Shown: positions 1-64,000 of the stretch, one piece after another
Layout: each line of letters opens with the position of its first letter
Position numbering within the stretch: position 1 is the first letter of the stretch
DNA from: Actinomycetota bacterium
Lineage (GTDB): Bacteria; Actinomycetota; Acidimicrobiia; Acidimicrobiales; Ilumatobacteraceae
Direction of reading: 5' to 3'
Assembly: GCA_009726095.1 (NCBI GenBank)
Contig: WLMZ01000001.1
Span: forward strand, 270 to 64,269
Length of the DNA stretch: 64,000 nucleotides
The notes under the pieces: model-generated
Told to the model about the DNA's origin: nothing
The model's database searches: none
Seen by the model: only the letters and a program-made list of their open reading frames with translations
Translations under genes and position numbers: made by a program

Positions 1-690
1 GTAGTAGATCGGCGTGGTCGGCGACGACACCTCGCTGATGGTCAACACCTGACCGACCGAAGCCTGTGCTGCTCCGGCGTACTGGTCGGCACGCAGCTTG
101 GCGTCGGCGACGGCGGCCTTGCGGGCATCGGCCATTGCTGCGTCGGTGTTGGCGAGCGAGAAGCTGATTCCTCCAACGGTGACCTCGTTGCCGATCAGCG
201 CACCCGCTGCGTCGATGATCGTGCCCGTGTCGGCGATCTTGCGGATCGTCACCGTCATGGTGTTCGAGGCGTTGTAGCCGCTGATGGTCCGCCCGTCACC
301 GGCGTACTGCGGGTAGAGGTACAGCCCGCTGGTCTGAATGTCGTCCTTGCTCACACCGGCTGATGTGAGCACCTTCACGAGCGTGTCGGCCTTGGTGGCC
401 GCCTGGCGCAAGGCATCGTTGGCCTTGCCCGCCGTCACCGAGATGCCGAGGGACAACGTGGCCGTGTCGGGCTTGATCGTCACCTTGCCGTGCCCTGACA
501 CCGTGATGCTCCGCTTCACCACGCCGGCGTCAGTCGACGTACCGCCTGGCGAGGTGGTGGGCGAACTCACCGCGCTGACCGTTGTGTCGTGCGGCGTTGA
601 CGACGTGTTGTTGATCATGGCGACTGCGCCAACGGCAAGCACGCCGATCGCTGCGCCGCCGACGACTGTGGCAATCCATCCGTTCTTCAT
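1..690 (-). CDS. SIMPL/DUF541-family secreted protein (3' end runs off the window)
   Basis: My own minus-strand translation from ATG 690-688 gives MKNGWIATVVGGAAIGVLAVGAVAM (signal/TM), then ...RSITVSGHGKVTIKPDTATLSLGI...GYNASNTMTVTIRK..., which is SIMPL-like. It stays open to position 1. It is absent from the ORF track because there is no stop in the window. Confidence 0.6.
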   Translation of the reverse strand, partial: MKNGWIATVVGGAAIGVLAVGAVAMINNTSSTPHDTTVSAVSSPTTSPGGTSTDAGVVKRSITVSGHGKVTIKPDTATLSLGISVTAGKANDALRQAATKADTLVKVLTSAGVSKDDIQTSGLYLYPQYAGDGRTISGYNASNTMTVTIRKIADTGTIIDAAGALIGNEVTVGGISFSLANTDAAMADARKAAVADAKLRADQYAGAAQASVGQVLTISEVSSPTTPIYY

Positions 691-782
691 CAGAACTCCT
701 CGATCCGTTGTGGCATGTTCAGTGTGCGCCTTTTCGACGTCCATTGCTGGCGTTTTGGTTCCCGATCCAGCACGCTTGAGCG

Positions 783-1865
783 ATGGCACTGCCGCTGAAC
801 CCCCCGATCTCACCGATGTTGTCGAAGGCCGCCGACACCATTCCTGTTGGCGAGGGGTGGCACTACGAGCCGAAGTGGGACGGCTTCCGCTGCATCGTGT
901 TCCGCGATGGCGACACCGTGGTGCTGACCAGTCGCAACGAGCGCCCGTTCAACCGCTACTTCCCCGAATTGATCGCTCCGCTGCAGCAGGCGCTCCCCGA
1001 TCGGTGCGTCATCGATGGCGAGATCGTGCTGCCCTCGCCCACCGGGGACGGTCTCGATTTCGATGCCCTCCTGCAGCGCATCCACCCTGCCGAGTCACGC
1101 GTGCAGCGCCTGGCACAGGAGACACCTGCCAGCTTCGTGGCGTTCGACATGCTCGCCATCGGTGATCAGGTGCTGCTCGATGCTCCCCTGTCCGAGCGGC
1201 TCAAGCACCTTCGCGCCGCGCTTGGCGGTGCCGTCGCACCCGTGTACCTGTGCCCGTCGTCGTCGGACCCCGAGCTGGCCCACGACTGGTTCCATCGGTT
1301 CGAAGGCGCAGGTCTCGATGGCATCGTGGCCAAACGCCTCAGCGGCCTGTACACGCCCGATAAGCGCACGTTGGTGAAGGTGAAGCACCAGCGCACGGCC
1401 GAATGCGTGGTGGCCGGGTACCGCATGCACAAGGACGGCAAGGGTGTCGGTTCGCTGCTGCTCGGCCTGCACGACGATCTCGGTCGGCTACACCACGTCG
1501 GTGTCACCGCGGCGTTCACGGCCAAGTTCCGCGCCGAGTTGTTGAATGAGCTCGAGCCGCTCACCCATGAAGCCCTGGTGGAGCACCCATGGGCCGATTG
1601 GGCCGATGCGGCCGCCGAGTCCGATACCCGGCGCCCCGGAGCTGGCAGCCGCTGGAACGCCGGCAAGGACCTGAGTTGGGTGCCGTTACGCGTCGAACGC
1701 GTGGTCGAGGTGCACTTCGGCCAGTTGCAGAACGGTCGTTTCCGACACGGTGTGCAGTTCCAGCGCTGGCGACCCGACCGTACGACGCAGAGTTGCACCT
1801 ATGACCAACTCGATGTGGCAGCGCCAGTTCCGCTCCGCGAGCTGATGGCGAGCGGTTCAGCCTGA
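783..1865 (+). CDS. ATP-dependent DNA ligase, stand-alone LigC-like
   Basis: 360 aa. The adenylation motif I, EPKWDGFR (KxDG), is present. Size and layout fit the short actinobacterial ATP-dependent ligases. Confidence 0.85.
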   Translation: MALPLNPPISPMLSKAADTIPVGEGWHYEPKWDGFRCIVFRDGDTVVLTSRNERPFNRYFPELIAPLQQALPDRCVIDGEIVLPSPTGDGLDFDALLQRIHPAESRVQRLAQETPASFVAFDMLAIGDQVLLDAPLSERLKHLRAALGGAVAPVYLCPSSSDPELAHDWFHRFEGAGLDGIVAKRLSGLYTPDKRTLVKVKHQRTAECVVAGYRMHKDGKGVGSLLLGLHDDLGRLHHVGVTAAFTAKFRAELLNELEPLTHEALVEHPWADWADAAAESDTRRPGAGSRWNAGKDLSWVPLRVERVVEVHFGQLQNGRFRHGVQFQRWRPDRTTQSCTYDQLDVAAPVPLRELMASGSA

Positions 1866-3728
1866 CGAGGTACTGGTGGCGTTCGTGGTCGTGGTGGTGG
1901 TGGCGCCGTTCGTGCCGACGCCGGGCGGCGAAGTGACCACGGGTTGAGTCACCGTGGTGAGCGGTATGTCGGGCGTGGCACCAGTACCGGCCACCACATT
2001 CAGCACCGCCGCCTGATGGAACGTGCCGTCGGCCGACACGACGTCGAGCGTTACCGTCCATGCGCCTGCCACGGCGAACTGGATACCCGGGTCCATGGGG
2101 AGATAGGCAATCCCTGCGCTGCTGAGGGCCACAGATTCGACCGCCGACCTGGCAGTGCTGTTCAGCGGCGGGTCGAAACGAATGGTGATCTGGCTGATGG
2201 AGGACCTCGGCTTCACCACCTCCACGAGCATCTCGTTACGTCCGACCGCCGCCGGATCGATCGACAGCCGGAGATCGAGTTTCTTGGTCGAGTCGACGAA
2301 GCGCTGTTGATAGGCGAACTTGTTCGACGAGACGCCCGATGCCGACAGGTTGCCGGGCGGAGAGGCGAGCATCCATGCGGTGATTCCCAACACCACCACA
2401 CCGATGATGGCCTCCATGCCGATAGCCCGTCGGAGCTTGCCGGCCATCGGCGCAGACATGACATCGGCACGGTTCAAACGGGCCTGGATGAACTGGCGGG
2501 TCGCCACGCCGACGAACACCATCGCTGCAACCACAATCACCTTGAGCACCAGCAATCTGCCGTGATCGGTTCCGAGCAGGTGACCACTGTCGAGCCGATA
2601 GAGCTGAAAGCAGCCGGTTGCCAACACCGTGATCCAGGCAGGGGTCACCATGCGGCCGAACCCGCGGACCGCATGCACGAGGTCGTCGTCACCGGGGCCG
2701 GCAAGCACCACACGGGCCAACAGCAACAGCCCGCCCAGCCACACGGCCATCGCAACTGCGTGCAACATGCCAGCGCCGTAGCCGAGCAACTCAAGGTCGC
2801 CGCCGGCACGCGAGAACCCCATGGTGGCCACTGCCAGACCGGGAATGGCCAGCGCCGGCAACTGCGTGGCCGGGTCGATGCAGCGTTCGGGACGAATGAC
2901 CACCCAGGCTGACGCGGCCACCAGGAGCAACCGTGCCAGGGCAGCCTTGCCGGGTGTGGTGTGGGCGAGCTCGAACCAGTTGGTCGGGCCGAGCGAGCTC
3001 ATGAAGCTGTTGCCGGTGGCCTGGGCCGCCAGGCACGCCACGGTCACCACGGTGCCGAGCAGCGCAGCGAGCCACGCATAGCGCAAGAAGCGGATGGTGA
3101 GGATGTACTCCACACCCTCGGGCCATGCAACCGCGATCAGCGCCAACGAGCCAAACAGGGCGGCAAGCGCGAGGGTGGCAGCGATGCGGGCAAGTCCCAG
3201 GGCGCCGCCGACGTTGGAGCTCGCCGACGATGCCGACGGCGTGGCCGACGGCGTTGGTACCACGTCGGTCGACACGGTGCCATCAGCCCCGGGGGCGGCG
3301 GTGGGGAGGGTCGACGTGGTGGCCGCTGTGTCTTGCTGGATGTCGAAGGAGAACGTGCCGCTGCTCGTGCCGGCGTCGACCAGACCCTGCACCTTCCAAC
3401 CCACCACGCACGATCCACGTGGTAGCGGTTTGCTGCTGAGGTCGACGACGAGGCTCTGGAGGTCCTCGGTGGTGCGCGCCCCCGGCTGCGGCACAGCATT
3501 TCCGTTGCAGGTGATGACGACCGACGATGCCGACCCGATGGTCTGATCAAACGTCACCGTGATCGAGGTGGGCGACGTCGCCACAACCGACCCATCAGTG
3601 GGCACCGACGACACCACCGAAACCGGCGCCGCCCACGCCGGTTGCGCGCCAAGGAGCGGCCAGACGGCCAGCACGGCAACGGCCGCGAACAGGCCGCCAC
3701 AACGAAAAAGGGGAGTACTGCGCTTCAT
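1857..3728 (-). CDS. copper resistance protein, CopC-CopD fusion with C-terminal extracytoplasmic domain
   Basis: Signal peptide, then a CopC-like domain (VSSVPTDGSVVATSPTSITVTFDQ) followed by a polytopic CopD-like membrane region. Start could be ATG 3728 or TTG 3740. Confidence 0.75.
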   Translation of the reverse strand: MKRSTPLFRCGGLFAAVAVLAVWPLLGAQPAWAAPVSVVSSVPTDGSVVATSPTSITVTFDQTIGSASSVVITCNGNAVPQPGARTTEDLQSLVVDLSSKPLPRGSCVVGWKVQGLVDAGTSSGTFSFDIQQDTAATTSTLPTAAPGADGTVSTDVVPTPSATPSASSASSNVGGALGLARIAATLALAALFGSLALIAVAWPEGVEYILTIRFLRYAWLAALLGTVVTVACLAAQATGNSFMSSLGPTNWFELAHTTPGKAALARLLLVAASAWVVIRPERCIDPATQLPALAIPGLAVATMGFSRAGGDLELLGYGAGMLHAVAMAVWLGGLLLLARVVLAGPGDDDLVHAVRGFGRMVTPAWITVLATGCFQLYRLDSGHLLGTDHGRLLVLKVIVVAAMVFVGVATRQFIQARLNRADVMSAPMAGKLRRAIGMEAIIGVVVLGITAWMLASPPGNLSASGVSSNKFAYQQRFVDSTKKLDLRLSIDPAAVGRNEMLVEVVKPRSSISQITIRFDPPLNSTARSAVESVALSSAGIAYLPMDPGIQFAVAGAWTVTLDVVSADGTFHQAAVLNVVAGTGATPDIPLTTVTQPVVTSPPGVGTNGATTTTTTNATSTSSG

Positions 3729-3796
3729 GAGGTGTACCAACCGTAGCGACCGGGGCCACCCGCCGGGTGTACCTCGGCATTCCCGGTTGGGGCGCG

Positions 3797-4375
3797 TCAG
3801 CCGAGCTCGGCGATGAAGGCATCGATCAGCGGCGCTCCGTCGACTCCGGTTTCGGTGAGCACCGATACACCGATGCTGCCCTCGAAGACCGCGATCGCAT
3901 CGGTTGTCTCGAATGCCCCGACCGCGCGCTTACCGGTGTGCCCCTGCGGGGTGCTCACTGTTTGGCCCCCCGCCACGCCCTCGAACCCCAGATACGCATC
4001 GATGGCCGGTTGGGTCCACGGGCCGTTGAGCTGCAGCAGGTACACAGCGGCATCGGGCCCGCCCGTGGTGGACTGCAGGTAGCCGGCCCGATACGAAACC
4101 AGCAGGCCCGCCAACGCCGGATATCCCGACGGGTTGAGTTCCTCGGTGAGGTCCATCGCAGCCCACTGATAGCCCGCTGGCGCAGCGAACGCTGCAGACA
4201 GGTTGCCGGTGATCTGGGTGGGTGGCGGCGCTTCGGTCGTCACCGGGGCCGACCCGAGGGTGCCGGGCGACGCCGCCGTCGTGGCTGACGGCGCAGCGCC
4301 CGAGCACGAAGTGAGCAGCAACAGCGCCGACGTGGCCACGGTGGCCGTGATGTAGAACCTCGATCGGTGCGCCAT
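3797..4375 (-). CDS. hypothetical lipoprotein
   Basis: MAHRSRFYITATVATSALLLLTSCSG has a lipobox (LTSC). I recognise no family. Same strand and directly upstream of copCD. Confidence 0.55.
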   Translation of the reverse strand: MAHRSRFYITATVATSALLLLTSCSGAAPSATTAASPGTLGSAPVTTEAPPPTQITGNLSAAFAAPAGYQWAAMDLTEELNPSGYPALAGLLVSYRAGYLQSTTGGPDAAVYLLQLNGPWTQPAIDAYLGFEGVAGGQTVSTPQGHTGKRAVGAFETTDAIAVFEGSIGVSVLTETGVDGAPLIDAFIAELG

Positions 4376-4589
4376 CAGCACTGTGGCCCTGCCGTGCGAA
4401 CAGCATCGTCGCCAGCCTGCCTCGGCCACCAGTTCCGATGCTCGTGCCGCATGACCGTCTCCTCACCGCCCCACGACGGCGTGCCACCGCCCCAGAAGCC
4501 CCCATCATAGGAACTCCACGCTCGGTACATCATCTCCCTGCATCGCCCCTCACGTCGGCTGGGGCACCCTCTCTGTAGGCTCACTCACA

Positions 4590-6413
4590 ATGGCCACACA
4601 GTCGCTCTACCGCCGTTACCGTCCGCGCCGCTTCAGCGAAATACGCGGGCAGGAGCACGTCGTGCGCTCCCTGCGCAACGCCGTCATCAACCAGCGCGAA
4701 GGCCAGGGGTACCTGTTCAGCGGGCCCAGGGGTACGGGCAAGACGTCGTCGGCGCGCATTCTGGCCAAGGTGCTGAACTGCACCAACTCCGTGGATGGCG
4801 AGCCCTGCTGCGAATGCCCCTCATGCCTCGCGGTCGAGGCCGGCACCAGCTACGACGTGCACGAACTCGATGCCGCCAGCAACAACGGCGTCGACGCCAT
4901 GCGCGACCTCATCGAGAAGGCCTCGCTGGGCACTCCCGGTCGGCACAAGGTGTACATCCTCGACGAGGTGCACATGCTGTCCAAGGGCGCCGAGGCAGCG
5001 CTGCTGAAGACGCTCGAGGAGCCACCGCCGCACGTCGTGTTCGTGCTTGCCACCACCGACCCACAAAAGGTCAGCGCCACCATCCGGTCGCGGGTTCAGC
5101 ACCTCGAATTCCACCTGCTGCCGATGGACGAACTCGAGCAACACGTGCGTTGGGTGGCCGCCGACGCCGGGCTCACCGTGTCCGACGAAGCCTTCCAAGC
5201 CGTACTCGCACAGGGCGGCGGCTCGGCGCGAGACACGCTGTCTGCACTCGAGCTCGTCGCAGCCGGCGGCGGCGAGGTACCCGAGACGCTGTCATACGAC
5301 GAGTTCATCGAGGCGTTCATCGCCCACGATCCCGGCCAGGCCCTGGCCGCGCTGGCCCACGCCGTGCAGCAGGGCCGCGACCCGCGCACGCTCGCACAGG
5401 ACATCGTGCGTCATCTACGCGATTGCTTCCTGTCGCTGATGGCACCCGAGCTGGTGCAGCTCCCCGACCAACGTGCCGGCGTGGTCGCGGATCAGGCACA
5501 ACGCATGGGGGCCGCCGCCATCGTGCGCTCCATGGAGAAGCTCGGCGAGATCCTGGTCGAAATGCGCCATGCCCCCGACCCCCGGCTGCTGCTCGATGTG
5601 GCGCTGGTGCAGCTCACGCACGAGGCCGCCGGGAGCGACCTGGGCGCCATCCTGTCCCGACTCGAACGCCTCGAGCAGACCGTTGCCAAGGGCGCCACCA
5701 CCAGCGCCCCGCGGCCGGCCCCGGTAGATCCAAACACCGGACGCGCAGCGCTCGGCGGGCGCGCCCTCACCACCGAACCTGTTCCTCGGGCGGCTCCAGC
5801 ACCCGCTGCCGTTGCCCCCGCCGCAGTTGTGCCAACAGCAGCCGCGCCCCCAGCACCCCTTACCCGGGCACCCGCGCCCCCAGCACCCGTTGGCGCCGAT
5901 GCTGTCGTTGCTGCTGCCGCCGCTCCGCCGGCAGGCAGCGGTACCGCGATCACGGCTGCAAGCATCGCTGCGGTGTGGCAGCCGGTCATCCTGCCGACAC
6001 TCAAGCCCATGGCCCGGGCGTTGTTCTCTGCCGGGCACTTCCAGGGCGAGCGCAACGACGCGCTGGTGTTCGGCCTACCCAATGAGACACACCGCACACG
6101 ATGCGAGCAGTACCGCGCCGATGTCGAACGGGCCATCGAAGCGCATTTTGGCTCGAAAGTTCAGTTGGTGCTCGTGCTCGACAGCTCGCCGTCGCGCGAC
6201 GACGCCCCGAGCCAGACGACCTCACCTCGCACCAGCGACCCCGGGGCCTCAACTCCGGGCTCGGCGCAGACCGCGTCTGGCGCACAGTCCGAGCCCGACG
6301 AGGACATCGACATGGACGACCTGACCGATGCTCCGCCGGAGTCGGTGCTCTCGCCGCTCGATCGCCTGGCTCAGGCATTCCCCGGTTCGAAACTCATCGA
6401 CGAGCAGCGCTGA
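4590..6413 (+). CDS. dnaX: DNA polymerase III subunit gamma/tau
   Basis: [15 protein letters not shown], Walker [10 protein letters not shown], a CxxC zinc module, DEVHML, and a Pro/Ala-rich linker. Confidence 0.95.
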
Positions 6414-6415
6414 CC

Positions 6416-7021
6416 ATGGCAGCCACCTACACCCAGCCAGTGCAGGCGCTCATCGACGAGCTCGGCCGCCTTCCCGGCGTTGGGCCGAAATCAGCGCAGC
6501 GCATCGCCTTCCATCTCCTCAAGGCCCCGGGCGACGACGTCACCCGCCTTGCCCACTCCATCACCGATGCCAAGGCCCGCGTTCGGTTTTGTGTTCGCTG
6601 TTTCAACTTCGCCGAGGGCGAACTGTGCCCCATCTGCCTCGATGACCGGCGCAGTGGCCAGGTGCTCTGCGTCGTCGAGGAGTCACGCGACATCGTGGCA
6701 CTCGAGAAGACCGGCGAGTTCCACGGCCGGTATCACGTCTTGCTCGGGGCGATGAGCCCGCTCGAGGGGATTGGCCCTGAACAGTTGAAGATGAAAGAAC
6801 TGTTCATCCGTCTCGAACCCGAGGGCGTCGAGGAAGTCATCCTCTGCACCAATCCCAACACCGAGGGCGAGGTCACGGCGTTGTACATCGCACGCATGCT
6901 CAAGCCGTTCCAGGTGAAGGTCACCCGGATCGCCAGCGGCCTTCCCGTCGGCGGCGATCTGGAGTACGCAGACGAGCTCACCCTCGGCCGGGCGCTCGAA
7001 GGCCGCCGAGAGCTCACCTGA
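6416..7021 (+). CDS. recR: recombination protein RecR
   Basis: [25 protein letters not shown] (HhH), a C4 zinc finger ([16 protein letters not shown]) and a Toprim region. The ATG lies 2 nt after the dnaX stop. Confidence 0.95.
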
Positions 7022-7067
7022 TCCCGGCAAGACATCGCTGGCTTCACAGATGCGGCCCGAAAAAGTG

Positions 7068-7130
7068 CTGAGGTACCACCCCTGTAGCTGGTAGCGGGCG
7101 GACGGGCCAGCTCCAGAGGTGGTACCTCAG
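7068..7130. other. perfect 13-bp inverted repeat (CTGAGGTACCACC / GGTGGTACCTCAG) enclosing a 37-nt segment with its own inner stem
   Basis: Read directly. Arms at 7068-7080 and 7118-7130, inner AGCTGG/CCAGCT at 7086-7091 and 7107-7112. Function unknown. Confidence 0.4.
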
Positions 7131-7136
7131 TTCGTT

Positions 7137-7182
7137 CGTCGGCTGCTGAGTGAAGAGAAGCTCAACAGCCGACGTTGTTTAT
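7137..7182 (+). terminator. putative intrinsic terminator after recR
   Basis: 9-bp stem CGTCGGCTG / CAGCCGACG (7137-7145 and 7167-7175) followed by TTGTTTA. Confidence 0.4.
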
Positions 7183-7270
7183 GTCAGTTATGTTACAGAC
7201 CGCCACTCCGAGATCCCCCCAGTTTCGACATGAAACTGAAATATTTCACGGGTGTCATTTGTGCAGCGGG

Positions 7271-7292
7271 GTCGACGCTCAACAGCGTCGAC
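7271..7292 (-). terminator. putative terminator hairpin after the MinD/ParA-like gene
   Basis: 9-bp stem GTCGACGCT / AGCGTCGAC with a 4-nt loop, 10 nt past the stop at 7302. No U-tract. Confidence 0.35.
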
Positions 7293-7301
7293 GGGACTGC
7301 C

Positions 7302-8069
7302 TTAGTTCGCGAGGCGCTGAGCAACCGCGGCGATGGTCTGGGACCACGGGTGATCGGGGTTCGTGATGCTGAACAGCCCGCCCGAGGCGTTGGACACGAT
7401 GTCCTCGCTGAGCGGCAGCACGCCGGCAACTTCGCTGTTGTAGGCCTTGGAGACGTCGGCGGCCATTGCGCCGAGATCGGCGTTGGAGGGCACCTTGTTG
7501 ACGAGCAGGAGCAGCTCGGGCACCTCGAGGCGACGGGCGATGTCCACGGTGACCGCCGTGCCCTGGTAGTCCTGCTTGTCGGGGCGCAGGATCAACAACA
7601 GCGTGTCGCTGATGGTGATCGACAGCAGGGTCTCCTCGTTGAGGCCGGGATGCGTGTCGATGATGAGCACGTCGAGGTTCAGGCCCTTGGCGAGCTTGCG
7701 GAAACCCTCGTTGAGCAATTCGACGTCGTACCCCTGACGCAGCACCTTGGCGATGTCTCCGGCCTTGATGCTCGACGGCACCAAGAACAGCTGTCCGCCA
7801 GCCACGTAGCCGGGCCGAGACGACACGGTGGCGGTCACGTCGTGGGCGGCCTCGGTGATCGGGCAGCTTCCGTACAGGTAGTCGTTCAGGGTCTTGCCGG
7901 GCACGTTCTCGTCGAAGCCGAACAGGACGTGAATACCGGGAGACTGCACGTCGGTGTCGATCACGCCCACCCGCTTACCGGACATGGCGATCTGCGCCGA
8001 CAGGTTGGCGCTGGTGTTGCTCTTGCCAGTGCCACCGCGGAACGAGTGCACAGAAATAATCTTGGTCAT
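7302..8069 (-). CDS. MinD/ParA-family P-loop ATPase (orphan)
   Basis: MTKIISVHSFRGGTGKSNTSANL is a deviant Walker A with R in place of the signature K. GVIDTDVQSPGIHVLFG follows. An SD (GGAGGA) precedes ATG 8069. Confidence 0.75.
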   Translation of the reverse strand: MTKIISVHSFRGGTGKSNTSANLSAQIAMSGKRVGVIDTDVQSPGIHVLFGFDENVPGKTLNDYLYGSCPITEAAHDVTATVSSRPGYVAGGQLFLVPSSIKAGDIAKVLRQGYDVELLNEGFRKLAKGLNLDVLIIDTHPGLNEETLLSITISDTLLLILRPDKQDYQGTAVTVDIARRLEVPELLLLVNKVPSNADLGAMAADVSKAYNSEVAGVLPLSEDIVSNASGGLFSITNPDHPWSQTIAAVAQRLAN

Positions 8070-8191
8070 GGGTTGATTCCTCCAGCAGCGACGTTTATGC
8101 CCGACAGACGTGCACAAGTACAATTTGTTGTTCTAATGCAATATCGTGTTGGAGCGCAACTCTGCCGACTGCACTACCCAAGGGGAACTCC

Positions 8192-8734
8192 ATGGACGAC
8201 GAACTATTCAGCCGGGAAGAGATCCAGTCCGGAGCGCTGTCCCGAGTCCGCCGAGCACGCGCGCTGCTGTACCTCATTGAGCAGGAAGCCAACCGCGTGA
8301 CCGATAAGCGCTCGGCGCTGATGGCGATGTCGCCCGAGATGGGGTTCGTGGTCAGTGCCCTGGCGGCGGGCGATAGCGAGACCATGCGCAACGCCCTCCC
8401 CGGTGAAGGCGACACCGCCTACATCCAGTCGTTCCGTAATGCACGACGCACGTCGGCACCCGCCCGACTGCGCACGATCGAGTCCACCACGCGGTCCTGG
8501 AGCATGCTGGTGCCCGACGATTCGGCGATGCGTGCCGAACTGCTGCACCAGTTTTCCCTTCGACACGACATGCCCCGCAACCGGTGCAAGGCGATCGTGC
8601 GGGCGCTGGGCGCCGACACCCCCGAGTTCGCGGCTACCTACCAGTCCACCACCGGCGCCGACATCGCCAGCGCTTTCTCGCCGAACGCGAGCGTCTTCGG
8701 ATTCCTGCGCCGCTCAGCGTCAACCAAGAACTAG
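8192..8734 (+). CDS. hypothetical protein
   Basis: GC3-rich ORF with AAGGGGA upstream of the ATG. No family recognised. First gene of a 3-gene plus-strand operon. Confidence 0.5.
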   Translation: MDDELFSREEIQSGALSRVRRARALLYLIEQEANRVTDKRSALMAMSPEMGFVVSALAAGDSETMRNALPGEGDTAYIQSFRNARRTSAPARLRTIESTTRSWSMLVPDDSAMRAELLHQFSLRHDMPRNRCKAIVRALGADTPEFAATYQSTTGADIASAFSPNASVFGFLRRSASTKN

Positions 8735-8743
8735 ACCGACACC

Positions 8744-9736
8744 GTGGGAATCGATGCTGGCCTTGCGGCAGCGATCACCATGCGCCGCCACCGTCAGGGT
8801 GGCGGGGGAGCCTGCGTCGCCCGCGATGCCACGTTCCAGCTCTCGTTGGCCCACGTCCTCCTCGACGGCGGGTACGACGGCGTCAGCACCATCGGAGAGG
8901 TGCTACCGAGCGGCGACCACGGACTCGGCACCCTCGACCGCCTCAACGGCGAGTTGGTGGTGGTGGATTCAGAACCCTGGCAGGTGGATTACACGGGTAC
9001 CGCCAGGCTGCTGCCGCCCGAAGCCACGACACCGTTCGTGGTGCTCACCACGATGCAGGACCCACAGCGGATACGTCTGCGCGACACCGATCGCGACGGC
9101 GTACTCGCCCAGGCCGAGCGAATGGTCGACGATCCCGATGCCGTCGTGGCCGTACGCTTGGAGGGTCGCTTCCGCAGCGTGCTCGTGCGCAGCGTCTCGC
9201 CCCAGACGCCGCCGTACCGCTCGATCGCCGAGGTCCTTGCAGCCGATGAGGTGCGCTGGGACATCCGCGACTTCAACGGCGTCTTTGTCGGCTTTCGGTT
9301 CCCCGATCTGTCTGGCGGCGACACGGTCGGGGGCCTGCACCTGCACGGTATCGACACTGACCGCACCACGGGCGGTCACAACTACGAGCTCGTCGTTGAC
9401 GATGCCGAGCTCAGCGTCTCGGTGTCTCATGAGATCGCCCTCGCACTCCCCGATCGATCGATGATCGACCTGTTGGAGATGCCCGACGAACTCCGCTCCG
9501 TTCAACGTGTGCTGCTCCGACGCGGGGCCCTCACCGTCGAGCAGGTGGCCCGGGCGCTCACGATCGATGCAACCGAAAGCCTGTCCCGGTTGGGCTGGCT
9601 CGCCGATCGGGGATTCGCCGAGGAGCTCACCGGTGGCGTAGCCGGGCTCGGCGGGGTACCGCGCTGGCGCATTCTGCTGCGGGCGCGCAGCCAACGGCTA
9701 TCGCCACGCGTCGACGCGCTGCTGAGCGATTTGTGA
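8744..9736 (+). CDS. alpha-acetolactate decarboxylase-family domain fused to a C-terminal winged-helix-like domain
   Basis: LLDGGYDGVSTIGEVL..GDHGLGTLDRLNGELVVVD and the metal-site pattern GLHLHGIDTDRTTGGH match ALDC. The last ~90 aa (RVLLRRGALTVEQVARALTIDATESLSRLGWLADRGF) look like a MarR/ArsR-type wHTH. Confidence 0.65.
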   Translation: MGIDAGLAAAITMRRHRQGGGGACVARDATFQLSLAHVLLDGGYDGVSTIGEVLPSGDHGLGTLDRLNGELVVVDSEPWQVDYTGTARLLPPEATTPFVVLTTMQDPQRIRLRDTDRDGVLAQAERMVDDPDAVVAVRLEGRFRSVLVRSVSPQTPPYRSIAEVLAADEVRWDIRDFNGVFVGFRFPDLSGGDTVGGLHLHGIDTDRTTGGHNYELVVDDAELSVSVSHEIALALPDRSMIDLLEMPDELRSVQRVLLRRGALTVEQVARALTIDATESLSRLGWLADRGFAEELTGGVAGLGGVPRWRILLRARSQRLSPRVDALLSDL

Positions 9737-10551
9737 ACCAGTTCGGCGTGCTGCGGCTCGAGGGCGACAACGCCGAACAGATCGAGGTCTGCGATCTGGT
9801 CGATGGACGCCACGGCCACCTCGTCGCCGGCATGCAGGCCCTGCACGCCGAACACTTCCCCACCTATGTGACCGAGACCGCAGGCATCGCCATCGATGCC
9901 TCGCGGCCGTCAGCCCGCTATGGCCTGATGGTGCACCAGTGGCTCGTCACCATCGATGGGCAGCCGGCTGCGCTGCAGATCATGGACTCGAACCTCGTAC
10001 GCGGCATCGGGGTGGCCCGGTTCACCGCCATTGGCGGGTCGCACCGACGCACACGAATTGGCGGCCACAGGCTGTCGGCCTGGCTGACAACACTCGCCAG
10101 CGACACCCTCGTCAGCGACGTGGGCAGCAACGCACTGGGCCTGGTCGGTGAGGTCGAGGAGTTCGACGAAGGGGCGATCACGTTCTGGCTCAGCCTCGGC
10201 CACCGCCTGCTGCCGATCCCGCACGCCGAACGCGGTGAACGGTCACAGCCCGAGGCGCGGGCTCAAGACCACGCACAGGGCACGACCTGGGACGACCTCG
10301 TGCTCCAGACCGAGCAGCTCATCGAAGGCGATCCAAGGCTGCGCCCGAGTGCGCTGATGTGGGTCCCCGCTGCGGGCGTCGATGCCGACGCGCTCCAGCA
10401 ACACGTGTGCGAGGCCGGATCGGCGGCGTGGCTGCTCGACGAATACGCGCTCGATGCATTCCATCCCCTGGTGGTCGCAACAGTCGGTGACCAAGCGAAC
10501 CTGAGCAGCCCGGACCGCAACCGGGACGCAGCCGGAATAGCCCTACCCTAG
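9733..10551 (+). CDS. hypothetical protein (possibly GNAT-fold)
   Basis: The GTG overlaps the upstream stop (GTGA). A weak acetyltransferase-like segment (LVRGIGVARF...RRTRIGGHRLSAWL) is present. Confidence 0.35.
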   Translation: MNQFGVLRLEGDNAEQIEVCDLVDGRHGHLVAGMQALHAEHFPTYVTETAGIAIDASRPSARYGLMVHQWLVTIDGQPAALQIMDSNLVRGIGVARFTAIGGSHRRTRIGGHRLSAWLTTLASDTLVSDVGSNALGLVGEVEEFDEGAITFWLSLGHRLLPIPHAERGERSQPEARAQDHAQGTTWDDLVLQTEQLIEGDPRLRPSALMWVPAAGVDADALQQHVCEAGSAAWLLDEYALDAFHPLVVATVGDQANLSSPDRNRDAAGIALP

Positions 10552-12006
10552 GCGCTTACGTCGCTTCAGGCGGTACGAGAGCTGGGTGTCGTCCCACGTG
10601 CTCCCCACCCGGCGTCCGGCGGCCACTGCGGCGACCGCCAGCAACACCGCCACCAGCGGAGCGATCCACGTATTACCCATCAGGCGCGACAGCCCGATCG
10701 GGATGGCAACGACGATGAACCCAAGGGCAACCGGTACGAGATCGATGAGCAACGAGCTGCGCGCCCGACGCTCGTCGGGGATGGTGGCAAGCGCCGTCTG
10801 GCGGGCGCTCGCATCGGCGCTCCAGCGTGGCAGGCGCCAGACCAGCGTTGCCGCCACGGCCAACACGATCTGGTTGGCGGCACCGGCAACTGCGAGCAAC
10901 GCAGCACCGACGAGCGCAAACAGCGGCAGCAGCTGCAGAACCTTTTCGACGCCGCGGCGCTGCAACAACTTGGTGGTGGCAAAGGTCTGCACTGCCCAAC
11001 ACAACACGATACCGATGAGCGCTGTCCCGGCGTACAGGGTCTGGAACGAGCCGGCGGTCGTGAAGTGCTGACGAGCGATATCGAGGAAGCCGAACTCGAC
11101 GATGGCGCCGGCGGAAACGACGGCGAGCGACATGATCAGCATCCAGCGGAACGCAGGCAGTGCCCCGATGAACGAGACGGTCTCCTTCAGCGACTCACGC
11201 GTGGTCTCCGAGCGACCATGGCCGGCCGAGGCCGTTGCGTCGCGCAGGCGGCGGGGCAGGAAAATCGCCACACCGACACACACCACCGGAGGCAGCACCA
11301 GCAGCCAGCCGAGCGACGAATCGCTCGAGCCCAGAATGGATGGCGCGATCGTGGCGATACCGAGGCCAGAGACCTGGCCGACGAACAACCACCGCGAGAT
11401 CGAGGGGAAGACCGTGACGCCCTGCCCCGCGGTGAACACGTCTGCGGCCAGGGCCCAGATCATCAGCGGCAGCAGGTAGTTCATCTGATCGGCAAGCAGC
11501 CACGCCAGACCGAAGGTGACGGTGGTGGGGGCATGGGAGACAAGCAGCACCAGCGCCACCCCATACGCCGCTGCGTAGCCGAGGCACAAGCCGACCAGCA
11601 TGGGTAGACGGGCGACGCGATCGATGTATTTTGCCTGCAGGAGCGCAATCCCCAACAGCCCGAGGGCTGCCAGCGGCCATACCACCGCAAGCGCTGCGGT
11701 ACCGCTGTGGCTCACCACCTGCGACGCACCGACCGCTTCGGTGATGGCACCCGACACCGCGATGCCGGCGAACGACAGTGACAGCGCCCGGGCCCAGCGG
11801 CGCTTGGGCTCGCCGGTATCCACTTCTGGAGCGCTGCGCGCCTGAGCGCCGGCAGCCCTGATGAGGTCGTCCAACGCATCGGAGCGCTCGGCCTCGGTCT
11901 CGGCAGTGGAGTCGGTCGAGGGCTCGTCGAGCCGGCTCGCCCGGCGCCGACCGGCGCCAAGACTGCCGATCAGATCGTCGAGTCCGTCGCTCGTGCCATC
12001 AGGCAT
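10543..12006 (-). CDS. polytopic membrane protein, MFS / TLC (ATP:ADP antiporter)-like
   Basis: About 11-12 hydrophobic spans. The segment LLADQMNYLLPLMIWALAADVF resembles the FWxxaNe region of the TLC/AAA family. Its ATG 12006 overlaps the upstream stop (ATGCCTGA). Confidence 0.45.
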   Translation of the reverse strand: MPDGTSDGLDDLIGSLGAGRRRASRLDEPSTDSTAETEAERSDALDDLIRAAGAQARSAPEVDTGEPKRRWARALSLSFAGIAVSGAITEAVGASQVVSHSGTAALAVVWPLAALGLLGIALLQAKYIDRVARLPMLVGLCLGYAAAYGVALVLLVSHAPTTVTFGLAWLLADQMNYLLPLMIWALAADVFTAGQGVTVFPSISRWLFVGQVSGLGIATIAPSILGSSDSSLGWLLVLPPVVCVGVAIFLPRRLRDATASAGHGRSETTRESLKETVSFIGALPAFRWMLIMSLAVVSAGAIVEFGFLDIARQHFTTAGSFQTLYAGTALIGIVLCWAVQTFATTKLLQRRGVEKVLQLLPLFALVGAALLAVAGAANQIVLAVAATLVWRLPRWSADASARQTALATIPDERRARSSLLIDLVPVALGFIVVAIPIGLSRLMGNTWIAPLVAVLLAVAAVAAGRRVGSTWDDTQLSYRLKRRKRLG

Positions 12007-13153
12007 GATCCGCTCCGAGCTTCGCAGCGAGGGCGGCTGCCTCGGCATCGTCTTCGGCCTTGACCTTGGCCCGCAACAGTCCCACCTTGGCGGTGAGATC
12101 GGAGAAGAAGTCCGAGTCGGTGATCTCCTCAACGGCCTTGCGCCGGTTGACCTCGTCGATCTCCACCTTCAACACCTGGACCTGACGCACCAGGGTTCGT
12201 TCACGGGAACCAACGCGTTCTTTCATGATGTCGAAGGCAAGCGCTAGATCACTCATCTCATCGGAGAAGGTCGAGGTGGCGATGTCGCTCAGGTCGACCT
12301 CGTAGTCGCCATCGGCGATGAGCTGCGTGGCATTGGAGAGCCGGCCGAGCCGACGTGTGAGCCAGCCGGACAGGTACACGACGACGGCCAGCAGCACCAG
12401 GTAGGCAACACCGAACAGCGGGTAGAGCAAACGCAGCGCGCTGGACCGAACCTGATCGACGTAGGTGAGCGGATAATCGACTGCGAAAATCCCAACGACC
12501 TTGCCCGTGTGGTCCTTGATCGGGCTGAACGCTGACACCCAGTCGCCGTAGGCATCGACGTAGTTGTCGAACGAGACGGTGGTCAGCCCGGCCTTCATCT
12601 TGGCCTGTGTCTTGGCCGCTGTGGCGAGCGAATCGAGGCTCTGCAGAAAGCGCACACCATCGGGCTTGTCGCCCTTGGCCGGGTACCCGCCGGCGGCGAA
12701 CGAGGCCACGAAATTCAACGACCCATCGGCAGCAACGGTAACGGAGTACGGCTGCGCATCGGGGTTGATGTTGCGGATGCGCACCAGCTCTGCGACGTGC
12801 GCCCAGTAGTCGGCTGATGCCGGCCATTCGCTGTCTGCTGTCACGGTCTGGCCCGCCAAGAACCCCGCCGAGGCCGGATAGACGGCGCCGACCGTCGGCA
12901 CCGCCGGCTCGGCAACGAGCCGCTCGAACACGTCGCCGTCGATCGTGGCTGCACCACCGGTGGTGATGCTTTCCAACGTTGTATGGACGCGCGACGATGC
13001 CGTGTTGGTGGTGAACCGCAGCACCCAGACCGCCACCACGGCGAAGACCACCGTGAACCCCAACCCGAAGGCGAGCAACAACTTCCATCGCATGCCGAGA
13101 CGAAACTTCCGCCGGCTCCTGGGTGTCTCGGGGGTTGAAACTGGATCAGACAT
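11999..13153 (-). CDS. Cache-HAMP sensor protein without recognisable output domain
   Basis: N-terminal TM, then a Cache-like ectodomain (DAYGDWVSAFSPIKDHTGKVVGIFAVDY), a second TM and a HAMP domain (LTRRLGRLSNATQLIADGDYEVDL...EMSDLALAFDIM). It ends in a coiled-coil tail only. Confidence 0.7.
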   Translation of the reverse strand: MSDPVSTPETPRSRRKFRLGMRWKLLLAFGLGFTVVFAVVAVWVLRFTTNTASSRVHTTLESITTGGAATIDGDVFERLVAEPAVPTVGAVYPASAGFLAGQTVTADSEWPASADYWAHVAELVRIRNINPDAQPYSVTVAADGSLNFVASFAAGGYPAKGDKPDGVRFLQSLDSLATAAKTQAKMKAGLTTVSFDNYVDAYGDWVSAFSPIKDHTGKVVGIFAVDYPLTYVDQVRSSALRLLYPLFGVAYLVLLAVVVYLSGWLTRRLGRLSNATQLIADGDYEVDLSDIATSTFSDEMSDLALAFDIMKERVGSRERTLVRQVQVLKVEIDEVNRRKAVEEITDSDFFSDLTAKVGLLRAKVKAEDDAEAAALAAKLGADHA

Positions 13154-13249
13154 GACGGAGGACAGTAGCAGTCCTTGTACAGAACCAGAAATTTGTATCC
13201 GATGAACGGTGTACCCGATTCAGGTAGCGGACCTGCCGCCGGCGCAGGG

Positions 13250-16200
13250 TCAGGGCACGCACACGCTGAAGGTCTTGCTCGCCGACCCGGCCGGCCACGG
13301 CAGATCCCAACTGATCTTCTTGCTCACGCAGAACTTGCCCAGTTCCGGCATCGGGATGGGCGCAGCGACGGATCCCCACCCGTGCCACTTGCCCAGATAC
13401 CCAGCATCGAGGTCAGCCTTCACCCACGACGCGAAGCTGGGGGCGGCACTTGACGAGATGGTCATCGCGAGGACGCCGCTGAAACTCGCGCTCAACCCAC
13501 CCCACTTATCGCCAACCGAGTTCGACTTCGCGAAATCGATATTGAGTGCGCGGGAAAAGCCCCAGTTGTTATCGATCGGTATACCGCGGAACGGGAAGGT
13601 GAAGCCACTGACGTTCACGTCGGCGTCAAACGCAGGGGAGACCACGCCGTTGGCCACGATGAACCCGACCGTCGCATTGAACTGAAACCCCGAAGTCGAG
13701 ATGCTGATGGGTGCAGACAGATTGAGGTTCAGCGAGGCAGCGGGATTGGACGACGGGATGAGCGATGTCGACAGCTTGAGCGCCGACGAACCGAATGCCC
13801 CGCCCAGCGGGATGCTCACTGCTGCGTTGGCATTGAAATGACCGAGCACATCCATGCCGAGACTGACCGCAAGGCTTGCCGTTGATCCCGCCACCGGGAA
13901 CGAGATGCTGCCGGTGCCATTGTAGTACAGATTGCTCAACGACACGCCGAAGTCCGTGATGACCTTCACCTTCAGCCCACCGACATCGAGCGACGACGAG
14001 GACTGGACAGAATACAGGATCGGCCCGGGGTACCCCTTGACCGTGACGGCCGAGTCGAGGTTGAAGCCTGCGATGTTCAGCATTGCACTGCCGGTGAGCG
14101 TGAACCCGAACACGGTGGCGTCACCTGCGACGGCCACGTTGACGCCGTTGAGGCGTATTCCTCCCGCAAAACCCACGTGTGGAAGTTGGTATCCGCCGGC
14201 CACGAACGTGGCCGTGACGTTGTCCATCGTGAAACCGTTGGCGGTGAAGCCACCGATCGACGCATTGCCCTTGAGCGTCATCGGCGTGTTGGTATTGACC
14301 GTCACGTTGAAGTCCACCGGCACCTTGAGGATCGCCCCGTGGAAGGTCATCGAGAACCCGGCCGGCACCACATATGTGCCCACCGTGCACCCCAGCGGAG
14401 AGGCATAGAAGTGCGCATACGTGGCAGTGACGGCACCGCCGATGGAGATCACCGGCGTGGTGCCGTCAACCGTGCCGATGGAGACATCGAGGCAGGGCGA
14501 GGACAGTGACACGTTGGCGACGAAGCTCACAGGAATGGGATCGGTGGAGTTGATGCCCATTGCTTGGCGCAACGACGCCGGCAACGTACCGGAGCCTGCC
14601 AGACCGACGCCGACCGGAATGGAGTTCGCCCAGAGCTGGCCGCTGATCGCGAACCCATTCAGGTCCAGCCCCGGCACGCCCATCACGTTCGGCCACACCG
14701 CTGCCCCGTTCAGCCCGTTGGCCGACACCGAGAACGTGGTGGTCGCCACGGAAGGGTCGTAGGACATCGCGAGTCGAATAGCGATGTCTTTGACGTTGCC
14801 GGATGCACCCGAGATGGTGAGCAGGCCGTTCTCGGCGAGCGTGAACGTATACGTCTGGACCGCTGGGTTGGGGTTGATGGTGACGCTCAGGGTGGCATTG
14901 GTGAGGACGAACGTGTAGTCCTTCGAGAAGCTCGGCAGCTTCACACCCTCGGGGATCACCGCCGACAACGTGAGGCTGCCGTTCGATGTATACGTCATGT
15001 AGGAGCTCAATGGCTTGTCTGGCATGCCGATGGCCTGCAACCACGCGGGCATGGCCATGACGGCACCAAAGACGTACGAGCGCTTGGGCACGGTGATCGT
15101 GTTGCCCATCACCGTGGCGAGGGTGTCCTCGGCGTCGAAGTATGCGAACGAACTGACGCTGCCCGGCCCCACTGCGTGGGGGGCGAAGTCGCCGGCTACC
15201 ACCAGGCCACCGTTGACATAGGTGAGCACGATGTTGGGCAACTTCCAATCCTTGGCGAACGGCAGCGCCATCCTGCCCTCGCCGATGACCTGGATGTTGA
15301 AACCGCCGTTCACCCCACCACCCGGGATGACCACGCCGCTCTTGAGCACCGCGTAGGAGTTGTCATTGACGGACATCGCCAACCGCAACGTGCTGATCGT
15401 GAGGTTGGCGAACTCGGCGATCACCGTGGTGTCGAAGGTGGAGTCCAACGTGAACGCCCTGGTGTCGAGGTTCTCGGTGGCCGTGAAGCGCACACCGCTC
15501 TGCGCAGCCACCGGCCCGCCGATCTTGGCCGACAGCGTGCCATCGAGCAGCATGAAGACGGAGCCGCTGCACAGCTTCGTGCTGGTGGTGGTCGGGCAGT
15601 TCGGCGTGAACGTCACGGTTGCGGTGCTGAGTCCGATCTTGAGCGCGATCAGATCGGTCGGTGCACTCAAGGTCGCCGTGAGACCCCACACTTGTGAGCC
15701 GCCGACGCTGGAGATCGCGCCGCTCAACGCCGACAACGGCAGCTGGATTGTGTCGGTCAGGGCGACGGTGGCAGTGGACTGCGCCGGTGTAATCGACCAG
15801 TCGCCTGCACTGGTGTACGAGACGAAGGCGGCGAACTGCAGGTTCGAGCCGAGCCGTGCCGACGCTGCTCCGGTGAACACCGGAACAGACGTGGCGGCGG
15901 GAGAATATCTGAACGTGCCCGACACTGACGACGACGGACCAAACCGGACCGGTGTCGCGGGAGAGACCGACATCGTGATGATGCCCGACATCACTGCGGC
16001 GGCATCGACCACAGAGCCGCTGACCGCAACTGAGGTACCGTTCACGCTCGCCGTCGCCCCCGCTGCCACCTGGTAGCTCCATTCCTTGGGGTTCGCGTAG
16101 GTGAATGTCACCGGAAAGCGCAGGTCGGCCACCGCGGCCTGAGCCGTACCGGAATACCGCTGGCCGGACAATGAAACCGAGGCCACCGTCAACGTGTTGG

Positions 16201-16603
16201 GGCCAACGGACAGCACGGAACCCACGCTGACCGATGCGAGGGCGGCCACCGTCGTGGGCACCACCGTCGTGGGCACCACCGTCGTGGGCACCACCGTCGT
16301 GGGCACCACCGTCGTTGCCACCACCGTCGTTGCTGAGAGCACCGTCGTGGGCACCACCGTCGTGGTGTCCGCTGCCGAGGTGGCGGTTGGCGAAGTCGTC
16401 GGGGTGACCAGCGTGGTCGGCGGGGTCGAATCGACCCCGATGGTTCCAGACGTCCCGTTGCTGCTCCCCCGTATGGCCAGGGCACCGACCCCAATCGCTG
16501 CGACGCCACCAGCGATCCATGCGAGGCGCACCAGGCGCGTCCGGCGCCTACGTCGTGGCGATTGATCCGCTACAGAGAGATTCACAGCTGGCCTTCCTGC
16601 CAT
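13250..16603 (-). CDS. giant (1117 aa) membrane-anchored, Thr/Ser/Gly/Val-rich extracytoplasmic protein
   Basis: The N-terminus has an RRRRR-TM anchor, then a (PTTVV)n stalk, then about 950 aa of beta-rich low-charge sequence. No domain recognised. Confidence 0.7.
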   Translation of the reverse strand: MAGRPAVNLSVADQSPRRRRRTRLVRLAWIAGGVAAIGVGALAIRGSSNGTSGTIGVDSTPPTTLVTPTTSPTATSAADTTTVVPTTVLSATTVVATTVVPTTVVPTTVVPTTVVPTTVAALASVSVGSVLSVGPNTLTVASVSLSGQRYSGTAQAAVADLRFPVTFTYANPKEWSYQVAAGATASVNGTSVAVSGSVVDAAAVMSGIITMSVSPATPVRFGPSSSVSGTFRYSPAATSVPVFTGAASARLGSNLQFAAFVSYTSAGDWSITPAQSTATVALTDTIQLPLSALSGAISSVGGSQVWGLTATLSAPTDLIALKIGLSTATVTFTPNCPTTTSTKLCSGSVFMLLDGTLSAKIGGPVAAQSGVRFTATENLDTRAFTLDSTFDTTVIAEFANLTISTLRLAMSVNDNSYAVLKSGVVIPGGGVNGGFNIQVIGEGRMALPFAKDWKLPNIVLTYVNGGLVVAGDFAPHAVGPGSVSSFAYFDAEDTLATVMGNTITVPKRSYVFGAVMAMPAWLQAIGMPDKPLSSYMTYTSNGSLTLSAVIPEGVKLPSFSKDYTFVLTNATLSVTINPNPAVQTYTFTLAENGLLTISGASGNVKDIAIRLAMSYDPSVATTTFSVSANGLNGAAVWPNVMGVPGLDLNGFAISGQLWANSIPVGVGLAGSGTLPASLRQAMGINSTDPIPVSFVANVSLSSPCLDVSIGTVDGTTPVISIGGAVTATYAHFYASPLGCTVGTYVVPAGFSMTFHGAILKVPVDFNVTVNTNTPMTLKGNASIGGFTANGFTMDNVTATFVAGGYQLPHVGFAGGIRLNGVNVAVAGDATVFGFTLTGSAMLNIAGFNLDSAVTVKGYPGPILYSVQSSSSLDVGGLKVKVITDFGVSLSNLYYNGTGSISFPVAGSTASLAVSLGMDVLGHFNANAAVSIPLGGAFGSSALKLSTSLIPSSNPAASLNLNLSAPISISTSGFQFNATVGFIVANGVVSPAFDADVNVSGFTFPFRGIPIDNNWGFSRALNIDFAKSNSVGDKWGGLSASFSGVLAMTISSSAAPSFASWVKADLDAGYLGKWHGWGSVAAPIPMPELGKFCVSKKISWDLPWPAGSASKTFSVCVP
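16246..16335. repeat. 15-bp in-frame tandem repeat CCACCGTCGTGGGCA x6 (degenerating copies continue to about 16367)
   Basis: Read directly. It encodes (PTTVV)n on the minus strand, inside the giant protein gene. Confidence 0.9.
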
Positions 16604-16801
16604 CGCCAGAGCAACGAAGCACTGAGCCAGCCGCCGAGCCTAATAGTTGCACGACCACAGAAATCATGCAGTAGACAAGAAATTGATCATGTTCATGAGA
16701 TTCGCATACGATCTGGTCCAGCGAGACGCGCAACCATCCGTTGGGGTGCGCGCACATCGGCACGAACGATTCGCTCGACCTCTCAGAGGAAGGCTCCCAC
16801 C

Positions 16802-17494
16802 ATGACCGGGCTTCGGGCAACGAACAAGGAACGCAACCGCCGCCAGATCCTGCTGGCGGCTGCGACGATCGTCGAAGAGCGCGGGCTGGCGGCGATGACC
16901 ATGCGCGAGATCGCCCGCTGCGCCCAGTTGAGCGTGCCGACGATCTATAACCTCATCGGCGGCACCAACGACGTCGTACTGGCGATGGTGACCAGCCAGA
17001 ACGATCGCTACGGGGCGCAGTTCGAAAACAGCACCGCCAACCCCGAGGACCGCGCCGTCGCTGCTGTCACTGGCCTGGCCGACACGATGCTGGAGCACAG
17101 AACGGTCACCCGCGAGATCATCGGGCATTCGCAGACCATGTTGCGCGCCGCCGGCGGTCCCGGCATCTTCTCCAAGGCGACCGAGGTCCTGACCGGGTGC
17201 TTCCGTCAGGCCGAGAACGAGGGCCTGATCCGTGCGCACCTCGATCCGGCCATACTCGCCCGACGGACGATGGGGATGATCATTGCCTCAGCCCACAGTT
17301 GGGCGAACAACGACTCCAGCGACGCGGCCCTGCGCGTCGAAGCCGAACACGCAGTCCTGTTGATCATTGCTGCTGTCTCGATGCCTGCAGGGCGCGACCG
17401 GATCGACGCACGCCTACGCGAGGTCGAGCTGCGATTGACGAACCTGACCGGTGCGCCCGATCAGACGGTGCGCACCAGCAATGCGTCACCCTGA
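16802..17494 (+). CDS. TetR/AcrR family transcriptional regulator
   Basis: NRRQILLAAATIVEERGLAAMTMREIARCAQLSVPTIYNLIGG is a TetR HTH. Divergent from the giant protein gene. Confidence 0.9.
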   Translation: MTGLRATNKERNRRQILLAAATIVEERGLAAMTMREIARCAQLSVPTIYNLIGGTNDVVLAMVTSQNDRYGAQFENSTANPEDRAVAAVTGLADTMLEHRTVTREIIGHSQTMLRAAGGPGIFSKATEVLTGCFRQAENEGLIRAHLDPAILARRTMGMIIASAHSWANNDSSDAALRVEAEHAVLLIIAAVSMPAGRDRIDARLREVELRLTNLTGAPDQTVRTSNASP

Positions 17495-18642
17495 CCGCCG
17501 CCGCCGCACAGGGCCACGGCGCCCATGCCACCACCACGGCGGCGCAGTTCGTGCAACACGGTGAGCGCCAGGCGGTTGCCGCTCATGCCGATCGGGTGAC
17601 CGAGAGCGATCGCTCCGCCGTTTACGTTGGTGACCTCGTCGGTGATGCCCAACTCGGCCATCGAAGCGATTCCCACGGCAGCGAAGGCCTCGTTGAGTTC
17701 GAACAGATCGACGTCGCCGATGCTCTTGCCGGCGCGGGCAAGGGCCTTCAGGATTGCCCTGCTGGGCTGATGCAGCAGCGACGCGTTGTCAGGGCCGGCA
17801 ACCATGCCATAGCCAACCACCTGGCCGAGCGGCTGCACGCCACGGGCCTCGACGGCCTTGGCTGACATGACCACCACGGCGGAACCGCCATCGCTGATCT
17901 GCGAGGCGTTGGCGGCCGTGATGGACCCGGCCTTGTCGAAGGCGGGCTTCAGGCCGGCAAGGGATTCCATCGTGGTGTTGGCCCGGACGCCTTCGTCGGT
18001 ATCGACGATGAGCGCGTCGCCCTTGCGCTGCGGAATGGACACCGGGATGATCTCGTCGGTGAAGCGGCCGGCAGCGATGGCCGCTGCGGCACGCACGTTG
18101 CTCTTCATCGCCATCTCGTCTTGCTGGTCGCGGGTGATGGTGTCGCCCACATAACGATCGGTACCGAGGCCCATCAGGCAGGCATCGAATGCGCACCACA
18201 GACCATCTTTGATGATGGCATCGGCGAGCTCGACGTTGCCGTAGCGAAAGCCGCCACGCGCGCCCGGCGCCAGATACGGGGCATTGGTCATGCTCTCCAT
18301 GCCACCGGCGATGACGATGTCGGCCTCGCCAGCAGCAATCATCTGATCGGCCAGGTAGATGCTGTTGAGACCCGACAAGCAGACCTTGTTGACGTTGATG
18401 CTCGGCACGCTCATGGGAATACCGGCCTTCACGGCGGCCTGCCGCGCTGGCACCTGACCCTGGCCAGCCATCAGGACCTGGCCCATGATGACGTGGTCCA
18501 CGTCCTCGGGCGAGACGCCGGCGCGCTCGAGCGCCGCTTTGATCGCGAATCCCCCGAGATCAGCTGCGCTGAAACCGGCGAGCGCGCCGCTCATCTTGCC
18601 AATCGGCGTACGGGCTCCAGCAACGATGTATGAACCGGCCAT
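17461..18642 (-). CDS. acetyl-CoA C-acetyltransferase (thiolase II)
   Basis: 393 aa with VNKVCLSGL (active Cys), NVNGGAIALGHPIG and CGGGGQG. Confidence 0.95.
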   Translation of the reverse strand: MAGSYIVAGARTPIGKMSGALAGFSAADLGGFAIKAALERAGVSPEDVDHVIMGQVLMAGQGQVPARQAAVKAGIPMSVPSINVNKVCLSGLNSIYLADQMIAAGEADIVIAGGMESMTNAPYLAPGARGGFRYGNVELADAIIKDGLWCAFDACLMGLGTDRYVGDTITRDQQDEMAMKSNVRAAAAIAAGRFTDEIIPVSIPQRKGDALIVDTDEGVRANTTMESLAGLKPAFDKAGSITAANASQISDGGSAVVVMSAKAVEARGVQPLGQVVGYGMVAGPDNASLLHQPSRAILKALARAGKSIGDVDLFELNEAFAAVGIASMAELGITDEVTNVNGGAIALGHPIGMSGNRLALTVLHELRRRGGGMGAVALCGGGGQGDALLVRTV

Positions 18643-18660
18643 GGCCAGACCTTTCGTATG

Positions 18661-18674
18661 GACCGCGAGCGGTC
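18661..18674. promoter_or_regulatory. dyad GACCGC-GA-GCGGTC in the thiolase/ccr divergent region
   Basis: Read directly. Followed by a GTCAAC GTCAAC direct repeat. Candidate operator only. Confidence 0.2.
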
Positions 18675-18783
18675 AACGTCAACAAATCAAACCTAGGGGA
18701 ACGACGATAGCGGCCGGGAATCGGGCGTCAGCATCTCGCAGGAGGGTTGTGCCAGATCGGCGGCCGATCAGTAATGTCGCTGA

Positions 18784-20124
18784 ATGCAGCAGATTCTCGA
18801 AGCCATCCAGGCCGGCGCCTCCGGTGATGAACTCAGCAACATTGCCCTGCCCGACACCTACCGGGCCGCCTATGTGCGCCGTCAGGACGTCGCGATGTTC
18901 GAGGGCCTCGAATCGGCCGACAAGGACCCGCGCAAGAGCCTGCACATCGGCGACGTCGCCAGACCTGAGATTGCCCCTGACGAAGCGGTCGTGGCGGTGA
19001 TGGCCAGTTCCATCAACTTCAACACGGTGTGGACCAGCATCTTCGAGCCGCTGCCCACGTTCGGGTTCCTCGACCGCCTCGGCAAGGAGAGCGCTTGGGG
19101 CAAGCGCCACGCCCTCGATTATCACGTGGTGGGCTCCGATGCTGCCGGTGTGGTGTTGCGGGTCGGCTCGGCGGTGCGCAACTGGAAGCCGGGCGACAGG
19201 GTGACCGTGCACTGCAACTACGTCGACGATCAGGACCCGTCAGCGCACAACGACTCCATGCATGCCAGCAACCAGCGCATCTGGGGTTTCGAGACCAACT
19301 TCGGTGGCCTGGCCGACCTCACCATCGTGAAGGCCAATCAGCTGATGCCCAAGCCGAGCCACCTCACGTGGGAGGAATCAGCCGTCAACGCGCTGTGCAA
19401 CAGCACCAGCTACCGCATGCTCGTGAGCGACAACGGCGCCCGCATGAAGCAGGGAGACACCGTGCTGATCTGGGGAGCCACGGGCGGCATCGGCGGATAC
19501 GCCACCCAGTACGTGCTCAACGGCGGCGGCATCCCTGTCGGCGTGGTCAGCAGCCCGGCCAAGGCCGCACTGCTGAACGAGTTGGGCGTCGAGGCCGTCA
19601 TCGACCGCAGGGCCGAGAACTACCGCTTCTGGTCCGACGAGCACACCCAGGACGAGGGCGAATGGCGCCGCTTCGGCAAAAAGGTTCGTTCGCTCGTCGG
19701 CGACGATGCCGACATCGTCTTCGAGCACGTCGGCCGCCAGACGATGGGCGCATCGGTCTTTGCCTGCCGCCGGGGCGGCACCCTGGTGAGCTGTGCGGCG
19801 ACGTCGGGCTACATGGTCGAGTTCGACAACCGCCACTTCTGGATGAAGCTGAAGAAGCTCATCGGATCACACTTCGCCAACTATTCCGAGGCGTGGCAGG
19901 CCAACCGCCTCGTCGACATGGGCCGTATCCAGCCGCTGCTGTCGGCCGTGTATCCGCTCGAGGGCGTGGGCGAGGCGTCGCTGAAGATCCACCGCAACGA
20001 GCACGAGGGCAAGATCGGCATCCTGTGCCTTGCCCCCACCGAGGGCCTCGGCATCGACAACCCCGAAAAGCGGGCGCTCATCGGCGAGGACAAGATCACC
20101 CTGTTCCGCCGCCACGGCGGCTGA
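18784..20124 (+). CDS. ccr: crotonyl-CoA carboxylase/reductase
   Basis: 446 aa. SSINFNTVWTSIFEP...IWGFETNFGGLADLTIVKANQLMPKPSHLTWEE is characteristic of Ccr. Confidence 0.9.
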   Translation: MQQILEAIQAGASGDELSNIALPDTYRAAYVRRQDVAMFEGLESADKDPRKSLHIGDVARPEIAPDEAVVAVMASSINFNTVWTSIFEPLPTFGFLDRLGKESAWGKRHALDYHVVGSDAAGVVLRVGSAVRNWKPGDRVTVHCNYVDDQDPSAHNDSMHASNQRIWGFETNFGGLADLTIVKANQLMPKPSHLTWEESAVNALCNSTSYRMLVSDNGARMKQGDTVLIWGATGGIGGYATQYVLNGGGIPVGVVSSPAKAALLNELGVEAVIDRRAENYRFWSDEHTQDEGEWRRFGKKVRSLVGDDADIVFEHVGRQTMGASVFACRRGGTLVSCAATSGYMVEFDNRHFWMKLKKLIGSHFANYSEAWQANRLVDMGRIQPLLSAVYPLEGVGEASLKIHRNEHEGKIGILCLAPTEGLGIDNPEKRALIGEDKITLFRRHGG

Positions 20125-20190
20125 CCAGACGGCCAACGGCGCCGCTCAACGGTTGGCCTGCAACGCGTCGCCAGCCCTAGGCTTCGACGC

Positions 20191-20607
20191 ATGCTGTTGA
20201 CCGAGATCGACCACGTTGCCATTGCCGTCCGCGACCTCGAAGCGGCCATCGACTACTACCGGCGAGCATTCGGCGCCGAGGTCGAGCACCGCGAGATCGT
20301 CGAGAGCGACGGCGTAGAAGAAGCGCTCTTGAAAGTGGCCGAAAGCTACATCCAGTTGCTCACGCCCACACGCGACGACTCACCGGTAGCCAAGGCCATC
20401 GACAAGCGCGGTGAAGGCCTGCACCACATCGGGTACCGGGTCGATGATTGCGCGGCCGCGTTGGCCGCGATGATCGCCGCCGGGGCAACACCCATCGATC
20501 AGGCTCCCCGACCCGGAAGCCGCAACACCACCGTGGCGTTCATCCACCCCAAGGGCAGTTTCGGCACGCTCATCGAGCTCGTCCAGGAACCGGCCGCCGG
20601 TCACTGA
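20191..20607 (+). CDS. methylmalonyl/ethylmalonyl-CoA epimerase (VOC family)
   Basis: IDHVAIAVRDLEAAIDYY...GEGLHHIGYRVDD...AFIHPKGSFGTLIELVQ. Confidence 0.85.
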   Translation: MLLTEIDHVAIAVRDLEAAIDYYRRAFGAEVEHREIVESDGVEEALLKVAESYIQLLTPTRDDSPVAKAIDKRGEGLHHIGYRVDDCAAALAAMIAAGATPIDQAPRPGSRNTTVAFIHPKGSFGTLIELVQEPAAGH

Positions 20608-20625
20608 GCGCGCCTCCAGAACCGG

Positions 20626-21822
20626 TCACTCGGCCTCGAGTACCAGGCCCTTCAGGTAGGCCGCCTCGGGGAACGACAGCGGCACCGGATGATCGCCGGG
20701 CTGATCCAGTCGGCCGATGATGCGCAGGTTGCGCCGTGCGTCCAACGCCGCGCCGGCGACCACCTTCTGGAACAGATCGGGGCTCATTCCCCCGCTGCAC
20801 GAGAACGTCATCAGGATGCCTCCCGGCGCCAGCAGTTTGGCTGCCAGCAAGTTGAGGTCCTTGTAGGCGCGGGCGGCGCGATCCACCTGCGCCTCGGTCT
20901 GGGCGAGCTTGGGTGGATCGAGCAGGATCAGGTCGTAGCTGCGCGCACGATCGCGCAACGTGCGCAGCTCGGCAAACGCATCACCCTCGATCTGCTCGCC
21001 AACCTCCACATCGTTGATCTCGGCGTTACGCCGGGCGCCGACGAGTGCCGGCCCCGACGAATCGAGGCTCGTCACCGAGGCGGCGCCGTTGGCAGCCGCG
21101 ATCACACTGAACGCGCCGGTGTACGAGAACGCGTTGAGCACCCGCCGCCCCGCCGCCACCCGCGCGATCGCGGCGCGGGCGTGGCGCTGGTCGAGATAGA
21201 AGCCCGTCTTCTGGCCCTCGGTGAAACCGACGGCAAATCGGTAGGCGCGGCCATCGATGCGTTCGCCGATGATGGTCTCCGCCGGCGGGGTATCGCCACG
21301 CAGCACACCCGTACGCGCCGAGAGGCCCTCGCGTTCGCGGGCATCGATGTCGGAGCGCTCGTACACGCAGCCGACCCCTTCGATGGACATCAGCGCATCG
21401 GCCACGACATCGCGCCATCGTTCGGCGCCCGCAGAACCGAGCTGCACAACCACGAACTCGCCGTATCGGTCAGCGATGACCCCGGGAACGCCGTCGGCCT
21501 CGCTGAAGACCAACCGCACCGAGTCGCTGTCGGCATACATCCGCTGGCGGCGTTGCGCTGATTCGACCACGCGTCGGGCAACGAAGAGCTCGTCGATCAC
21601 GGTGTCGGGATCGAAGGTCCACATCCGCACGCGCAGCTGCGAGTCCGGCGAATAGGCGCCAGCACCGAGCGCTTCGCCCTGGGCCGACACGACGCGGACC
21701 GTGTCGCCCGGGCCCGGATTGCCGCGTACCTCCGCCACACCACCACTGAAGATCCACGGGTGCCAGCGCCGAACGGACTTGTCGCGCCCGGGGCGCAGCA
21801 CCACGGTTGGTTCCATGGGCAC
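20626..21822 (-). CDS. class I SAM-dependent rRNA methyltransferase, RlmI-like (PUA + MTase)
   Basis: RWHPWIFSGGV (PUA-like N-terminus) and VLNAFSYTGAFSV...DLILLDPP (MTase motifs). Confidence 0.8.
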   Translation of the reverse strand: MPMEPTVVLRPGRDKSVRRWHPWIFSGGVAEVRGNPGPGDTVRVVSAQGEALGAGAYSPDSQLRVRMWTFDPDTVIDELFVARRVVESAQRRQRMYADSDSVRLVFSEADGVPGVIADRYGEFVVVQLGSAGAERWRDVVADALMSIEGVGCVYERSDIDAREREGLSARTGVLRGDTPPAETIIGERIDGRAYRFAVGFTEGQKTGFYLDQRHARAAIARVAAGRRVLNAFSYTGAFSVIAAANGAASVTSLDSSGPALVGARRNAEINDVEVGEQIEGDAFAELRTLRDRARSYDLILLDPPKLAQTEAQVDRAARAYKDLNLLAAKLLAPGGILMTFSCSGGMSPDLFQKVVAGAALDARRNLRIIGRLDQPGDHPVPLSFPEAAYLKGLVLEAE

Positions 21823-21867
21823 TGAGGGTACGCGTCATGCGCGAGGAACCACCGATCCACCTCCCGA

Positions 21868-21908
21868 CTACCGGCTACGGCTACCGGCTACCGGCTACCG
21901 GCTACCGA
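21868..21908. repeat. heptanucleotide microsatellite (CTACCGG)n, about 6 units (one unit 6 nt, last unit CTACCGA)
   Basis: Read directly. It lies in the divergent intergenic region, 46 nt from the rlmI-like start and 173 nt upstream of the pilA ATG. Confidence 0.9.
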
Positions 21909-22080
21909 CTCAGGGAGCTCGCCCACCCGGGGTCTGCGCCATGCCACAAAAGATTTGCAGAACTTTTCAGAAGATTTCTCAAGGTTCACCGACAACTGCC
22001 GAAACCTACTCTGCACCGGGTTGGCAAGGATTGCTCCGGTGGGTTCGTGGACAGAACAATTGCGGGAGGAACGCACCATC

Positions 22081-22446
22081 ATGGAAAACCACAACGAAGC
22101 AACAAAGACCAACAAGCACGACAAGGGCTTCACCCTCGTCGAACTGCTGATCGTGATCGTGATTCTGGGCATCTTGGCCACCGTGACGGTGTTCGCTGTG
22201 CGAGGCATCACCGACAAGGGCCAGACCAGTGCCTGTGCAGCCGACAAAAAGACGATGGAAGTCGCCGTCGAGTCGTACTTCGCTCAGAACGGTGGCACGA
22301 CCATCCCGACCGCCACCCCGGCAACGGCAACCGTGGGCACCACTGCCTCGGAGACGCTCAAGCTCGCAGGCTTCCTGCGTGACGTCTCGGACAAGTACAC
22401 CGCCAACGCAAACGGCAGCCTGACCGCCGTTCTACCTTGCACCTGA
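22081..22446 (+). CDS. pilA: type IV pilin (prepilin-type N-terminal cleavage/methylation domain)
   Basis: MENHNEATKTNKHDKG|FTLVELLIVIVILGILA is a class III signal peptide. SD GGGAGGA precedes the ATG. 121 aa. Confidence 0.9.
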   Translation: MENHNEATKTNKHDKGFTLVELLIVIVILGILATVTVFAVRGITDKGQTSACAADKKTMEVAVESYFAQNGGTTIPTATPATATVGTTASETLKLAGFLRDVSDKYTANANGSLTAVLPCT

Positions 22447-22470
22447 TCCCCTGAGAGCAAGCAACACAAC

Positions 22471-22502
22471 GAACGAGCCGGGCCCTCGGGCCCGGCTCGT
22501 TC
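22471..22502. terminator. bidirectional terminator hairpin between pilA and the convergent oxidoreductase gene
   Basis: Perfect 14-bp stem GAACGAGCCGGGCC / GGCCCGGCTCGTTC with a 4-nt loop. Confidence 0.7.
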
Positions 22503-22527
22503 GCGTTTCCCAGCGCAGCGGGCTGTG

Positions 22528-23844
22528 CTAGCCCAGGACGCTGTTGGTGGTGTTGTGCAACGGTCGGGTGCGCGAGAAATGGCCGAGGTTGATCACATTC
22601 CCGGTGATCGGACACATCACAGACACGGGATCAGCGTCGTGGTCGCGGCCCGCTTCACACGCAGTGATGATGTCGGCCATGATCGGACCCACCATGGGGG
22701 CATTCTTGAACTGATTGCCGCTCGTGCCGATGGCCAGATACAGACCATCGAGGTCGCTGCGATCGTAGATGGGCACCCAGTCGCTGGATACGTCGTAGAG
22801 GGCGGCGATGCCAGTGGGACGCACCGGCACGCCGATGTCGGGCAGGCGACGGGCGACACGCGTGGTCTGGGCCTCCCACACCTCGGCCGTGGGCATGTCG
22901 TTGAACTGGTCGGCGTCGTCGATCCATTCGAGCGTGTCGCATTCGGGCTCGACCCCTCCGGTGATGATCGTCCCGCCGAGGTGCGGCCGGAAGTAGGTGC
23001 CCAGATCGGAGTCGGTGACCATGACCCCACCATCGTCGATCGTGAAACCCTGCGGTGCGGGGAGCACATCGACCTCCTGACGAAGCGCCCTCGTGGTGAT
23101 CCTCCGATCCGCAGCCAGGCCGGCCATCGCATTCACCTTCGACGAATGCGGGCCTGCTGCGTTCACCACGATTGGACACGCCACGAGCTCGCCCGTGGAC
23201 AACCGCACGCCGGTGACCCGGGCATCAAAGCGGTTGATGCCGACCACCTCGGTGTGGAAAAGGAACGTGGCGCCGGCCGCCGTTGCCGCCACCATCAAGT
23301 TGTGCGCTGCCAGCGCCGGGTCATCCACGAAGCCGGCATCGGGATTGAGGTAGGCGATCAGCTCGCCGTGGTTGTCCTCCCAGAACGCGTCATCGGCGAC
23401 CGGCTTGGGCGGGTAGTACCGGCCAAGGTCCAGGCTGGGGTAGCGCTCGTGCAGATCCGCTGTGCTCAGTGCCTCATACGGCACACCGACATCATCGAAC
23501 AACTGCTGCACCTTGCGCAGCGGCGTGGCCGGCGAGTCGAGCACCAGCAGTCCAGTACGCACGAACCGGGCCATGCCCAAGTCGTCGGTCACCCCGAGCA
23601 CCTCGGCCCATCGCGACCACATGTGCGCCGACTCCCATGCCAGCTTCACCGAATCGGGAGTGGAGTAGTTGAACCGGATGATCGCCGACGACGCGCTGGT
23701 CGAGCCTGCACCAGGCCCCGGGCCCTTGTCGAGCACCAGCGGAACATACCCACGCCGAGCCAGCTCGAAGGCGATGGAGCAGCCCATGATGCCCCCACCG
23801 ATGATGACGACGCCGCAGGCCGGAATCTGGGCAGATGAGCTCAT
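22528..23844 (-). CDS. FAD-dependent oxidoreductase (DAO / sarcosine oxidase beta-like)
   Basis: VVIIGGGIMGCSIAFELARRG is a dinucleotide-binding motif. About 438 aa from ATG 23844. Confidence 0.8.
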   Translation of the reverse strand: MSSSAQIPACGVVIIGGGIMGCSIAFELARRGYVPLVLDKGPGPGAGSTSASSAIIRFNYSTPDSVKLAWESAHMWSRWAEVLGVTDDLGMARFVRTGLLVLDSPATPLRKVQQLFDDVGVPYEALSTADLHERYPSLDLGRYYPPKPVADDAFWEDNHGELIAYLNPDAGFVDDPALAAHNLMVAATAAGATFLFHTEVVGINRFDARVTGVRLSTGELVACPIVVNAAGPHSSKVNAMAGLAADRRITTRALRQEVDVLPAPQGFTIDDGGVMVTDSDLGTYFRPHLGGTIITGGVEPECDTLEWIDDADQFNDMPTAEVWEAQTTRVARRLPDIGVPVRPTGIAALYDVSSDWVPIYDRSDLDGLYLAIGTSGNQFKNAPMVGPIMADIITACEAGRDHDADPVSVMCPITGNVINLGHFSRTRPLHNTTNSVLG

Positions 23845-23926
23845 GCACGCATTCTGAGCGTGCCCAGATGACCCCACATAGAGTCGTAAGACCCGAGATG
23901 GGCTCTGCTGGAGCGGCGCGAACGCG

Positions 23927-24646
23927 TCAGCGAACCAGTTCCATCCGTAACCCGTTGGCATCCCACGTCGGGTCGAGCGGCAAGCGGTTGATCGCTCGGC
24001 CCATTGCGCGGCGGGCGGTCCACAGCAGCGCCGCTGCCTGGATGACATGCACCTGACCGGCACCGGGTGGCGGCGGGGCGAGGATCACGTCCTCGATGCC
24101 GGGGAGTTTGTCTCGGATGAGCTTCATCCGTTCGATCACACCGTCTTGGTGGTACGGCGACGTCGTCAGCGGCCTGTCCTCGTTCAACAGGTAGAAGGCA
24201 AGGTCTGGATGCGACGAGAAGAAGCTGCGCTGATGAAACGGCTGGAAGGTCTGCTCTGCCTCGCGCAACCAGCGGAAGCGCCGGAAATCATCGGTGGTGA
24301 GCCACGGCTCGAGCTCGCGCGCCTTGGCCTTGCTGGTGGCGTGCAGCGCAGCGCGGCAAGGAATGGGGCGCACGCCCACCATGCGCGGCCAGCCGATCAG
24401 TTCGCGGGCATCACGATCGCAGTCGCGGTACTGACCCATCGGCTCGTCGTTGAACGCGAGCGGGATGTTGATGGCGGCCGCGTCGAACGAGGGGCGGAAG
24501 TCGACGACGTCCTGCAGGCTCCGCACGACCATTGCCTCCTCGACCACCACCGTGACACCAGCCAGGCGAGCGGGCACGAGAAGCCAACCGGCCGGGCACG
24601 GCGTGATGCCAACGAGCAGTTTGTATGGAAGTCCGCGTGCGGCCAT
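23927..24646 (-). CDS. DUF429-like protein (predicted RNase H-fold)
   Basis: The layout LVGITPCPAGW...AAAINIPL...YRDCDRDAREL resembles DUF429. Assignment is by eye only. Confidence 0.45.
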   Translation of the reverse strand: MAARGLPYKLLVGITPCPAGWLLVPARLAGVTVVVEEAMVVRSLQDVVDFRPSFDAAAINIPLAFNDEPMGQYRDCDRDARELIGWPRMVGVRPIPCRAALHATSKAKARELEPWLTTDDFRRFRWLREAEQTFQPFHQRSFFSSHPDLAFYLLNEDRPLTTSPYHQDGVIERMKLIRDKLPGIEDVILAPPPPGAGQVHVIQAAALLWTARRAMGRAINRLPLDPTWDANGLRMELVR

Positions 24647-24676
24647 GGCTCATCTCCTCGCTTCTGCAACGTACAT

Positions 24677-25837
24677 TCAGCGCGACCCGGCGGGCACGGA
24701 CTCGGCATTACCGGTGGATGCGGCCTGACCGGACGCCACCGTATTCTGGGCCAGCGCCGCAGCGCGTACGGTGTTTGCGTGCGCCATGATCTCCTTGGGG
24801 TAGGCGCTAATCTCGCACGCAGCCTCCATGGTGATCAGGCCGGAGGCCACCAGACGGGCCAGATCCATCTCGAGGGTCTGCATGCCCTCGCGCTGGCCCG
24901 TGGAAATCACGTTGCGCAGTTGACGGCTCTTGCCTTCGCGCACCAGGTTACGAACAGCCTCTGTACCCAACAGCACCTCATAGGCAGCCACGCGTCCCCC
25001 ACCCTCGACCGGGAGCAGACGCTGGCTGATGACACCCTGCAGCGCGCTGGCCAACTGGATCTGGATCTGGTCGCGGCGCTCGGCGGGGAACACGTCGACG
25101 ATTCTGTCGAGCGCCTGCGAGGCGTCGTTGGTGTGCAGCGTGGCAAACACGAGGTGGCCGGTCTCGGCCAACGACAACGTGATCGAAATGCTGTCAAGGT
25201 CGCGCATTTCGCCGAGCAGGATGACATCGGGGTCCTCGCGCAGTGCGCTGCGCAGGCCATCGGTGAAGCTGTTCACATCGGAGCCAACCTCGCGCTGGTT
25301 CACGAGCGCCATCTTGTGGGTGTGCACATACTCGACAGGGTCTTCGATGGTCAGGATGTGGCAGGGCCGTTCCTGGTTGATGCGATCGATCATCGCAGCC
25401 AAGGTGGTGCTCTTGCCCGAACCGGTGGGACCCACCACGAGCACCAATCCGTACGGCTTGTTCAGTAGCTCTGTGGCCGCCCGTGGAGCGCCGAGTTCTT
25501 CGAGCGAACGAACGCGGAACGGAACGACGCGCAGGGCCAGCGACAGGTGGCCGCGCTGACGAAAGGCGTTGGCTCGGAAGCGCCCGATGTCGCGCATTCC
25601 GAAGGAGAAGTCGACCTGGCTGTTGTCGTGCAGTTCCTCACGCTTGCGATCATCGAGCAAGGACATGACGATCCGCTCGATCGTCTCCGGTTCGAGCACC
25701 TCGACACCCTCGAAGGTGACCAGGACTCCATCACGGCGAGCCGTGGCCGGACGGCCCACGCTGAGGTGCAGGTCGCTGGCGCCGGCAGCGACCGTTGCCT
25801 GGAGCAATGTGACAAGCGCGGGGTCTGGCTGAATCAT
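24677..25837 (-). CDS. pilT: type IV pilus retraction ATPase PilT
   Basis: ASDLHL, Walker A GPTGSGKSTT, ILTIEDPVEY, ILLGEMRD, TGHLVFATLHTN. GGAGG lies 8 nt before ATG 25837. Confidence 0.9.
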   Translation of the reverse strand: MIQPDPALVTLLQATVAAGASDLHLSVGRPATARRDGVLVTFEGVEVLEPETIERIVMSLLDDRKREELHDNSQVDFSFGMRDIGRFRANAFRQRGHLSLALRVVPFRVRSLEELGAPRAATELLNKPYGLVLVVGPTGSGKSTTLAAMIDRINQERPCHILTIEDPVEYVHTHKMALVNQREVGSDVNSFTDGLRSALREDPDVILLGEMRDLDSISITLSLAETGHLVFATLHTNDASQALDRIVDVFPAERRDQIQIQLASALQGVISQRLLPVEGGGRVAAYEVLLGTEAVRNLVREGKSRQLRNVISTGQREGMQTLEMDLARLVASGLITMEAACEISAYPKEIMAHANTVRAAALAQNTVASGQAASTGNAESVPAGSR

Positions 25838-25887
25838 CTGACTAACCTCCGTTGGGGAGCCGCCCACCGCGGCGATGCGAAGGACTC

Positions 25888-26652
25888 ATGGTTATTACAT
25901 TTACGGCCGTCTACGGATTGCTGATCGGTTCGTTCCTGACCGTGGTCGTGGACCGCGTGCCACGGGGAAAGTCTATTGTCGCACCTGGATCGGCCTGCGG
26001 CGCGTGTGGGCTCCAATTGGGGCCACTCGATCTCGTGCCGGTACTCAGTTGGCTGGCACTGCGCGGTAAGTGCCGCCGCTGCAGGGCCCCGATCGGCATC
26101 GAGCCGCTCGTACTCGAACTCGCCACATCGGGGCTGTTCGTGGCCATCGAGGTGAAGTTCGGTCTCTCCTGGGAGCTCGGCGCTTACTGCGCACTTGCGG
26201 CCGGACTCGTGGCGCTGAGCTGGATCGACCTCAAGACCAAGCGCTTGCCACGCGAGATCATCTATGTCACGGCTGCGATCGGTGTGCCGTTGCTGTGTGT
26301 TGCGGCTCTGGTGACCCACGAACCGAAGCGGATCTGGATGCTGCTGCTCGGCGCGAGCATTGCGCTGGCCTTCATGGCTGGCGTGTATCTGCTCAGTCGT
26401 GGCGGCATGGGCGATGGCGACGTGCGTCTGTCTCCCCTGCTCGGCGCCTACCTCGGGTGGTTGAACCCGGGCTTCGTGGCCGTCGGGCTGTTCCTCGGGT
26501 TCCTGTTCGGTGCGGTGGTCGGCGTTGTCATGATGATCATGGGTCGTGCCGGTCGCAAGACAGCGGTGCCCTTCGGCCCGTTCCTGGCCGCTGGCACCAT
26601 GGCTGCCATCTGGGTTGGCCAACCCGCGATCGACCTGATCCTGCATCGCTGA
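25888..26652 (+). CDS. pilD: prepilin peptidase (A24 family)
   Basis: A CxxC...CxxC N-terminal region. The catalytic Asp contexts WIDLKTKRLP and GMGDGDVRL are present. Start is ATG 25888 or TTG 25852. Confidence 0.9.
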   Translation: MVITFTAVYGLLIGSFLTVVVDRVPRGKSIVAPGSACGACGLQLGPLDLVPVLSWLALRGKCRRCRAPIGIEPLVLELATSGLFVAIEVKFGLSWELGAYCALAAGLVALSWIDLKTKRLPREIIYVTAAIGVPLLCVAALVTHEPKRIWMLLLGASIALAFMAGVYLLSRGGMGDGDVRLSPLLGAYLGWLNPGFVAVGLFLGFLFGAVVGVVMMIMGRAGRKTAVPFGPFLAAGTMAAIWVGQPAIDLILHR

Positions 26653-26664
26653 TCCCCCGCCCGC

Positions 26665-27876
26665 TCAGATCGACTTCTTGGTGCTGTCGAGCACGCCGTA
26701 CATAGCCGACACCAGCGCCACCGCGACGAAACCCACGAGCAGACCCACGAAGATGATCATGATCGGCTCGAACATCGTGGTGAACTTCTTGATTCGGCTC
26801 TCCAGTTCGCGGTCGAAGTACAGGCTGGCGACCTCGAGCTGATCGTCGAGCGTTCCGGTCTCCTCGCCCACCTTGAACATCTGCTTGGCCGCACCGGGGA
26901 ACAACCCGGTGTCTGCGAGGGGACGGGCAAAGCCTCCACCCTCGAGCATGATCGCCTGCGCCTCTTCGAGCCGGGCCCGATACACGGTGTTGCTCGTTGC
27001 CTCGGTGGTGGTCTTCAGCCCCTCGGGAAGCGGCACGCCCGCCCGGATCATCGCGCCGAGAATGCGGCAGAATCGTTCGAGGATCGCGTAGTCGATGATG
27101 CCCTTGACCACCGGGATCTTGAGCACCAGCTTGTCCTTGGCCAGGCGTCCCCGGGGGGTCTTGGTCAGCCACAGGAACGTCGAGAGCACAATCATCAAGA
27201 ACGTGAACGGGATGTACCACATCGTGGTGAACAGCGATGCGCAGAACAGCAACGCTCTGGTGGGCAGCGGCAGGTCGGCGTGCAGTTCTTCGAACAGTGG
27301 TTTGAACTTGGGCAGCACATAGCCCGCAAGGATCGCCACGGTGAAGACAGCAAGCACCATGACGACCATCGGATACGACAGTGCAGACACCACCTTCGAG
27401 CGGGTCTCGACCTCGCGCTCGAGGTAGCCACCCAGGCTGTCGAGCGTCTCATCGAGCCGGCCGGTGAGCTCCGCCGACTCGAGAATGCCCATGTAGTAGG
27501 GCGGGAAGCACTCTGGGTGCATCCGTGCTGCAGCGGCCAACGTGCCGCCGTTGCGCAACCGCTCGACCATGCTGTTGAGCGTGCGGCGAAGAGCCACATC
27601 CTCGGTCTCGTCGCCGATGGTCTCGAGCGCCTCGGTGATGGGGATGCCGGCCTTGACGAACACGGCCAGCTGACGCGTGAAGTGCATCAGCTCCTTCTTC
27701 TTCACCTTCTCCTTGGTGAGCTCGAAGCTCAACGAGCCGCGGTGCTCCTCGAGCTTGGTGGGGAACAGGTTCTGGCCCATCAAGATCTGGCGTGCGTCGC
27801 CGATCGTGTCGGCTTTGGTGATTCCTTCAACCGCACTCCCGGTCTGGTCGATTGCGGCATAGGCGAACTTGGGCAT
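26665..27876 (-). CDS. pilC: type IV pilus platform protein PilC (GspF family)
   Basis: 403 aa from MPKFAYAAIDQTGS. Two GspF repeats with three TM segments. Confidence 0.9.
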   Translation of the reverse strand: MPKFAYAAIDQTGSAVEGITKADTIGDARQILMGQNLFPTKLEEHRGSLSFELTKEKVKKKELMHFTRQLAVFVKAGIPITEALETIGDETEDVALRRTLNSMVERLRNGGTLAAAARMHPECFPPYYMGILESAELTGRLDETLDSLGGYLEREVETRSKVVSALSYPMVVMVLAVFTVAILAGYVLPKFKPLFEELHADLPLPTRALLFCASLFTTMWYIPFTFLMIVLSTFLWLTKTPRGRLAKDKLVLKIPVVKGIIDYAILERFCRILGAMIRAGVPLPEGLKTTTEATSNTVYRARLEEAQAIMLEGGGFARPLADTGLFPGAAKQMFKVGEETGTLDDQLEVASLYFDRELESRIKKFTTMFEPIMIIFVGLLVGFVAVALVSAMYGVLDSTKKSI

Positions 27877-27887
27877 TGGTGGGTCTC

Positions 27888-29660
27888 CTAGTTGGCAAAC
27901 AGGGTGCGGACGACTTCGGGGATGGTGGTGACGTCGGACTCGACGAGCGTCATTGCCTCGCGCAACATGGTGCGCATTCCTTGGGCAACTGCGAGGCGGC
28001 GGAGTTCCTCGGTGGTGGCCCAGCCGACGATCAGACGCCGGAGCTCGGGGGTGATCCGCAAGAGCTCGTACACACCGATGCGGTCGCGGTAGCCGGTGCC
28101 GGCGCAGTAGTTGCAGCCGGCGCCATGGAAGAACTGTGTCTTGTCGCTGCCACCACTGTGCTGGCGAAAGACCGCCACCTCGTCTGCGCCCGGGGTGTAG
28201 GGCTCCTTGCACGAGTCACAGATCCGCCGCAGCAGACGCTGGCCGATGACGCCCACCACCGACGAGGCGATGAGGAAGGCCTCAATGCCCATGTCGAGGA
28301 AACGGTGCAGAGCAGCGACGCTGTCGGTGCCGTGCAGCGAGCTGAGCACGAAGTGACCGGTGAGCGCGCTCTGGATGGCGATTCGGGCCGTGTCGGCATC
28401 GCGGATCTCACCCACCAGAATCACATCGGGGTCCTGGCGCAGGATGGCCTTGAGACCCGTGGCAAAGGTGAGACCGGCCTGATCGTTGGTCTGGATCTGG
28501 TTGATGCCGGGGAACACGTACTCGACCGGGTCCTCGACCGTGGTCACGTTCTTGCCGCTCGAGTTGATCTCCTGCAGCGTGGCGTACAGCGTGGTGGTCT
28601 TGCCCGCACCCGTTGGCCCAGCGCAGATGACCATGCCGAACGGGGCATGCACCATCTTGGAATACTGCGCATAGGTGTCACGGGGAAAGCCGAGCTCGTG
28701 CAGACCGATCATCGACCGGTTCTTGTCGAGGATTCGCATGACGACCTTCTCGCCGAACACGGTGGCCACGCTGGCCACGCGAACGTCGACGTCCCTGCCA
28801 TCGATCGAGGTCGAGAACTGCCCGTCCTGAGGACGGCGACGCTCGACGATGTTCATCCCGCTCATGATCTTCAAGCGGCTGATGAGCGCACCGTGCACGC
28901 CGATCGGCAGGCTGAAGACCTCGACCAGGTTGCCGTCGATACGGAACCGGATGCGCAGGCTCTCGTCGAGCGGTTCCACATGGATATCGCTGGCGCGATC
29001 GCGCATGGCCTGGCCGACGATGCGGTTCACCAACTGGATGACCGGCGCCTGATCGTCGAGATTGACCTCGGCCGCCAGCGTCATCATGCGCTGCTGATCA
29101 TCGGGGATGTCGAACGCCTTGACCAGCCGGTCGACATCGGCGTCGGCACGCAACGTCGTATCGATGAAGGTGCGCACTGTGGCCGGGTCACCGACGAACC
29201 AGCGCAGCGGGTGGGTGGTTTCTTTCTCAACCGCAGCGCGGCGGTAGGGAGAGGGGTCTGCAGACAGCACCACGATGGTGTCGCCGTCGAGCGCCACGGG
29301 AATCACCTGATGGGCCCGGATCACGGCCTCGGGGAGCATGTTGATGATCTCGACGTCGAGCTCGACTCCCTTCGTGTCGGCAGCAGGGAGGCCGAGCACC
29401 TTGGCAACGGCCAACGCGATCTCTTGACGACCACAGGAGAAGCGGCTCAATGCCGTCTCGGCGAACTGCAAGAGGTTGCCGTTCGCGATCTGCAGGGCGG
29501 AGGCGAGATGCTCGGCGGTGAGCTGTCCACTCTCGACCAGGATCTGGCCGACCTGCAGGCACTCGGCAGCGCTCTCACCCATCGTCGGGGCTGCACCAGC
29601 AACGGGCTCGCTGGTTGCAACCGTGGCCGCTTCTTTGGGGGGTTTCGTGAAAAGGGCCAT
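27888..29660 (-). CDS. pilB: type IV pilus assembly ATPase PilB (GspE family)
   Basis: T2SSE N-domain, Walker A GPTGAGKTTT, VEDPVEY, ILVGEIRD, and a tetracysteine motif (CDSC...CNYC). Confidence 0.95.
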   Translation of the reverse strand: MALFTKPPKEAATVATSEPVAGAAPTMGESAAECLQVGQILVESGQLTAEHLASALQIANGNLLQFAETALSRFSCGRQEIALAVAKVLGLPAADTKGVELDVEIINMLPEAVIRAHQVIPVALDGDTIVVLSADPSPYRRAAVEKETTHPLRWFVGDPATVRTFIDTTLRADADVDRLVKAFDIPDDQQRMMTLAAEVNLDDQAPVIQLVNRIVGQAMRDRASDIHVEPLDESLRIRFRIDGNLVEVFSLPIGVHGALISRLKIMSGMNIVERRRPQDGQFSTSIDGRDVDVRVASVATVFGEKVVMRILDKNRSMIGLHELGFPRDTYAQYSKMVHAPFGMVICAGPTGAGKTTTLYATLQEINSSGKNVTTVEDPVEYVFPGINQIQTNDQAGLTFATGLKAILRQDPDVILVGEIRDADTARIAIQSALTGHFVLSSLHGTDSVAALHRFLDMGIEAFLIASSVVGVIGQRLLRRICDSCKEPYTPGADEVAVFRQHSGGSDKTQFFHGAGCNYCAGTGYRDRIGVYELLRITPELRRLIVGWATTEELRRLAVAQGMRTMLREAMTLVESDVTTIPEVVRTLFAN

Positions 29661-29709
29661 CAGGTGTTCTCCGCGATCGGTTCTGCGTCAAGGATTGAGA
29701 TGAGTCGGG

Positions 29710-31053
29710 CTACCACGATGACAGCGACGATTCAGACGAGTTCTGGGTGGGGGGTGGTGGCGCCATGCCCGGCGATTGGGGCCCGGAGGAGAGCAGATCG
29801 CCCTTGCGGACATACTGCGTAGGGTCGAGCTCGGTGATCGCCCGTTCCAGTTCCTCGAGGCGTTCGAGCTGAATGGCCGTGCTCACGTCCATGACTGTCT
29901 CGGTCACGGTTGCTTCGACCTCCGCGATGCGAACATTGATCTTGTCGAACTGCTCACCGGTACTCGACGCAACGCGTTCGAGTTCGATTCTGACCAGCAT
30001 CGCCTCACCGATCGCGCTCGACATCTGATCGCGCAGCTGGGAGATTGCCTCCTCATCGATCTTGCCGATCTGCTCGGCCACCTCGTTGATGCGCTGCATC
30101 ACGTCGAGGTTCTGATTCTCGAGTTCGATGACACGCTGCGACAGGGCGATGATGGCCTCGTCGATACCGCTGCTGATCCGGCCGACCGTGGCCTCCATGG
30201 CCGCCAGACGCGTGCCGGCGTGCTCGTTGACCCGCTCTTCCATGGCGAGCATGCGGTTGACGACCCGGGCATCGTTGTCCTCGATACGGCGACCGAAGTT
30301 CGTGGACTGTTCCACCACGAACTGACGCATCGCCACCATCGCCTCATCGGCACGCTGGCTGAGAGCCATGGTGCGCTCGTCGAGGCTGCTGCTAAGCACG
30401 CGACCGGAATCGTCGAGCCGCCGGTTGAACGCGGCGGTGGTGTCGTTCACGTGTTGCACAAGCGCCGACGACTGCTCGTCGAAGCGACGCGCTGCCCGCT
30501 GGAGTTCCTCGATACGGCTCGCCATCAGCTCGGTGCTGTGCTCGAAGCGCTGCTGGAGCGGCGCTGAGGCCGCTTCGATCTGGGCAGGCACTGCAAGCGC
30601 GACCTCGTCGGTGACCCGCTGGAGCCGACCTTCCACCTCGGTGAAACGCCAGTGCTGATTGGCTGCGAACTCGGTGAGTCGTTCCTCGAGTGCTGCCTGC
30701 AGGGCGTTCTCGTACTGCTCGTTGGTTTGCTGCGAGCGGGCGAGTTCGGCGCGTACCTGGTCCAATTGACCCTGAACGTGCGCCAGGACTTCAGCACGCC
30801 CGGCTTCGCCGGCCTGCTGAACTGCGTCGGCACGAGCGGCCATGGCCCCGAAATAGCGGGTGAGCTGATGCTCGACCGCTGCCAGGATTGCCTTGCTCGT
30901 TGCATCACCGCCGACAACCTGCGTCGAACTGAGCGACGACGCGGATGACGTCGGATCCGCGGATCCATCTGAATGTTGCTGCCTTGCCACGAAATAACTA
31001 TCGACAAGTTTGCCGCAATCTTGAGGAAGTTCCGATGGATTGGCCCCAGCCAC
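29710..31053 (-). CDS. long coiled-coil protein, first gene of the pilB-pilC operon (start uncertain)
   Basis: About 370 aa of heptad-like, E/R/Q/A-rich helix with no TM. The C-terminus is PPPPTQNSSESSLSSW. The first ~30 codons of the longest ORF (GTG 31053) have AT-rich third positions, so the true start may be GTG 30990 or ATG 30843. Confidence 0.6.
   Translation of the reverse strand: MAGANPSELPQDCGKLVDSYFVARQQHSDGSADPTSSASSLSSTQVVGGDATSKAILAAVEHQLTRYFGAMAARADAVQQAGEAGRAEVLAHVQGQLDQVRAELARSQQTNEQYENALQAALEERLTEFAANQHWRFTEVEGRLQRVTDEVALAVPAQIEAASAPLQQRFEHSTELMASRIEELQRAARRFDEQSSALVQHVNDTTAAFNRRLDDSGRVLSSSLDERTMALSQRADEAMVAMRQFVVEQSTNFGRRIEDNDARVVNRMLAMEERVNEHAGTRLAAMEATVGRISSGIDEAIIALSQRVIELENQNLDVMQRINEVAEQIGKIDEEAISQLRDQMSSAIGEAMLVRIELERVASSTGEQFDKINVRIAEVEATVTETVMDVSTAIQLERLEELERAITELDPTQYVRKGDLLSSGPQSPGMAPPPPTQNSSESSLSSW
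30953..30966. promoter_or_regulatory. perfect 14-bp palindrome GGATCCGCGGATCC
   Basis: Read directly. It lies in the low-GC 5' region of the coiled-coil/pilB operon, 156 nt from the divergent exonuclease ATG. Confidence 0.25.
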
Positions 31054-31121
31054 CGACCAGCGACGGACCGCTGCGGTACATCGCCACCCGGCGTGCGTGC
31101 GCCGCGCATATCGTGTCGCAC

Positions 31122-32003
31122 ATGAAGGTTCACCTCATCGACGGCACCTACGAGCTGTTCAGACAACACTTCGGGCAGGCGGCGCGCCACAGCGAGCCCG
31201 TGCCGAACGCCGCCACCATCGGGGTCCTGGCCTCGACACTGCAACTCGTTGCGCAGGGGGCCACGCACATCGGGGTGGCCAGCGACCACGTGATCGAGAG
31301 CTTCCGGAACGACCTGTGGCCCGGATACAAGACCAGTGCCGGAATGGCCGAGGAACTCCTCACCCAGATCCCTCTGATGGAGACCGCTCTCGAGGCGATG
31401 GGGATGACCACATGGGCAATGGTCGACCACGAGGCCGACGATGCGTTGGCCGCAGCGGCCATGGTGGCAGATGCCGACCCACGGGTGGAGCAGGTTCTGA
31501 TCATCACACCCGACAAAGATCTCGGGCAGTGCGTGCATGGCACCCGCGTCGTGCAATACGACCGCCGCAAGGACGAGATCATCGACGAGGCCGCTGTCAT
31601 CGCCCGCTTCGGCGTTGCGCCGTCATCGATTGCCGATTACCTGGCCCTGGTGGGCGACTCGGCCGACGGGTATCCGGGTCTGGCCGGGTGGGGGGCCAAG
31701 AGCGCCAGCGCCGTGCTGGCCCGGTTCGCCACCATCGAGGCCATCCCGGCATCGGCCGACGAATGGGGCATCGAGGGGCTCCGCGGTGCCGCCAAACTGG
31801 CGGCCTCGCTCGACAGCCAACGCGACCTCGCGCTGCTGTTCCGCCGTATCGCCACGGTCGTCACCGACATTGATGTGGGGGTCGTCGACGACTGGCGTTG
31901 GCGGGGGGTCACCCCGGCCTTCGCCGAACTGGCCGGGCAGATCGGCGCTGTTCACCTGATCGAACGAGCCGCACGGCTGGCGAAAAAGATCGACGCCCGC
32001 TGA
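31122..32003 (+). CDS. 5'-3' exonuclease (FEN/PIN_53EXO family)
   Basis: MKVHLIDGTYELFR, HEADDALAAAA, and LVGDSADGYPGLAGWGAKSA (H3TH). Confidence 0.85.
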   Translation: MKVHLIDGTYELFRQHFGQAARHSEPVPNAATIGVLASTLQLVAQGATHIGVASDHVIESFRNDLWPGYKTSAGMAEELLTQIPLMETALEAMGMTTWAMVDHEADDALAAAAMVADADPRVEQVLIITPDKDLGQCVHGTRVVQYDRRKDEIIDEAAVIARFGVAPSSIADYLALVGDSADGYPGLAGWGAKSASAVLARFATIEAIPASADEWGIEGLRGAAKLAASLDSQRDLALLFRRIATVVTDIDVGVVDDWRWRGVTPAFAELAGQIGAVHLIERAARLAKKIDAR

Positions 32004-32197
32004 CTGAGGTGACGGCCAGGTTCCCTGCGGCACACAGACGGTACCGTTGAAGGCTGCTACCTTCCGGTCCTGACCTGGTTCCCGGACGGCTGTTGCACAG
32101 GACCCGACCGCCACCTCACCCAACGGGCATCGAACGGTGTGGTCAGACTAGCCGGACGCTACCCTTCTCACACCTGCTGGGCTCATCGCCCGGCCGG

Positions 32198-32285
32198 GGA
32201 GGGTTGCGAGAGCGGCCGAATCGGCACGCCTGGAAAGCGTGTGAGGGGCAACCCTCCGTGGGTTCAAATCCCACACCCTCCGCCA
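32198..32285 (+). tRNA. tRNA-Ser (anticodon GGA)
   Basis: Hand-folded. Acceptor GGAGGGT/ACCCTCC, anticodon stem CACGC/GCGTG with loop CTGGAAA, long variable arm, T-loop GGTTCAAATCC, encoded CCA. Confidence 0.9.
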
Positions 32286-32797
32286 TGTTGGACCGTGTGG
32301 TCTCCGATGACGTCGCCGCAATGGCGTATGCACTGCACCAGGCGACGCTGGCACTTGCGCACGACGATGTACCCGTTGGTGCAGTGGTGGTGCGCAACGG
32401 CGTCGTGATCGCTGCCCGGCACAACGAGCGCGAACTCACCGGCGACCCCACCGCCCACGCCGAGATCCTGGCCATCCGCGACGCCGCCGAGCTCATCGGC
32501 CATTGGCGGCTCGAACAGTGCACGCTGTACGTCACCCTCGAGCCGTGCACCATGTGCGCCGGCGCGTTGGTCAACGCCCGCGTGCCGCGGGTCGTGTTCG
32601 GCGCCACCGACCCCAAAGCCGGAGCCGGAGGCAGCCTGTACAACGTGCTTGCCGACCCGCGGCTGAATCACCGTTGCGTTGTCGAGACCGGGGTGATGGC
32701 CGACGAGTGCGGAGCGATCCTGAAGACCTTTTTCGGGCTCCGACGGGCGGCCGGGCGGGCTTCAGCGGCGGCGAACGCCGTTGATGAGCCGGCGTAG
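32285..32797 (+). CDS. tadA: tRNA adenosine(34) deaminase
   Basis: HAEILAIR and TLEPCTMCAGAL (CDA zinc motifs). ATG 32285 shares its A with the tRNA 3' CCA. The alternative start is ATG 32321. Confidence 0.9.
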   Translation: MLDRVVSDDVAAMAYALHQATLALAHDDVPVGAVVVRNGVVIAARHNERELTGDPTAHAEILAIRDAAELIGHWRLEQCTLYVTLEPCTMCAGALVNARVPRVVFGATDPKAGAGGSLYNVLADPRLNHRCVVETGVMADECGAILKTFFGLRRAAGRASAAANAVDEPA

Positions 32798-34012
32798 AGC
32801 GCCTTTGCGGCTATCGCTGAGCGGCTGCCGGGCATCGGATTGAGCGTTCGGCTGGGCAGCGATCACCGGGCCTGCGGCCGCAGTGGTGGCCATCAAGTCA
32901 GCCATCGTTGGCCGGTCGGCACTGCCCGGTGCGGTGACGTGCACCGGACCGAAGTTGACGCCGGCACCTCCGAGAGCCGACTGCGTGGCGGCCTCGATCG
33001 CGGCGATCGCGTCGCGTACTGCGGCGGCAACATCTATGGGGACCGGGATGGAGTCGCTGTCGTTGTCGCTGTCGCTGGCGGGCTCAACGGAATCTCTGGT
33101 TGGTTGCTCGATGATCGGCGTCACGACCTGTACAGGCGCCGAGATCATCGAAACGAACAGCGGCGCAGTATCGGTGGCGGGGACAACGGGGTTCGACGCG
33201 GTAATCGGCTTGATCGGCACGAACGACTGCGTCGTCGAGATGCTTGCCAGGGGCGGCAGCGGCGCTGGCGCTGGCTCGGCGGGGCGCTGCTCGAGGGCCG
33301 CTGGCTGGGCCGGAGGCGTCACGACGGCGGGTTCGACCAACGGCGCCACCACCGGGAGAATACGGCCCGTGTAGGCGGCCGGTTTGGGCGGCAGCGTCGG
33401 TAGCGGCTGCAGGAGGGACGCTGGATCGACATCGACGACGTTGTCGCTGCGCGCGGGCACGGAGGCAGTCGGTGACGGTGGCTCCCACGGGCTCGCCGGC
33501 ACCGCACCGGCAGGTTCCGCTGCTGCGGATGCAACCGGGACGGACCAACGCACCACACCAGAAGGATGGTGCCGATACATGGTGATCGACGACGCCAGAA
33601 CCTGAAGTTGGGCGATCTCGGTCAGGGTCTGCTCGGTCATCAGCTCGAGTACCAGTTCCACCACGTCGCGCAGCACCGTGGTGTCACGGTCGAACAGGCG
33701 GCCAAGGTAGTCGACCCCGTTCAGCCGTACGATGCCCCGATCCAGTTGATCGGGGGTGATCGCGCCGGCCATCACCAAACGAGCGGCTAGCGGCTCGTCG
33801 GTGTCACGTTCGGCCAGGTAGACGACGCCCGAGTTGAGGTAGATCGTGATTGTCCCAGACAAGGCGGTGATCAACGACAGCTCGCCCGTCAGGCGAGCGT
33901 GACGCGCCTCGTCGATCAGTTCCCACGCAGCACGTGTCGGTTGCACCGTGGCTGGGTCGGGTTCGGCAGTGTGGCGTTCGGTGTCCATGGCATCATTCTG
34001 GGTCATGGTCAT
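32762..34012 (-). CDS. PATAN/DUF4388-like N-terminal domain protein with long Pro/Ala-rich C-terminal region
   Basis: ARLTGELSLITALSGTITIYLNSGVVYLAE...LVMAGAITPDQL resembles DUF4388. The remaining ~250 aa are low complexity. Its ATG overlaps the GTPase stop (ATGA). Confidence 0.5.
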   Translation of the reverse strand: MTMTQNDAMDTERHTAEPDPATVQPTRAAWELIDEARHARLTGELSLITALSGTITIYLNSGVVYLAERDTDEPLAARLVMAGAITPDQLDRGIVRLNGVDYLGRLFDRDTTVLRDVVELVLELMTEQTLTEIAQLQVLASSITMYRHHPSGVVRWSVPVASAAAEPAGAVPASPWEPPSPTASVPARSDNVVDVDPASLLQPLPTLPPKPAAYTGRILPVVAPLVEPAVVTPPAQPAALEQRPAEPAPAPLPPLASISTTQSFVPIKPITASNPVVPATDTAPLFVSMISAPVQVVTPIIEQPTRDSVEPASDSDNDSDSIPVPIDVAAAVRDAIAAIEAATQSALGGAGVNFGPVHVTAPGSADRPTMADLMATTAAAGPVIAAQPNAQSDARQPLSDSRKGALRRLINGVRRR

Positions 34013-34593
34013 CGGGTTCCTCCGTGACCGGACAGGGCGAAGTCGTTCGATTGGAGCAGGGCGACCAGCACCTCTGCCACCACCTCGCGACCCGAGGCAG
34101 GATCCACGAGTTGGCAGGGGATGACCGGCACCGACATCTTGGCACCGAGGGCATCGGCAACCCGGCGCGCCTGCGCAGGGTCGCCACAGCGGTTCACGGC
34201 GATGACCAATGGCGCCTCGAGGCCGGTCATCACCAGGGTCAACATCTGGCGTGCCTCGGCGAAGGTATCGGGGGCCTCGGCGTCGATCACGAAGGTCACA
34301 ACGTCGACATCGGCTTTCAGGATGTCGGTCATGAAGCGGAATCGATCCTGGCCGGGCGTTCCGAACATCAACAGGTGGATGGTCTCCTCGCCGTCCTCGA
34401 GACCGTCGAGGACGAACGTACCGAAGTCCATCGCCACGGTCGTGTTCTCCTTCACCTCGGCCTCGTCACCGGTGGTCGCCACCTCGGTGGTCACGACCGG
34501 GCTCTGCGAGATCGATTGGATCAACGATGTCTTGCCTGCAGCGAATGGGCCCGTAACCAGGATCTTGAAGGTGTGCTCTGTGAGATGCGACAC
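34009..34593 (-). CDS. small Ras-like GTPase of the MglA/CvnD (conservon) type
   Basis: G1 GPFAAGKTS and G3 FGTPGQDRF. 194 aa. A strong SD (GGGGAGG) precedes the GTG. Confidence 0.8.
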   Translation of the reverse strand: MSHLTEHTFKILVTGPFAAGKTSLIQSISQSPVVTTEVATTGDEAEVKENTTVAMDFGTFVLDGLEDGEETIHLLMFGTPGQDRFRFMTDILKADVDVVTFVIDAEAPDTFAEARQMLTLVMTGLEAPLVIAVNRCGDPAQARRVADALGAKMSVPVIPCQLVDPASGREVVAEVLVALLQSNDFALSGHGGTR

Positions 34594-34596
34594 GAT

Positions 34597-35034
34597 TCAG
34601 CGACCTCCCCGGACAACGGTGCGTAACGAGTCCGCACGGGACCTCACCTCGGAATTGATGTGATGCAGGTTGATGCTCGGACGGGCGAGCACCGTGAGCA
34701 CGCCCTCCTTGCCGACTGCGTACACGATCACAATGCCAGTGTCAGAGCGCACGATCACCTCTTCCAGTTCACGACCACCCACCATGCTCATCAGTTGTCC
34801 GGCCAGCCCCATGGTCGCGGCAATCATCGCCGACCGACTCGGGTCGTGCATCAGATCGTCCGAGTGCGCCAGGCTCCGACCGTCAGCACTGGCCACTGCC
34901 ACGCCAATCACACCGGCAACCGACCGGACAATCGAGTTCAGAATGGCCTGGGGATTCTGTCGCTGGTGAACCAACGACGCGACCGACACAGCAGCAGCGA
35001 GGGGGTTCGGGTTGATCATGATGAGATCCGTCAC
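34597..35034 (-). CDS. Roadblock/LC7 domain protein (MglB/CvnB-like)
   Basis: 145 aa. GVIGVAVASADGRSLAH...MIAATMGLAGQL...VIVRSDTGIVIVYAVG is the typical Roadblock pattern. Confidence 0.75.
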   Translation of the reverse strand: MTDLIMINPNPLAAAVSVASLVHQRQNPQAILNSIVRSVAGVIGVAVASADGRSLAHSDDLMHDPSRSAMIAATMGLAGQLMSMVGGRELEEVIVRSDTGIVIVYAVGKEGVLTVLARPSINLHHINSEVRSRADSLRTVVRGGR

Positions 35035-35162
35035 GGCGTAGGTATCGGCACGTCTTGGCCAACTCTTGAACCGGACTCCTGTCGAGTTCTCGGCCTCCGA
35101 ACCCAGATTTCGGGGCCCACACGGGTGCGAGAGTCCGTTTCGTTCCCGCTAGCCTGACGAGC

Positions 35163-35253
35163 GGAAGGGTGCCAGAGCGGACGAATGGGCCGGTCTCGAA
35201 AACCGTTGAGGCGTTCTGCGTCTCCGTGGGTTCAAATCCCACCCCTTCCGCCA
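35163..35253 (+). tRNA. tRNA-Ser (anticodon CGA)
   Basis: Hand-folded. Acceptor GGAAGGG/CCCTTCC, anticodon loop CTCGAAA, long variable arm, GGTTCAAATCC, encoded CCA. Confidence 0.9.
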
Positions 35254-35257
35254 CGGC

Positions 35258-35285
35258 AACAGGCCACCCACACGGGTGGCCTGTT
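35258..35285 (+). terminator. terminator hairpin after tRNA-Ser(CGA)
   Basis: 12-bp stem AACAGGCCACCC / GGGTGGCCTGTT with loop ACAC. Confidence 0.6.
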
Positions 35286-35306
35286 CGTGCGTGCAGCACC
35301 GGACCG

Positions 35307-36905
35307 CTAGCAGCGCGTGCCCACCGCTGGCACCGAGAGGGTGAGTAGGTAGTTGTCGATGGTCTGCTTCGAGCAGTCGTTCACGTCGTACCCGGTGTGC
35401 TGATCGGCCTCGACGACCAGCAACACTCCCTGCTCGAGCGCCTTGGTCATGTTCTCGCTGCTCGACAGCGGGGTGGCGGGGTCGCCCGTGGTGCCCACGA
35501 CCAGGATCGGGCCGGCCCCCCGACCCGTGATCGCCACCCGGGGGTCCTGCGACGGCGGATAGAAGGTGCAGAAGTAGTTGCCCGTGGTGCCCGGCGCGAA
35601 CCGTGGCGCCACCGCACGGTACCTGGCCGATTCCGCATCCTCCTGAGCCACGGTTGGGCGCTCGGCGGTGTCCATGCAGCTGATCGTCTGGAACGCCTCG
35701 AGCGAGTTGTCGTAGCTGCCGTCCGGTTGGCGCTGGAAATACGAGTCGTACAACGCCAACAGACCGGCGCCCTTGCCCTGTTGGGCATCAGCCAGCGCCT
35801 GCTCGAGGCCGGACCACAACGTTTGGGTGTACATCGCCTGTCCCACCGCCGTGAGCGCGACGTTTCGGGTGACATCGGGTCGCCCCTTCATGCTGGGGAT
35901 CGGCGTGCGGTCGAGGGACAGCATCAGGGCATCAAACGCCGACGCCGCATCACCGCGGTTGTAGAACGGGCACGTGGAATCGCTGCTGCAGCGCTTCAGA
36001 AACGTGGCGATGGCGTTCTCGAAACCCTGACTCTGCTGCAGGCCACTGGTGAGGAAATCGGCGTTGGGGTCAGCTGCACCGTCGAGCACGGCCGCGCGGA
36101 CGGTGCGGGGAAACAACGTGGCCCAGGTGGCCCCCAGCTCGCTGCCGTAACTGAATCCGAAGTACGAGATCGTCTGCTCGCCGAGCGCCCTGCGGATGGC
36201 ATCCATGTCGCGGGCGGCATTGTTGGTGCCGACGTACTGCAGGATCTTGGCGTTCTTGGTGGTGCAGGCGGTCTCGAATTCCTTGGCGAGATCGATGATC
36301 TGCTGACGCTCTGCATCAGTGTCGGGGGTGATGTCGGTGCTGGCGAAGTACTTGTCGTAGTTGTCGATGCAGTCGATGGCCGGCGTGCTCAGGCCTGTTC
36401 CACGTGGGTCCCAGGCGACGATGTCGAAACGGGCGAGCAGGGACTTGGAGTAGACCTGATCGGCGTACTCGGCGAAATCACTGCCGCCGAAACCGGGACC
36501 ACCAGGGTTCACCAACAGGCTGCCGATGCGATCCTTCGGGCTGGTGGCACGGTGACGCGCAACGTGGAGGTCGAACGTGCCCTTCGATGGGTCGCTGTAG
36601 TCGATCGGCACCACCAGGCTGCCGGTCTGCACCCGTGCGCTGCCGGCGAAATCCTGCCAACCGAAGGCGGCATCGCCGGTCGGAGTGGACGGCGGAGTGG
36701 ACGGCGGAGTGGTTGGGTCTGTGGCGGTCGTGGCGGGAGTGCTGGCACCAGGTGCGGTGGTTGCGGGTGCGCCGGTATCTGGCGTGGAATCACTGCCGCG
36801 CGAAGCGCTCTTGGTCGCTGTCACGCCGTCGTTTCGACCGTCGCCGCAGGCGGCCGCAATCATGACCGAGCAGACGAGCAGGGCAATGGTACGACGGCGG
36901 CGCAT
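35307..36905 (-). CDS. secreted alpha/beta hydrolase, tripeptidyl-aminopeptidase (S33 TAP)-like lipoprotein
   Basis: MRRRRTIALLVCSVMIAAACG (lipobox), LLVNPGGPGFGG, nucleophile elbow GFSYGS. Confidence 0.75.
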   Translation of the reverse strand: MRRRRTIALLVCSVMIAAACGDGRNDGVTATKSASRGSDSTPDTGAPATTAPGASTPATTATDPTTPPSTPPSTPTGDAAFGWQDFAGSARVQTGSLVVPIDYSDPSKGTFDLHVARHRATSPKDRIGSLLVNPGGPGFGGSDFAEYADQVYSKSLLARFDIVAWDPRGTGLSTPAIDCIDNYDKYFASTDITPDTDAERQQIIDLAKEFETACTTKNAKILQYVGTNNAARDMDAIRRALGEQTISYFGFSYGSELGATWATLFPRTVRAAVLDGAADPNADFLTSGLQQSQGFENAIATFLKRCSSDSTCPFYNRGDAASAFDALMLSLDRTPIPSMKGRPDVTRNVALTAVGQAMYTQTLWSGLEQALADAQQGKGAGLLALYDSYFQRQPDGSYDNSLEAFQTISCMDTAERPTVAQEDAESARYRAVAPRFAPGTTGNYFCTFYPPSQDPRVAITGRGAGPILVVGTTGDPATPLSSSENMTKALEQGVLLVVEADQHTGYDVNDCSKQTIDNYLLTLSVPAVGTRC

Positions 36906-37004
36906 GGCGCCGATGGTACAACGCACCCCAGCGACGCAGCCAGCAGCGGACCCTGCGACCGCACCCCGGGGTAAGCAACACCGGGGGCCGTAGCCTAGAG
37001 AGCT

Positions 37005-38864
37005 ATGCGAATGGGCCCCCACATGATGCTTCCAGGAGATTCCGACGCGGTGAAAGGGGCCAAGCTGAACAAGGGTGCCCTCCGCCGCGTGTGGACCTTC
37101 GCCCGTCCGTATCGGGCGAGCATCAACGGCTTTCTGATCACCATCGTGTTGGCGGCACTGTTGTCGCTGGCGGCACCGTTCGCGTTCCGTCGCATCATCG
37201 ACCATTCCATTCCCACCAAGGATCGCAGCGAGCTCACCATGCTTGCCATCATCGTGGTCATCGCCGCCATCGGTGATGCCGGCCTGGCCATCGTGCAGCG
37301 TTGGTATTCCGCCCGCATCGGCGAGGGCCTCATCTACGACCTACGCGTAGCGCTGTTCGACAAGGTGCAACGCATGCCCATTGCGTTCTTCACCCGCACA
37401 CAGACCGGGTCGGTCATCAGCCGGCTCAACAACGACGTCATCGGCGCCCAGTCAGCCGTCACCAGCACGCTGGGCAGTGTGGTGAGCAACATCGTCGTGC
37501 TCGCCACCTCGCTCACCACGATGGCGTATTTCGAGTGGCGTCTCACGTTGTTGTCGCTGGTGGTGCTGCCGATCTTCATCGTTCCCGCCAAGCGCGTCGG
37601 CAAGAAACTGCAGATCATCGCTCGCCAGCAAATGGAATACAACGCAGCGATGAACACACAGATGACCGAGCGCTTCAATGTCAGCGGCGCGCTGCTGGTC
37701 AAACTGTTCGGCCGCCACGATCGCGAGGTCTCCACATTCTCCAAGCGCGCTGGCGGTGTGCGCGACACCGGAATCAAGGCGGCCATGTACGGCCGGGTGT
37801 TCCTGGTCGCACTCGGTCTGGTGGGCGCGCTCGGTGCCGCTGCGGTCTACGGGGTCGGTGGGCATCTGGCCATCTCTGGCAATCTGTCACCCGGCACCCT
37901 GGTCCTGCTCGCCACGCTCGTGTCGCGCATCTACCAGCCGCTCACCGGGCTGACCAATGCCCGTGTCGACCTGATGACGGCCTTCGTCAGCTTCGAGCGC
38001 GTGTTCGAGGTGCTGGATGCGCCAGTCGCCATCGTCGATGCACCCGACGCCGTTGCACTGGTCGACCCCAAGGGCTCGGTCGAGTTCGCCAACGTCACGT
38101 TCCGTTACCCGCCCGCCTCCGCGGTGTCCATTGCCTCGCTCGAGGCGCCCGGGCCGCAGGGCGTCGACCCCGACCGCGACGTGCTGCGCAACCTGTCGCT
38201 CAGCATCGCCCCCGGGGAAACAGTGGCGCTGGTGGGTTCGTCGGGAGCTGGAAAGACGACACTGTCGTCGTTGATCACCCGGCTCTACGACGTGACCGGT
38301 GGCGCCGTGTTGATCGATGGCCATGATGTGCGAGCGCTCACCGGCGAGTCGCTACGGGCGGCGATCGGTGTGGTGTCGCAGGATCCCCACCTGTTCCACG
38401 AGAGCATCGAATCGAACCTGCGCTACGCCAAGCCCGACGCAACCGTGGCCGAACTCGACGAGGCGTGCCGGGCGGCACGCATCTACGACACCATCGCCAC
38501 CCTTCCCGACGGCTACGCCACCATTGTTGGCGAGCGCGGCCACCGGTTGAGCGGCGGCGAGAAGCAACGCCTGGCCATTGCCCGCATGCTGTTGAAGAAC
38601 CCTGCTGTCATGATCCTGGACGAAGCCACCAGCCATCTGGACAACGAGAACGAGGCGCTGGTGCAGGCTGCGCTGGATAACGCCCTGCAGGGCCGCACCG
38701 CGCTCGTCATCGCTCACCGCCTGTCCACCATCCGCGACGCCGACCGTATCGTGGTGCTCGATGACGGCCAGGTTGTCGAGCAGGGCACCCACGACGAGCT
38801 GATGGCCCTCGGAGGCATGTATGCCCGCCAGGAGCAGATCACTCAGTCACCAGCCCCTGATTGA
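37005..38864 (+). CDS. ABC exporter, fused permease/ATPase (MsbA/MdlB-like)
   Basis: Six-TM domain, Walker A GSSGAGKTT, signature LSGGEKQR, Walker B MILDEATS. Confidence 0.9.
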   Translation: MRMGPHMMLPGDSDAVKGAKLNKGALRRVWTFARPYRASINGFLITIVLAALLSLAAPFAFRRIIDHSIPTKDRSELTMLAIIVVIAAIGDAGLAIVQRWYSARIGEGLIYDLRVALFDKVQRMPIAFFTRTQTGSVISRLNNDVIGAQSAVTSTLGSVVSNIVVLATSLTTMAYFEWRLTLLSLVVLPIFIVPAKRVGKKLQIIARQQMEYNAAMNTQMTERFNVSGALLVKLFGRHDREVSTFSKRAGGVRDTGIKAAMYGRVFLVALGLVGALGAAAVYGVGGHLAISGNLSPGTLVLLATLVSRIYQPLTGLTNARVDLMTAFVSFERVFEVLDAPVAIVDAPDAVALVDPKGSVEFANVTFRYPPASAVSIASLEAPGPQGVDPDRDVLRNLSLSIAPGETVALVGSSGAGKTTLSSLITRLYDVTGGAVLIDGHDVRALTGESLRAAIGVVSQDPHLFHESIESNLRYAKPDATVAELDEACRAARIYDTIATLPDGYATIVGERGHRLSGGEKQRLAIARMLLKNPAVMILDEATSHLDNENEALVQAALDNALQGRTALVIAHRLSTIRDADRIVVLDDGQVVEQGTHDELMALGGMYARQEQITQSPAPD

Positions 38865-38987
38865 ACGGCCGGTCTCTGAACGTCCATGATCGCATCGTGG
38901 TCGGGACTTGTGTGATCCGTTGATGATGTCCGTTACGTACATGATGAGGGTGGTTCGCTGGGGGACCGCTGCGGCCGGTGAAGGGAT

Positions 38988-40592
38988 GTGCCCATGACAG
39001 ATATCGAGGACGCCGGAGCAGCATCGCCGGCGAACCCCACTGGCCAGCTCACGCCGCGTTGGTGGGGCGTGCTGATCGGCCTGGTGTCGCTCGGACTCGG
39101 CCTGGCTGCCGGAGAAGTGGTTGCTGGGTTGTCACGGCTGTTGCGCTCACCGATCGTCAGTGTGGGCGACCGAGTGATCGACCATGTACCAAAGCCGGTG
39201 AAGCAGTGGGCCATCCGTACGTTCGGCACCACCGACAAGACGGTGCTGATCTGGAGCATCGTCGTGGTCATCGCGTTGATCGCAATGGTGGTCGGCGTCG
39301 CAACGGTTCGCGGGCGCACCGACATCGGTATCGGGTCCGCTGTCCTGTTGGGCGTGCTCGGGGCATGGGCCGGGGGCGTGGGCCGCAACACCCGCTTCAT
39401 CGGTGTGCTGCCGTCACTGGTCGCCGCAACGGTCGCCGCCGGCGTGTTGGTGCTGGGCCACCGTCTGGCGCACCCGCGAGCAGAACATCGGCCATCGAGT
39501 GCAGCCGCCCAGAGCATGACCGGGCCACCAGCCCTCGACCGGCGACGCTTCCTGATGGGCACCGGTGGTCTGGCACTCGGCGCAGTGGCGCTGGCGTCCG
39601 TTGGCCGTTCCATGCAGAACCGTTTCGACTCGGCCCTCGAGCGCGCCGGTGTTCGCCTGCCCACGGCGCGCGCCCCCCTCCCCGCCCCGCCAACCGATCC
39701 GGCCCTGGCCACCGAGGGCCTGTCCCCGTTGATCACGCCAATCCCTGACTTCTATCGCATCGACACCGCCCTGTCGTTCCCATCGGTCTCGCTGAAAACG
39801 TGGAAGCTGAAGATCACCGGCATGGTGGAAAACGAACGGTCCTACACCTACGACGAGCTGATGGATCGCGAGCTGATCGAACGCGACATCACCATCTCGT
39901 GCGTCTCCAACGAGGTCGGGGGCGACCTCGTCGGCAATGGCCGCTGGATCGGGTGCCGGCTCGATGATCTGCTCGCCGAAGCAGGCATCCACCGCGACGC
40001 CGACCAGATCATGGGTGTGTCGGTGGACGAGTTCACGGCCGGGTTCCCAGTGGCCACGCTCGATGGCCGCGATGCCATCGTGGCGCTGGGCATGAACGGC
40101 GAGGCACTGCCGGTCAAGAACGGCTTCCCTGCCCGGCTCGTCATCCCCGGCCTCTACGGCTACGTCTCTGCCACCAAATGGCTCAGCGAGATCCGGTTGA
40201 CCAGGTTCGACAAGGAGGAGGGCTACTGGGTGCCCCGTGGGTGGTCGGCACTTGCACCGGTCAAGACCCAATCGCGTATCGATCGCCCCGGTTCGAGCAT
40301 CAGCGCTGGAACCGTCGCCATCGCCGGTGTGGCGTGGGCCCCGACGCGCGGCGTAGCTCGGGTGGAGGTGCAAGTCGACGACGGACCGTGGACCGCGTCC
40401 ACACTGGGTCCCTCGCTTGGCGATAACTCCTGGAGGCAGTGGTGGTTGAAGTGGGATGCCACACCGGGCACACACAAGATCCGCTGCCGAGCCACCGATG
40501 GAACCGGCGACACCCAGACCGAAGCGCGTGTCGATGTGGCACCCGACGGAGCAACCGGTTGGCACACCATTCGCATCGATGTCACGGGCTGA
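38988..40592 (+). CDS. membrane-anchored molybdopterin-dependent oxidoreductase (sulfite-oxidase fold)
   Basis: N-terminal TM segments, ISCVSNEVGG (Mo-ligand Cys context), MNGEALPVKNGFPARLVIPGLYGYVSATKW. Confidence 0.8.
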   Translation: MPMTDIEDAGAASPANPTGQLTPRWWGVLIGLVSLGLGLAAGEVVAGLSRLLRSPIVSVGDRVIDHVPKPVKQWAIRTFGTTDKTVLIWSIVVVIALIAMVVGVATVRGRTDIGIGSAVLLGVLGAWAGGVGRNTRFIGVLPSLVAATVAAGVLVLGHRLAHPRAEHRPSSAAAQSMTGPPALDRRRFLMGTGGLALGAVALASVGRSMQNRFDSALERAGVRLPTARAPLPAPPTDPALATEGLSPLITPIPDFYRIDTALSFPSVSLKTWKLKITGMVENERSYTYDELMDRELIERDITISCVSNEVGGDLVGNGRWIGCRLDDLLAEAGIHRDADQIMGVSVDEFTAGFPVATLDGRDAIVALGMNGEALPVKNGFPARLVIPGLYGYVSATKWLSEIRLTRFDKEEGYWVPRGWSALAPVKTQSRIDRPGSSISAGTVAIAGVAWAPTRGVARVEVQVDDGPWTASTLGPSLGDNSWRQWWLKWDATPGTHKIRCRATDGTGDTQTEARVDVAPDGATGWHTIRIDVTG

Positions 40593-40629
40593 GACAGCCA
40601 ACGCCGACGCGTTGGGGCAGAATCAGGGA

Positions 40630-41991
40630 GTGAGCCAGCCCGCATTCGAATTCGCGCTGGACGACGGCGCCGAGCACACCTACTCGGTCGGCGAGCTGGC
40701 CGATGCTGTGAACGGGGCGTTGCGCAGCAGGTTCGGTTCCGGCGTGTGGATACGCGGCGAAATCCAGGGCTACAGCGAACGCGGTCCGCATGCATACTTC
40801 CGCCTGGTCGAGGTGACCGACGCCGGCAAGGCCGTACTCGACGTCTCGCTCTTCGCCAATGCGCGGGTGCGCCTACGGCCCCTCCTGCAAAAGCACGGCC
40901 TCCAGCTGGCCGAGGGCATCAAGGTGCGCGTGTTCGGCTCGCTCGATTTCTATGCGCCGAGCGGTCGGCTCAGCCTGAAGATGTCCGGCATCGATCCGCG
41001 CTACACGCTCGGCGAGATGGCCCTACAGCGCGACGACGTGATCCGCCGTCTGGTGGCATCGGGCATGTACGACGCGAATCGGCGGCGGACGCTGACGCTG
41101 CTGCCGCTGCGCATCGGCCTGATCACCAGCGTGGGGAGCGCGGCGTGGCACGACTTCACCAAGGAACTCGAGCAGAGCGGGCACGGCTTCGAGATTCGCG
41201 CCGTTGACGTGCGGGTACAGGGTGACACTGCAGCCGCCATGGTGACCGCAGCGATCAACGAGCTGAACGGCCACGGCGATCTGGATGTGATCGTGATCGT
41301 GCGCGGTGGCGGCCCGCGAACGGAACTGGCCGTGTTCGACTCGGAGTCCATTGCGCTTGCCATTGCCGCTGCGCCGTGCCCGGTGTTCACCGGGTTGGGC
41401 CACGAGATCGATCGCAGTGTGGCCGACGAGGTGGCGCACACGGCGTTCAAGACACCGACGGCCTGCGCCGGGGCACTCGTCGAGCGCGCCCAGGCGTTCT
41501 CGCAGCGCACCGAAGGCGCATGGACGGCCATCGCCGCGCTCGCCGGCCGACAGATCGAGCAGGCCTCCACAGGTTTGCTGGACACGGCGCGGCGCATCGA
41601 ACAACGAACCGTTGCTGCCGTGGAACGCGCCGATCAACGCCTCACCGACCGATCACACCGCGTCAACCTGTCCAGCGGGCGAGCGCTCGAACAGGCATCG
41701 ATGCACATGCAACGATCCACCGAACGGGTCGGGCGTCGCGCGCTGCAGTTTGCCACCCAGGAGCTGTCCACCCTGCAGCAGATCGAGGCGCGTGTTCGCC
41801 TCTTGGATCCGGTGCACACGCTCGCTCGCGGCTGGAGCCTCACACGCACCGCCGACGGGCGCGTCGTGCGCAGCGCCGAAGAACTCGCTGTCGGCGCAAC
41901 GATCATCACCACGTTCGCCTCTGGGCAGGCCAGCAGCACCGTGGACACGTTGGCTGAAACACCGACCGCCTCTCAAGGAGAACCAGCATGA
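40630..41991 (+). CDS. xseA: exodeoxyribonuclease VII large subunit
   Basis: YSVGELADAVNGALRSRFGSGVWIRGEIQGYS (OB fold) and VIVIVRGGG. A GTG start is inferred. Confidence 0.9.
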   Translation: MSQPAFEFALDDGAEHTYSVGELADAVNGALRSRFGSGVWIRGEIQGYSERGPHAYFRLVEVTDAGKAVLDVSLFANARVRLRPLLQKHGLQLAEGIKVRVFGSLDFYAPSGRLSLKMSGIDPRYTLGEMALQRDDVIRRLVASGMYDANRRRTLTLLPLRIGLITSVGSAAWHDFTKELEQSGHGFEIRAVDVRVQGDTAAAMVTAAINELNGHGDLDVIVIVRGGGPRTELAVFDSESIALAIAAAPCPVFTGLGHEIDRSVADEVAHTAFKTPTACAGALVERAQAFSQRTEGAWTAIAALAGRQIEQASTGLLDTARRIEQRTVAAVERADQRLTDRSHRVNLSSGRALEQASMHMQRSTERVGRRALQFATQELSTLQQIEARVRLLDPVHTLARGWSLTRTADGRVVRSAEELAVGATIITTFASGQASSTVDTLAETPTASQGEPA

Positions 41992-42185
41992 GTGAACCCA
42001 TTGGCTACGCCGAGGCGCTCGCCGAACTCGAGGGCATCCTGGCCGAACTCGAACGCGACAACGTCGATGTCGATCGACTGGCGAGTCAGGTGCAGCGCGC
42101 CGCCGAGCTGATCAGGTTGTGTCGCGAACGCATCGGCAACGCGCGCCTGCAGATCGAACACGTCGTCGCCGAGCTCGGCAGCTGA
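41988..42185 (+). CDS. xseB: exodeoxyribonuclease VII small subunit
   Basis: 65 aa. YAEALAELEGILAELE. The start overlaps the xseA stop. Confidence 0.9.
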   Translation: MSEPIGYAEALAELEGILAELERDNVDVDRLASQVQRAAELIRLCRERIGNARLQIEHVVAELGS

Positions 42186-42239
42186 GCTCGGCAATTGGCC
42201 CGACGGCGGGCTCCCGACCTCGACCGCTAGCCTGACCGC

Positions 42240-43298
42240 GTGCTTCCTGTCGCCCCTGCGTCGCTCGCTCAGATCGCTACACGCGTCGACACGCGTCTGC
42301 GGGCGCTCATCGACATCGAGGATGCCCGCTGGTCGGGGTTCGATGCCACGCTCGCCGATCCGTTCATCGCCATTCGCGGGCTGGTGTTGGGTGGCGGCAA
42401 GCGGCTCCGCCCCGCCTTCTGCCACTGGGGTTTCGTGGGTGCAGGCGGCGACGCCGACCACCAGCAGATCATCGATGCTGGCGCCGCATTGGAACTGCTA
42501 CACGCGTTCGCCCTCTTCCACGACGACGTCATGGATGGCTCTGCCACCCGCCGCGGCGAGCCCACTGTGCATACCGTGCACGAACAGCGTCATGCGGGCA
42601 AATGGGCCGGCGAGGCCCGCCGCTATGGCGAAGGTGTGGCCATTCTGGTCGGCGACCTCACGTTCGTCTATGCCGATCAACTCATGCGCGGTGCCTCCGC
42701 GGCCGCCTGGGACATCTGGAACGAACTTCGCATCGAGCTCAACATCGGCCAGTACCTCGACATCGTCGGCTCTGCGCATCGCGAGCGGCGCTGGGAGAAG
42801 GCCGCCCAGATCTGCCGATACAAGAGCGGCAAGTACACCATCGAACGGCCGCTGCACATGGGCGCGATGCTGGCTGCGCCCGAGCGTGCCGACGAGCTAC
42901 TGGCGCCGCTGTCTGCATACGGCCTCCCGTTGGGCGACGCGTTCCAGATGCGCGACGACGTCCTCGGCGTCTACGGCGACACCGCCATCACCGGCAAGCC
43001 CGTTGCAGACGACCTTCGCGAGGGCAAGCCCACCCCGCTCATGGCACTTGCATGCGCAGCAGCGACACCCGCTCAGCTTCTGATACTGGACCGCGTCGGA
43101 GAGCCCAACATGAGCGCGCAGACCATCGCCGATGTGCAACAGGTCATCATCGACACCGGTGCGCTGGCCGAGCTCGAAGGCCACATCCGCTCCCTCACCG
43201 ATCAGGCGTTGGCCGCACTGGCCACCATGCCGCTCACCACAGAGTCGCTCGACGAACTCGCATCGCTGGCCAGCTACGTCAGCTGGCGCGACATCTGA
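42240..43298 (+). CDS. polyprenyl diphosphate synthase (GGPP synthase-like)
   Basis: FARM LFHDDVMD and SARM FQMRDDVLG. Confidence 0.9.
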   Translation: MLPVAPASLAQIATRVDTRLRALIDIEDARWSGFDATLADPFIAIRGLVLGGGKRLRPAFCHWGFVGAGGDADHQQIIDAGAALELLHAFALFHDDVMDGSATRRGEPTVHTVHEQRHAGKWAGEARRYGEGVAILVGDLTFVYADQLMRGASAAAWDIWNELRIELNIGQYLDIVGSAHRERRWEKAAQICRYKSGKYTIERPLHMGAMLAAPERADELLAPLSAYGLPLGDAFQMRDDVLGVYGDTAITGKPVADDLREGKPTPLMALACAAATPAQLLILDRVGEPNMSAQTIADVQQVIIDTGALAELEGHIRSLTDQALAALATMPLTTESLDELASLASYVSWRDI

Positions 43299-43317
43299 GG
43301 CCACAGGGAGCTCCGCC

Positions 43318-43887
43318 ATGACAAGCCTGCGCGACCGACCCAGCACCGCCCTGTTGGTCGTAGACGTACAGCGCGATGTCGTGGCCAACGCCCACAACCG
43401 CGACGCGGTCATCGCCAACATCGAGACGTTGCTCAATCGCGCCCGCGCCGGGCAGGTGCCGGTGATCTGGGTGCAGCATGCCGATGACAACCTGGCGGTG
43501 GGCAGCGAGGGCTGGCAGTACGTGGCCGAGTTGCAGCGCCAGGAGACCGAGCCACTGGTGCACAAGGCCTACGGCGACTCGTTCGAGGACACCACGCTCG
43601 AGGCCGAACTGGCGCAGCGAGGTGTCGGCCGGGTCGTCGTCACCGGCGCGCAGACCGACGCCTGCATACGCGCCACACTGCACGGCGCGTTCGTCCGCGG
43701 CTACGACACCATTCTGGTCAGCGATGCACACACGACGGACGACCTCTCCGACTACGGCCTACCCACGCCTGACAAGGTGATCGTGCACACCAACATGTAC
43801 TGGACCTGGCAGGCTGGCCCCGCCCGCATCGCCAGCGTGGTCGCCACCGCTGATGTCAACTTCTGTGCGACCATGGAGGAAGCATGA
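43318..43887 (+). CDS. isochorismatase-family cysteine hydrolase
   Basis: ALLVVDVQ...VVVTGAQTDACIRAT. Confidence 0.8.
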   Translation: MTSLRDRPSTALLVVDVQRDVVANAHNRDAVIANIETLLNRARAGQVPVIWVQHADDNLAVGSEGWQYVAELQRQETEPLVHKAYGDSFEDTTLEAELAQRGVGRVVVTGAQTDACIRATLHGAFVRGYDTILVSDAHTTDDLSDYGLPTPDKVIVHTNMYWTWQAGPARIASVVATADVNFCATMEEA

Positions 43888-44282
43888 ATCATCTCGACGC
43901 CATTGATCCGGAACTGTTCAACAACCCGTTCGCCACCCTCACCACGCTCGGCGCAGGTGGCGATCCGCAGATGACCGCCGTGTGGTTCCGCGTCGAGGAC
44001 GGCAAGATTCTGATCTCTGCAACGGCGCGGCGGCGCAAGGTGAAGAACCTCATGGCCGACCCGCGGTGCTCGCTGTTCATCTTCCATCCGACAACCGGCG
44101 ACTACTGCGTCGAACTCCGCGGCACCGCCCAGGTTGTCGACGACGCGGACTACGCGATCGCCGACCTGATCAGCCCCCGCTACAACGCCGACTTCCGTGG
44201 CTTCGACAGCCCGACAGACCGGCGGATGGGGATCATCGTCACACCCGAACGCGTCATCGTCACCGACGTGCGCGCCCACTGA
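43884..44282 (+). CDS. PPOX-class (likely F420-dependent) oxidoreductase
   Basis: ATLTTLGAGGDPQMTAVWF...KVKNLMADPRCSL. Confidence 0.7.
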   Translation: MNHLDAIDPELFNNPFATLTTLGAGGDPQMTAVWFRVEDGKILISATARRRKVKNLMADPRCSLFIFHPTTGDYCVELRGTAQVVDDADYAIADLISPRYNADFRGFDSPTDRRMGIIVTPERVIVTDVRAH

Positions 44283-44313
44283 CACCAGCGCCAGCAACGT
44301 GGGTAGACCAGCC

Positions 44314-44604
44314 ATGGAGCTCGAGTTCACGGACGAACTGTGGTTCTGGAGGGGCCCAGCGCCCTGGTACTTCATCACCGTGCCAGATGCAGAGTGCCGA
44401 ATCCTCACCGAGGAGTGGCGGTTCGCCAGCTACGGCTGGGGCATGATCCCCGTCACCGCCCGGATCGGTTGCAGCACATGGGCCACCTCACTGTTCCCAA
44501 AGGACGGCCGCTACATCCTTCCCGTGAAGGCAGCAGTCCGACGCGCCGAGCAATTGGACGAGGGTGACGTCCCGCTCGTCAGCATGACGATCCGCTACCC
44601 CTGA
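44314..44604 (+). CDS. DUF1905 domain protein
   Basis: WFWRGPAPWYFITVP...GWGMIPVTARIG...TSLFPKDGRYILPVK. Confidence 0.7.
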   Translation: MELEFTDELWFWRGPAPWYFITVPDAECRILTEEWRFASYGWGMIPVTARIGCSTWATSLFPKDGRYILPVKAAVRRAEQLDEGDVPLVSMTIRYP

Positions 44605-44697
44605 CCCGCAACCCAGTGAACTTACAGTAGATGTGAGCCGTCAAGGGCACGGATCAACTGCCAGAACGGGGTGACGGCGCAGGGCAGACCGGGGCTG

Positions 44698-45348
44698 CTA
44701 CAGCGACTGGTAGGTGGCGAGCGCCTCGCGTACCGATGCCTGGGCCACACCGACCTCATCGGCAACTGCGGCCAGCCACTGGGGCCGCACGATGGCCGCC
44801 ACCGTGATGGGTTCGTCGAGCCCGGAGTGCTCCATCGCCATGCGCACGAACAGCGTGGCGTAGTCGGGGGGCCGCAGATCGCGGGACAGCTCGAACAGGG
44901 CGTACGGATCGGGTGGCGTGCTGCGCGGCTCGAGCGAGAGGAAGCTCGATGACGTGGGCGTCACTGCCCCGCCAGCGAGGCCGGGGCCATCGGCGAGTAC
45001 CGCGCCGCGCACCGAACCCGCGCGGGCTCCGGCCAGCTGCAGCGCGATGTAGGCACCGAGACCGCGGCCTACCACGGTGACCTCGCCGAGAGCGGCCAGC
45101 GCCGTATCAGCATCGGCCAGCAGCATCTCGGCGCTGTACCCACCACCGCGCGGCACGGTGCTGTGCCCGTGGCCGGTGAAATCGAGTGCGGTCACGGGGC
45201 CGGGCCACTCGTTGCACCAGGCAGGCTCGGTGGCGGGGGCGTGCTCGCCGAGCCCGTGCAACAACAGCAACGGGCGACCCTCACCCTCACGCAGGTAGTG
45301 CAGCGCCAGGGAGACCTTGCCGTGCAGCAGCATGGAGACCCGGCTCAT
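44698..45348 (-). CDS. alpha/beta-hydrolase-fold protein lacking the nucleophile serine
   Basis: LLLLHGLGEH is present, but the elbow reads GRGLG instead of GxSxG. The start overlaps the upstream stop (ATGA). Confidence 0.6.
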   Translation of the reverse strand: MSRVSMLLHGKVSLALHYLREGEGRPLLLLHGLGEHAPATEPAWCNEWPGPVTALDFTGHGHSTVPRGGGYSAEMLLADADTALAALGEVTVVGRGLGAYIALQLAGARAGSVRGAVLADGPGLAGGAVTPTSSSFLSLEPRSTPPDPYALFELSRDLRPPDYATLFVRMAMEHSGLDEPITVAAIVRPQWLAAVADEVGVAQASVREALATYQSL

Positions 45349-46229
45349 GATGCACCACCGAGGAAATCGAGAATCATCGATGACACCAGATGTGGCTGTT
45401 CGATGTGCACGAAGTGACCGACGTTGTCGAGCACCTCGCACCGTCCGCCGTCGGGCAGGTACTTGGCCACGTGGCGGGGCAGCGTGCCCCATCCCATCTC
45501 CTCGAGCTCGCTGCCGAGGATGCCGAAGAACGGCATGGGCAGGCCCGGCAGCCGGGTGATGGTCCACTCGGGGCGCCACGGCCCAAAACCACCGAAGCGC
45601 ATGGCGGGGTCGATCTTCCATCGCCAGCCATCGGCATCATGACGTGCACCGACGGTGACGAGATGGCACAGCCACTCGTGTGAGAGTCGAGGGTTCATCC
45701 GGCCGCGGCGGCGGGCGAGATCGTCGAGCGTTCCGGGCTTGCGCGATGCCTGGCTGACCTTGCGGCGGTCGTCGAGCCAGCGTTGCACGTCGCCGGCCAT
45801 CATCCGGGTGCGCTCGTGATCGGAGACGTCGGGAATACGGCGACGGTAAGGGATGCCATCCATGTTGATGAGATGGCTGAAGCGATACGGCTGGGCATCG
45901 GCGAGCTGGATCATCAGTGCCCCGCCCTTGGAGTGCCCGATCACAGGCGCCGGACGGGAGGTGACCGAGTCCATCACGGCCATCGCATCGCGCATGTCGC
46001 CGTCCCACGAATACAGCTCGGTGTGATCGCTGTCGCCGTGACCGCGTTGGTCCCAGCTGACAACGCGCCAACCCGCCCGTGCAAGCAACGGCGCGAACAC
46101 GTCGTAGGTGCGAGCGAAGTCGAAGCCGCCGTGCACGAGGAACATCGGGTCAGCGGTTTCAGCGCCCCACTCATGCACAGCGATGTTGACCTGTCCGGCA
46201 GCGATGGAATAGTCGCGATCCGGGGCCAT
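45345..46229 (-). CDS. alpha/beta hydrolase
   Basis: FLVHGGFD, WDQRGHGDS, elbow IGHSKGG. Confidence 0.8.
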   Translation of the reverse strand: MAPDRDYSIAAGQVNIAVHEWGAETADPMFLVHGGFDFARTYDVFAPLLARAGWRVVSWDQRGHGDSDHTELYSWDGDMRDAMAVMDSVTSRPAPVIGHSKGGALMIQLADAQPYRFSHLINMDGIPYRRRIPDVSDHERTRMMAGDVQRWLDDRRKVSQASRKPGTLDDLARRRGRMNPRLSHEWLCHLVTVGARHDADGWRWKIDPAMRFGGFGPWRPEWTITRLPGLPMPFFGILGSELEEMGWGTLPRHVAKYLPDGGRCEVLDNVGHFVHIEQPHLVSSMILDFLGGAS

Positions 46230-46292
46230 CGCTCCCGGGTAGGCGCCGGGTACGGGAGCGGGGGTTGAGGCAGGCTGCACCTTGACGAATCT

Positions 46293-46691
46293 ATGCGTAG
46301 CATGGCGCGGATGAGTTATCGCGCACGCCTTGCCCTGGTCATCGGACTGGTCTCGTCTGCTGCATTGGTAGCGGCGTGCAGCAGCGACAGTTCGGCCAAC
46401 GACACCCTGCCGCCCATCTCCACCACGTCGACGACCACCACCATGCCGGCCACCACCACCACCATCCCGCAGGTGTACGTGGTACGGAAGGGCGACTCGT
46501 TGTTCAGCATCGCCAAGAAGTTCGGCATCAGCGCGGCCGATCTCGCGGCCTTCAACAACATCACCGACCCCGACAAAATCCAGGCCGGTCAAAAACTGAA
46601 CCTGCCCCAACAGGGCGAGACGGTCACGCTGCCCCCAACGACGGCACCCACCACACCAGTCACCACCGCACCAGTCACCACCTCTGGCTGA
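46293..46691 (+). CDS. LysM-domain lipoprotein
   Basis: Lipobox LVAAC. LysM segment YVVRKGDSLFSIAKKFGISAADLAAFNNI...GQKLNLP. Confidence 0.85.
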   Translation: MRSMARMSYRARLALVIGLVSSAALVAACSSDSSANDTLPPISTTSTTTTMPATTTTIPQVYVVRKGDSLFSIAKKFGISAADLAAFNNITDPDKIQAGQKLNLPQQGETVTLPPTTAPTTPVTTAPVTTSG

Positions 46692-46774
46692 CGCCGGACC
46701 AGTTCTGAAACGGGCCGATGCTGGACCGCTGCGGTGACCTGATCCGATCCGGGATGCGGTCCTAGACTTCGTTC

Positions 46775-47476
46775 ATGACATCGTTCTGGCCCACACAGGA
46801 ACACTGGTCCGTCGCGATCCCGCTGCACACTCCTCACCCCCGTCTGCCGATTCTCAACGCAACGGGCTTCGTGCAGTTGCCTGCCGCAGATTTCGTGGTG
46901 CCGCCGAGCGAGTACGAGTCGCTCGAGTACCTCGATTGGAAGAGCGGTGGTGACACCAACTTCGCGCCGCTCGCATCAGCCGACGGCGAGCTGGATTGTC
47001 GCGGCTTCTGGGACAAGGGCAAGACCGACAAGGACGCGCTCTGGACCTCGAATGCCGACCACGCGCCCACGCTGAAGCACTACGTGTCGGGCGTCGGCGC
47101 CAACTTCGGCCGGGTTCGCATCATCAAGTTGCAGCCCCAAGATCGCGAGACAGCGATTCGCAGTATCCACCGCGACGACAACAACCGCTTCAACCCCGAC
47201 AACGAGGGCTGGGTCGTACGGTCGTGGGTAGAGCTCAGCGACAATCCCGACAGCTACATGCTGCTGATGGACAACGGGCCCGATGGACTCCCCGATCCGT
47301 CCACCGAGGTGCGCGTACCGCTTTCGCGTGGCGCCCGTTTCGTCGTCGACACCCAACGCCTCTGGCACGTGGTGGTACACCCCGGCACCTCGGCGCGCCA
47401 TGCCCTCATCACCAGCTTCGAAAGCGGCCCGGTGCTGGAGGAGTGGATCGATGGCCAGATCGGTGCCCGGGCCTGA
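46775..47476 (+). CDS. hypothetical protein, possibly aspartyl/asparaginyl beta-hydroxylase-like cupin
   Basis: HRD (HxD) ... FVVDTQRLWHVVVH pattern. The stop TGA lies inside the first 13-bp repeat unit. Confidence 0.4.
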   Translation: MTSFWPTQEHWSVAIPLHTPHPRLPILNATGFVQLPAADFVVPPSEYESLEYLDWKSGGDTNFAPLASADGELDCRGFWDKGKTDKDALWTSNADHAPTLKHYVSGVGANFGRVRIIKLQPQDRETAIRSIHRDDNNRFNPDNEGWVVRSWVELSDNPDSYMLLMDNGPDGLPDPSTEVRVPLSRGARFVVDTQRLWHVVVHPGTSARHALITSFESGPVLEEWIDGQIGARA

Positions 47477-47546
47477 TCATTGGGCCTGATCATTGGGCCT
47501 GTTCACCGGGCCTGATCATCGGGCCTGATCATCGGGCCTGATCACA
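47469..47546. repeat. 13-bp tandem repeat array, 6 units of GGGCCTGATCAT(C/T) (third unit GGGCCTGTTCACC)
   Basis: Read directly. Units start at 47469, 47482, 47495, 47508, 47521 and 47534. Confidence 0.95.
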
Positions 47547-47702
47547 GACATTGACTGCGCGAGGGCTTTGATGTGTGCCGGGGCGCTGCACCACCGACGA
47601 CCTTTCCTCTACCGAGCCGGCCCTTCGTACTTCTTGTCCAATCGTTCGTCTAGTTAGCTGGCTCTCTCGGGCACGGTGTGTCAGGGGAGGGGAGACGTTG
47701 GG

Positions 47703-48569
47703 ATGAACCGTCAGAGGTTGCGCACAAAGAGAAACGCCGTGATTGCAACAGTCGTTGCGCTGGCGATCGCTGCTGGAACGTGGGCCCTGGTCAGCGCTTC
47801 CGATTCGACCAGTAAGCGCGAAGGGGCCACCTACAACGTCATCAGCAAGAAGGTCAACTACGGATCGAAGATCGTGATCAGGAACGACGGCCCGTACCTG
47901 CTGAGGGTCACCGATATGCAGAACGGCGCGGGAGTGGTGTACCTCCAAAGTTGCACCATGGAGACCTACTGGCCCAAAGTGGAGGAGGAGTTTTGGTGGG
48001 TAGGCCCGACTGTCAACGAGTATTTGTTCCCGCCCACCCCGGCGTCGAGGAACTTCCTCTTCGACACCTATGCCGCTGACCCGACAGCGTGCCAACACGA
48101 ATGGATTGGGAAGGTCAAGGGCCAATTTACTGACCTCGACCTTCAGATCGAGGCGTGCGTGCCGCTCAGAGGCCATTTGAGTTTTGCTGGCACCGCAAGC
48201 GAGGCAGACAAAACTAGTGCTGCGAACACCTACGGATGTCACCTGCAAAACAAGCACTACGACTATGACGGTTCCACGCAATCCCACGCGTGGGGACTGC
48301 AGGTTGATCGGGTGAAGGCGCGGTCGAGCGCCGCAGGGGTGCATGCCATCTCGAAAGGCCTCCAGAGCATCACCGACAACTACACCGGCAGAAGCGAGGT
48401 CTGGGAGTTCTCAGCTGGTTATGGACAAGGTTTACAGTTCACTGTGGTTGCAAGCGAGCACAAGCGTATGGACGAGGACAACCCCTATGTCTACACGCTG
48501 CAAAACTTTGGGCCGCCCAAGTGCCTTGACGCTGCATATTCTTCTGCACATCTCGATTGCTCCGAGTAG
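47703..48569 (+). CDS. orphan secreted protein (288 aa, six Cys), low-GC gene
   Basis: SD GGGGAGGGGA before the ATG. Signal peptide NAVIATVVALAIAAGTWALVSA|SD. No family recognised. Composition is atypical for the window. Confidence 0.6.
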   Translation: MNRQRLRTKRNAVIATVVALAIAAGTWALVSASDSTSKREGATYNVISKKVNYGSKIVIRNDGPYLLRVTDMQNGAGVVYLQSCTMETYWPKVEEEFWWVGPTVNEYLFPPTPASRNFLFDTYAADPTACQHEWIGKVKGQFTDLDLQIEACVPLRGHLSFAGTASEADKTSAANTYGCHLQNKHYDYDGSTQSHAWGLQVDRVKARSSAAGVHAISKGLQSITDNYTGRSEVWEFSAGYGQGLQFTVVASEHKRMDEDNPYVYTLQNFGPPKCLDAAYSSAHLDCSE

Positions 48570-48721
48570 AACCGTGCGGAGCGACCAGCCACACACGAAC
48601 AACGCTCCCGGCTCCCGCACACACGGTCGAAGCCCTTTCGAACAACCATTTTCGGACCTTCGAGCCAACTTTTCGCCTGACAACCGGCCTGTCAGCACCT
48701 GCGCACCGAATAACGCACAGT

Positions 48722-48786
48722 CCTCCTGATCACCGGGCCTGATCATCGGGCCTGATCATCGGGCCTGATCATCGGGCCTGATCAGG
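48722..48786. repeat. second array of the same 13-bp repeat, same orientation (1 degenerate + 4 units)
   Basis: CCTCCTGATCACC, then GGGCCTGATCATC x3, then GGGCCTGATCAGG. The last unit contains the minus-strand stop of the phosphatase gene. Confidence 0.95.
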
Positions 48787-49336
48787 GTGCGACGAGCGCA
48801 GCGATCAGGTCGCGCTGTGCCCCTGCCTCGGGTCCAGCCATCGGTCGATGCGCTGCCACCAGAGCGAGTGCGTCGGCGGCACCCGATCCCAGAGCCATCA
48901 GCAAACCCGCAGCGATCGTGCCCGCACGGCCGATGCCGGCGCCGCAATGCACCAACAACGTGTCCCCACGTTCGACCCGCTGGCACAACGACTCGAGCAG
49001 CTCGGTTGCGGCGTCCAGGTGCGGTGCGCCGAGGTCGGGAATGGGGAACCACACCGCCCGCAGCGGCGCCTGCGTTCGCAGCCACTCGACGTAGTGCGGA
49101 TACCGGTCCACCAGCTCACTGCGTTGGTTCAGGCACACAACCGCGGACGCACCAACGGCCGCCAGCGCAGCGTCGGGGTCGGGCCCCACAAAGTGTTTGC
49201 CGCACAGCCACAACCGGCCACCGTTCGGCAACGGCACGGCGTCGGCTCCGCCGTGTCGCGCACGGTCGTTGTACCAGCCATCCATCGGGACCTGGGGGCG
49301 ACCCGCCGCCGCCGACGAGGGATCGACGACGCTCAT
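48782..49336 (-). CDS. dual-specificity / Cys-based protein phosphatase
   Basis: P-loop VHCGAGIGRAGT (HCx5R). The ATG overlaps the meaA stop (ATGA). Confidence 0.8.
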   Translation of the reverse strand: MSVVDPSSAAAGRPQVPMDGWYNDRARHGGADAVPLPNGGRLWLCGKHFVGPDPDAALAAVGASAVVCLNQRSELVDRYPHYVEWLRTQAPLRAVWFPIPDLGAPHLDAATELLESLCQRVERGDTLLVHCGAGIGRAGTIAAGLLMALGSGAADALALVAAHRPMAGPEAGAQRDLIAALVAP

Positions 49337-51303
49337 CCGCCGTTGCGGTGGCGCGCCGCCAGTTCGGCGATGTCACGCATGATGCTGCTGAGTTCGTAGT
49401 CCTTGGGCGTGTAGCAGCGGGCGACGCCTGCTGCGGCGAGCCGCTCCTGATCTTGCTGGGGGATGATGCCACCTACCACCACGGGGATGTCCACGCCCAG
49501 CGCAGCCAGACATGCCAGCACGTCGGGAACCAGTGCAAGGTGCGATCCGCTGAGAATGGACAGGCCAATCACATCGGGGTCCTCGTCGCGGGCCGACGCA
49601 GCGATCTGCTCGGGTGTCAGGCGGATACCGCTGTAGACCACCTCCATGCCCGCATCGCGCGCGGCCACGGCGATCTGCTCGGCGCCATTGGAATGACCAT
49701 CGAGGCCGGGCTTCGCAACCAGGAACTTCGGCGGCCCGCCGGGGATGCTGCGTACGTACTCGGCCACGGCAGCCAGCTCGCTGCTGCGACGGCCCACTGC
49801 GGCGCTCACCCCGGTGGGCGCACGGTATTCGCCGAACACGCCCCGCAGCGTGGTGGCCCACTCGCCCGTGGTGCCACCGGCACGGGCCAGGCGGATGGAC
49901 GCCAGCATGATGTTCTCGTCACCCTCAGCCGCCGCCCGCAACGCAACCAGCGCCGCCTCGACAGCCGCGTTGTCGCGATTGGCACGCCACTGCTCGACAT
50001 CGTCGATGGTCTCCTGCTCGACCGCGGGATCGACCACCAAGATGTTGCCCTCGCCACCCAACGGGCTCTCGGCTGTCTCCTTGAAGCTGTTCACGCCGAC
50101 CACCATCTGCTCGCCCGATTCAATACGACGAGTGCGCCCGGCCATGGACCGTACGAGACGACCCTTCAGCTCGTCGACGGCCTCAAACGCACCACCGAGG
50201 CCGAGCACGTCTTGGAGCTCGGCCCACGCAGCGTCGCGCAGTTCGTTGGTCTTGGCCTCGATGACGACAGAGCCCTCGAAGATGTCGTCGTACTCCAGCA
50301 GGTCGGTCTCGAAAGCGAGTACCTGTTGCATACGCAACGACCACTGCTGGTCCCACGGACGGGGAAGCCCGAGCGCCTCGTTCCATGCCGGCAGTTGCAC
50401 ACTGCGCGCCCGCGCGTCTTTTGACAACGTGACCGCAAGCATCTCGAGCACGATGCGCTGGATGTTGTTCTCGGGCTGGGCCTCGGTGAGCCCCAGGGAG
50501 TTCACCTGCACGCCGTAACGGAACCGACGAGCCTTGTCGTTGGTTACCCCGTAACGCTCGAGCCCGATGCGGTCCCACAGTTGGGTGAACGCACGCATCT
50601 TGCACGTCTCCTCGATGAACCGGATGCCAGCGTTGACGAAGAACGAGATGGAACCGAAGACCTGGGCGAACTGATCGGGCTCGACCTGGCCGCTGTCACG
50701 GACGGCATCGAGCACACCAATGGCAGTGGCGAGCGAGTATGCGATCTCCTGCACCGGCGTGGCCCCGGCCTCTTGCAGATGGTACGAGCACACGTTCATC
50801 GGGTTCCACTTCGGTGCGTGCTGCGCGCACCAGGCGACCATGTCGACGATCAACCGACGAGATGCCTCGGGTGGGAAGATGTAGGTACCGCGGCTGAGAT
50901 ATTCCTTGACGATGTCGTTCTGCGTCGTGCCGCGCAGCGCCTCGCTGGGCACGCCCTGTTCGTCGGCGTTGGCGACGTAGAGCGCCAGCAACCACGCTGC
51001 GGTGGCATTGATGGTCATCGAGGTGTTCATCTTCGCCGGAGGTATGGAGTGCAGCAGCGTGCGCATGTGGCCGAGGTGGGCCACTGGTACCCCCACCTTG
51101 CCGACCTCGCCCCTGGCCAGGGTGTCGTCCGGGTCGTAGCCGGTCTGCGTGGGGAGATCGAAGGCGATGGACAAACCGGTCTGGCCCTTGGCCAGGTTCG
51201 TGCGGTACAACTCGTTGGATGCCCCGGCTGTGGAATGGCCCGAGTAGGTGCGCATCAACCAGGGTTCATCGCGCGGCGCGGCGTCAGGCGTACTGTCGTT
51301 CAT
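49333..51303 (-). CDS. meaA: ethylmalonyl-CoA mutase (MeaA-type B12-dependent acyl-CoA mutase, fused catalytic + B12 domains)
   Basis: WLMRTYSGHSTAGASNELYRTNLAKGQTGLSIAFDLPTQTGYD, and a C-terminal B12 domain (GLDGHSNGAEQIA). 656 aa from ATG 51303. Confidence 0.85.
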   Translation of the reverse strand: MNDSTPDAAPRDEPWLMRTYSGHSTAGASNELYRTNLAKGQTGLSIAFDLPTQTGYDPDDTLARGEVGKVGVPVAHLGHMRTLLHSIPPAKMNTSMTINATAAWLLALYVANADEQGVPSEALRGTTQNDIVKEYLSRGTYIFPPEASRRLIVDMVAWCAQHAPKWNPMNVCSYHLQEAGATPVQEIAYSLATAIGVLDAVRDSGQVEPDQFAQVFGSISFFVNAGIRFIEETCKMRAFTQLWDRIGLERYGVTNDKARRFRYGVQVNSLGLTEAQPENNIQRIVLEMLAVTLSKDARARSVQLPAWNEALGLPRPWDQQWSLRMQQVLAFETDLLEYDDIFEGSVVIEAKTNELRDAAWAELQDVLGLGGAFEAVDELKGRLVRSMAGRTRRIESGEQMVVGVNSFKETAESPLGGEGNILVVDPAVEQETIDDVEQWRANRDNAAVEAALVALRAAAEGDENIMLASIRLARAGGTTGEWATTLRGVFGEYRAPTGVSAAVGRRSSELAAVAEYVRSIPGGPPKFLVAKPGLDGHSNGAEQIAVAARDAGMEVVYSGIRLTPEQIAASARDEDPDVIGLSILSGSHLALVPDVLACLAALGVDIPVVVGGIIPQQDQERLAAAGVARCYTPKDYELSSIMRDIAELAARHRNGG

Positions 51304-51313
51304 GATGCAAGTG

Positions 51314-52657
51314 TTACCCGCTGGCGGGGCGCACTTCCACCTGCGCCGAGCGCCCGGTGGCGCCAACGGTGATCCGCCAGCCCTCGATCGTCCACGAAGA
51401 TCCTGGGGTCGACAGCAACTGCAGGTGAGGCGCCGTGCTGCCGAGCGTGGCCTGCACGCGCGTTGCACCCGTGCACGGACCCGCTGTTGCGTCGCCCGTC
51501 GTGACCTCGGTCGCGGCATCGGTACCGAGTTCAGCGGCACACGCAGCAGGCGATTGGTCGATGTGATGCACCGCCAGCCCGGCGGCTGGAAGAAAGTCAT
51601 TGAAGCCGTCGGCTGTGAGGTATTCGACCGAGAGGAACGAGCCGTCTGCGATCGGCAGCACCAGCAAACGCAGCCCCTGCGCGCCGGTGGATGGCCAGAG
51701 ACTGAACGCGCCGCCTCCGGGCGCTGCAACCGCGAGATCGTCGGCGGTCAGCCAGCCGAGCGCCAATCGGTTGACGGCGAGCGTGTCCGGTCCATTCCGG
51801 CGAGCGGGCTCGGCGTCGCGCGGCGAGGCGCTGTTGCTCATCAGGTCGATGCCGCTCGCGTGCTGATCGGTGCTGCCGAAATCGCCGCTGTGCGGAAGGC
51901 CGAGCGTGTGCCCGATCTCGTGCTCAATCAGGTCGACCGCCGGGACCGCGCCCCAGTCGGGATGAAAGTCAGAAGCGCCGACGTACAGGGCACGGCGCGT
52001 CTGGCGGGCTGGGCAGAACTCCGTCGTGCAGGCCGAACCGGCCAGCCCCCACCCGCCCGGCTCGGTGGCGAGATGCTCGGCATTGGCCACCACCAACACC
52101 GCAGCCGTGGTGGCGCCGCTGGCATCGATGGCCCGCTGGAGACACTGGTCATGGGTTTCGCCCGGCGCCATGGTGAGCGTCAGCCCAGCGACGAAGTGCG
52201 GGTGATAGAGCCCGTGGGACAACGCCTCGAAGTACGGGGTAACGGTCGTGTCGAGTTTGGCGGCCACGTCGTCGGGCACCAGGTCCAGCCGCAACGGCAG
52301 CCGGCCGTAGATCGCGTCGGTGGTGTCGAGCGGCACGGCGCACACGAACACCTCGAACTGATCGTTGGTGGGCGCCGGCGAGCTGCCCAGGATCAGGCGC
52401 AGGCCAACCGGAAAGTCGGCTGATGCGCGCACGACCGAACCAACGGGGACGGTCAGGGTTCTGGAGTCGTCGTTGCTGCACGAGGCCCCGAACAGCGCGA
52501 TCGGGATACCGAGCAACGACACCGACGTCGCCCGGGAAAAGAATCCTGAACAATTCTTCAACAAACGCTCAAGTCGGCCACTGTGCCTGCCGATACACCA
52601 TCGGCAGCGTCGCGAATACGCGACCTGCGATGCTGCGACGGTTGGTCTCCCCTCCAT
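51314..52657 (-). CDS. secreted metzincin-type zinc metalloprotease (start uncertain)
   Basis: HEIGHTLGLPH (HExxHxxGxxH). Candidate starts are ATG 52657, or TTG near 52561-52564, which would give a lipoprotein-like signal (...LLGIPIALFGASC). Confidence 0.65.
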   Translation of the reverse strand: MEGRPTVAASQVAYSRRCRWCIGRHSGRLERLLKNCSGFFSRATSVSLLGIPIALFGASCSNDDSRTLTVPVGSVVRASADFPVGLRLILGSSPAPTNDQFEVFVCAVPLDTTDAIYGRLPLRLDLVPDDVAAKLDTTVTPYFEALSHGLYHPHFVAGLTLTMAPGETHDQCLQRAIDASGATTAAVLVVANAEHLATEPGGWGLAGSACTTEFCPARQTRRALYVGASDFHPDWGAVPAVDLIEHEIGHTLGLPHSGDFGSTDQHASGIDLMSNSASPRDAEPARRNGPDTLAVNRLALGWLTADDLAVAAPGGGAFSLWPSTGAQGLRLLVLPIADGSFLSVEYLTADGFNDFLPAAGLAVHHIDQSPAACAAELGTDAATEVTTGDATAGPCTGATRVQATLGSTAPHLQLLSTPGSSWTIEGWRITVGATGRSAQVEVRPASG

Positions 52658-52740
52658 CGCGCAGGTCTTGCCGGTGTCGGCCGTGGCGGAACGGGCCGAC
52701 ACCGACGAACTGCCCTGCCTGCTCGTCGACACGCCGTTGC

Positions 52741-53400
52741 TCACGATGCTGTCGCCCGTTCGAGCAGCCCCAGATATGTGCTGCGGGACACGTCGACTGC
52801 CCCCAACGAGCGGAGGTGCTCGGTGGTCCACTGCACGTCGAGCAACAGCGCTCCCGCACGACCGAGTTCGTCCACCAACGCCACGAGAGCAACCTTTGAT
52901 GCATCGGTGGCCTCGGAGAACATGCTCTCTCCGGCGAAGAGTCCACCGACCTTCACGCCGTACAGCCCACCCACGAGACGAGCGTCGGCATCGAACACCT
53001 CGACGCTGTGTGCCCAACCCAGCGCGTGCAGGCGGGAGTAGGCATCGACGAAGTCCTGGTTGATCCAGCCGTGTGGACGACGCGGATCGCTGCAACGCGT
53101 CATCACCTCGCGAAAACATGTGTTGAACCGCACGTTGTACTTCCGGCAACTCTGACGCAACGACTTCGACACGTGCAGGCCATCCAGTGGGATGATGCCA
53201 CGCGGGTCGGGTGACCACCAGGCCACCTCCCACCAATCGATCGGCATCGGGAACAAGCCGCTGCGGTAAGCAGCCAGCAGCGTGCCCGGTTCGAGATCGG
53301 CACCGACACCGGCCAGACCATGTTCGTCGGCGCGATGCGCCAGGGGGAGCCGCCAGCGCGAACGCGGTGGCTCCACAGGCGAGGCATCGAAGGCGGTCAC
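52741..53400 (-). CDS. aat: leucyl/phenylalanyl-tRNA--protein transferase
   Basis: YRSGLFPMP...WWSPDPRGI...GGLYGVKVGGLFAGESMF. Confidence 0.9.
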   Translation of the reverse strand: MTAFDASPVEPPRSRWRLPLAHRADEHGLAGVGADLEPGTLLAAYRSGLFPMPIDWWEVAWWSPDPRGIIPLDGLHVSKSLRQSCRKYNVRFNTCFREVMTRCSDPRRPHGWINQDFVDAYSRLHALGWAHSVEVFDADARLVGGLYGVKVGGLFAGESMFSEATDASKVALVALVDELGRAGALLLDVQWTTEHLRSLGAVDVSRSTYLGLLERATAS

Positions 53401-53451
53401 CGCACCAGCATGCCCGACAAGAATGCGTTGTTCAGTGCGCGAGCGACTGAA

Positions 53452-54309
53452 TCAGCGTGAGTAGTCGAAGAACCCGCGACCGCTCTTGCGGCCCAAACGA
53501 CCAGCGGCAACCATGCGACGCAGCGTGGGAACTGCGGCGTAATTGGGATCACGGAACTCGGCATACAGTGCATCGAGGATGGCCAGCGAGGTGTCGAGCC
53601 CCACCAGGTCGAGCAGCGCGAACGGGCCCATCGGAAAGTTGCAGCCACCCTTCATCGCCGTGTCGATATCGGCAATGGACGCCGTGCCCTGCTCGCTGAG
53701 GCGCACCGCATTGTTGAGGTACGGGAACAACAACGCGTTCACGATGAAGCCGGCCTGATCCTTGACCTCGACGGCGTCCTTGCCGCACGCCACGGCGAAC
53801 GCAGTGGCCGCTGCGATCGTGTCGTCGCTGGCGGTGAGCGGCCGGACGATCTCCACGAGCTTCATCATCGGGGCCGGGTTGAAGAAGTGAATACCGCACA
53901 CCTTGTCGGGGCGTTGGGTCACCATTGCCAGTTCAACCACGGCGAGCGTGCTGGTGTTCGTGGCGAAAATTGCGTTGGGCTGCACGACCTGCTCGAGCTC
54001 GGCAAACAGTTCCTTCTTCACTGCCAAATCCTCGATCACGCTCTCGATGACGAGATCGCAGTCGCGGAGCGCACCGAGGTGATCGGTGGCGCTGACCCGG
54101 CCGAGGATGACCAGGCGCTCGTCGTCGGCGAGCTTGCCGCGCTCCACCTGCTTGGCCAGGTTCTTGGTGAGCGACGCCACCATGGCGTCGGCGCTCGCCT
54201 GCGTACGCGATCGTAAGATGACGTTGTAGCCCGCTTTGGCGGCAACCTCGGCCAACCCGGATCCCATGATCCCCGAACCCAAGATGCCAACTGTCGTGAT
54301 GTTGTCCAT
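53452..54309 (-). CDS. 3-hydroxybutyryl-CoA dehydrogenase
   Basis: VGILGSGIMGSGLA, TNTSTL, HFFNPAPMMKLVE. Confidence 0.9.
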   Translation of the reverse strand: MDNITTVGILGSGIMGSGLAEVAAKAGYNVILRSRTQASADAMVASLTKNLAKQVERGKLADDERLVILGRVSATDHLGALRDCDLVIESVIEDLAVKKELFAELEQVVQPNAIFATNTSTLAVVELAMVTQRPDKVCGIHFFNPAPMMKLVEIVRPLTASDDTIAAATAFAVACGKDAVEVKDQAGFIVNALLFPYLNNAVRLSEQGTASIADIDTAMKGGCNFPMGPFALLDLVGLDTSLAILDALYAEFRDPNYAAVPTLRRMVAAGRLGRKSGRGFFDYSR

Positions 54310-54384
54310 TTCATGACGCTACTTACCGGCGGGTAACCAACTGAAGCCGGACGGCCGACAATGCCGATGTCCTAGGATTCGGAC

Positions 54385-55578
54385 GTGGTTCAACGAACGA
54401 TCTTGCGGCCACTACGGGCATTTCTCGCCACAGAGGCCGCTGGAGGAATCCTGGCCGTCGGTGCGGCCATCGCCGCTGTCGTCTGGGCCAATGCCGCGCC
54501 GCACAACTACGAGTCGTGGTGGTCGACCGAGGCGGCCATCTCTGTCGGTCACCACGTCCTGCGGCTCGACCTGAAGCACTGGGTCAACGACGCGCTGATG
54601 GCCATCTTCTTTCTGGTCGTCGGTCTGGAGATCAAGCGCGAGTTGGTGCAGGGCGAACTGCGGGTGCCCCGACGGGCCGCCCTGCCCGTTGCTGCAGCGC
54701 TCGGTGGGATGGTTGTGCCAGCAGCGCTGTTCGCAATCATCAACACCGGCCAACCCACCATCCGGGGTTGGGGCGTGCCGATGGCCACCGATATCGCCTT
54801 GGCGTTGGGGGTCATTGCGCTGATCGGGCGCAGGATCGTGCCGGCATCATTGTCGTTGTTCCTGCTCGCCGTCGCAATCGTCGATGACATCGGCGCCATT
54901 GTGGTCATCGCTGTCTTCTACAGCAACGGCATCCGGTTCTCCTGGTTGGCACTGGGCGTCGCAATGGTGGCGCTCACCATCGCGATGCGACGCCTACGGG
55001 TGGGAGCGATGGGCCCCTATCTCGTGGCGGGGACCGTGTTGTGGTTCGCTCTGCACGAAGCAGGGATCCACGCCACCATTGCCGGGGTGATCATGGGCCT
55101 GCTCGCACCCACGACCGCCGTGTTGTCCTCGGGTTCCACCAGCGTGGTCGAACGACTCGAACACGCCCTACACCCATGGTCGAGCTTTGTCATCGTGCCC
55201 ATCTTCGCCCTCTCCAACGCCGGCATTCGGCTGAACAGCGAACTGTTCGACGGGGTCCTCAGCGCACACGTGTTCTGGGGAATCATCGTCGGCCTGGTGA
55301 TCGGCAAGCCCGTCGGTATCACCCTGGCATCGTGGTTGGCCGTGCGGACGGGGGTGGCCGAGCTACCCAACGGCGTGCGCATGTCACAGATTGCCGCCAT
55401 TGGCGCCGTTGCCGGCATTGGTTTCACCGTCAGCCTGTTCGTGTCCGACCTTGCGTTCGGTAACGCCGTAGATCTCGGCCACGACAAGTTCGCCGTATTG
55501 GTGGCCTCGATTTCGGCCGGGCTGATCGGCGCGACCGCCCTGCGTGCATCGTCGCGACGGCAAGCAACCAAAGGCTGA
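54385..55578 (+). CDS. nhaA: Na+/H+ antiporter NhaA
   Basis: WVNDALMAIFFLVVGLEIKRE and ATDIALALG. Confidence 0.9.
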   Translation: MVQRTILRPLRAFLATEAAGGILAVGAAIAAVVWANAAPHNYESWWSTEAAISVGHHVLRLDLKHWVNDALMAIFFLVVGLEIKRELVQGELRVPRRAALPVAAALGGMVVPAALFAIINTGQPTIRGWGVPMATDIALALGVIALIGRRIVPASLSLFLLAVAIVDDIGAIVVIAVFYSNGIRFSWLALGVAMVALTIAMRRLRVGAMGPYLVAGTVLWFALHEAGIHATIAGVIMGLLAPTTAVLSSGSTSVVERLEHALHPWSSFVIVPIFALSNAGIRLNSELFDGVLSAHVFWGIIVGLVIGKPVGITLASWLAVRTGVAELPNGVRMSQIAAIGAVAGIGFTVSLFVSDLAFGNAVDLGHDKFAVLVASISAGLIGATALRASSRRQATKG

Positions 55579-55603
55579 GCTGCCGGTCGAATACAGTGAG
55601 GCA

Positions 55604-56233
55604 ATGACCGGAACGCTTGCACTCCTGGGTGGTGGCCCCTTCGAGGCCAATGACGAACTCGACCGTCGACTGATCGCTGCGGCGGCTGCCACCGAGGTGG
55701 TCGTGTTGCCCACAGCGGATGCGTTCGAACACCCCAGCAGGCTCATCGACACCGCACGACAGTGGGGTGAGCGCATGGGCGTCTCCATCGATGGCCGGTT
55801 GGTGCTGCGCCGGGCGGACGCCAACGACACCACGCACGCACGGGCGGTCGAGCAGGCGCGCATGGTCTATCTGGTCGGCGACTCACCCCTCCATCTCCGT
55901 TCGGTCCTGAAAGATGCCGCCACCTTCGAGGCGTTGCGCAGCGTCATCGCCAACGGTGGCGTCGTGGCCGCCACCGGCGCCAGCGCCGCATGCCTGTGCG
56001 ACCCCATGACCGACCCACGCGGCGGCGCGTTCACGTTGGGTCTGGGCCTGGTTAACGGGCTCGCCCTGCTGACCGAGTCAGAGACCTGGTCCCCCGAACG
56101 CCTGCATCGCACGTTGAAGCTGGCCAAGGGTTTCGCTGTGGCCGTGTTACCCACGGGCAGCGCACTGCTGCGGGCTGACTCAACCTGGGAAATGGTCGGC
56201 AACGTCGAGCTTCACGGCGACCTCACCAGCTGA
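55604..56233 (+). CDS. type 1 glutamine amidotransferase-like / peptidase S51 (cyanophycinase-like) protein
   Basis: LALLGGGPF...VVLPTA...MVYLVGDSPLHL...GASAA. Confidence 0.55.
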   Translation: MTGTLALLGGGPFEANDELDRRLIAAAAATEVVVLPTADAFEHPSRLIDTARQWGERMGVSIDGRLVLRRADANDTTHARAVEQARMVYLVGDSPLHLRSVLKDAATFEALRSVIANGGVVAATGASAACLCDPMTDPRGGAFTLGLGLVNGLALLTESETWSPERLHRTLKLAKGFAVAVLPTGSALLRADSTWEMVGNVELHGDLTS

Positions 56234-56296
56234 ACGATTCCACCCGAACGATTCCACCCGACCGGCGCCACCTGGCCGGCGCCAGCGGAACGGTTG

Positions 56297-57136
56297 CTAC
56301 TGCTCGGTGATGGTGACCTTGGTGATGGAGATCGGCTCCTTGGTGGGCACGCCATTGGATGCCGCAGGATCGGCTGCCGCCTCGAGGCCGCGCACCGAGG
56401 TGTCGAAGCCGTCGGTGACCTGACCGAGCAGGCTGTACTCGGCAGGCAGGGCCACGCCGGCGTCACCGGTGATCACGAAGAACTGGCTGTCGTTGGTGGT
56501 GGCGCCTGACGCCTTGGCCATGGCCACGGTGCCCAGGGCGTACTTGCCGCTCTTGGGCGCCTCCACGGGCACGGAGATGCCGGCGCCGCCCGAACCGGTA
56601 CCGGTGGGATCGCCACACTGCACCATGAAGTCCTTGATGGCGCGATGGCAGGGCGTGCCGTCGTAGAAGTGGTAACGAGCCAGGTACACGAACTGGTTCA
56701 CGTTCAGCGGCGAGTTCACAGCGTCGAGCGCAACCGTATAGCTGCCCTTGTTGGTCTCGATCAGCGCCGTGTAGGTCTTTCCAACGGCGATGCAACTGGG
56801 GGCGGCAGCCTTGAAGGCCACAACGCGGGGCGCAGTGCCATCAGCGGCGGGGCAGGGGTAAGCGCCTGACGCGTCGGTTGCAGGGGGCGTGCCGATGGTG
56901 GTGCTGGGCAGGCCGACGTCGGTGGCCACGGTCGTGGTGGTGGCCGACGTCGGGGTGCTCGAGGTGTCGCTGCCGAACAGGCGCACGAGCAGGAACACGG
57001 CCACGATGAGCGCCGGCACGCCGACACCGATCTGAAGGCCACGCTTTTTCGTCTTGGCCTTGCGAGCGTCGCGCGCAAGCTCCTCGAGCTTCAGCTGACG
57101 GTTGGCTTTCTGACGTTCACGCTTGTCGGTACCCAC
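56297..57136 (-). CDS. membrane-anchored cyclophilin-type peptidyl-prolyl isomerase
   Basis: Basic N-terminus plus TM. FHRAIKDFMVQCGDPTGTGSGG and SQFFV. Confidence 0.9.
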   Translation of the reverse strand: MGTDKRERQKANRQLKLEELARDARKAKTKKRGLQIGVGVPALIVAVFLLVRLFGSDTSSTPTSATTTTVATDVGLPSTTIGTPPATDASGAYPCPAADGTAPRVVAFKAAAPSCIAVGKTYTALIETNKGSYTVALDAVNSPLNVNQFVYLARYHFYDGTPCHRAIKDFMVQCGDPTGTGSGGAGISVPVEAPKSGKYALGTVAMAKASGATTNDSQFFVITGDAGVALPAEYSLLGQVTDGFDTSVRGLEAAADPAASNGVPTKEPISITKVTITEQ

Positions 57137-57213
57137 AAGGACGAGAGGCTACTCCGCGCGACCCCGTCATCGGGGGTCGACCCGCCCAACTCCGCAACGT
57201 CGTTCGTCAACTT

Positions 57214-57291
57214 ATGGAGAAGATCAACAAGGCCATGGGTCAGGCCATCGACAAGAACGGCTCAAGGAGACGACGTTGCGTGTCGATATGA
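57214..57291 (+). CDS. candidate 25-codon upstream ORF (MEKINKAMGQAIDKNGSRRRRCVSI)
   Basis: Read directly. The first 15 codons are GC3-rich, like genuine genes here. Its TGA overlaps ATG 57288 of the large ORF (ATGA). No obvious SD. Confidence 0.25.
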   Translation: MEKINKAMGQAIDKNGSRRRRCVSI

Positions 57292-60200
57292 ACAGCACAG
57301 CGTTCGCTCGCCGCGCACGACAGCACACGGATCAGCCAGAAGCGAGACAGCCACATCATGCACGTCGGGACACCATGAGCCAGCGGAAGAAATCAGATCC
57401 CCAGCCTCGCCACGGCATTGGGCTCGACGGCTTTGTGGATCCTCAGTCAACGTCGGTGCACCGGCTCGGCCAACAGTTCGGGCTGGTTGCGTTGGCCGTC
57501 GGCATTGCATATCTGGTGTGGCGCTGTGGTTGGTCGTTGCACGGCGCCGGGGCATCGGTTGCCTGGTGGTTGGCCGTTCCCGCCCTTGTCGTGGAGGTCA
57601 CTGGTCTGCTCTGCGTTGCCCTGCTCGTCTGGGCCCTGTGGCGTCAACCGGGCACGATGCCCAAGATCCACCTGGTCAACTCGTCGAAGCACGCCAACGA
57701 GCCGGACTACGACGTGGCGATCGTCGCCACCGGAAGATCACTGGAGGACCTGCGCGCCACACTGGTGGCGCTGCACCTCGATCCGCTCCGACCGGATGCG
57801 CTCGTCATCGATCATTCCCGACGGCTCGAAGTGGCCCGACTCGCCGCCGAGTTCGACGCCAATTTTCGGGTGCCCCACGCCAGCGACACCACCGGGCTCG
57901 CCACAGCGGCTGCAGCATCGCGCCGCCAGTTCATCCTCCTCCTCGATGCGGGGGACATCCTCGCTGCAGGGGCGGCACGATCGCTGGCCCAGTGGATGAC
58001 CAACGACCGCGTCGCCGCGGTGCAGGGTGTTGTCACCGCCTCGCATGGCGACTCGGCCGAGCACGGACCGGACGGCCGGCACGACCTGACCTTCGAGCGC
58101 ATCGGGCTGAACCCGGCCCTCGGTGCACGCGGCACGGGCATCGTGACGGGCAGCGGGGCGCTCATCCGCCGTTCGGCCCTCGAGGGCATCAACCTGACCG
58201 ATCGCCCCCGGTACCGGGTGCTGTGGGAACTCATGCCGCAATTCGCCACCCGGGGCACGCTGGTCATCGCCGCATCCGGCCCGGCAGTGGTCGCCGAGAA
58301 GCCGCTGACATCGGCTCCCGCCGTCGCCGCCGATCGACGCAGCCGGGCCGACGCTGGTTGGCACCTGCTGACCGGTTCGCATGGTGCCCTGCGGGCCCGT
58401 GGGCTGCACCGGCGCGACCGCATGGCGCTCGCTGCCTGGGCCGTCCGTTCGATCGACGGATTGCGCCGTGCCGGCTTGGCTGGCGTCGTGCTGGGTGCGT
58501 TGTTGGCCGGCCGCGCTCCGTTCGCCGCCGACCCATCAGCACTCCTGTATTTGTGGTTACCGGCCTTTGTGCTCGCCTCGGTTTCGCTGGCGCTGTTGTC
58601 CGGTGGCGCCCTTCGACCCGGAGATCGACTGCGCGGCTCGGTACGGGCAGTCGGGTTACCGGTCGGTTTCGTGGTGGCGATCAGCTCGGTGCTCGTGATT
58701 CGCGGCATCTCCGATCGCTTCACCCATGCCCTGCACCCGCTCGATCACAACGTCCAGATCGGCCTCTCGGCGGTTTCCCTGTGGCTGCTGGCGGGTTCGC
58801 TGGATTCTCTGCGGCTGCTGGCCCGCCGACGTCAGAACCGGCGAGCGATGCGCCTCGGGGCGTCGGGTACCGGGCGTCTTGGCGAACTCGACGTGTACGT
58901 CTCGGATCTCACGATGCTCGGTGCCGGCCTGCTGGCCGATCACGCTGTCGATGTTGGCGAGCACCTGCAGCTGTCGTTCTCGGTGCCCAGCGAAACGGGC
59001 ATCACCTCGCTCCAGGTGCCCTGCACCGTGCGCAATGTTCGCCCCGACCTGCTCAGCGCCTGGCGCATCGGCGTCGAATTCAACGACGTCGATTCCTACG
59101 CGCTCAACACGCTGGCTGAGTGCTGCGCCGTGCTCCCCGCTCGTGGCGTGTTCGCCGGCGAGCAACCCCTTTCCGGGCAACTCGACGACAACCCCTCGGC
59201 CAAACTCGGACCTCGCCGGATCGCCCTGCAGGTTGCCGCGCTGCTTGCACTCGCCGGGGTCGTCTCCTCCACGGCACCAATCAACGCAGAGGCCAGTGCT
59301 CCATCCATCCGTTTGGTCTCTGGGGTCGTGGTCGACACGAGTGATCCGCCCGTGCCTCCGTCAGCCACCACGACCGCCGGCGCTCCCGGCAGCGCGGGTC
59401 CCGACGCCACGACCGTTGTCGGGATCGGCACCGGCACCGACGACACGTCGCCCAGTGGCTCATCACCAACCGACACATCACCAACCGGCACATCACCCAC
59501 CGACACGGTCCCTGACGGCTCCTCCCCTGCGGAGCCAGCGACGCCAACCGACCCAGCGGCGACGGTCCCTACGTCCTCGACGATGCCGTCCGGATCCGGT
59601 GATGCTGGCGGCCCCGGCATGAGCGGGATCACCGTGATCGGCGTGTGCTCGTTGGATGCCGGCGATGACCTGACGTTCGGGACCAGCGACGACACCTACG
59701 GCGCAACCGTGAGCACCATCACCGATGCCCTCGGGCACTACACGCTCGCCCTCGACGGTCTGGCCTGCTGGGTCTCGATCGAGCCACCGGCCCTGCCCTT
59801 GCGGGCAGCATTCTCCACCGGTGGACCGTCGATCGGCGAAGCAATGCTGGTCGACTTCGGCCACCCCGGAGCCGTCTCCATGCGGCCCGTGCTCGTGGAT
59901 CGGCCGATGAACCCCGTCTCCGTGTCCCCAGCGGCCGCCGGGTCAGAAACCGCCGTGCTCGGCGACCGGGTCTGGATCGATCAGAACTCCGACGGCACCC
60001 AACAGCCGAACGAGGCCGGGGTGGCGGGCGCCACCGTGACCCTGTACGGCGCAACGGGTACAACGCTCGGCACCACGAGCACCGGCACCGACGGCAGGTT
60101 CAGCTTCACCCGGCTCGCCAGCGGGATGTACAGCCTGGGCGTGTCGAACCTTCCTGCTGGTCTGCGGGTGCCTCACGTGGATCCGCTCACCTCGCGGACC

Positions 60201-60449
60201 CCGCTGGTGGCAGTGCGCGACGGAGAGCAGATGTCGAGCGCTGACGTCGGCGTTGTCCAGACCGCTGCTGGCGCTCTCGAACCCATCGTGTTGCCGACGC
60301 CCAATGCACATCAGCTCAACGTGCCCGGTGGATCGAGCCCGTCGGAGCTGCCGACACTGCTGATCATCCTGATGGCGGCGTTCCTGGGGGGCAGCGTGCT
60401 GTTCGCGTCAACGCAACCTATTCGGGGTCGTCGTCCGATTTCGCGATGA
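57288..60449 (+). CDS. multidomain membrane protein: BcsA-like GT2 region (degenerate motifs) + PilZ + extracytoplasmic SdrD-B-like domains + C-terminal TM anchor
   Basis: TM pair, then a GT2-like region (DYDVAIVATG...LLLDAGD...GSGALIRRSALEG), more TM segments, and PilZ motifs RQNRR and DLTMLG. After an internal TM come a P/T/S linker, DRVWIDQNSDGTQQPNEAGVAGATVTLY...GTDGRFSF and a terminal TM plus RGRR. Start is TTG 57276, ATG 57288 or ATG 57375. Confidence 0.65.
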   Translation: MNSTAFARRARQHTDQPEARQPHHARRDTMSQRKKSDPQPRHGIGLDGFVDPQSTSVHRLGQQFGLVALAVGIAYLVWRCGWSLHGAGASVAWWLAVPALVVEVTGLLCVALLVWALWRQPGTMPKIHLVNSSKHANEPDYDVAIVATGRSLEDLRATLVALHLDPLRPDALVIDHSRRLEVARLAAEFDANFRVPHASDTTGLATAAAASRRQFILLLDAGDILAAGAARSLAQWMTNDRVAAVQGVVTASHGDSAEHGPDGRHDLTFERIGLNPALGARGTGIVTGSGALIRRSALEGINLTDRPRYRVLWELMPQFATRGTLVIAASGPAVVAEKPLTSAPAVAADRRSRADAGWHLLTGSHGALRARGLHRRDRMALAAWAVRSIDGLRRAGLAGVVLGALLAGRAPFAADPSALLYLWLPAFVLASVSLALLSGGALRPGDRLRGSVRAVGLPVGFVVAISSVLVIRGISDRFTHALHPLDHNVQIGLSAVSLWLLAGSLDSLRLLARRRQNRRAMRLGASGTGRLGELDVYVSDLTMLGAGLLADHAVDVGEHLQLSFSVPSETGITSLQVPCTVRNVRPDLLSAWRIGVEFNDVDSYALNTLAECCAVLPARGVFAGEQPLSGQLDDNPSAKLGPRRIALQVAALLALAGVVSSTAPINAEASAPSIRLVSGVVVDTSDPPVPPSATTTAGAPGSAGPDATTVVGIGTGTDDTSPSGSSPTDTSPTGTSPTDTVPDGSSPAEPATPTDPAATVPTSSTMPSGSGDAGGPGMSGITVIGVCSLDAGDDLTFGTSDDTYGATVSTITDALGHYTLALDGLACWVSIEPPALPLRAAFSTGGPSIGEAMLVDFGHPGAVSMRPVLVDRPMNPVSVSPAAAGSETAVLGDRVWIDQNSDGTQQPNEAGVAGATVTLYGATGTTLGTTSTGTDGRFSFTRLASGMYSLGVSNLPAGLRVPHVDPLTSRTPLVAVRDGEQMSSADVGVVQTAAGALEPIVLPTPNAHQLNVPGGSSPSELPTLLIILMAAFLGGSVLFASTQPIRGRRPISR

Positions 60450-61053
60450 GGTAGCCAATCGCCCGCTCGGCTTTTGGATAGCGGTGCACGAGGCGCCAGA
60501 ACTCCGGGGAATGATCACCCACCTCAAGATGCGCGAGCTCGTGGACGATGACGTAATCGATCACCCAGTCGGGAAATCGGGCGAGGCGCGTACTGATCCG
60601 GATGAGACCGGTGGTCGGGGTACACGAGCCCCACCGCTTCAACATGTCGTCAGACCAGCGAATCTCGCGGGCGCGTGGCAGATCGTGGCGACGCGAGAGC
60701 GTCAGCGCCCGGTCGACGAGATCGAGTCGATCTGCCGACAGCTTGCGACGGTAACGCCCGCTCATCACGTCGACCCAGTGATCCTGCTCGGCGCGGCTCA
60801 TCCATGTGGGCACCACCACCTTCAGCACGCCGCCGGTGAGTTGTGCCCCGACCGTGCGTTTGCGTCGGGCCGACCGTTCGATCTCGACAACGAAGGGTTC
60901 GTCGAAATCGGGCACGACGTTCGGGGAGGGTTCAACAGGGGCCGACGGCGCCACGAGATCAGCTGCCGGTGGTGGTGTCCGTGCGACAGCACCAACGACG
61001 TCGTCGTCGAAGAGACGCAGTTCGCCGCTCATGGGATCACGCTCGTCACTCAC
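60418..61053 (-). CDS. YgjP/DUF45 (M48/WLM-like) metal-dependent hydrolase
   Basis: YVIVHELAHLEVGDHSPEFW (HExxH). Confidence 0.8.
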   Translation of the reverse strand: MSDERDPMSGELRLFDDDVVGAVARTPPPAADLVAPSAPVEPSPNVVPDFDEPFVVEIERSARRKRTVGAQLTGGVLKVVVPTWMSRAEQDHWVDVMSGRYRRKLSADRLDLVDRALTLSRRHDLPRAREIRWSDDMLKRWGSCTPTTGLIRISTRLARFPDWVIDYVIVHELAHLEVGDHSPEFWRLVHRYPKAERAIGYLIAKSDDDPE

Positions 61054-61076
61054 CCATGATTGCGTACGCAGCGCAC

Positions 61077-61691
61077 CTACAGGGCCATCCCGGTTGGTTC
61101 CGCGTCGATCAGGCTCACCAGGTCGCCCGCGATCACCTGGCCGTGTTGCACCAGGAACCAGCTGGCGCCGAGGTTCGGCATCCGTTCGTTTCGTGCACCG
61201 AGCAGTTGCCGCACGGCGCGGATGGCCCCACCGTGGCTGATGATCAGCACCTCACCACCCGGGTTTGCGGCGGCAATATCGCCAAAGGCTGCCAACATCC
61301 GGGTGGCCGCCGTGTCGTAGGGCTCGAAGCCCTCGGGTCGGCGCCGATCGGCGAGCAGACCCGGCCAACCCTGCTCGACCTCGGCGTGGGTGAGCCCCTG
61401 CCAGGGCCCAACATCGGTCTCGCGCAAGCGGGGATCGATGAGCACGGGCCCGATGCCCAAGAGCTCGGCGATGATCTGGGCGGTCAGCGAGGCGCGCTGC
61501 AGATCGCTCGCCCAGACGGCATCGAACGTACCCAGGCGTATCCCGGCATCGGCAGCCTGGCGCATGCCCTCGTCGCTGAGGGGCGGATCTGCGTGCCCCT
61601 GCCACCGACCGAGCGCATTCCATTCGCTCTGACCATGACGGGCCACCAGCAGCCGCGTCGGCGGTGCTTTGGCGATACGGGTCTCAGACAT
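61077..61691 (-). CDS. histidine phosphatase family protein (phosphoglycerate mutase-like)
   Basis: LLVARHGQSEWN (RHG motif) and ISHGGAIR. Confidence 0.85.
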   Translation of the reverse strand: MSETRIAKAPPTRLLVARHGQSEWNALGRWQGHADPPLSDEGMRQAADAGIRLGTFDAVWASDLQRASLTAQIIAELLGIGPVLIDPRLRETDVGPWQGLTHAEVEQGWPGLLADRRRPEGFEPYDTAATRMLAAFGDIAAANPGGEVLIISHGGAIRAVRQLLGARNERMPNLGASWFLVQHGQVIAGDLVSLIDAEPTGMAL

Positions 61692-61727
61692 CCCCGGCGA
61701 GGGTAGCGGCGGGGGTACGATCTGCGT

Positions 61728-61970
61728 GTGGCTATTCTGCGACTGTTTGCATCGGCTCGCGAGGCAGCCGGCACCGGACGCGACGACGTGCCGGGGCACA
61801 CGGTCGGCGAGCTCCTCGCCACCGCGCAGGCTCGCTACGGTGAGGCATTCGCAGCGGTGCTGAGCAGCTGCCGAATCTGGGTCAACGGAGAATCGGCAAC
61901 CGCCGATACTGTCATTTCTGCCCGTGACGAAGTGGCTGTGCTGCCACCCGTGTCGGGTGGAGCGGTCTGA
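61728..61970 (+). CDS. MoaD/ThiS-family sulfur-carrier-like protein
   Basis: 80 aa with a beta-grasp-like pattern. It ends ...VLPPVSGGAV, i.e. Gly-Gly followed by two residues. Confidence 0.6.
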   Translation: MAILRLFASAREAAGTGRDDVPGHTVGELLATAQARYGEAFAAVLSSCRIWVNGESATADTVISARDEVAVLPPVSGGAV

Positions 61971-61979
61971 GGAGAATTC

Positions 61980-62486
61980 ATGGACAACCCAACATCTGAC
62001 CCGTCAGCTGACCCATCGTCGCTGAGCCTTGCCGACCTGCGCGCGCTGCGGGCCAAGCTGCAGGCCGACGACGATGCCATCAGCTACGTGCGCCGTCTCG
62101 TGCAGGGACGGCTCGATCTGGTGCTGGCCGAGCAGCAGCGACGAGTCAGCGGCAACGAACGTGATGTATCCGAGTACCTACCCGCCATCTTGGGGCGCCA
62201 GCTCACCGGTGGTCCGGCGCGACCGCCGCGACCCACCGAGGACGCCAGCGAGCACCCGCTGGCCATCGAGCTCGACGAGCTCTGCCGCGGTCTTGGCGCC
62301 AACCACGTGACAGAACTCGATGCAACGCAATTGTCTGCGCTGTCCTCGGGCCTCCAGGAGTTCGAGCAGGCGCGCTCACAGGAGCGACGCGATCTGTTCG
62401 GTCGTCTCGATGCACTCACCGCCGAGCTCGTGCGCCGCTACCGCGACGGCGAGGCCAGCGTCGACGGCTTACTCGCCGACGGGTGA
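61980..62486 (+). CDS. RsiG-like helical protein with c-di-GMP-binding-type motif
   Basis: Residues 31-46, DDAISYVRRLVQGRLD, fit [E/D]x3Sx2Rx3Qx3D. Residues 129-144, EQARSQERRDLFGRLD, fit at 4 of 5 positions. Confidence 0.5.
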   Translation: MDNPTSDPSADPSSLSLADLRALRAKLQADDDAISYVRRLVQGRLDLVLAEQQRRVSGNERDVSEYLPAILGRQLTGGPARPPRPTEDASEHPLAIELDELCRGLGANHVTELDATQLSALSSGLQEFEQARSQERRDLFGRLDALTAELVRRYRDGEASVDGLLADG

Positions 62487-62549
62487 GCCCGGCGCCAGGC
62501 GCACCACCTGAGCCTGGCAGCAGCATCAGCACCGGCCCCAGTGGCGGAA

Positions 62550-62573
62550 TACCGACCAAGTCGGTAGGGTTTT
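62550..62573 (+). terminator. weak intrinsic terminator candidate
   Basis: 7-bp stem TACCGAC/GTCGGTA, loop CAA, then GGGTTTT. Confidence 0.3.
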
Positions 62574-62581
62574 GACTCATC

Positions 62582-63793
62582 GTGCAACGGCTCGCTGTGC
62601 TCTCTCTCCACACCTCGCCCCTGGCCCAGCCCGGGTCGGGCGACAGTGGCGGCATGAACGTGTATGTGCGCGAGCTGGTCTCCGCCCTGGCCCAGGCTGG
62701 CGTCGACTGCACCACCTACACCAGGGCCTCGCGGCCCGGGCTGCCCGAGGTCGTGCAGGTCGAACCGGGCCACCGCGTCGTGCACCTGCCGGCCGGCCCG
62801 TTCGACCTGGCCAAAGAAGACCTGCCCCATGTCGTGACCGAGTTCGGTGATGCGGTCATCGACCACCTCAAGAACGGTCCGGGGGCCGACGTGGTCCACG
62901 CCAACTACTGGCTCAGCGGCCTCGTGGCGCACCGGGTGAAGCACGAGCTCGAACTGCCCTTCGTCAGCACCTTCCACACCCTGGCGCGCGTCAAGGCCGA
63001 GGGTGGCGACCCCGAGCCGGCGTGGCGCGAACGGGCCGAGGCCGAGATCATCAACTGTGCCGACGCCATCTGCGTCAGCTGCACGGAGGAGGAAAGCCAG
63101 TTCCGGCGCCTCTACGGCGACCCGCAGGGTCGCATCGAGATCGTCTCGCCGGGCGTGGAGCACGCGTTCTTCGCCCCCGGCGACAAGCGCGGGGCGCGGC
63201 ACGCCCTGGGGCTCGGCTCGGGTCCGGTGCTGTTGTTCGTCGGCCGCATCCAGCCGTTGAAGGGACTCGATGTTGCGGTACGGGCGCTGAGCGAGCTGCA
63301 CCGACCGGATGCGCGCCTGCTCGTGGTCGGGGGCGCCAGCGGGCTCGAGGGCAGTACCGAGGTTGCCCGAATCAGCACCATCATCGATTCGCTCGGCCTG
63401 CGCGACCAGGTGATCTTCGTCGACCCACAGCCCCACCACATCCTGTCCACCTACTACCGGGCGGCCGATGTGGTCGTGGTGCCCAGCCGCAGCGAGAGCT
63501 TCGGCCTGGTCGCGCTCGAAGCCGCTGCGTGCGGCACTCCCGTGGTCGCCAGCGCCGTTGGTGGCTTGCTCACCCTTGTCGATGACGGCCTCACCGGCTA
63601 TCTCGTCGCTGGCCGCGACCCCTCGCACTTCGCATCGCGCATCGCCACCATTCTCAACGACCCCGCACTCGCCACCTCCATGAGCGTGCGTGCCGCCGAC
63701 CGCGCCCGCCGTTACACATGGAGCTTTGCCGCCGCACGACTGCGCCGGGTGTACTCCGACCTCGCAGTGCGCGAGCTCGTTGCCTGCTCGTAG
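62582..63793 (+). CDS. mshA: D-inositol-3-phosphate glycosyltransferase (mycothiol biosynthesis)
   Basis: LSLHTSPLAQPGSGDSGGMNVYVRELV is the MshA N-terminal signature. C-terminal GT4 EX7E region (PSRSESFGLVALEAAACGTPVVA). Confidence 0.9.
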   Translation: MQRLAVLSLHTSPLAQPGSGDSGGMNVYVRELVSALAQAGVDCTTYTRASRPGLPEVVQVEPGHRVVHLPAGPFDLAKEDLPHVVTEFGDAVIDHLKNGPGADVVHANYWLSGLVAHRVKHELELPFVSTFHTLARVKAEGGDPEPAWRERAEAEIINCADAICVSCTEEESQFRRLYGDPQGRIEIVSPGVEHAFFAPGDKRGARHALGLGSGPVLLFVGRIQPLKGLDVAVRALSELHRPDARLLVVGGASGLEGSTEVARISTIIDSLGLRDQVIFVDPQPHHILSTYYRAADVVVVPSRSESFGLVALEAAACGTPVVASAVGGLLTLVDDGLTGYLVAGRDPSHFASRIATILNDPALATSMSVRAADRARRYTWSFAAARLRRVYSDLAVRELVACS

Positions 63794-63814
63794 CTACCTC
63801 ATGGTCGGCCCCGG

Positions 63815-64000
63815 ATGAGCAACCTCTTCGACGACCGATCGGTCGCAGTCCTCGAGCGTCAGATCGACGAATGGCTCGCTGGTTTCGCAGCGACGAACCC
63901 CGCCATCGTCGCCATCGACCGCGGCGAGGCTGACGAGCTGCGCTGGTACGTACGCATGCGTGGCGACGACAAGGAGTTCATCACGGTGTGGCTCACCCTC
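63815..64000 (+). CDS. YbjN-domain protein (5' part; continues beyond the window)
   Basis: My translation gives MSNLFDDRSVAVLERQIDEWLAGF...LRWYVRMRGDDKEFITVWLTL. This is the usual mshA-downstream gene in actinobacteria. Confidence 0.6.
   Translation, partial: MSNLFDDRSVAVLERQIDEWLAGFAATNPAIVAIDRGEADELRWYVRMRGDDKEFITVWLTL

Follow-up and report, generated by a model that had tools for sequence, protein, structure and literature searches.

The 168-aa protein encoded by a small gene of an uncultured freshwater bacterium in the class Acidimicrobiia, close to the Ilumatobacteraceae, is by its sequence an ortholog of the anti-sigma factor RsiG, of the twin-motif, monomeric type, and its most probable role is to bind c-di-GMP as a dimer and to hold back a WhiG-type sigma factor whose gene lies elsewhere in the genome. 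The gene lies in a 64-kb stretch of DNA, the whole of which is called the window here; coordinates are collected in the table below. Its reading frame runs on the plus strand from an ATG, which has a GGAG Shine-Dalgarno sequence 6 nt to the 5' side, to a TGA stop codon, in agreement with the position and length that an initial annotation of this DNA had given. That annotation had also called the product a small helical protein with the RsiG-type c-di-GMP motif and had proposed a comparison with an RsiG profile; the similarity extends over the full length of the protein, in sequence and in predicted fold, and is not one of motif alone. The RsiG interpretation is therefore supported as right, yet it is not new, since the family is already curated (PF22802) and has been reported in Acidimicrobiales/Ilumatobacteraceae (PMC8325347). 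Proteins of this kind were known, also from this lineage; what is added, modestly, is a phenylalanine variant of the c-di-GMP motif and a number of conserved sigma-28-type promoters that predict outputs.

Family membership is evident at several levels. Pfam family PF22802, named 'RsiG-like', matches the 168-aa protein with E 2.4e-26 and 91.7 bits (cut-off 27) in two stretches, which is expected of a twin-motif protein; NCBIfam has no model that matches it, and an exact-sequence look-up of the protein gave no record. When all PDB sequences were searched with phmmer, S. venezuelae RsiG (6pfj_T) matched residues 13-166 with E 4.1e-14, and the Rubrobacter RsiG entries 7lq2, 7lq3 and 7lq4 aligned with the N-terminal helix at E about 1e-5. 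The PDB title of 6pfj_T is 'AmfC protein'. An AlphaFold2 model built with 35 homologs (mean pLDDT 85.3, pTM 0.77) consists of two long helices, residues 17-57 and 115-155, which bear the two motifs, and three short helices. Compared with the PDB by Foldseek, the model has as its top four matches the S. venezuelae RsiG chains of 6PFV and 6PFJ (TM 0.61-0.68, probability 1.00), and the fifth match already has an E of 0.38, so that only RsiG chains of the RsiG-WhiG-c-di-GMP crystals are significant. Helices α1 and α5 form the antiparallel coiled coil seen in 6PFJ and 6PFV, on the predicted structure only. Spaced E/R/Q/D motifs are frequent in helical proteins and the initial annotation rested on the motif alone, both of which would suit a charge-rich helical motif arisen by chance in some small coiled-coil protein of another family; the PF22802 match, the full-length PDB sequence match and the RsiG-exclusive Foldseek result refute that explanation, to which we assign next to no probability.

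Table. Positions of rsiG, its parts, neighbouring genes and candidate promoters in the window
Feature	Position (nt)	Strand	Evidence or remark
rsiG homolog, 168 aa, twin-motif (monomeric-type)	61980..62486	+	ORF and Shine-Dalgarno sequence; PF22802; 6pfj_T; AlphaFold2/Foldseek
Motif 1, helix α1, D31-x3-S35-x2-R38-x3-Q42-x3-D46	62070..62117	+	residues 31-46, DDAISYVRRLVQGRLD
Motif 2, helix α5, E129-x3-S133-x2-R136-x3-F140-x3-D144	62364..62411	+	residues 129-144, EQARSQERRDLFGRLD
Inter-helix loop, residues 76-93, TGGPARPPRPTEDASEHP	62205..62258	+	conservation; model pLDDT about 66
C-terminal end of α5 and last helix (LxAELVRRYRDGEASVDGLLA)	62415..62477	+	matches sigma-4-contacting surface; aligns to S. 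venezuelae ...AEIARRYREGEAQVDDLLA
ThiS/MoaD-family ORF, 80 aa	61728..61970	+	PF02597, E 9.4e-15
PilZ gene, 1024-aa membrane protein, predicted sigma target	57375..60449	+	Pfam domains
Roadblock/LC7 - small GTPase operon	34009..35034	-	Pfam domains; GTG start
Sigma-28/WhiG-type promoter, TCAA-N16-GTCGATA	57262..57288	+	5' of PilZ gene (ATG 57375)
Sigma-28-type promoter candidate, TCAA-N15-GCCGAAAC	21979..22005	+	about 75 nt 5' of type IV pilin ATG (22082)
Sigma-28-type promoter, perfect TCAA-N16-GCCGATA	35043..35069	-	8 nt before GTG of Roadblock/LC7 - small GTPase operon
Sigma-28-type promoter, perfect match	52569..52595	+	no obvious target gene
Candidate sigma-28/WhiG-type promoter, perfect TCAA-N16-GCCGATA	61882..61908	+	71 nt before rsiG ATG, in 3' end of ThiS-family ORF

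The motif of the family, E(x)3S(x)2R(x)3Q(x)3D, occurs once in each long helix, and both copies read as the initial annotation had described them: DDAISYVRRLVQGRLD fits except for D in place of E, and EQARSQERRDLFGRLD fits at four of the five positions, with F in place of Q. Across 35 clade members S35, R38, Q42 and D46 of motif 1 are invariant and D31 is at least 90% conserved, being otherwise E, while all five residues of motif 2 (E129, S133, R136, F140 and D144) are invariant. The same picture emerges among close homologs, 119 of which were scorable among the best 120 listed: the first motif has the D..Q pattern in 110 and E..Q in nine, and the second has E..F in 119/119. A search of 1.84 billion cluster representatives gave 822 RsiG-like clusters at E <= 1e-3, of which 289 reach <= 1e-10, and in the 110 twin-motif representatives found among the best 150 of these clusters the stacking residue of helix 2 is H in 56, F in 48, Y in three, Q in two and L in one. 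Serine, arginine and aspartate are thus kept exactly, the E-to-D and Q-to-F replacements are conservative, clade-fixed and common in the family, and both deviations are normal family variation. Strictly, the phenylalanine of motif 2 lies beyond the published Q/H set of the RsiG motif definition, and for annotation the definition can be widened to [E/D]x3Sx2Rx3[Q/H/F/Y]x3D. The protein does not belong to the single-motif, homodimeric RsiG class of the Rubrobacter/Thermoleophilia type, because two motifs are present in one 168-aa chain, and it should act as a monomer.

What might a phenylalanine do where S. venezuelae RsiG has a glutamine? In the S. venezuelae complex Arg reads the Hoogsteen faces of the central guanines and Asp the Watson-Crick faces of the outer guanines, while Gln stacks on the outer guanines, Glu touches ribose hydroxyls and Ser positions the others (PMC7005675). 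The base-specifying residues are the ones that are needed: the quadruple R71A/D79A/R169A/D177A replacement in S. venezuelae RsiG abolishes c-di-GMP binding (PMC7005675), and the counterparts of these Arg and Asp residues in both motifs are invariant in the 35 members of the clade. At the stacking position a change from Q to H is tolerated, the C. woesei RsiG being a His variant that still binds c-di-GMP (PMC8325347), and the variation described in published RsiG work is a Gln/His alternation only, in helix 1 (PMC8325347, PMC7005675). Phe in motif 2 is a plausible candidate for the stacking residue.

The alternative is a degenerate RsiG relative that does not bind c-di-GMP, with a site weakened by the E-to-D and Q-to-F replacements, and which would be a constitutive anti-sigma factor or an inactive remnant. 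Neither motif copy is canonical, published logos show the α5 motif strikingly conserved with Q, and an enzyme that makes c-di-GMP was not found in the window, all of which would be in keeping with such decay. However, the deviations are clade-fixed under evident purifying selection, with F in 119/119 and R, S and D invariant; for stacking on guanine, Phe is at least the equal of the tolerated His; Asp retains the carboxylate that contacts the ribose hydroxyls; and the PilZ protein and the PilB with an MshEN domain, both encoded in the window, imply an organism that uses c-di-GMP. The motif census led us to drop the Q-to-F replacement as a sign of degeneracy (F 48/110 in the wider clusters), and a degenerate RsiG is very unlikely.

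For a functional RsiG homolog, the model and the S. venezuelae complex suggest how the protein might work. Helices α1 (17-57) and α5 (115-155) would pack as an antiparallel coiled coil, each contributing one [E/D]x3-S-x2-R-x3-[Q/F]-x3-D motif, and a dimer of c-di-GMP, partly intercalated, would be clamped between the two motifs. For the central guanines, R38 and R136 would read the Hoogsteen faces; for the outer ones, D46 and D144 would read the Watson-Crick faces, with Q42 and F140 stacked on the bases. A fall in c-di-GMP would set the sigma factor free. The segment between the long helices may also take part. No segment is more conserved in the clade than the loop sequence PARPPRPTEDASEHP, with R81, P82, P83, R84, P85, H92 and P93 invariant in the 35 members, and model confidence is low at residues 76-92 (pLDDT about 66 in AlphaFold2). 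A loop covers the c-di-GMP dimer in S. venezuelae RsiG (PMC7005675), and we infer that residues 76-93 are its counterpart.

The surface that would hold the sigma factor is kept as well. In the S. venezuelae complex the contacts with WhiG include R54, R57, Y69, I183, Y187, L197 and L198 (PMC7005675). In the phmmer alignment to 6pfj_T, R21, R24 and Y36 fall opposite R54, R57 and Y69, and L150, Y154, L164 and L165 opposite I183, Y187, L197 and L198; all seven counterparts are invariant in the 35 clade members save L165, which is at least 90% conserved. Conservation at the C-terminus reaches beyond the aligned contacts, with L150, V151, R153, Y154, R155, D156, G157, A159 and L164 all invariant in the same members.

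The surroundings of rsiG are themselves conserved, in the order PPIase(-), PilZ(+), YgjP-like(-), histidine phosphatase(-), ThiS-family(+), rsiG(+), in brackets an XRE HTH gene(+), MshA-like GT4(+) and YbjN(+). The initial annotation had put rsiG 1.5 kb from the PilZ gene, and the distance from the PilZ stop codon (60449) is 1531 nt; the PilZ gene lies upstream of rsiG in 49/55 loci. Its product has a PilZ domain (E 2.7e-10) and an SdrD_B/prealbumin-like domain (SdrD_B, E 4e-19), and a GT2-like region matches Glycos_transf_2 weakly, below the Pfam cut-off. The ThiS-family ORF ends 9 nt 5' of rsiG, and probably the two are co-transcribed; a ThiS-family gene is upstream of rsiG in 50/79 loci. 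One gene call among the relatives, P0069, is a fused ThiS+RsiG gene. The XRE HTH gene, which in 60/77 related loci has a 4-bp overlap with the rsiG stop codon, is missing in the window, where all that is left of it is ~45 nt from its start and ~25 nt from its end, and among Logan contigs of four lake metagenome runs none spans the HTH junction (62469-62621). Farther away, the window holds a type IV pilus cluster identified by Pfam, with a pilin that carries an N_methyl motif, PilT, a prepilin peptidase, PilC, and a PilB with an MshEN-family N-terminal domain.

If the protein is an anti-sigma factor, its partner would be encoded at a distance. In Pfam scans of the window ORFs, concatenated into pseudo-proteins for the purpose, no sigma70, GGDEF, EAL or HD-GYP gene came up, the stretch 52741-57136 being annotated solely by synteny with relatives, and phmmer found no match to E. 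coli FliA among all stop-to-stop window ORFs of at least 50 aa; the earlier statement that the window is without a sigma-28/WhiG, GGDEF or EAL gene stands. The FliA probe was also applied to 86 related loci (1.35 Mb), and in these too it found no sigma-28 gene within 10 kb of rsiG. A second phmmer query, a WhiG sequence used solely as a probe and validated by its finding the real FliA at 7.7e-56, likewise has no match in the window or in the 86 loci. Thus a whiG gene would be unlinked to rsiG, as it is in Streptomyces, in which the two genes are vnz_26215 and vnz_19430 (PMC7005675). According to PMC12871210, RsiG is always accompanied by a WhiG homolog, and the WhiG2 clade is the one with which it pairs.

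The absence of a linked sigma gene from the window and the 86 loci could also be viewed as the mark of an RsiG-fold c-di-GMP receptor that has switched its partner, for example to an XRE-type HTH regulator or a ThiS-like protein. Such a switch would make sense of the 4-bp coupling of the HTH gene to rsiG in most of the loci, and of the ThiS-family ORF that so often precedes rsiG and is fused to it in one gene call. It would leave the kept sigma-contact residues unexpected, and it is not required by the lack of linkage, since the Streptomyces genes are unlinked too. In addition, the window and 16 other loci lack the HTH gene while RsiG stays intact in them, and conserved sigma-28-type promoters are found around rsiG. 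We regard a switched partner as very unlikely, and a WhiG-type sigma factor as the partner to be expected.

The promoters provide a trace of that sigma factor. With at most one mismatch, TCAA-N16-GCCGATA has six matches in the window against 0.51 expected, and 0/100 dinucleotide shuffles reach six. Four of the six are sensibly placed, together with a fifth site that has a 15-nt spacer, and the two others fall within coding sequence and look like chance. The best-supported site precedes the PilZ gene, where the motif is kept in 47/56 related loci and four more have it just beyond the search box; from a background of at most 0.024 matches per kb per strand, about 1.4 chance matches would be predicted. 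The -35 and -10 elements are fixed at 16-nt spacing in the related loci while the spacer sequence is variable. So strong a footprint implies a sigma-28-family sigma factor in these genomes, with the PilZ gene among its targets. The window consensus, CTCAAG-N-GCCGAT, fits the consensus of WhiG1, which is flagellar and RsiG-independent, and that of WhiG2 alike (PMC12871210), and the promoters alone therefore tie neither the sigma clade nor the genes to RsiG control.

For the site 5' of rsiG the case is weaker. At most one mismatch at the same place is found in 15/84 loci scanned, the window included; four other genomes have the canonical TAAA...GCCGATA there, and the closest relative has the perfect TCAA version, but in loci L004 and L006 the -10 core is lost, and elsewhere the site is degenerate. 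That this is a firmly conserved promoter is only partly supported, the site being within ThiS coding sequence, and coding constraint is an alternative cause of its conservation. We treat it as a candidate feedback promoter, through which rsiG may be one of its own outputs, in negative feedback comparable to that of FlgM under sigma-28. FlgM, the anti-sigma-28 factor of flagellated bacteria, works alike in that it sequesters a sigma-28-family sigma factor through sigma-2 and sigma-4. flgM is transcribed from a sigma-28 promoter, which the candidate promoter before rsiG parallels. Unlike RsiG, FlgM has an unrelated fold and no nucleotide ligand, and what frees its sigma factor is the secretion of FlgM, not a drop in the c-di-GMP level.

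Three other sites are farther from rsiG. The pilin candidate sits after an AT-rich stretch. The site before the Roadblock/LC7 - small GTPase operon is so close to the GTG that the transcript may be leaderless. The site at 52569 is followed by a gap of 145 nt and then by the antisense strand of a Leu/Phe-tRNA-protein transferase gene; its -35 and -10 elements are conserved with a variable spacer in L001, L004 and L005, and in about 17 loci overall. No conserved ORF lies 3' of it in 17 loci, and the Rfam scan of the same region gave a sub-threshold aspS RNA match alone (23.5 vs 42.5 bits). Among the predicted outputs of the switch, the gene for the PilZ-domain membrane protein has the strongest support; the others would be the type IV pilin gene and the Roadblock/GTPase operon.

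Taken together, these features admit a reading that we offer tentatively, as one that may well prove wrong. In freshwater Ilumatobacteraceae-like Acidimicrobiia, a WhiG-type sigma factor would read the conserved rsiG neighbourhood, c-di-GMP would gate the PilZ protein twice, and the motif with Phe in place of Gln would be a third working form of the RsiG c-di-GMP site. At the first gate, high c-di-GMP would shut transcription of the PilZ gene through RsiG-WhiG; at the second, c-di-GMP would switch the PilZ protein itself via its PilZ domain, with opposite sign. Such an arrangement would be an incoherent feed-forward circuit, from which a pulse of surface-polymer or adhesin activity might be expected. 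The regulon would also take in rsiG, the type IV pilin gene, the Roadblock/GTPase operon and an unannotated transcript by the Leu/Phe-tRNA-protein transferase gene.

How does the protein compare with its characterized relatives? To S. venezuelae RsiG (vnz_19430; 6PFJ/6PFV) it is homologous over its full length, with about 34% identity over the fold alignment. [quoted passage not shown] They differ in that motif 1 begins with Asp here and with Glu in S. venezuelae, motif 2 stacks Phe here and Gln there, and the loop here has a different, Pro/Arg-rich sequence. The hosts differ too: Streptomyces is a sporulating filament, whereas the Acidimicrobiia member studied here is unicellular and lives in freshwater, so that the output cannot be whiH/whiI-driven sporulation. 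With the single-motif RsiG of Rubrobacter radiotolerans (7LQ2-7LQ4) the protein shares a homologous motif 1 helix (E about 1e-5). As in Rubrobacter, in which RsiG-WhiG drives pil genes, a sigma-28-type promoter is found by type IV pilus genes; the Rubrobacter protein, however, is a homodimer of 80-120 aa chains with one motif each, unlike the two motifs in a single 168-aa chain here. Also close are the twin-motif RsiGs of Acidimicrobiales, which are of the same class and family: Ilumatobacter coccineus YM304_37910, Acidithrix ferrooxidans AXFE_25810 and that of Ferrithrix thermotolerans (PMC8325347, SI Table S1). Twin-motif RsiGs were reported in 3/4 Acidimicrobiales species by Schumacher et al. 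2021, with YM304_37910 listed as such in the SI (PMC8325347); the part of that source that concerns these proteins lists them bioinformatically and gives no account of motif variants, neighbourhood or a candidate regulon.

To our knowledge, RsiG-WhiG is the only sigma/anti-sigma pair armed by c-di-GMP. Its known outputs are sporulation in Streptomyces and type IV pili in Rubrobacter. The locus brings no new mechanism, yet it shows that the switch is widespread, RsiG relatives being present in 290 genomes in a scan of one genome per species, and it provides an abundant freshwater lineage with a testable regulon prediction, in which a gene for a surface protein with a PilZ domain would stand beside type IV pili and a small-GTPase module. 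The closest relative in that scan is JANYCT010000057.1, at 85% identity, and the best named homologs are Ilumatobacteraceae MAGs, at 66-70%. The DNA of the window is found in freshwater and lake metagenomes. The best 80 of the 290 are mostly uncultured, from lake and soil, and nearly all are Acidimicrobiia or unclassified actinobacteria; three are labelled Bifidobacterium.

The type IV pilus cluster spans 21955-29660 and includes, besides the pilin, a prepilin peptidase and PilT, PilC and PilB proteins (see the table). The N-terminus of PilB matches the MshEN family (PF05157, E 1.9e-9), a module known to bind c-di-GMP in other systems, and because of this domain PilB is a third candidate c-di-GMP effector encoded in the window. 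A short tandem repeat of about 5-6 copies of a 7-nt unit (GGCTACC/CGGCTAC) occupies 21868-21910, with the pilin promoter region on one side and, on the other, the end of a methyltransferase gene encoded on the minus strand. The 1024-residue PilZ protein has a clear PilZ domain at residues 484-584 and an SdrD_B/prealbumin-like domain at residues 861-932, and only weak, sub-threshold GT2 matches at residues 150-310 (E about 1e-3 to 4e-4). It does not conform to the standard cellulose-synthase-type fusion, and the longest ORF of its gene, from 57123, makes the N-terminus too long.

Coordinates of the features discussed (window positions, or positions in the related loci L001 and L004)
Feature	Coordinates	Strand	Remark
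Pilin			true start ~22082
PilT	24677-25867	-	
Prepilin peptidase	25852-26652	+	
PilC	26665-28212	-	
PilB	27888-29660	-	MshEN-family N-terminal domain
Pro-rich protein, 415 aa	32762-34012	-	
Roadblock/LC7 + small Ras-like/ATP_bind_1 GTPase	34009-35034	-	
Sigma-28-type promoter, perfect match	52569-52595	+	with downstream region to 52741
PilZ protein, 1024 aa	57375-60449	+	
ThiS/MoaD-family ORF, 80 aa	61728-61970	+	end 9 nt upstream of rsiG
XRE-type HTH gene	L001 10492-10869; L004 10492-10875		overlaps rsiG stop codon

The genes for the Roadblock/LC7 protein, the GTPase and the Pro-rich protein, the last having no Pfam match, form one operon preceded by a perfect sigma-28-type (WhiG/FliA-like) promoter, in an arrangement that resembles MglA/MglB or conservon (Cvn) modules. 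The perfect promoter at 52569-52595 is preceded by an AT-rich stretch. About 17 related loci keep it with a spacer that varies, and in these no conserved ORF was found downstream of it. It is followed by a 145-nt gap, containing a hairpin with an 11-bp stem (CCGGTGTCGGC...GCCGACACCGG), and then by a Leu/Phe-tRNA-protein transferase gene in antisense. An Rfam scan of the downstream region returned a sub-threshold aspS RNA (23.5 bits) as its sole match; the promoter may drive a small or antisense RNA that is not annotated.

Among 77 related loci, 60 have an XRE-type HTH gene of about 125 codons that shares a 4-bp overlap with the stop codon of rsiG. In the window (62483-62581) about 325 bp of this gene are cleanly missing, and what is left of it ahead of the MshA-like GT4 gene is the first ~45 nt and the last ~25 nt. 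Logan contigs from four lake metagenome runs leave the candidate deletion junction (62469-62621) uncovered. The HTH form of the locus is present in a co-occurring strain of higher abundance. The 85%-identical relative GCA_043753895.1 (L001) has an additional prepilin-type (N_methyl) gene at 10970-11482, flanked by the rsiG-HTH pair on one side and the MshA-like gene on the other; a search that allowed up to one mismatch found no sigma-28-type motif upstream of it. Upstream of rsiG, the ThiS/MoaD-family ORF is present in 50 of 79 loci. We know of no functional link between ThiS-like proteins and RsiG; a single database entry, P0069 (288 aa), has the two fused in one gene call.
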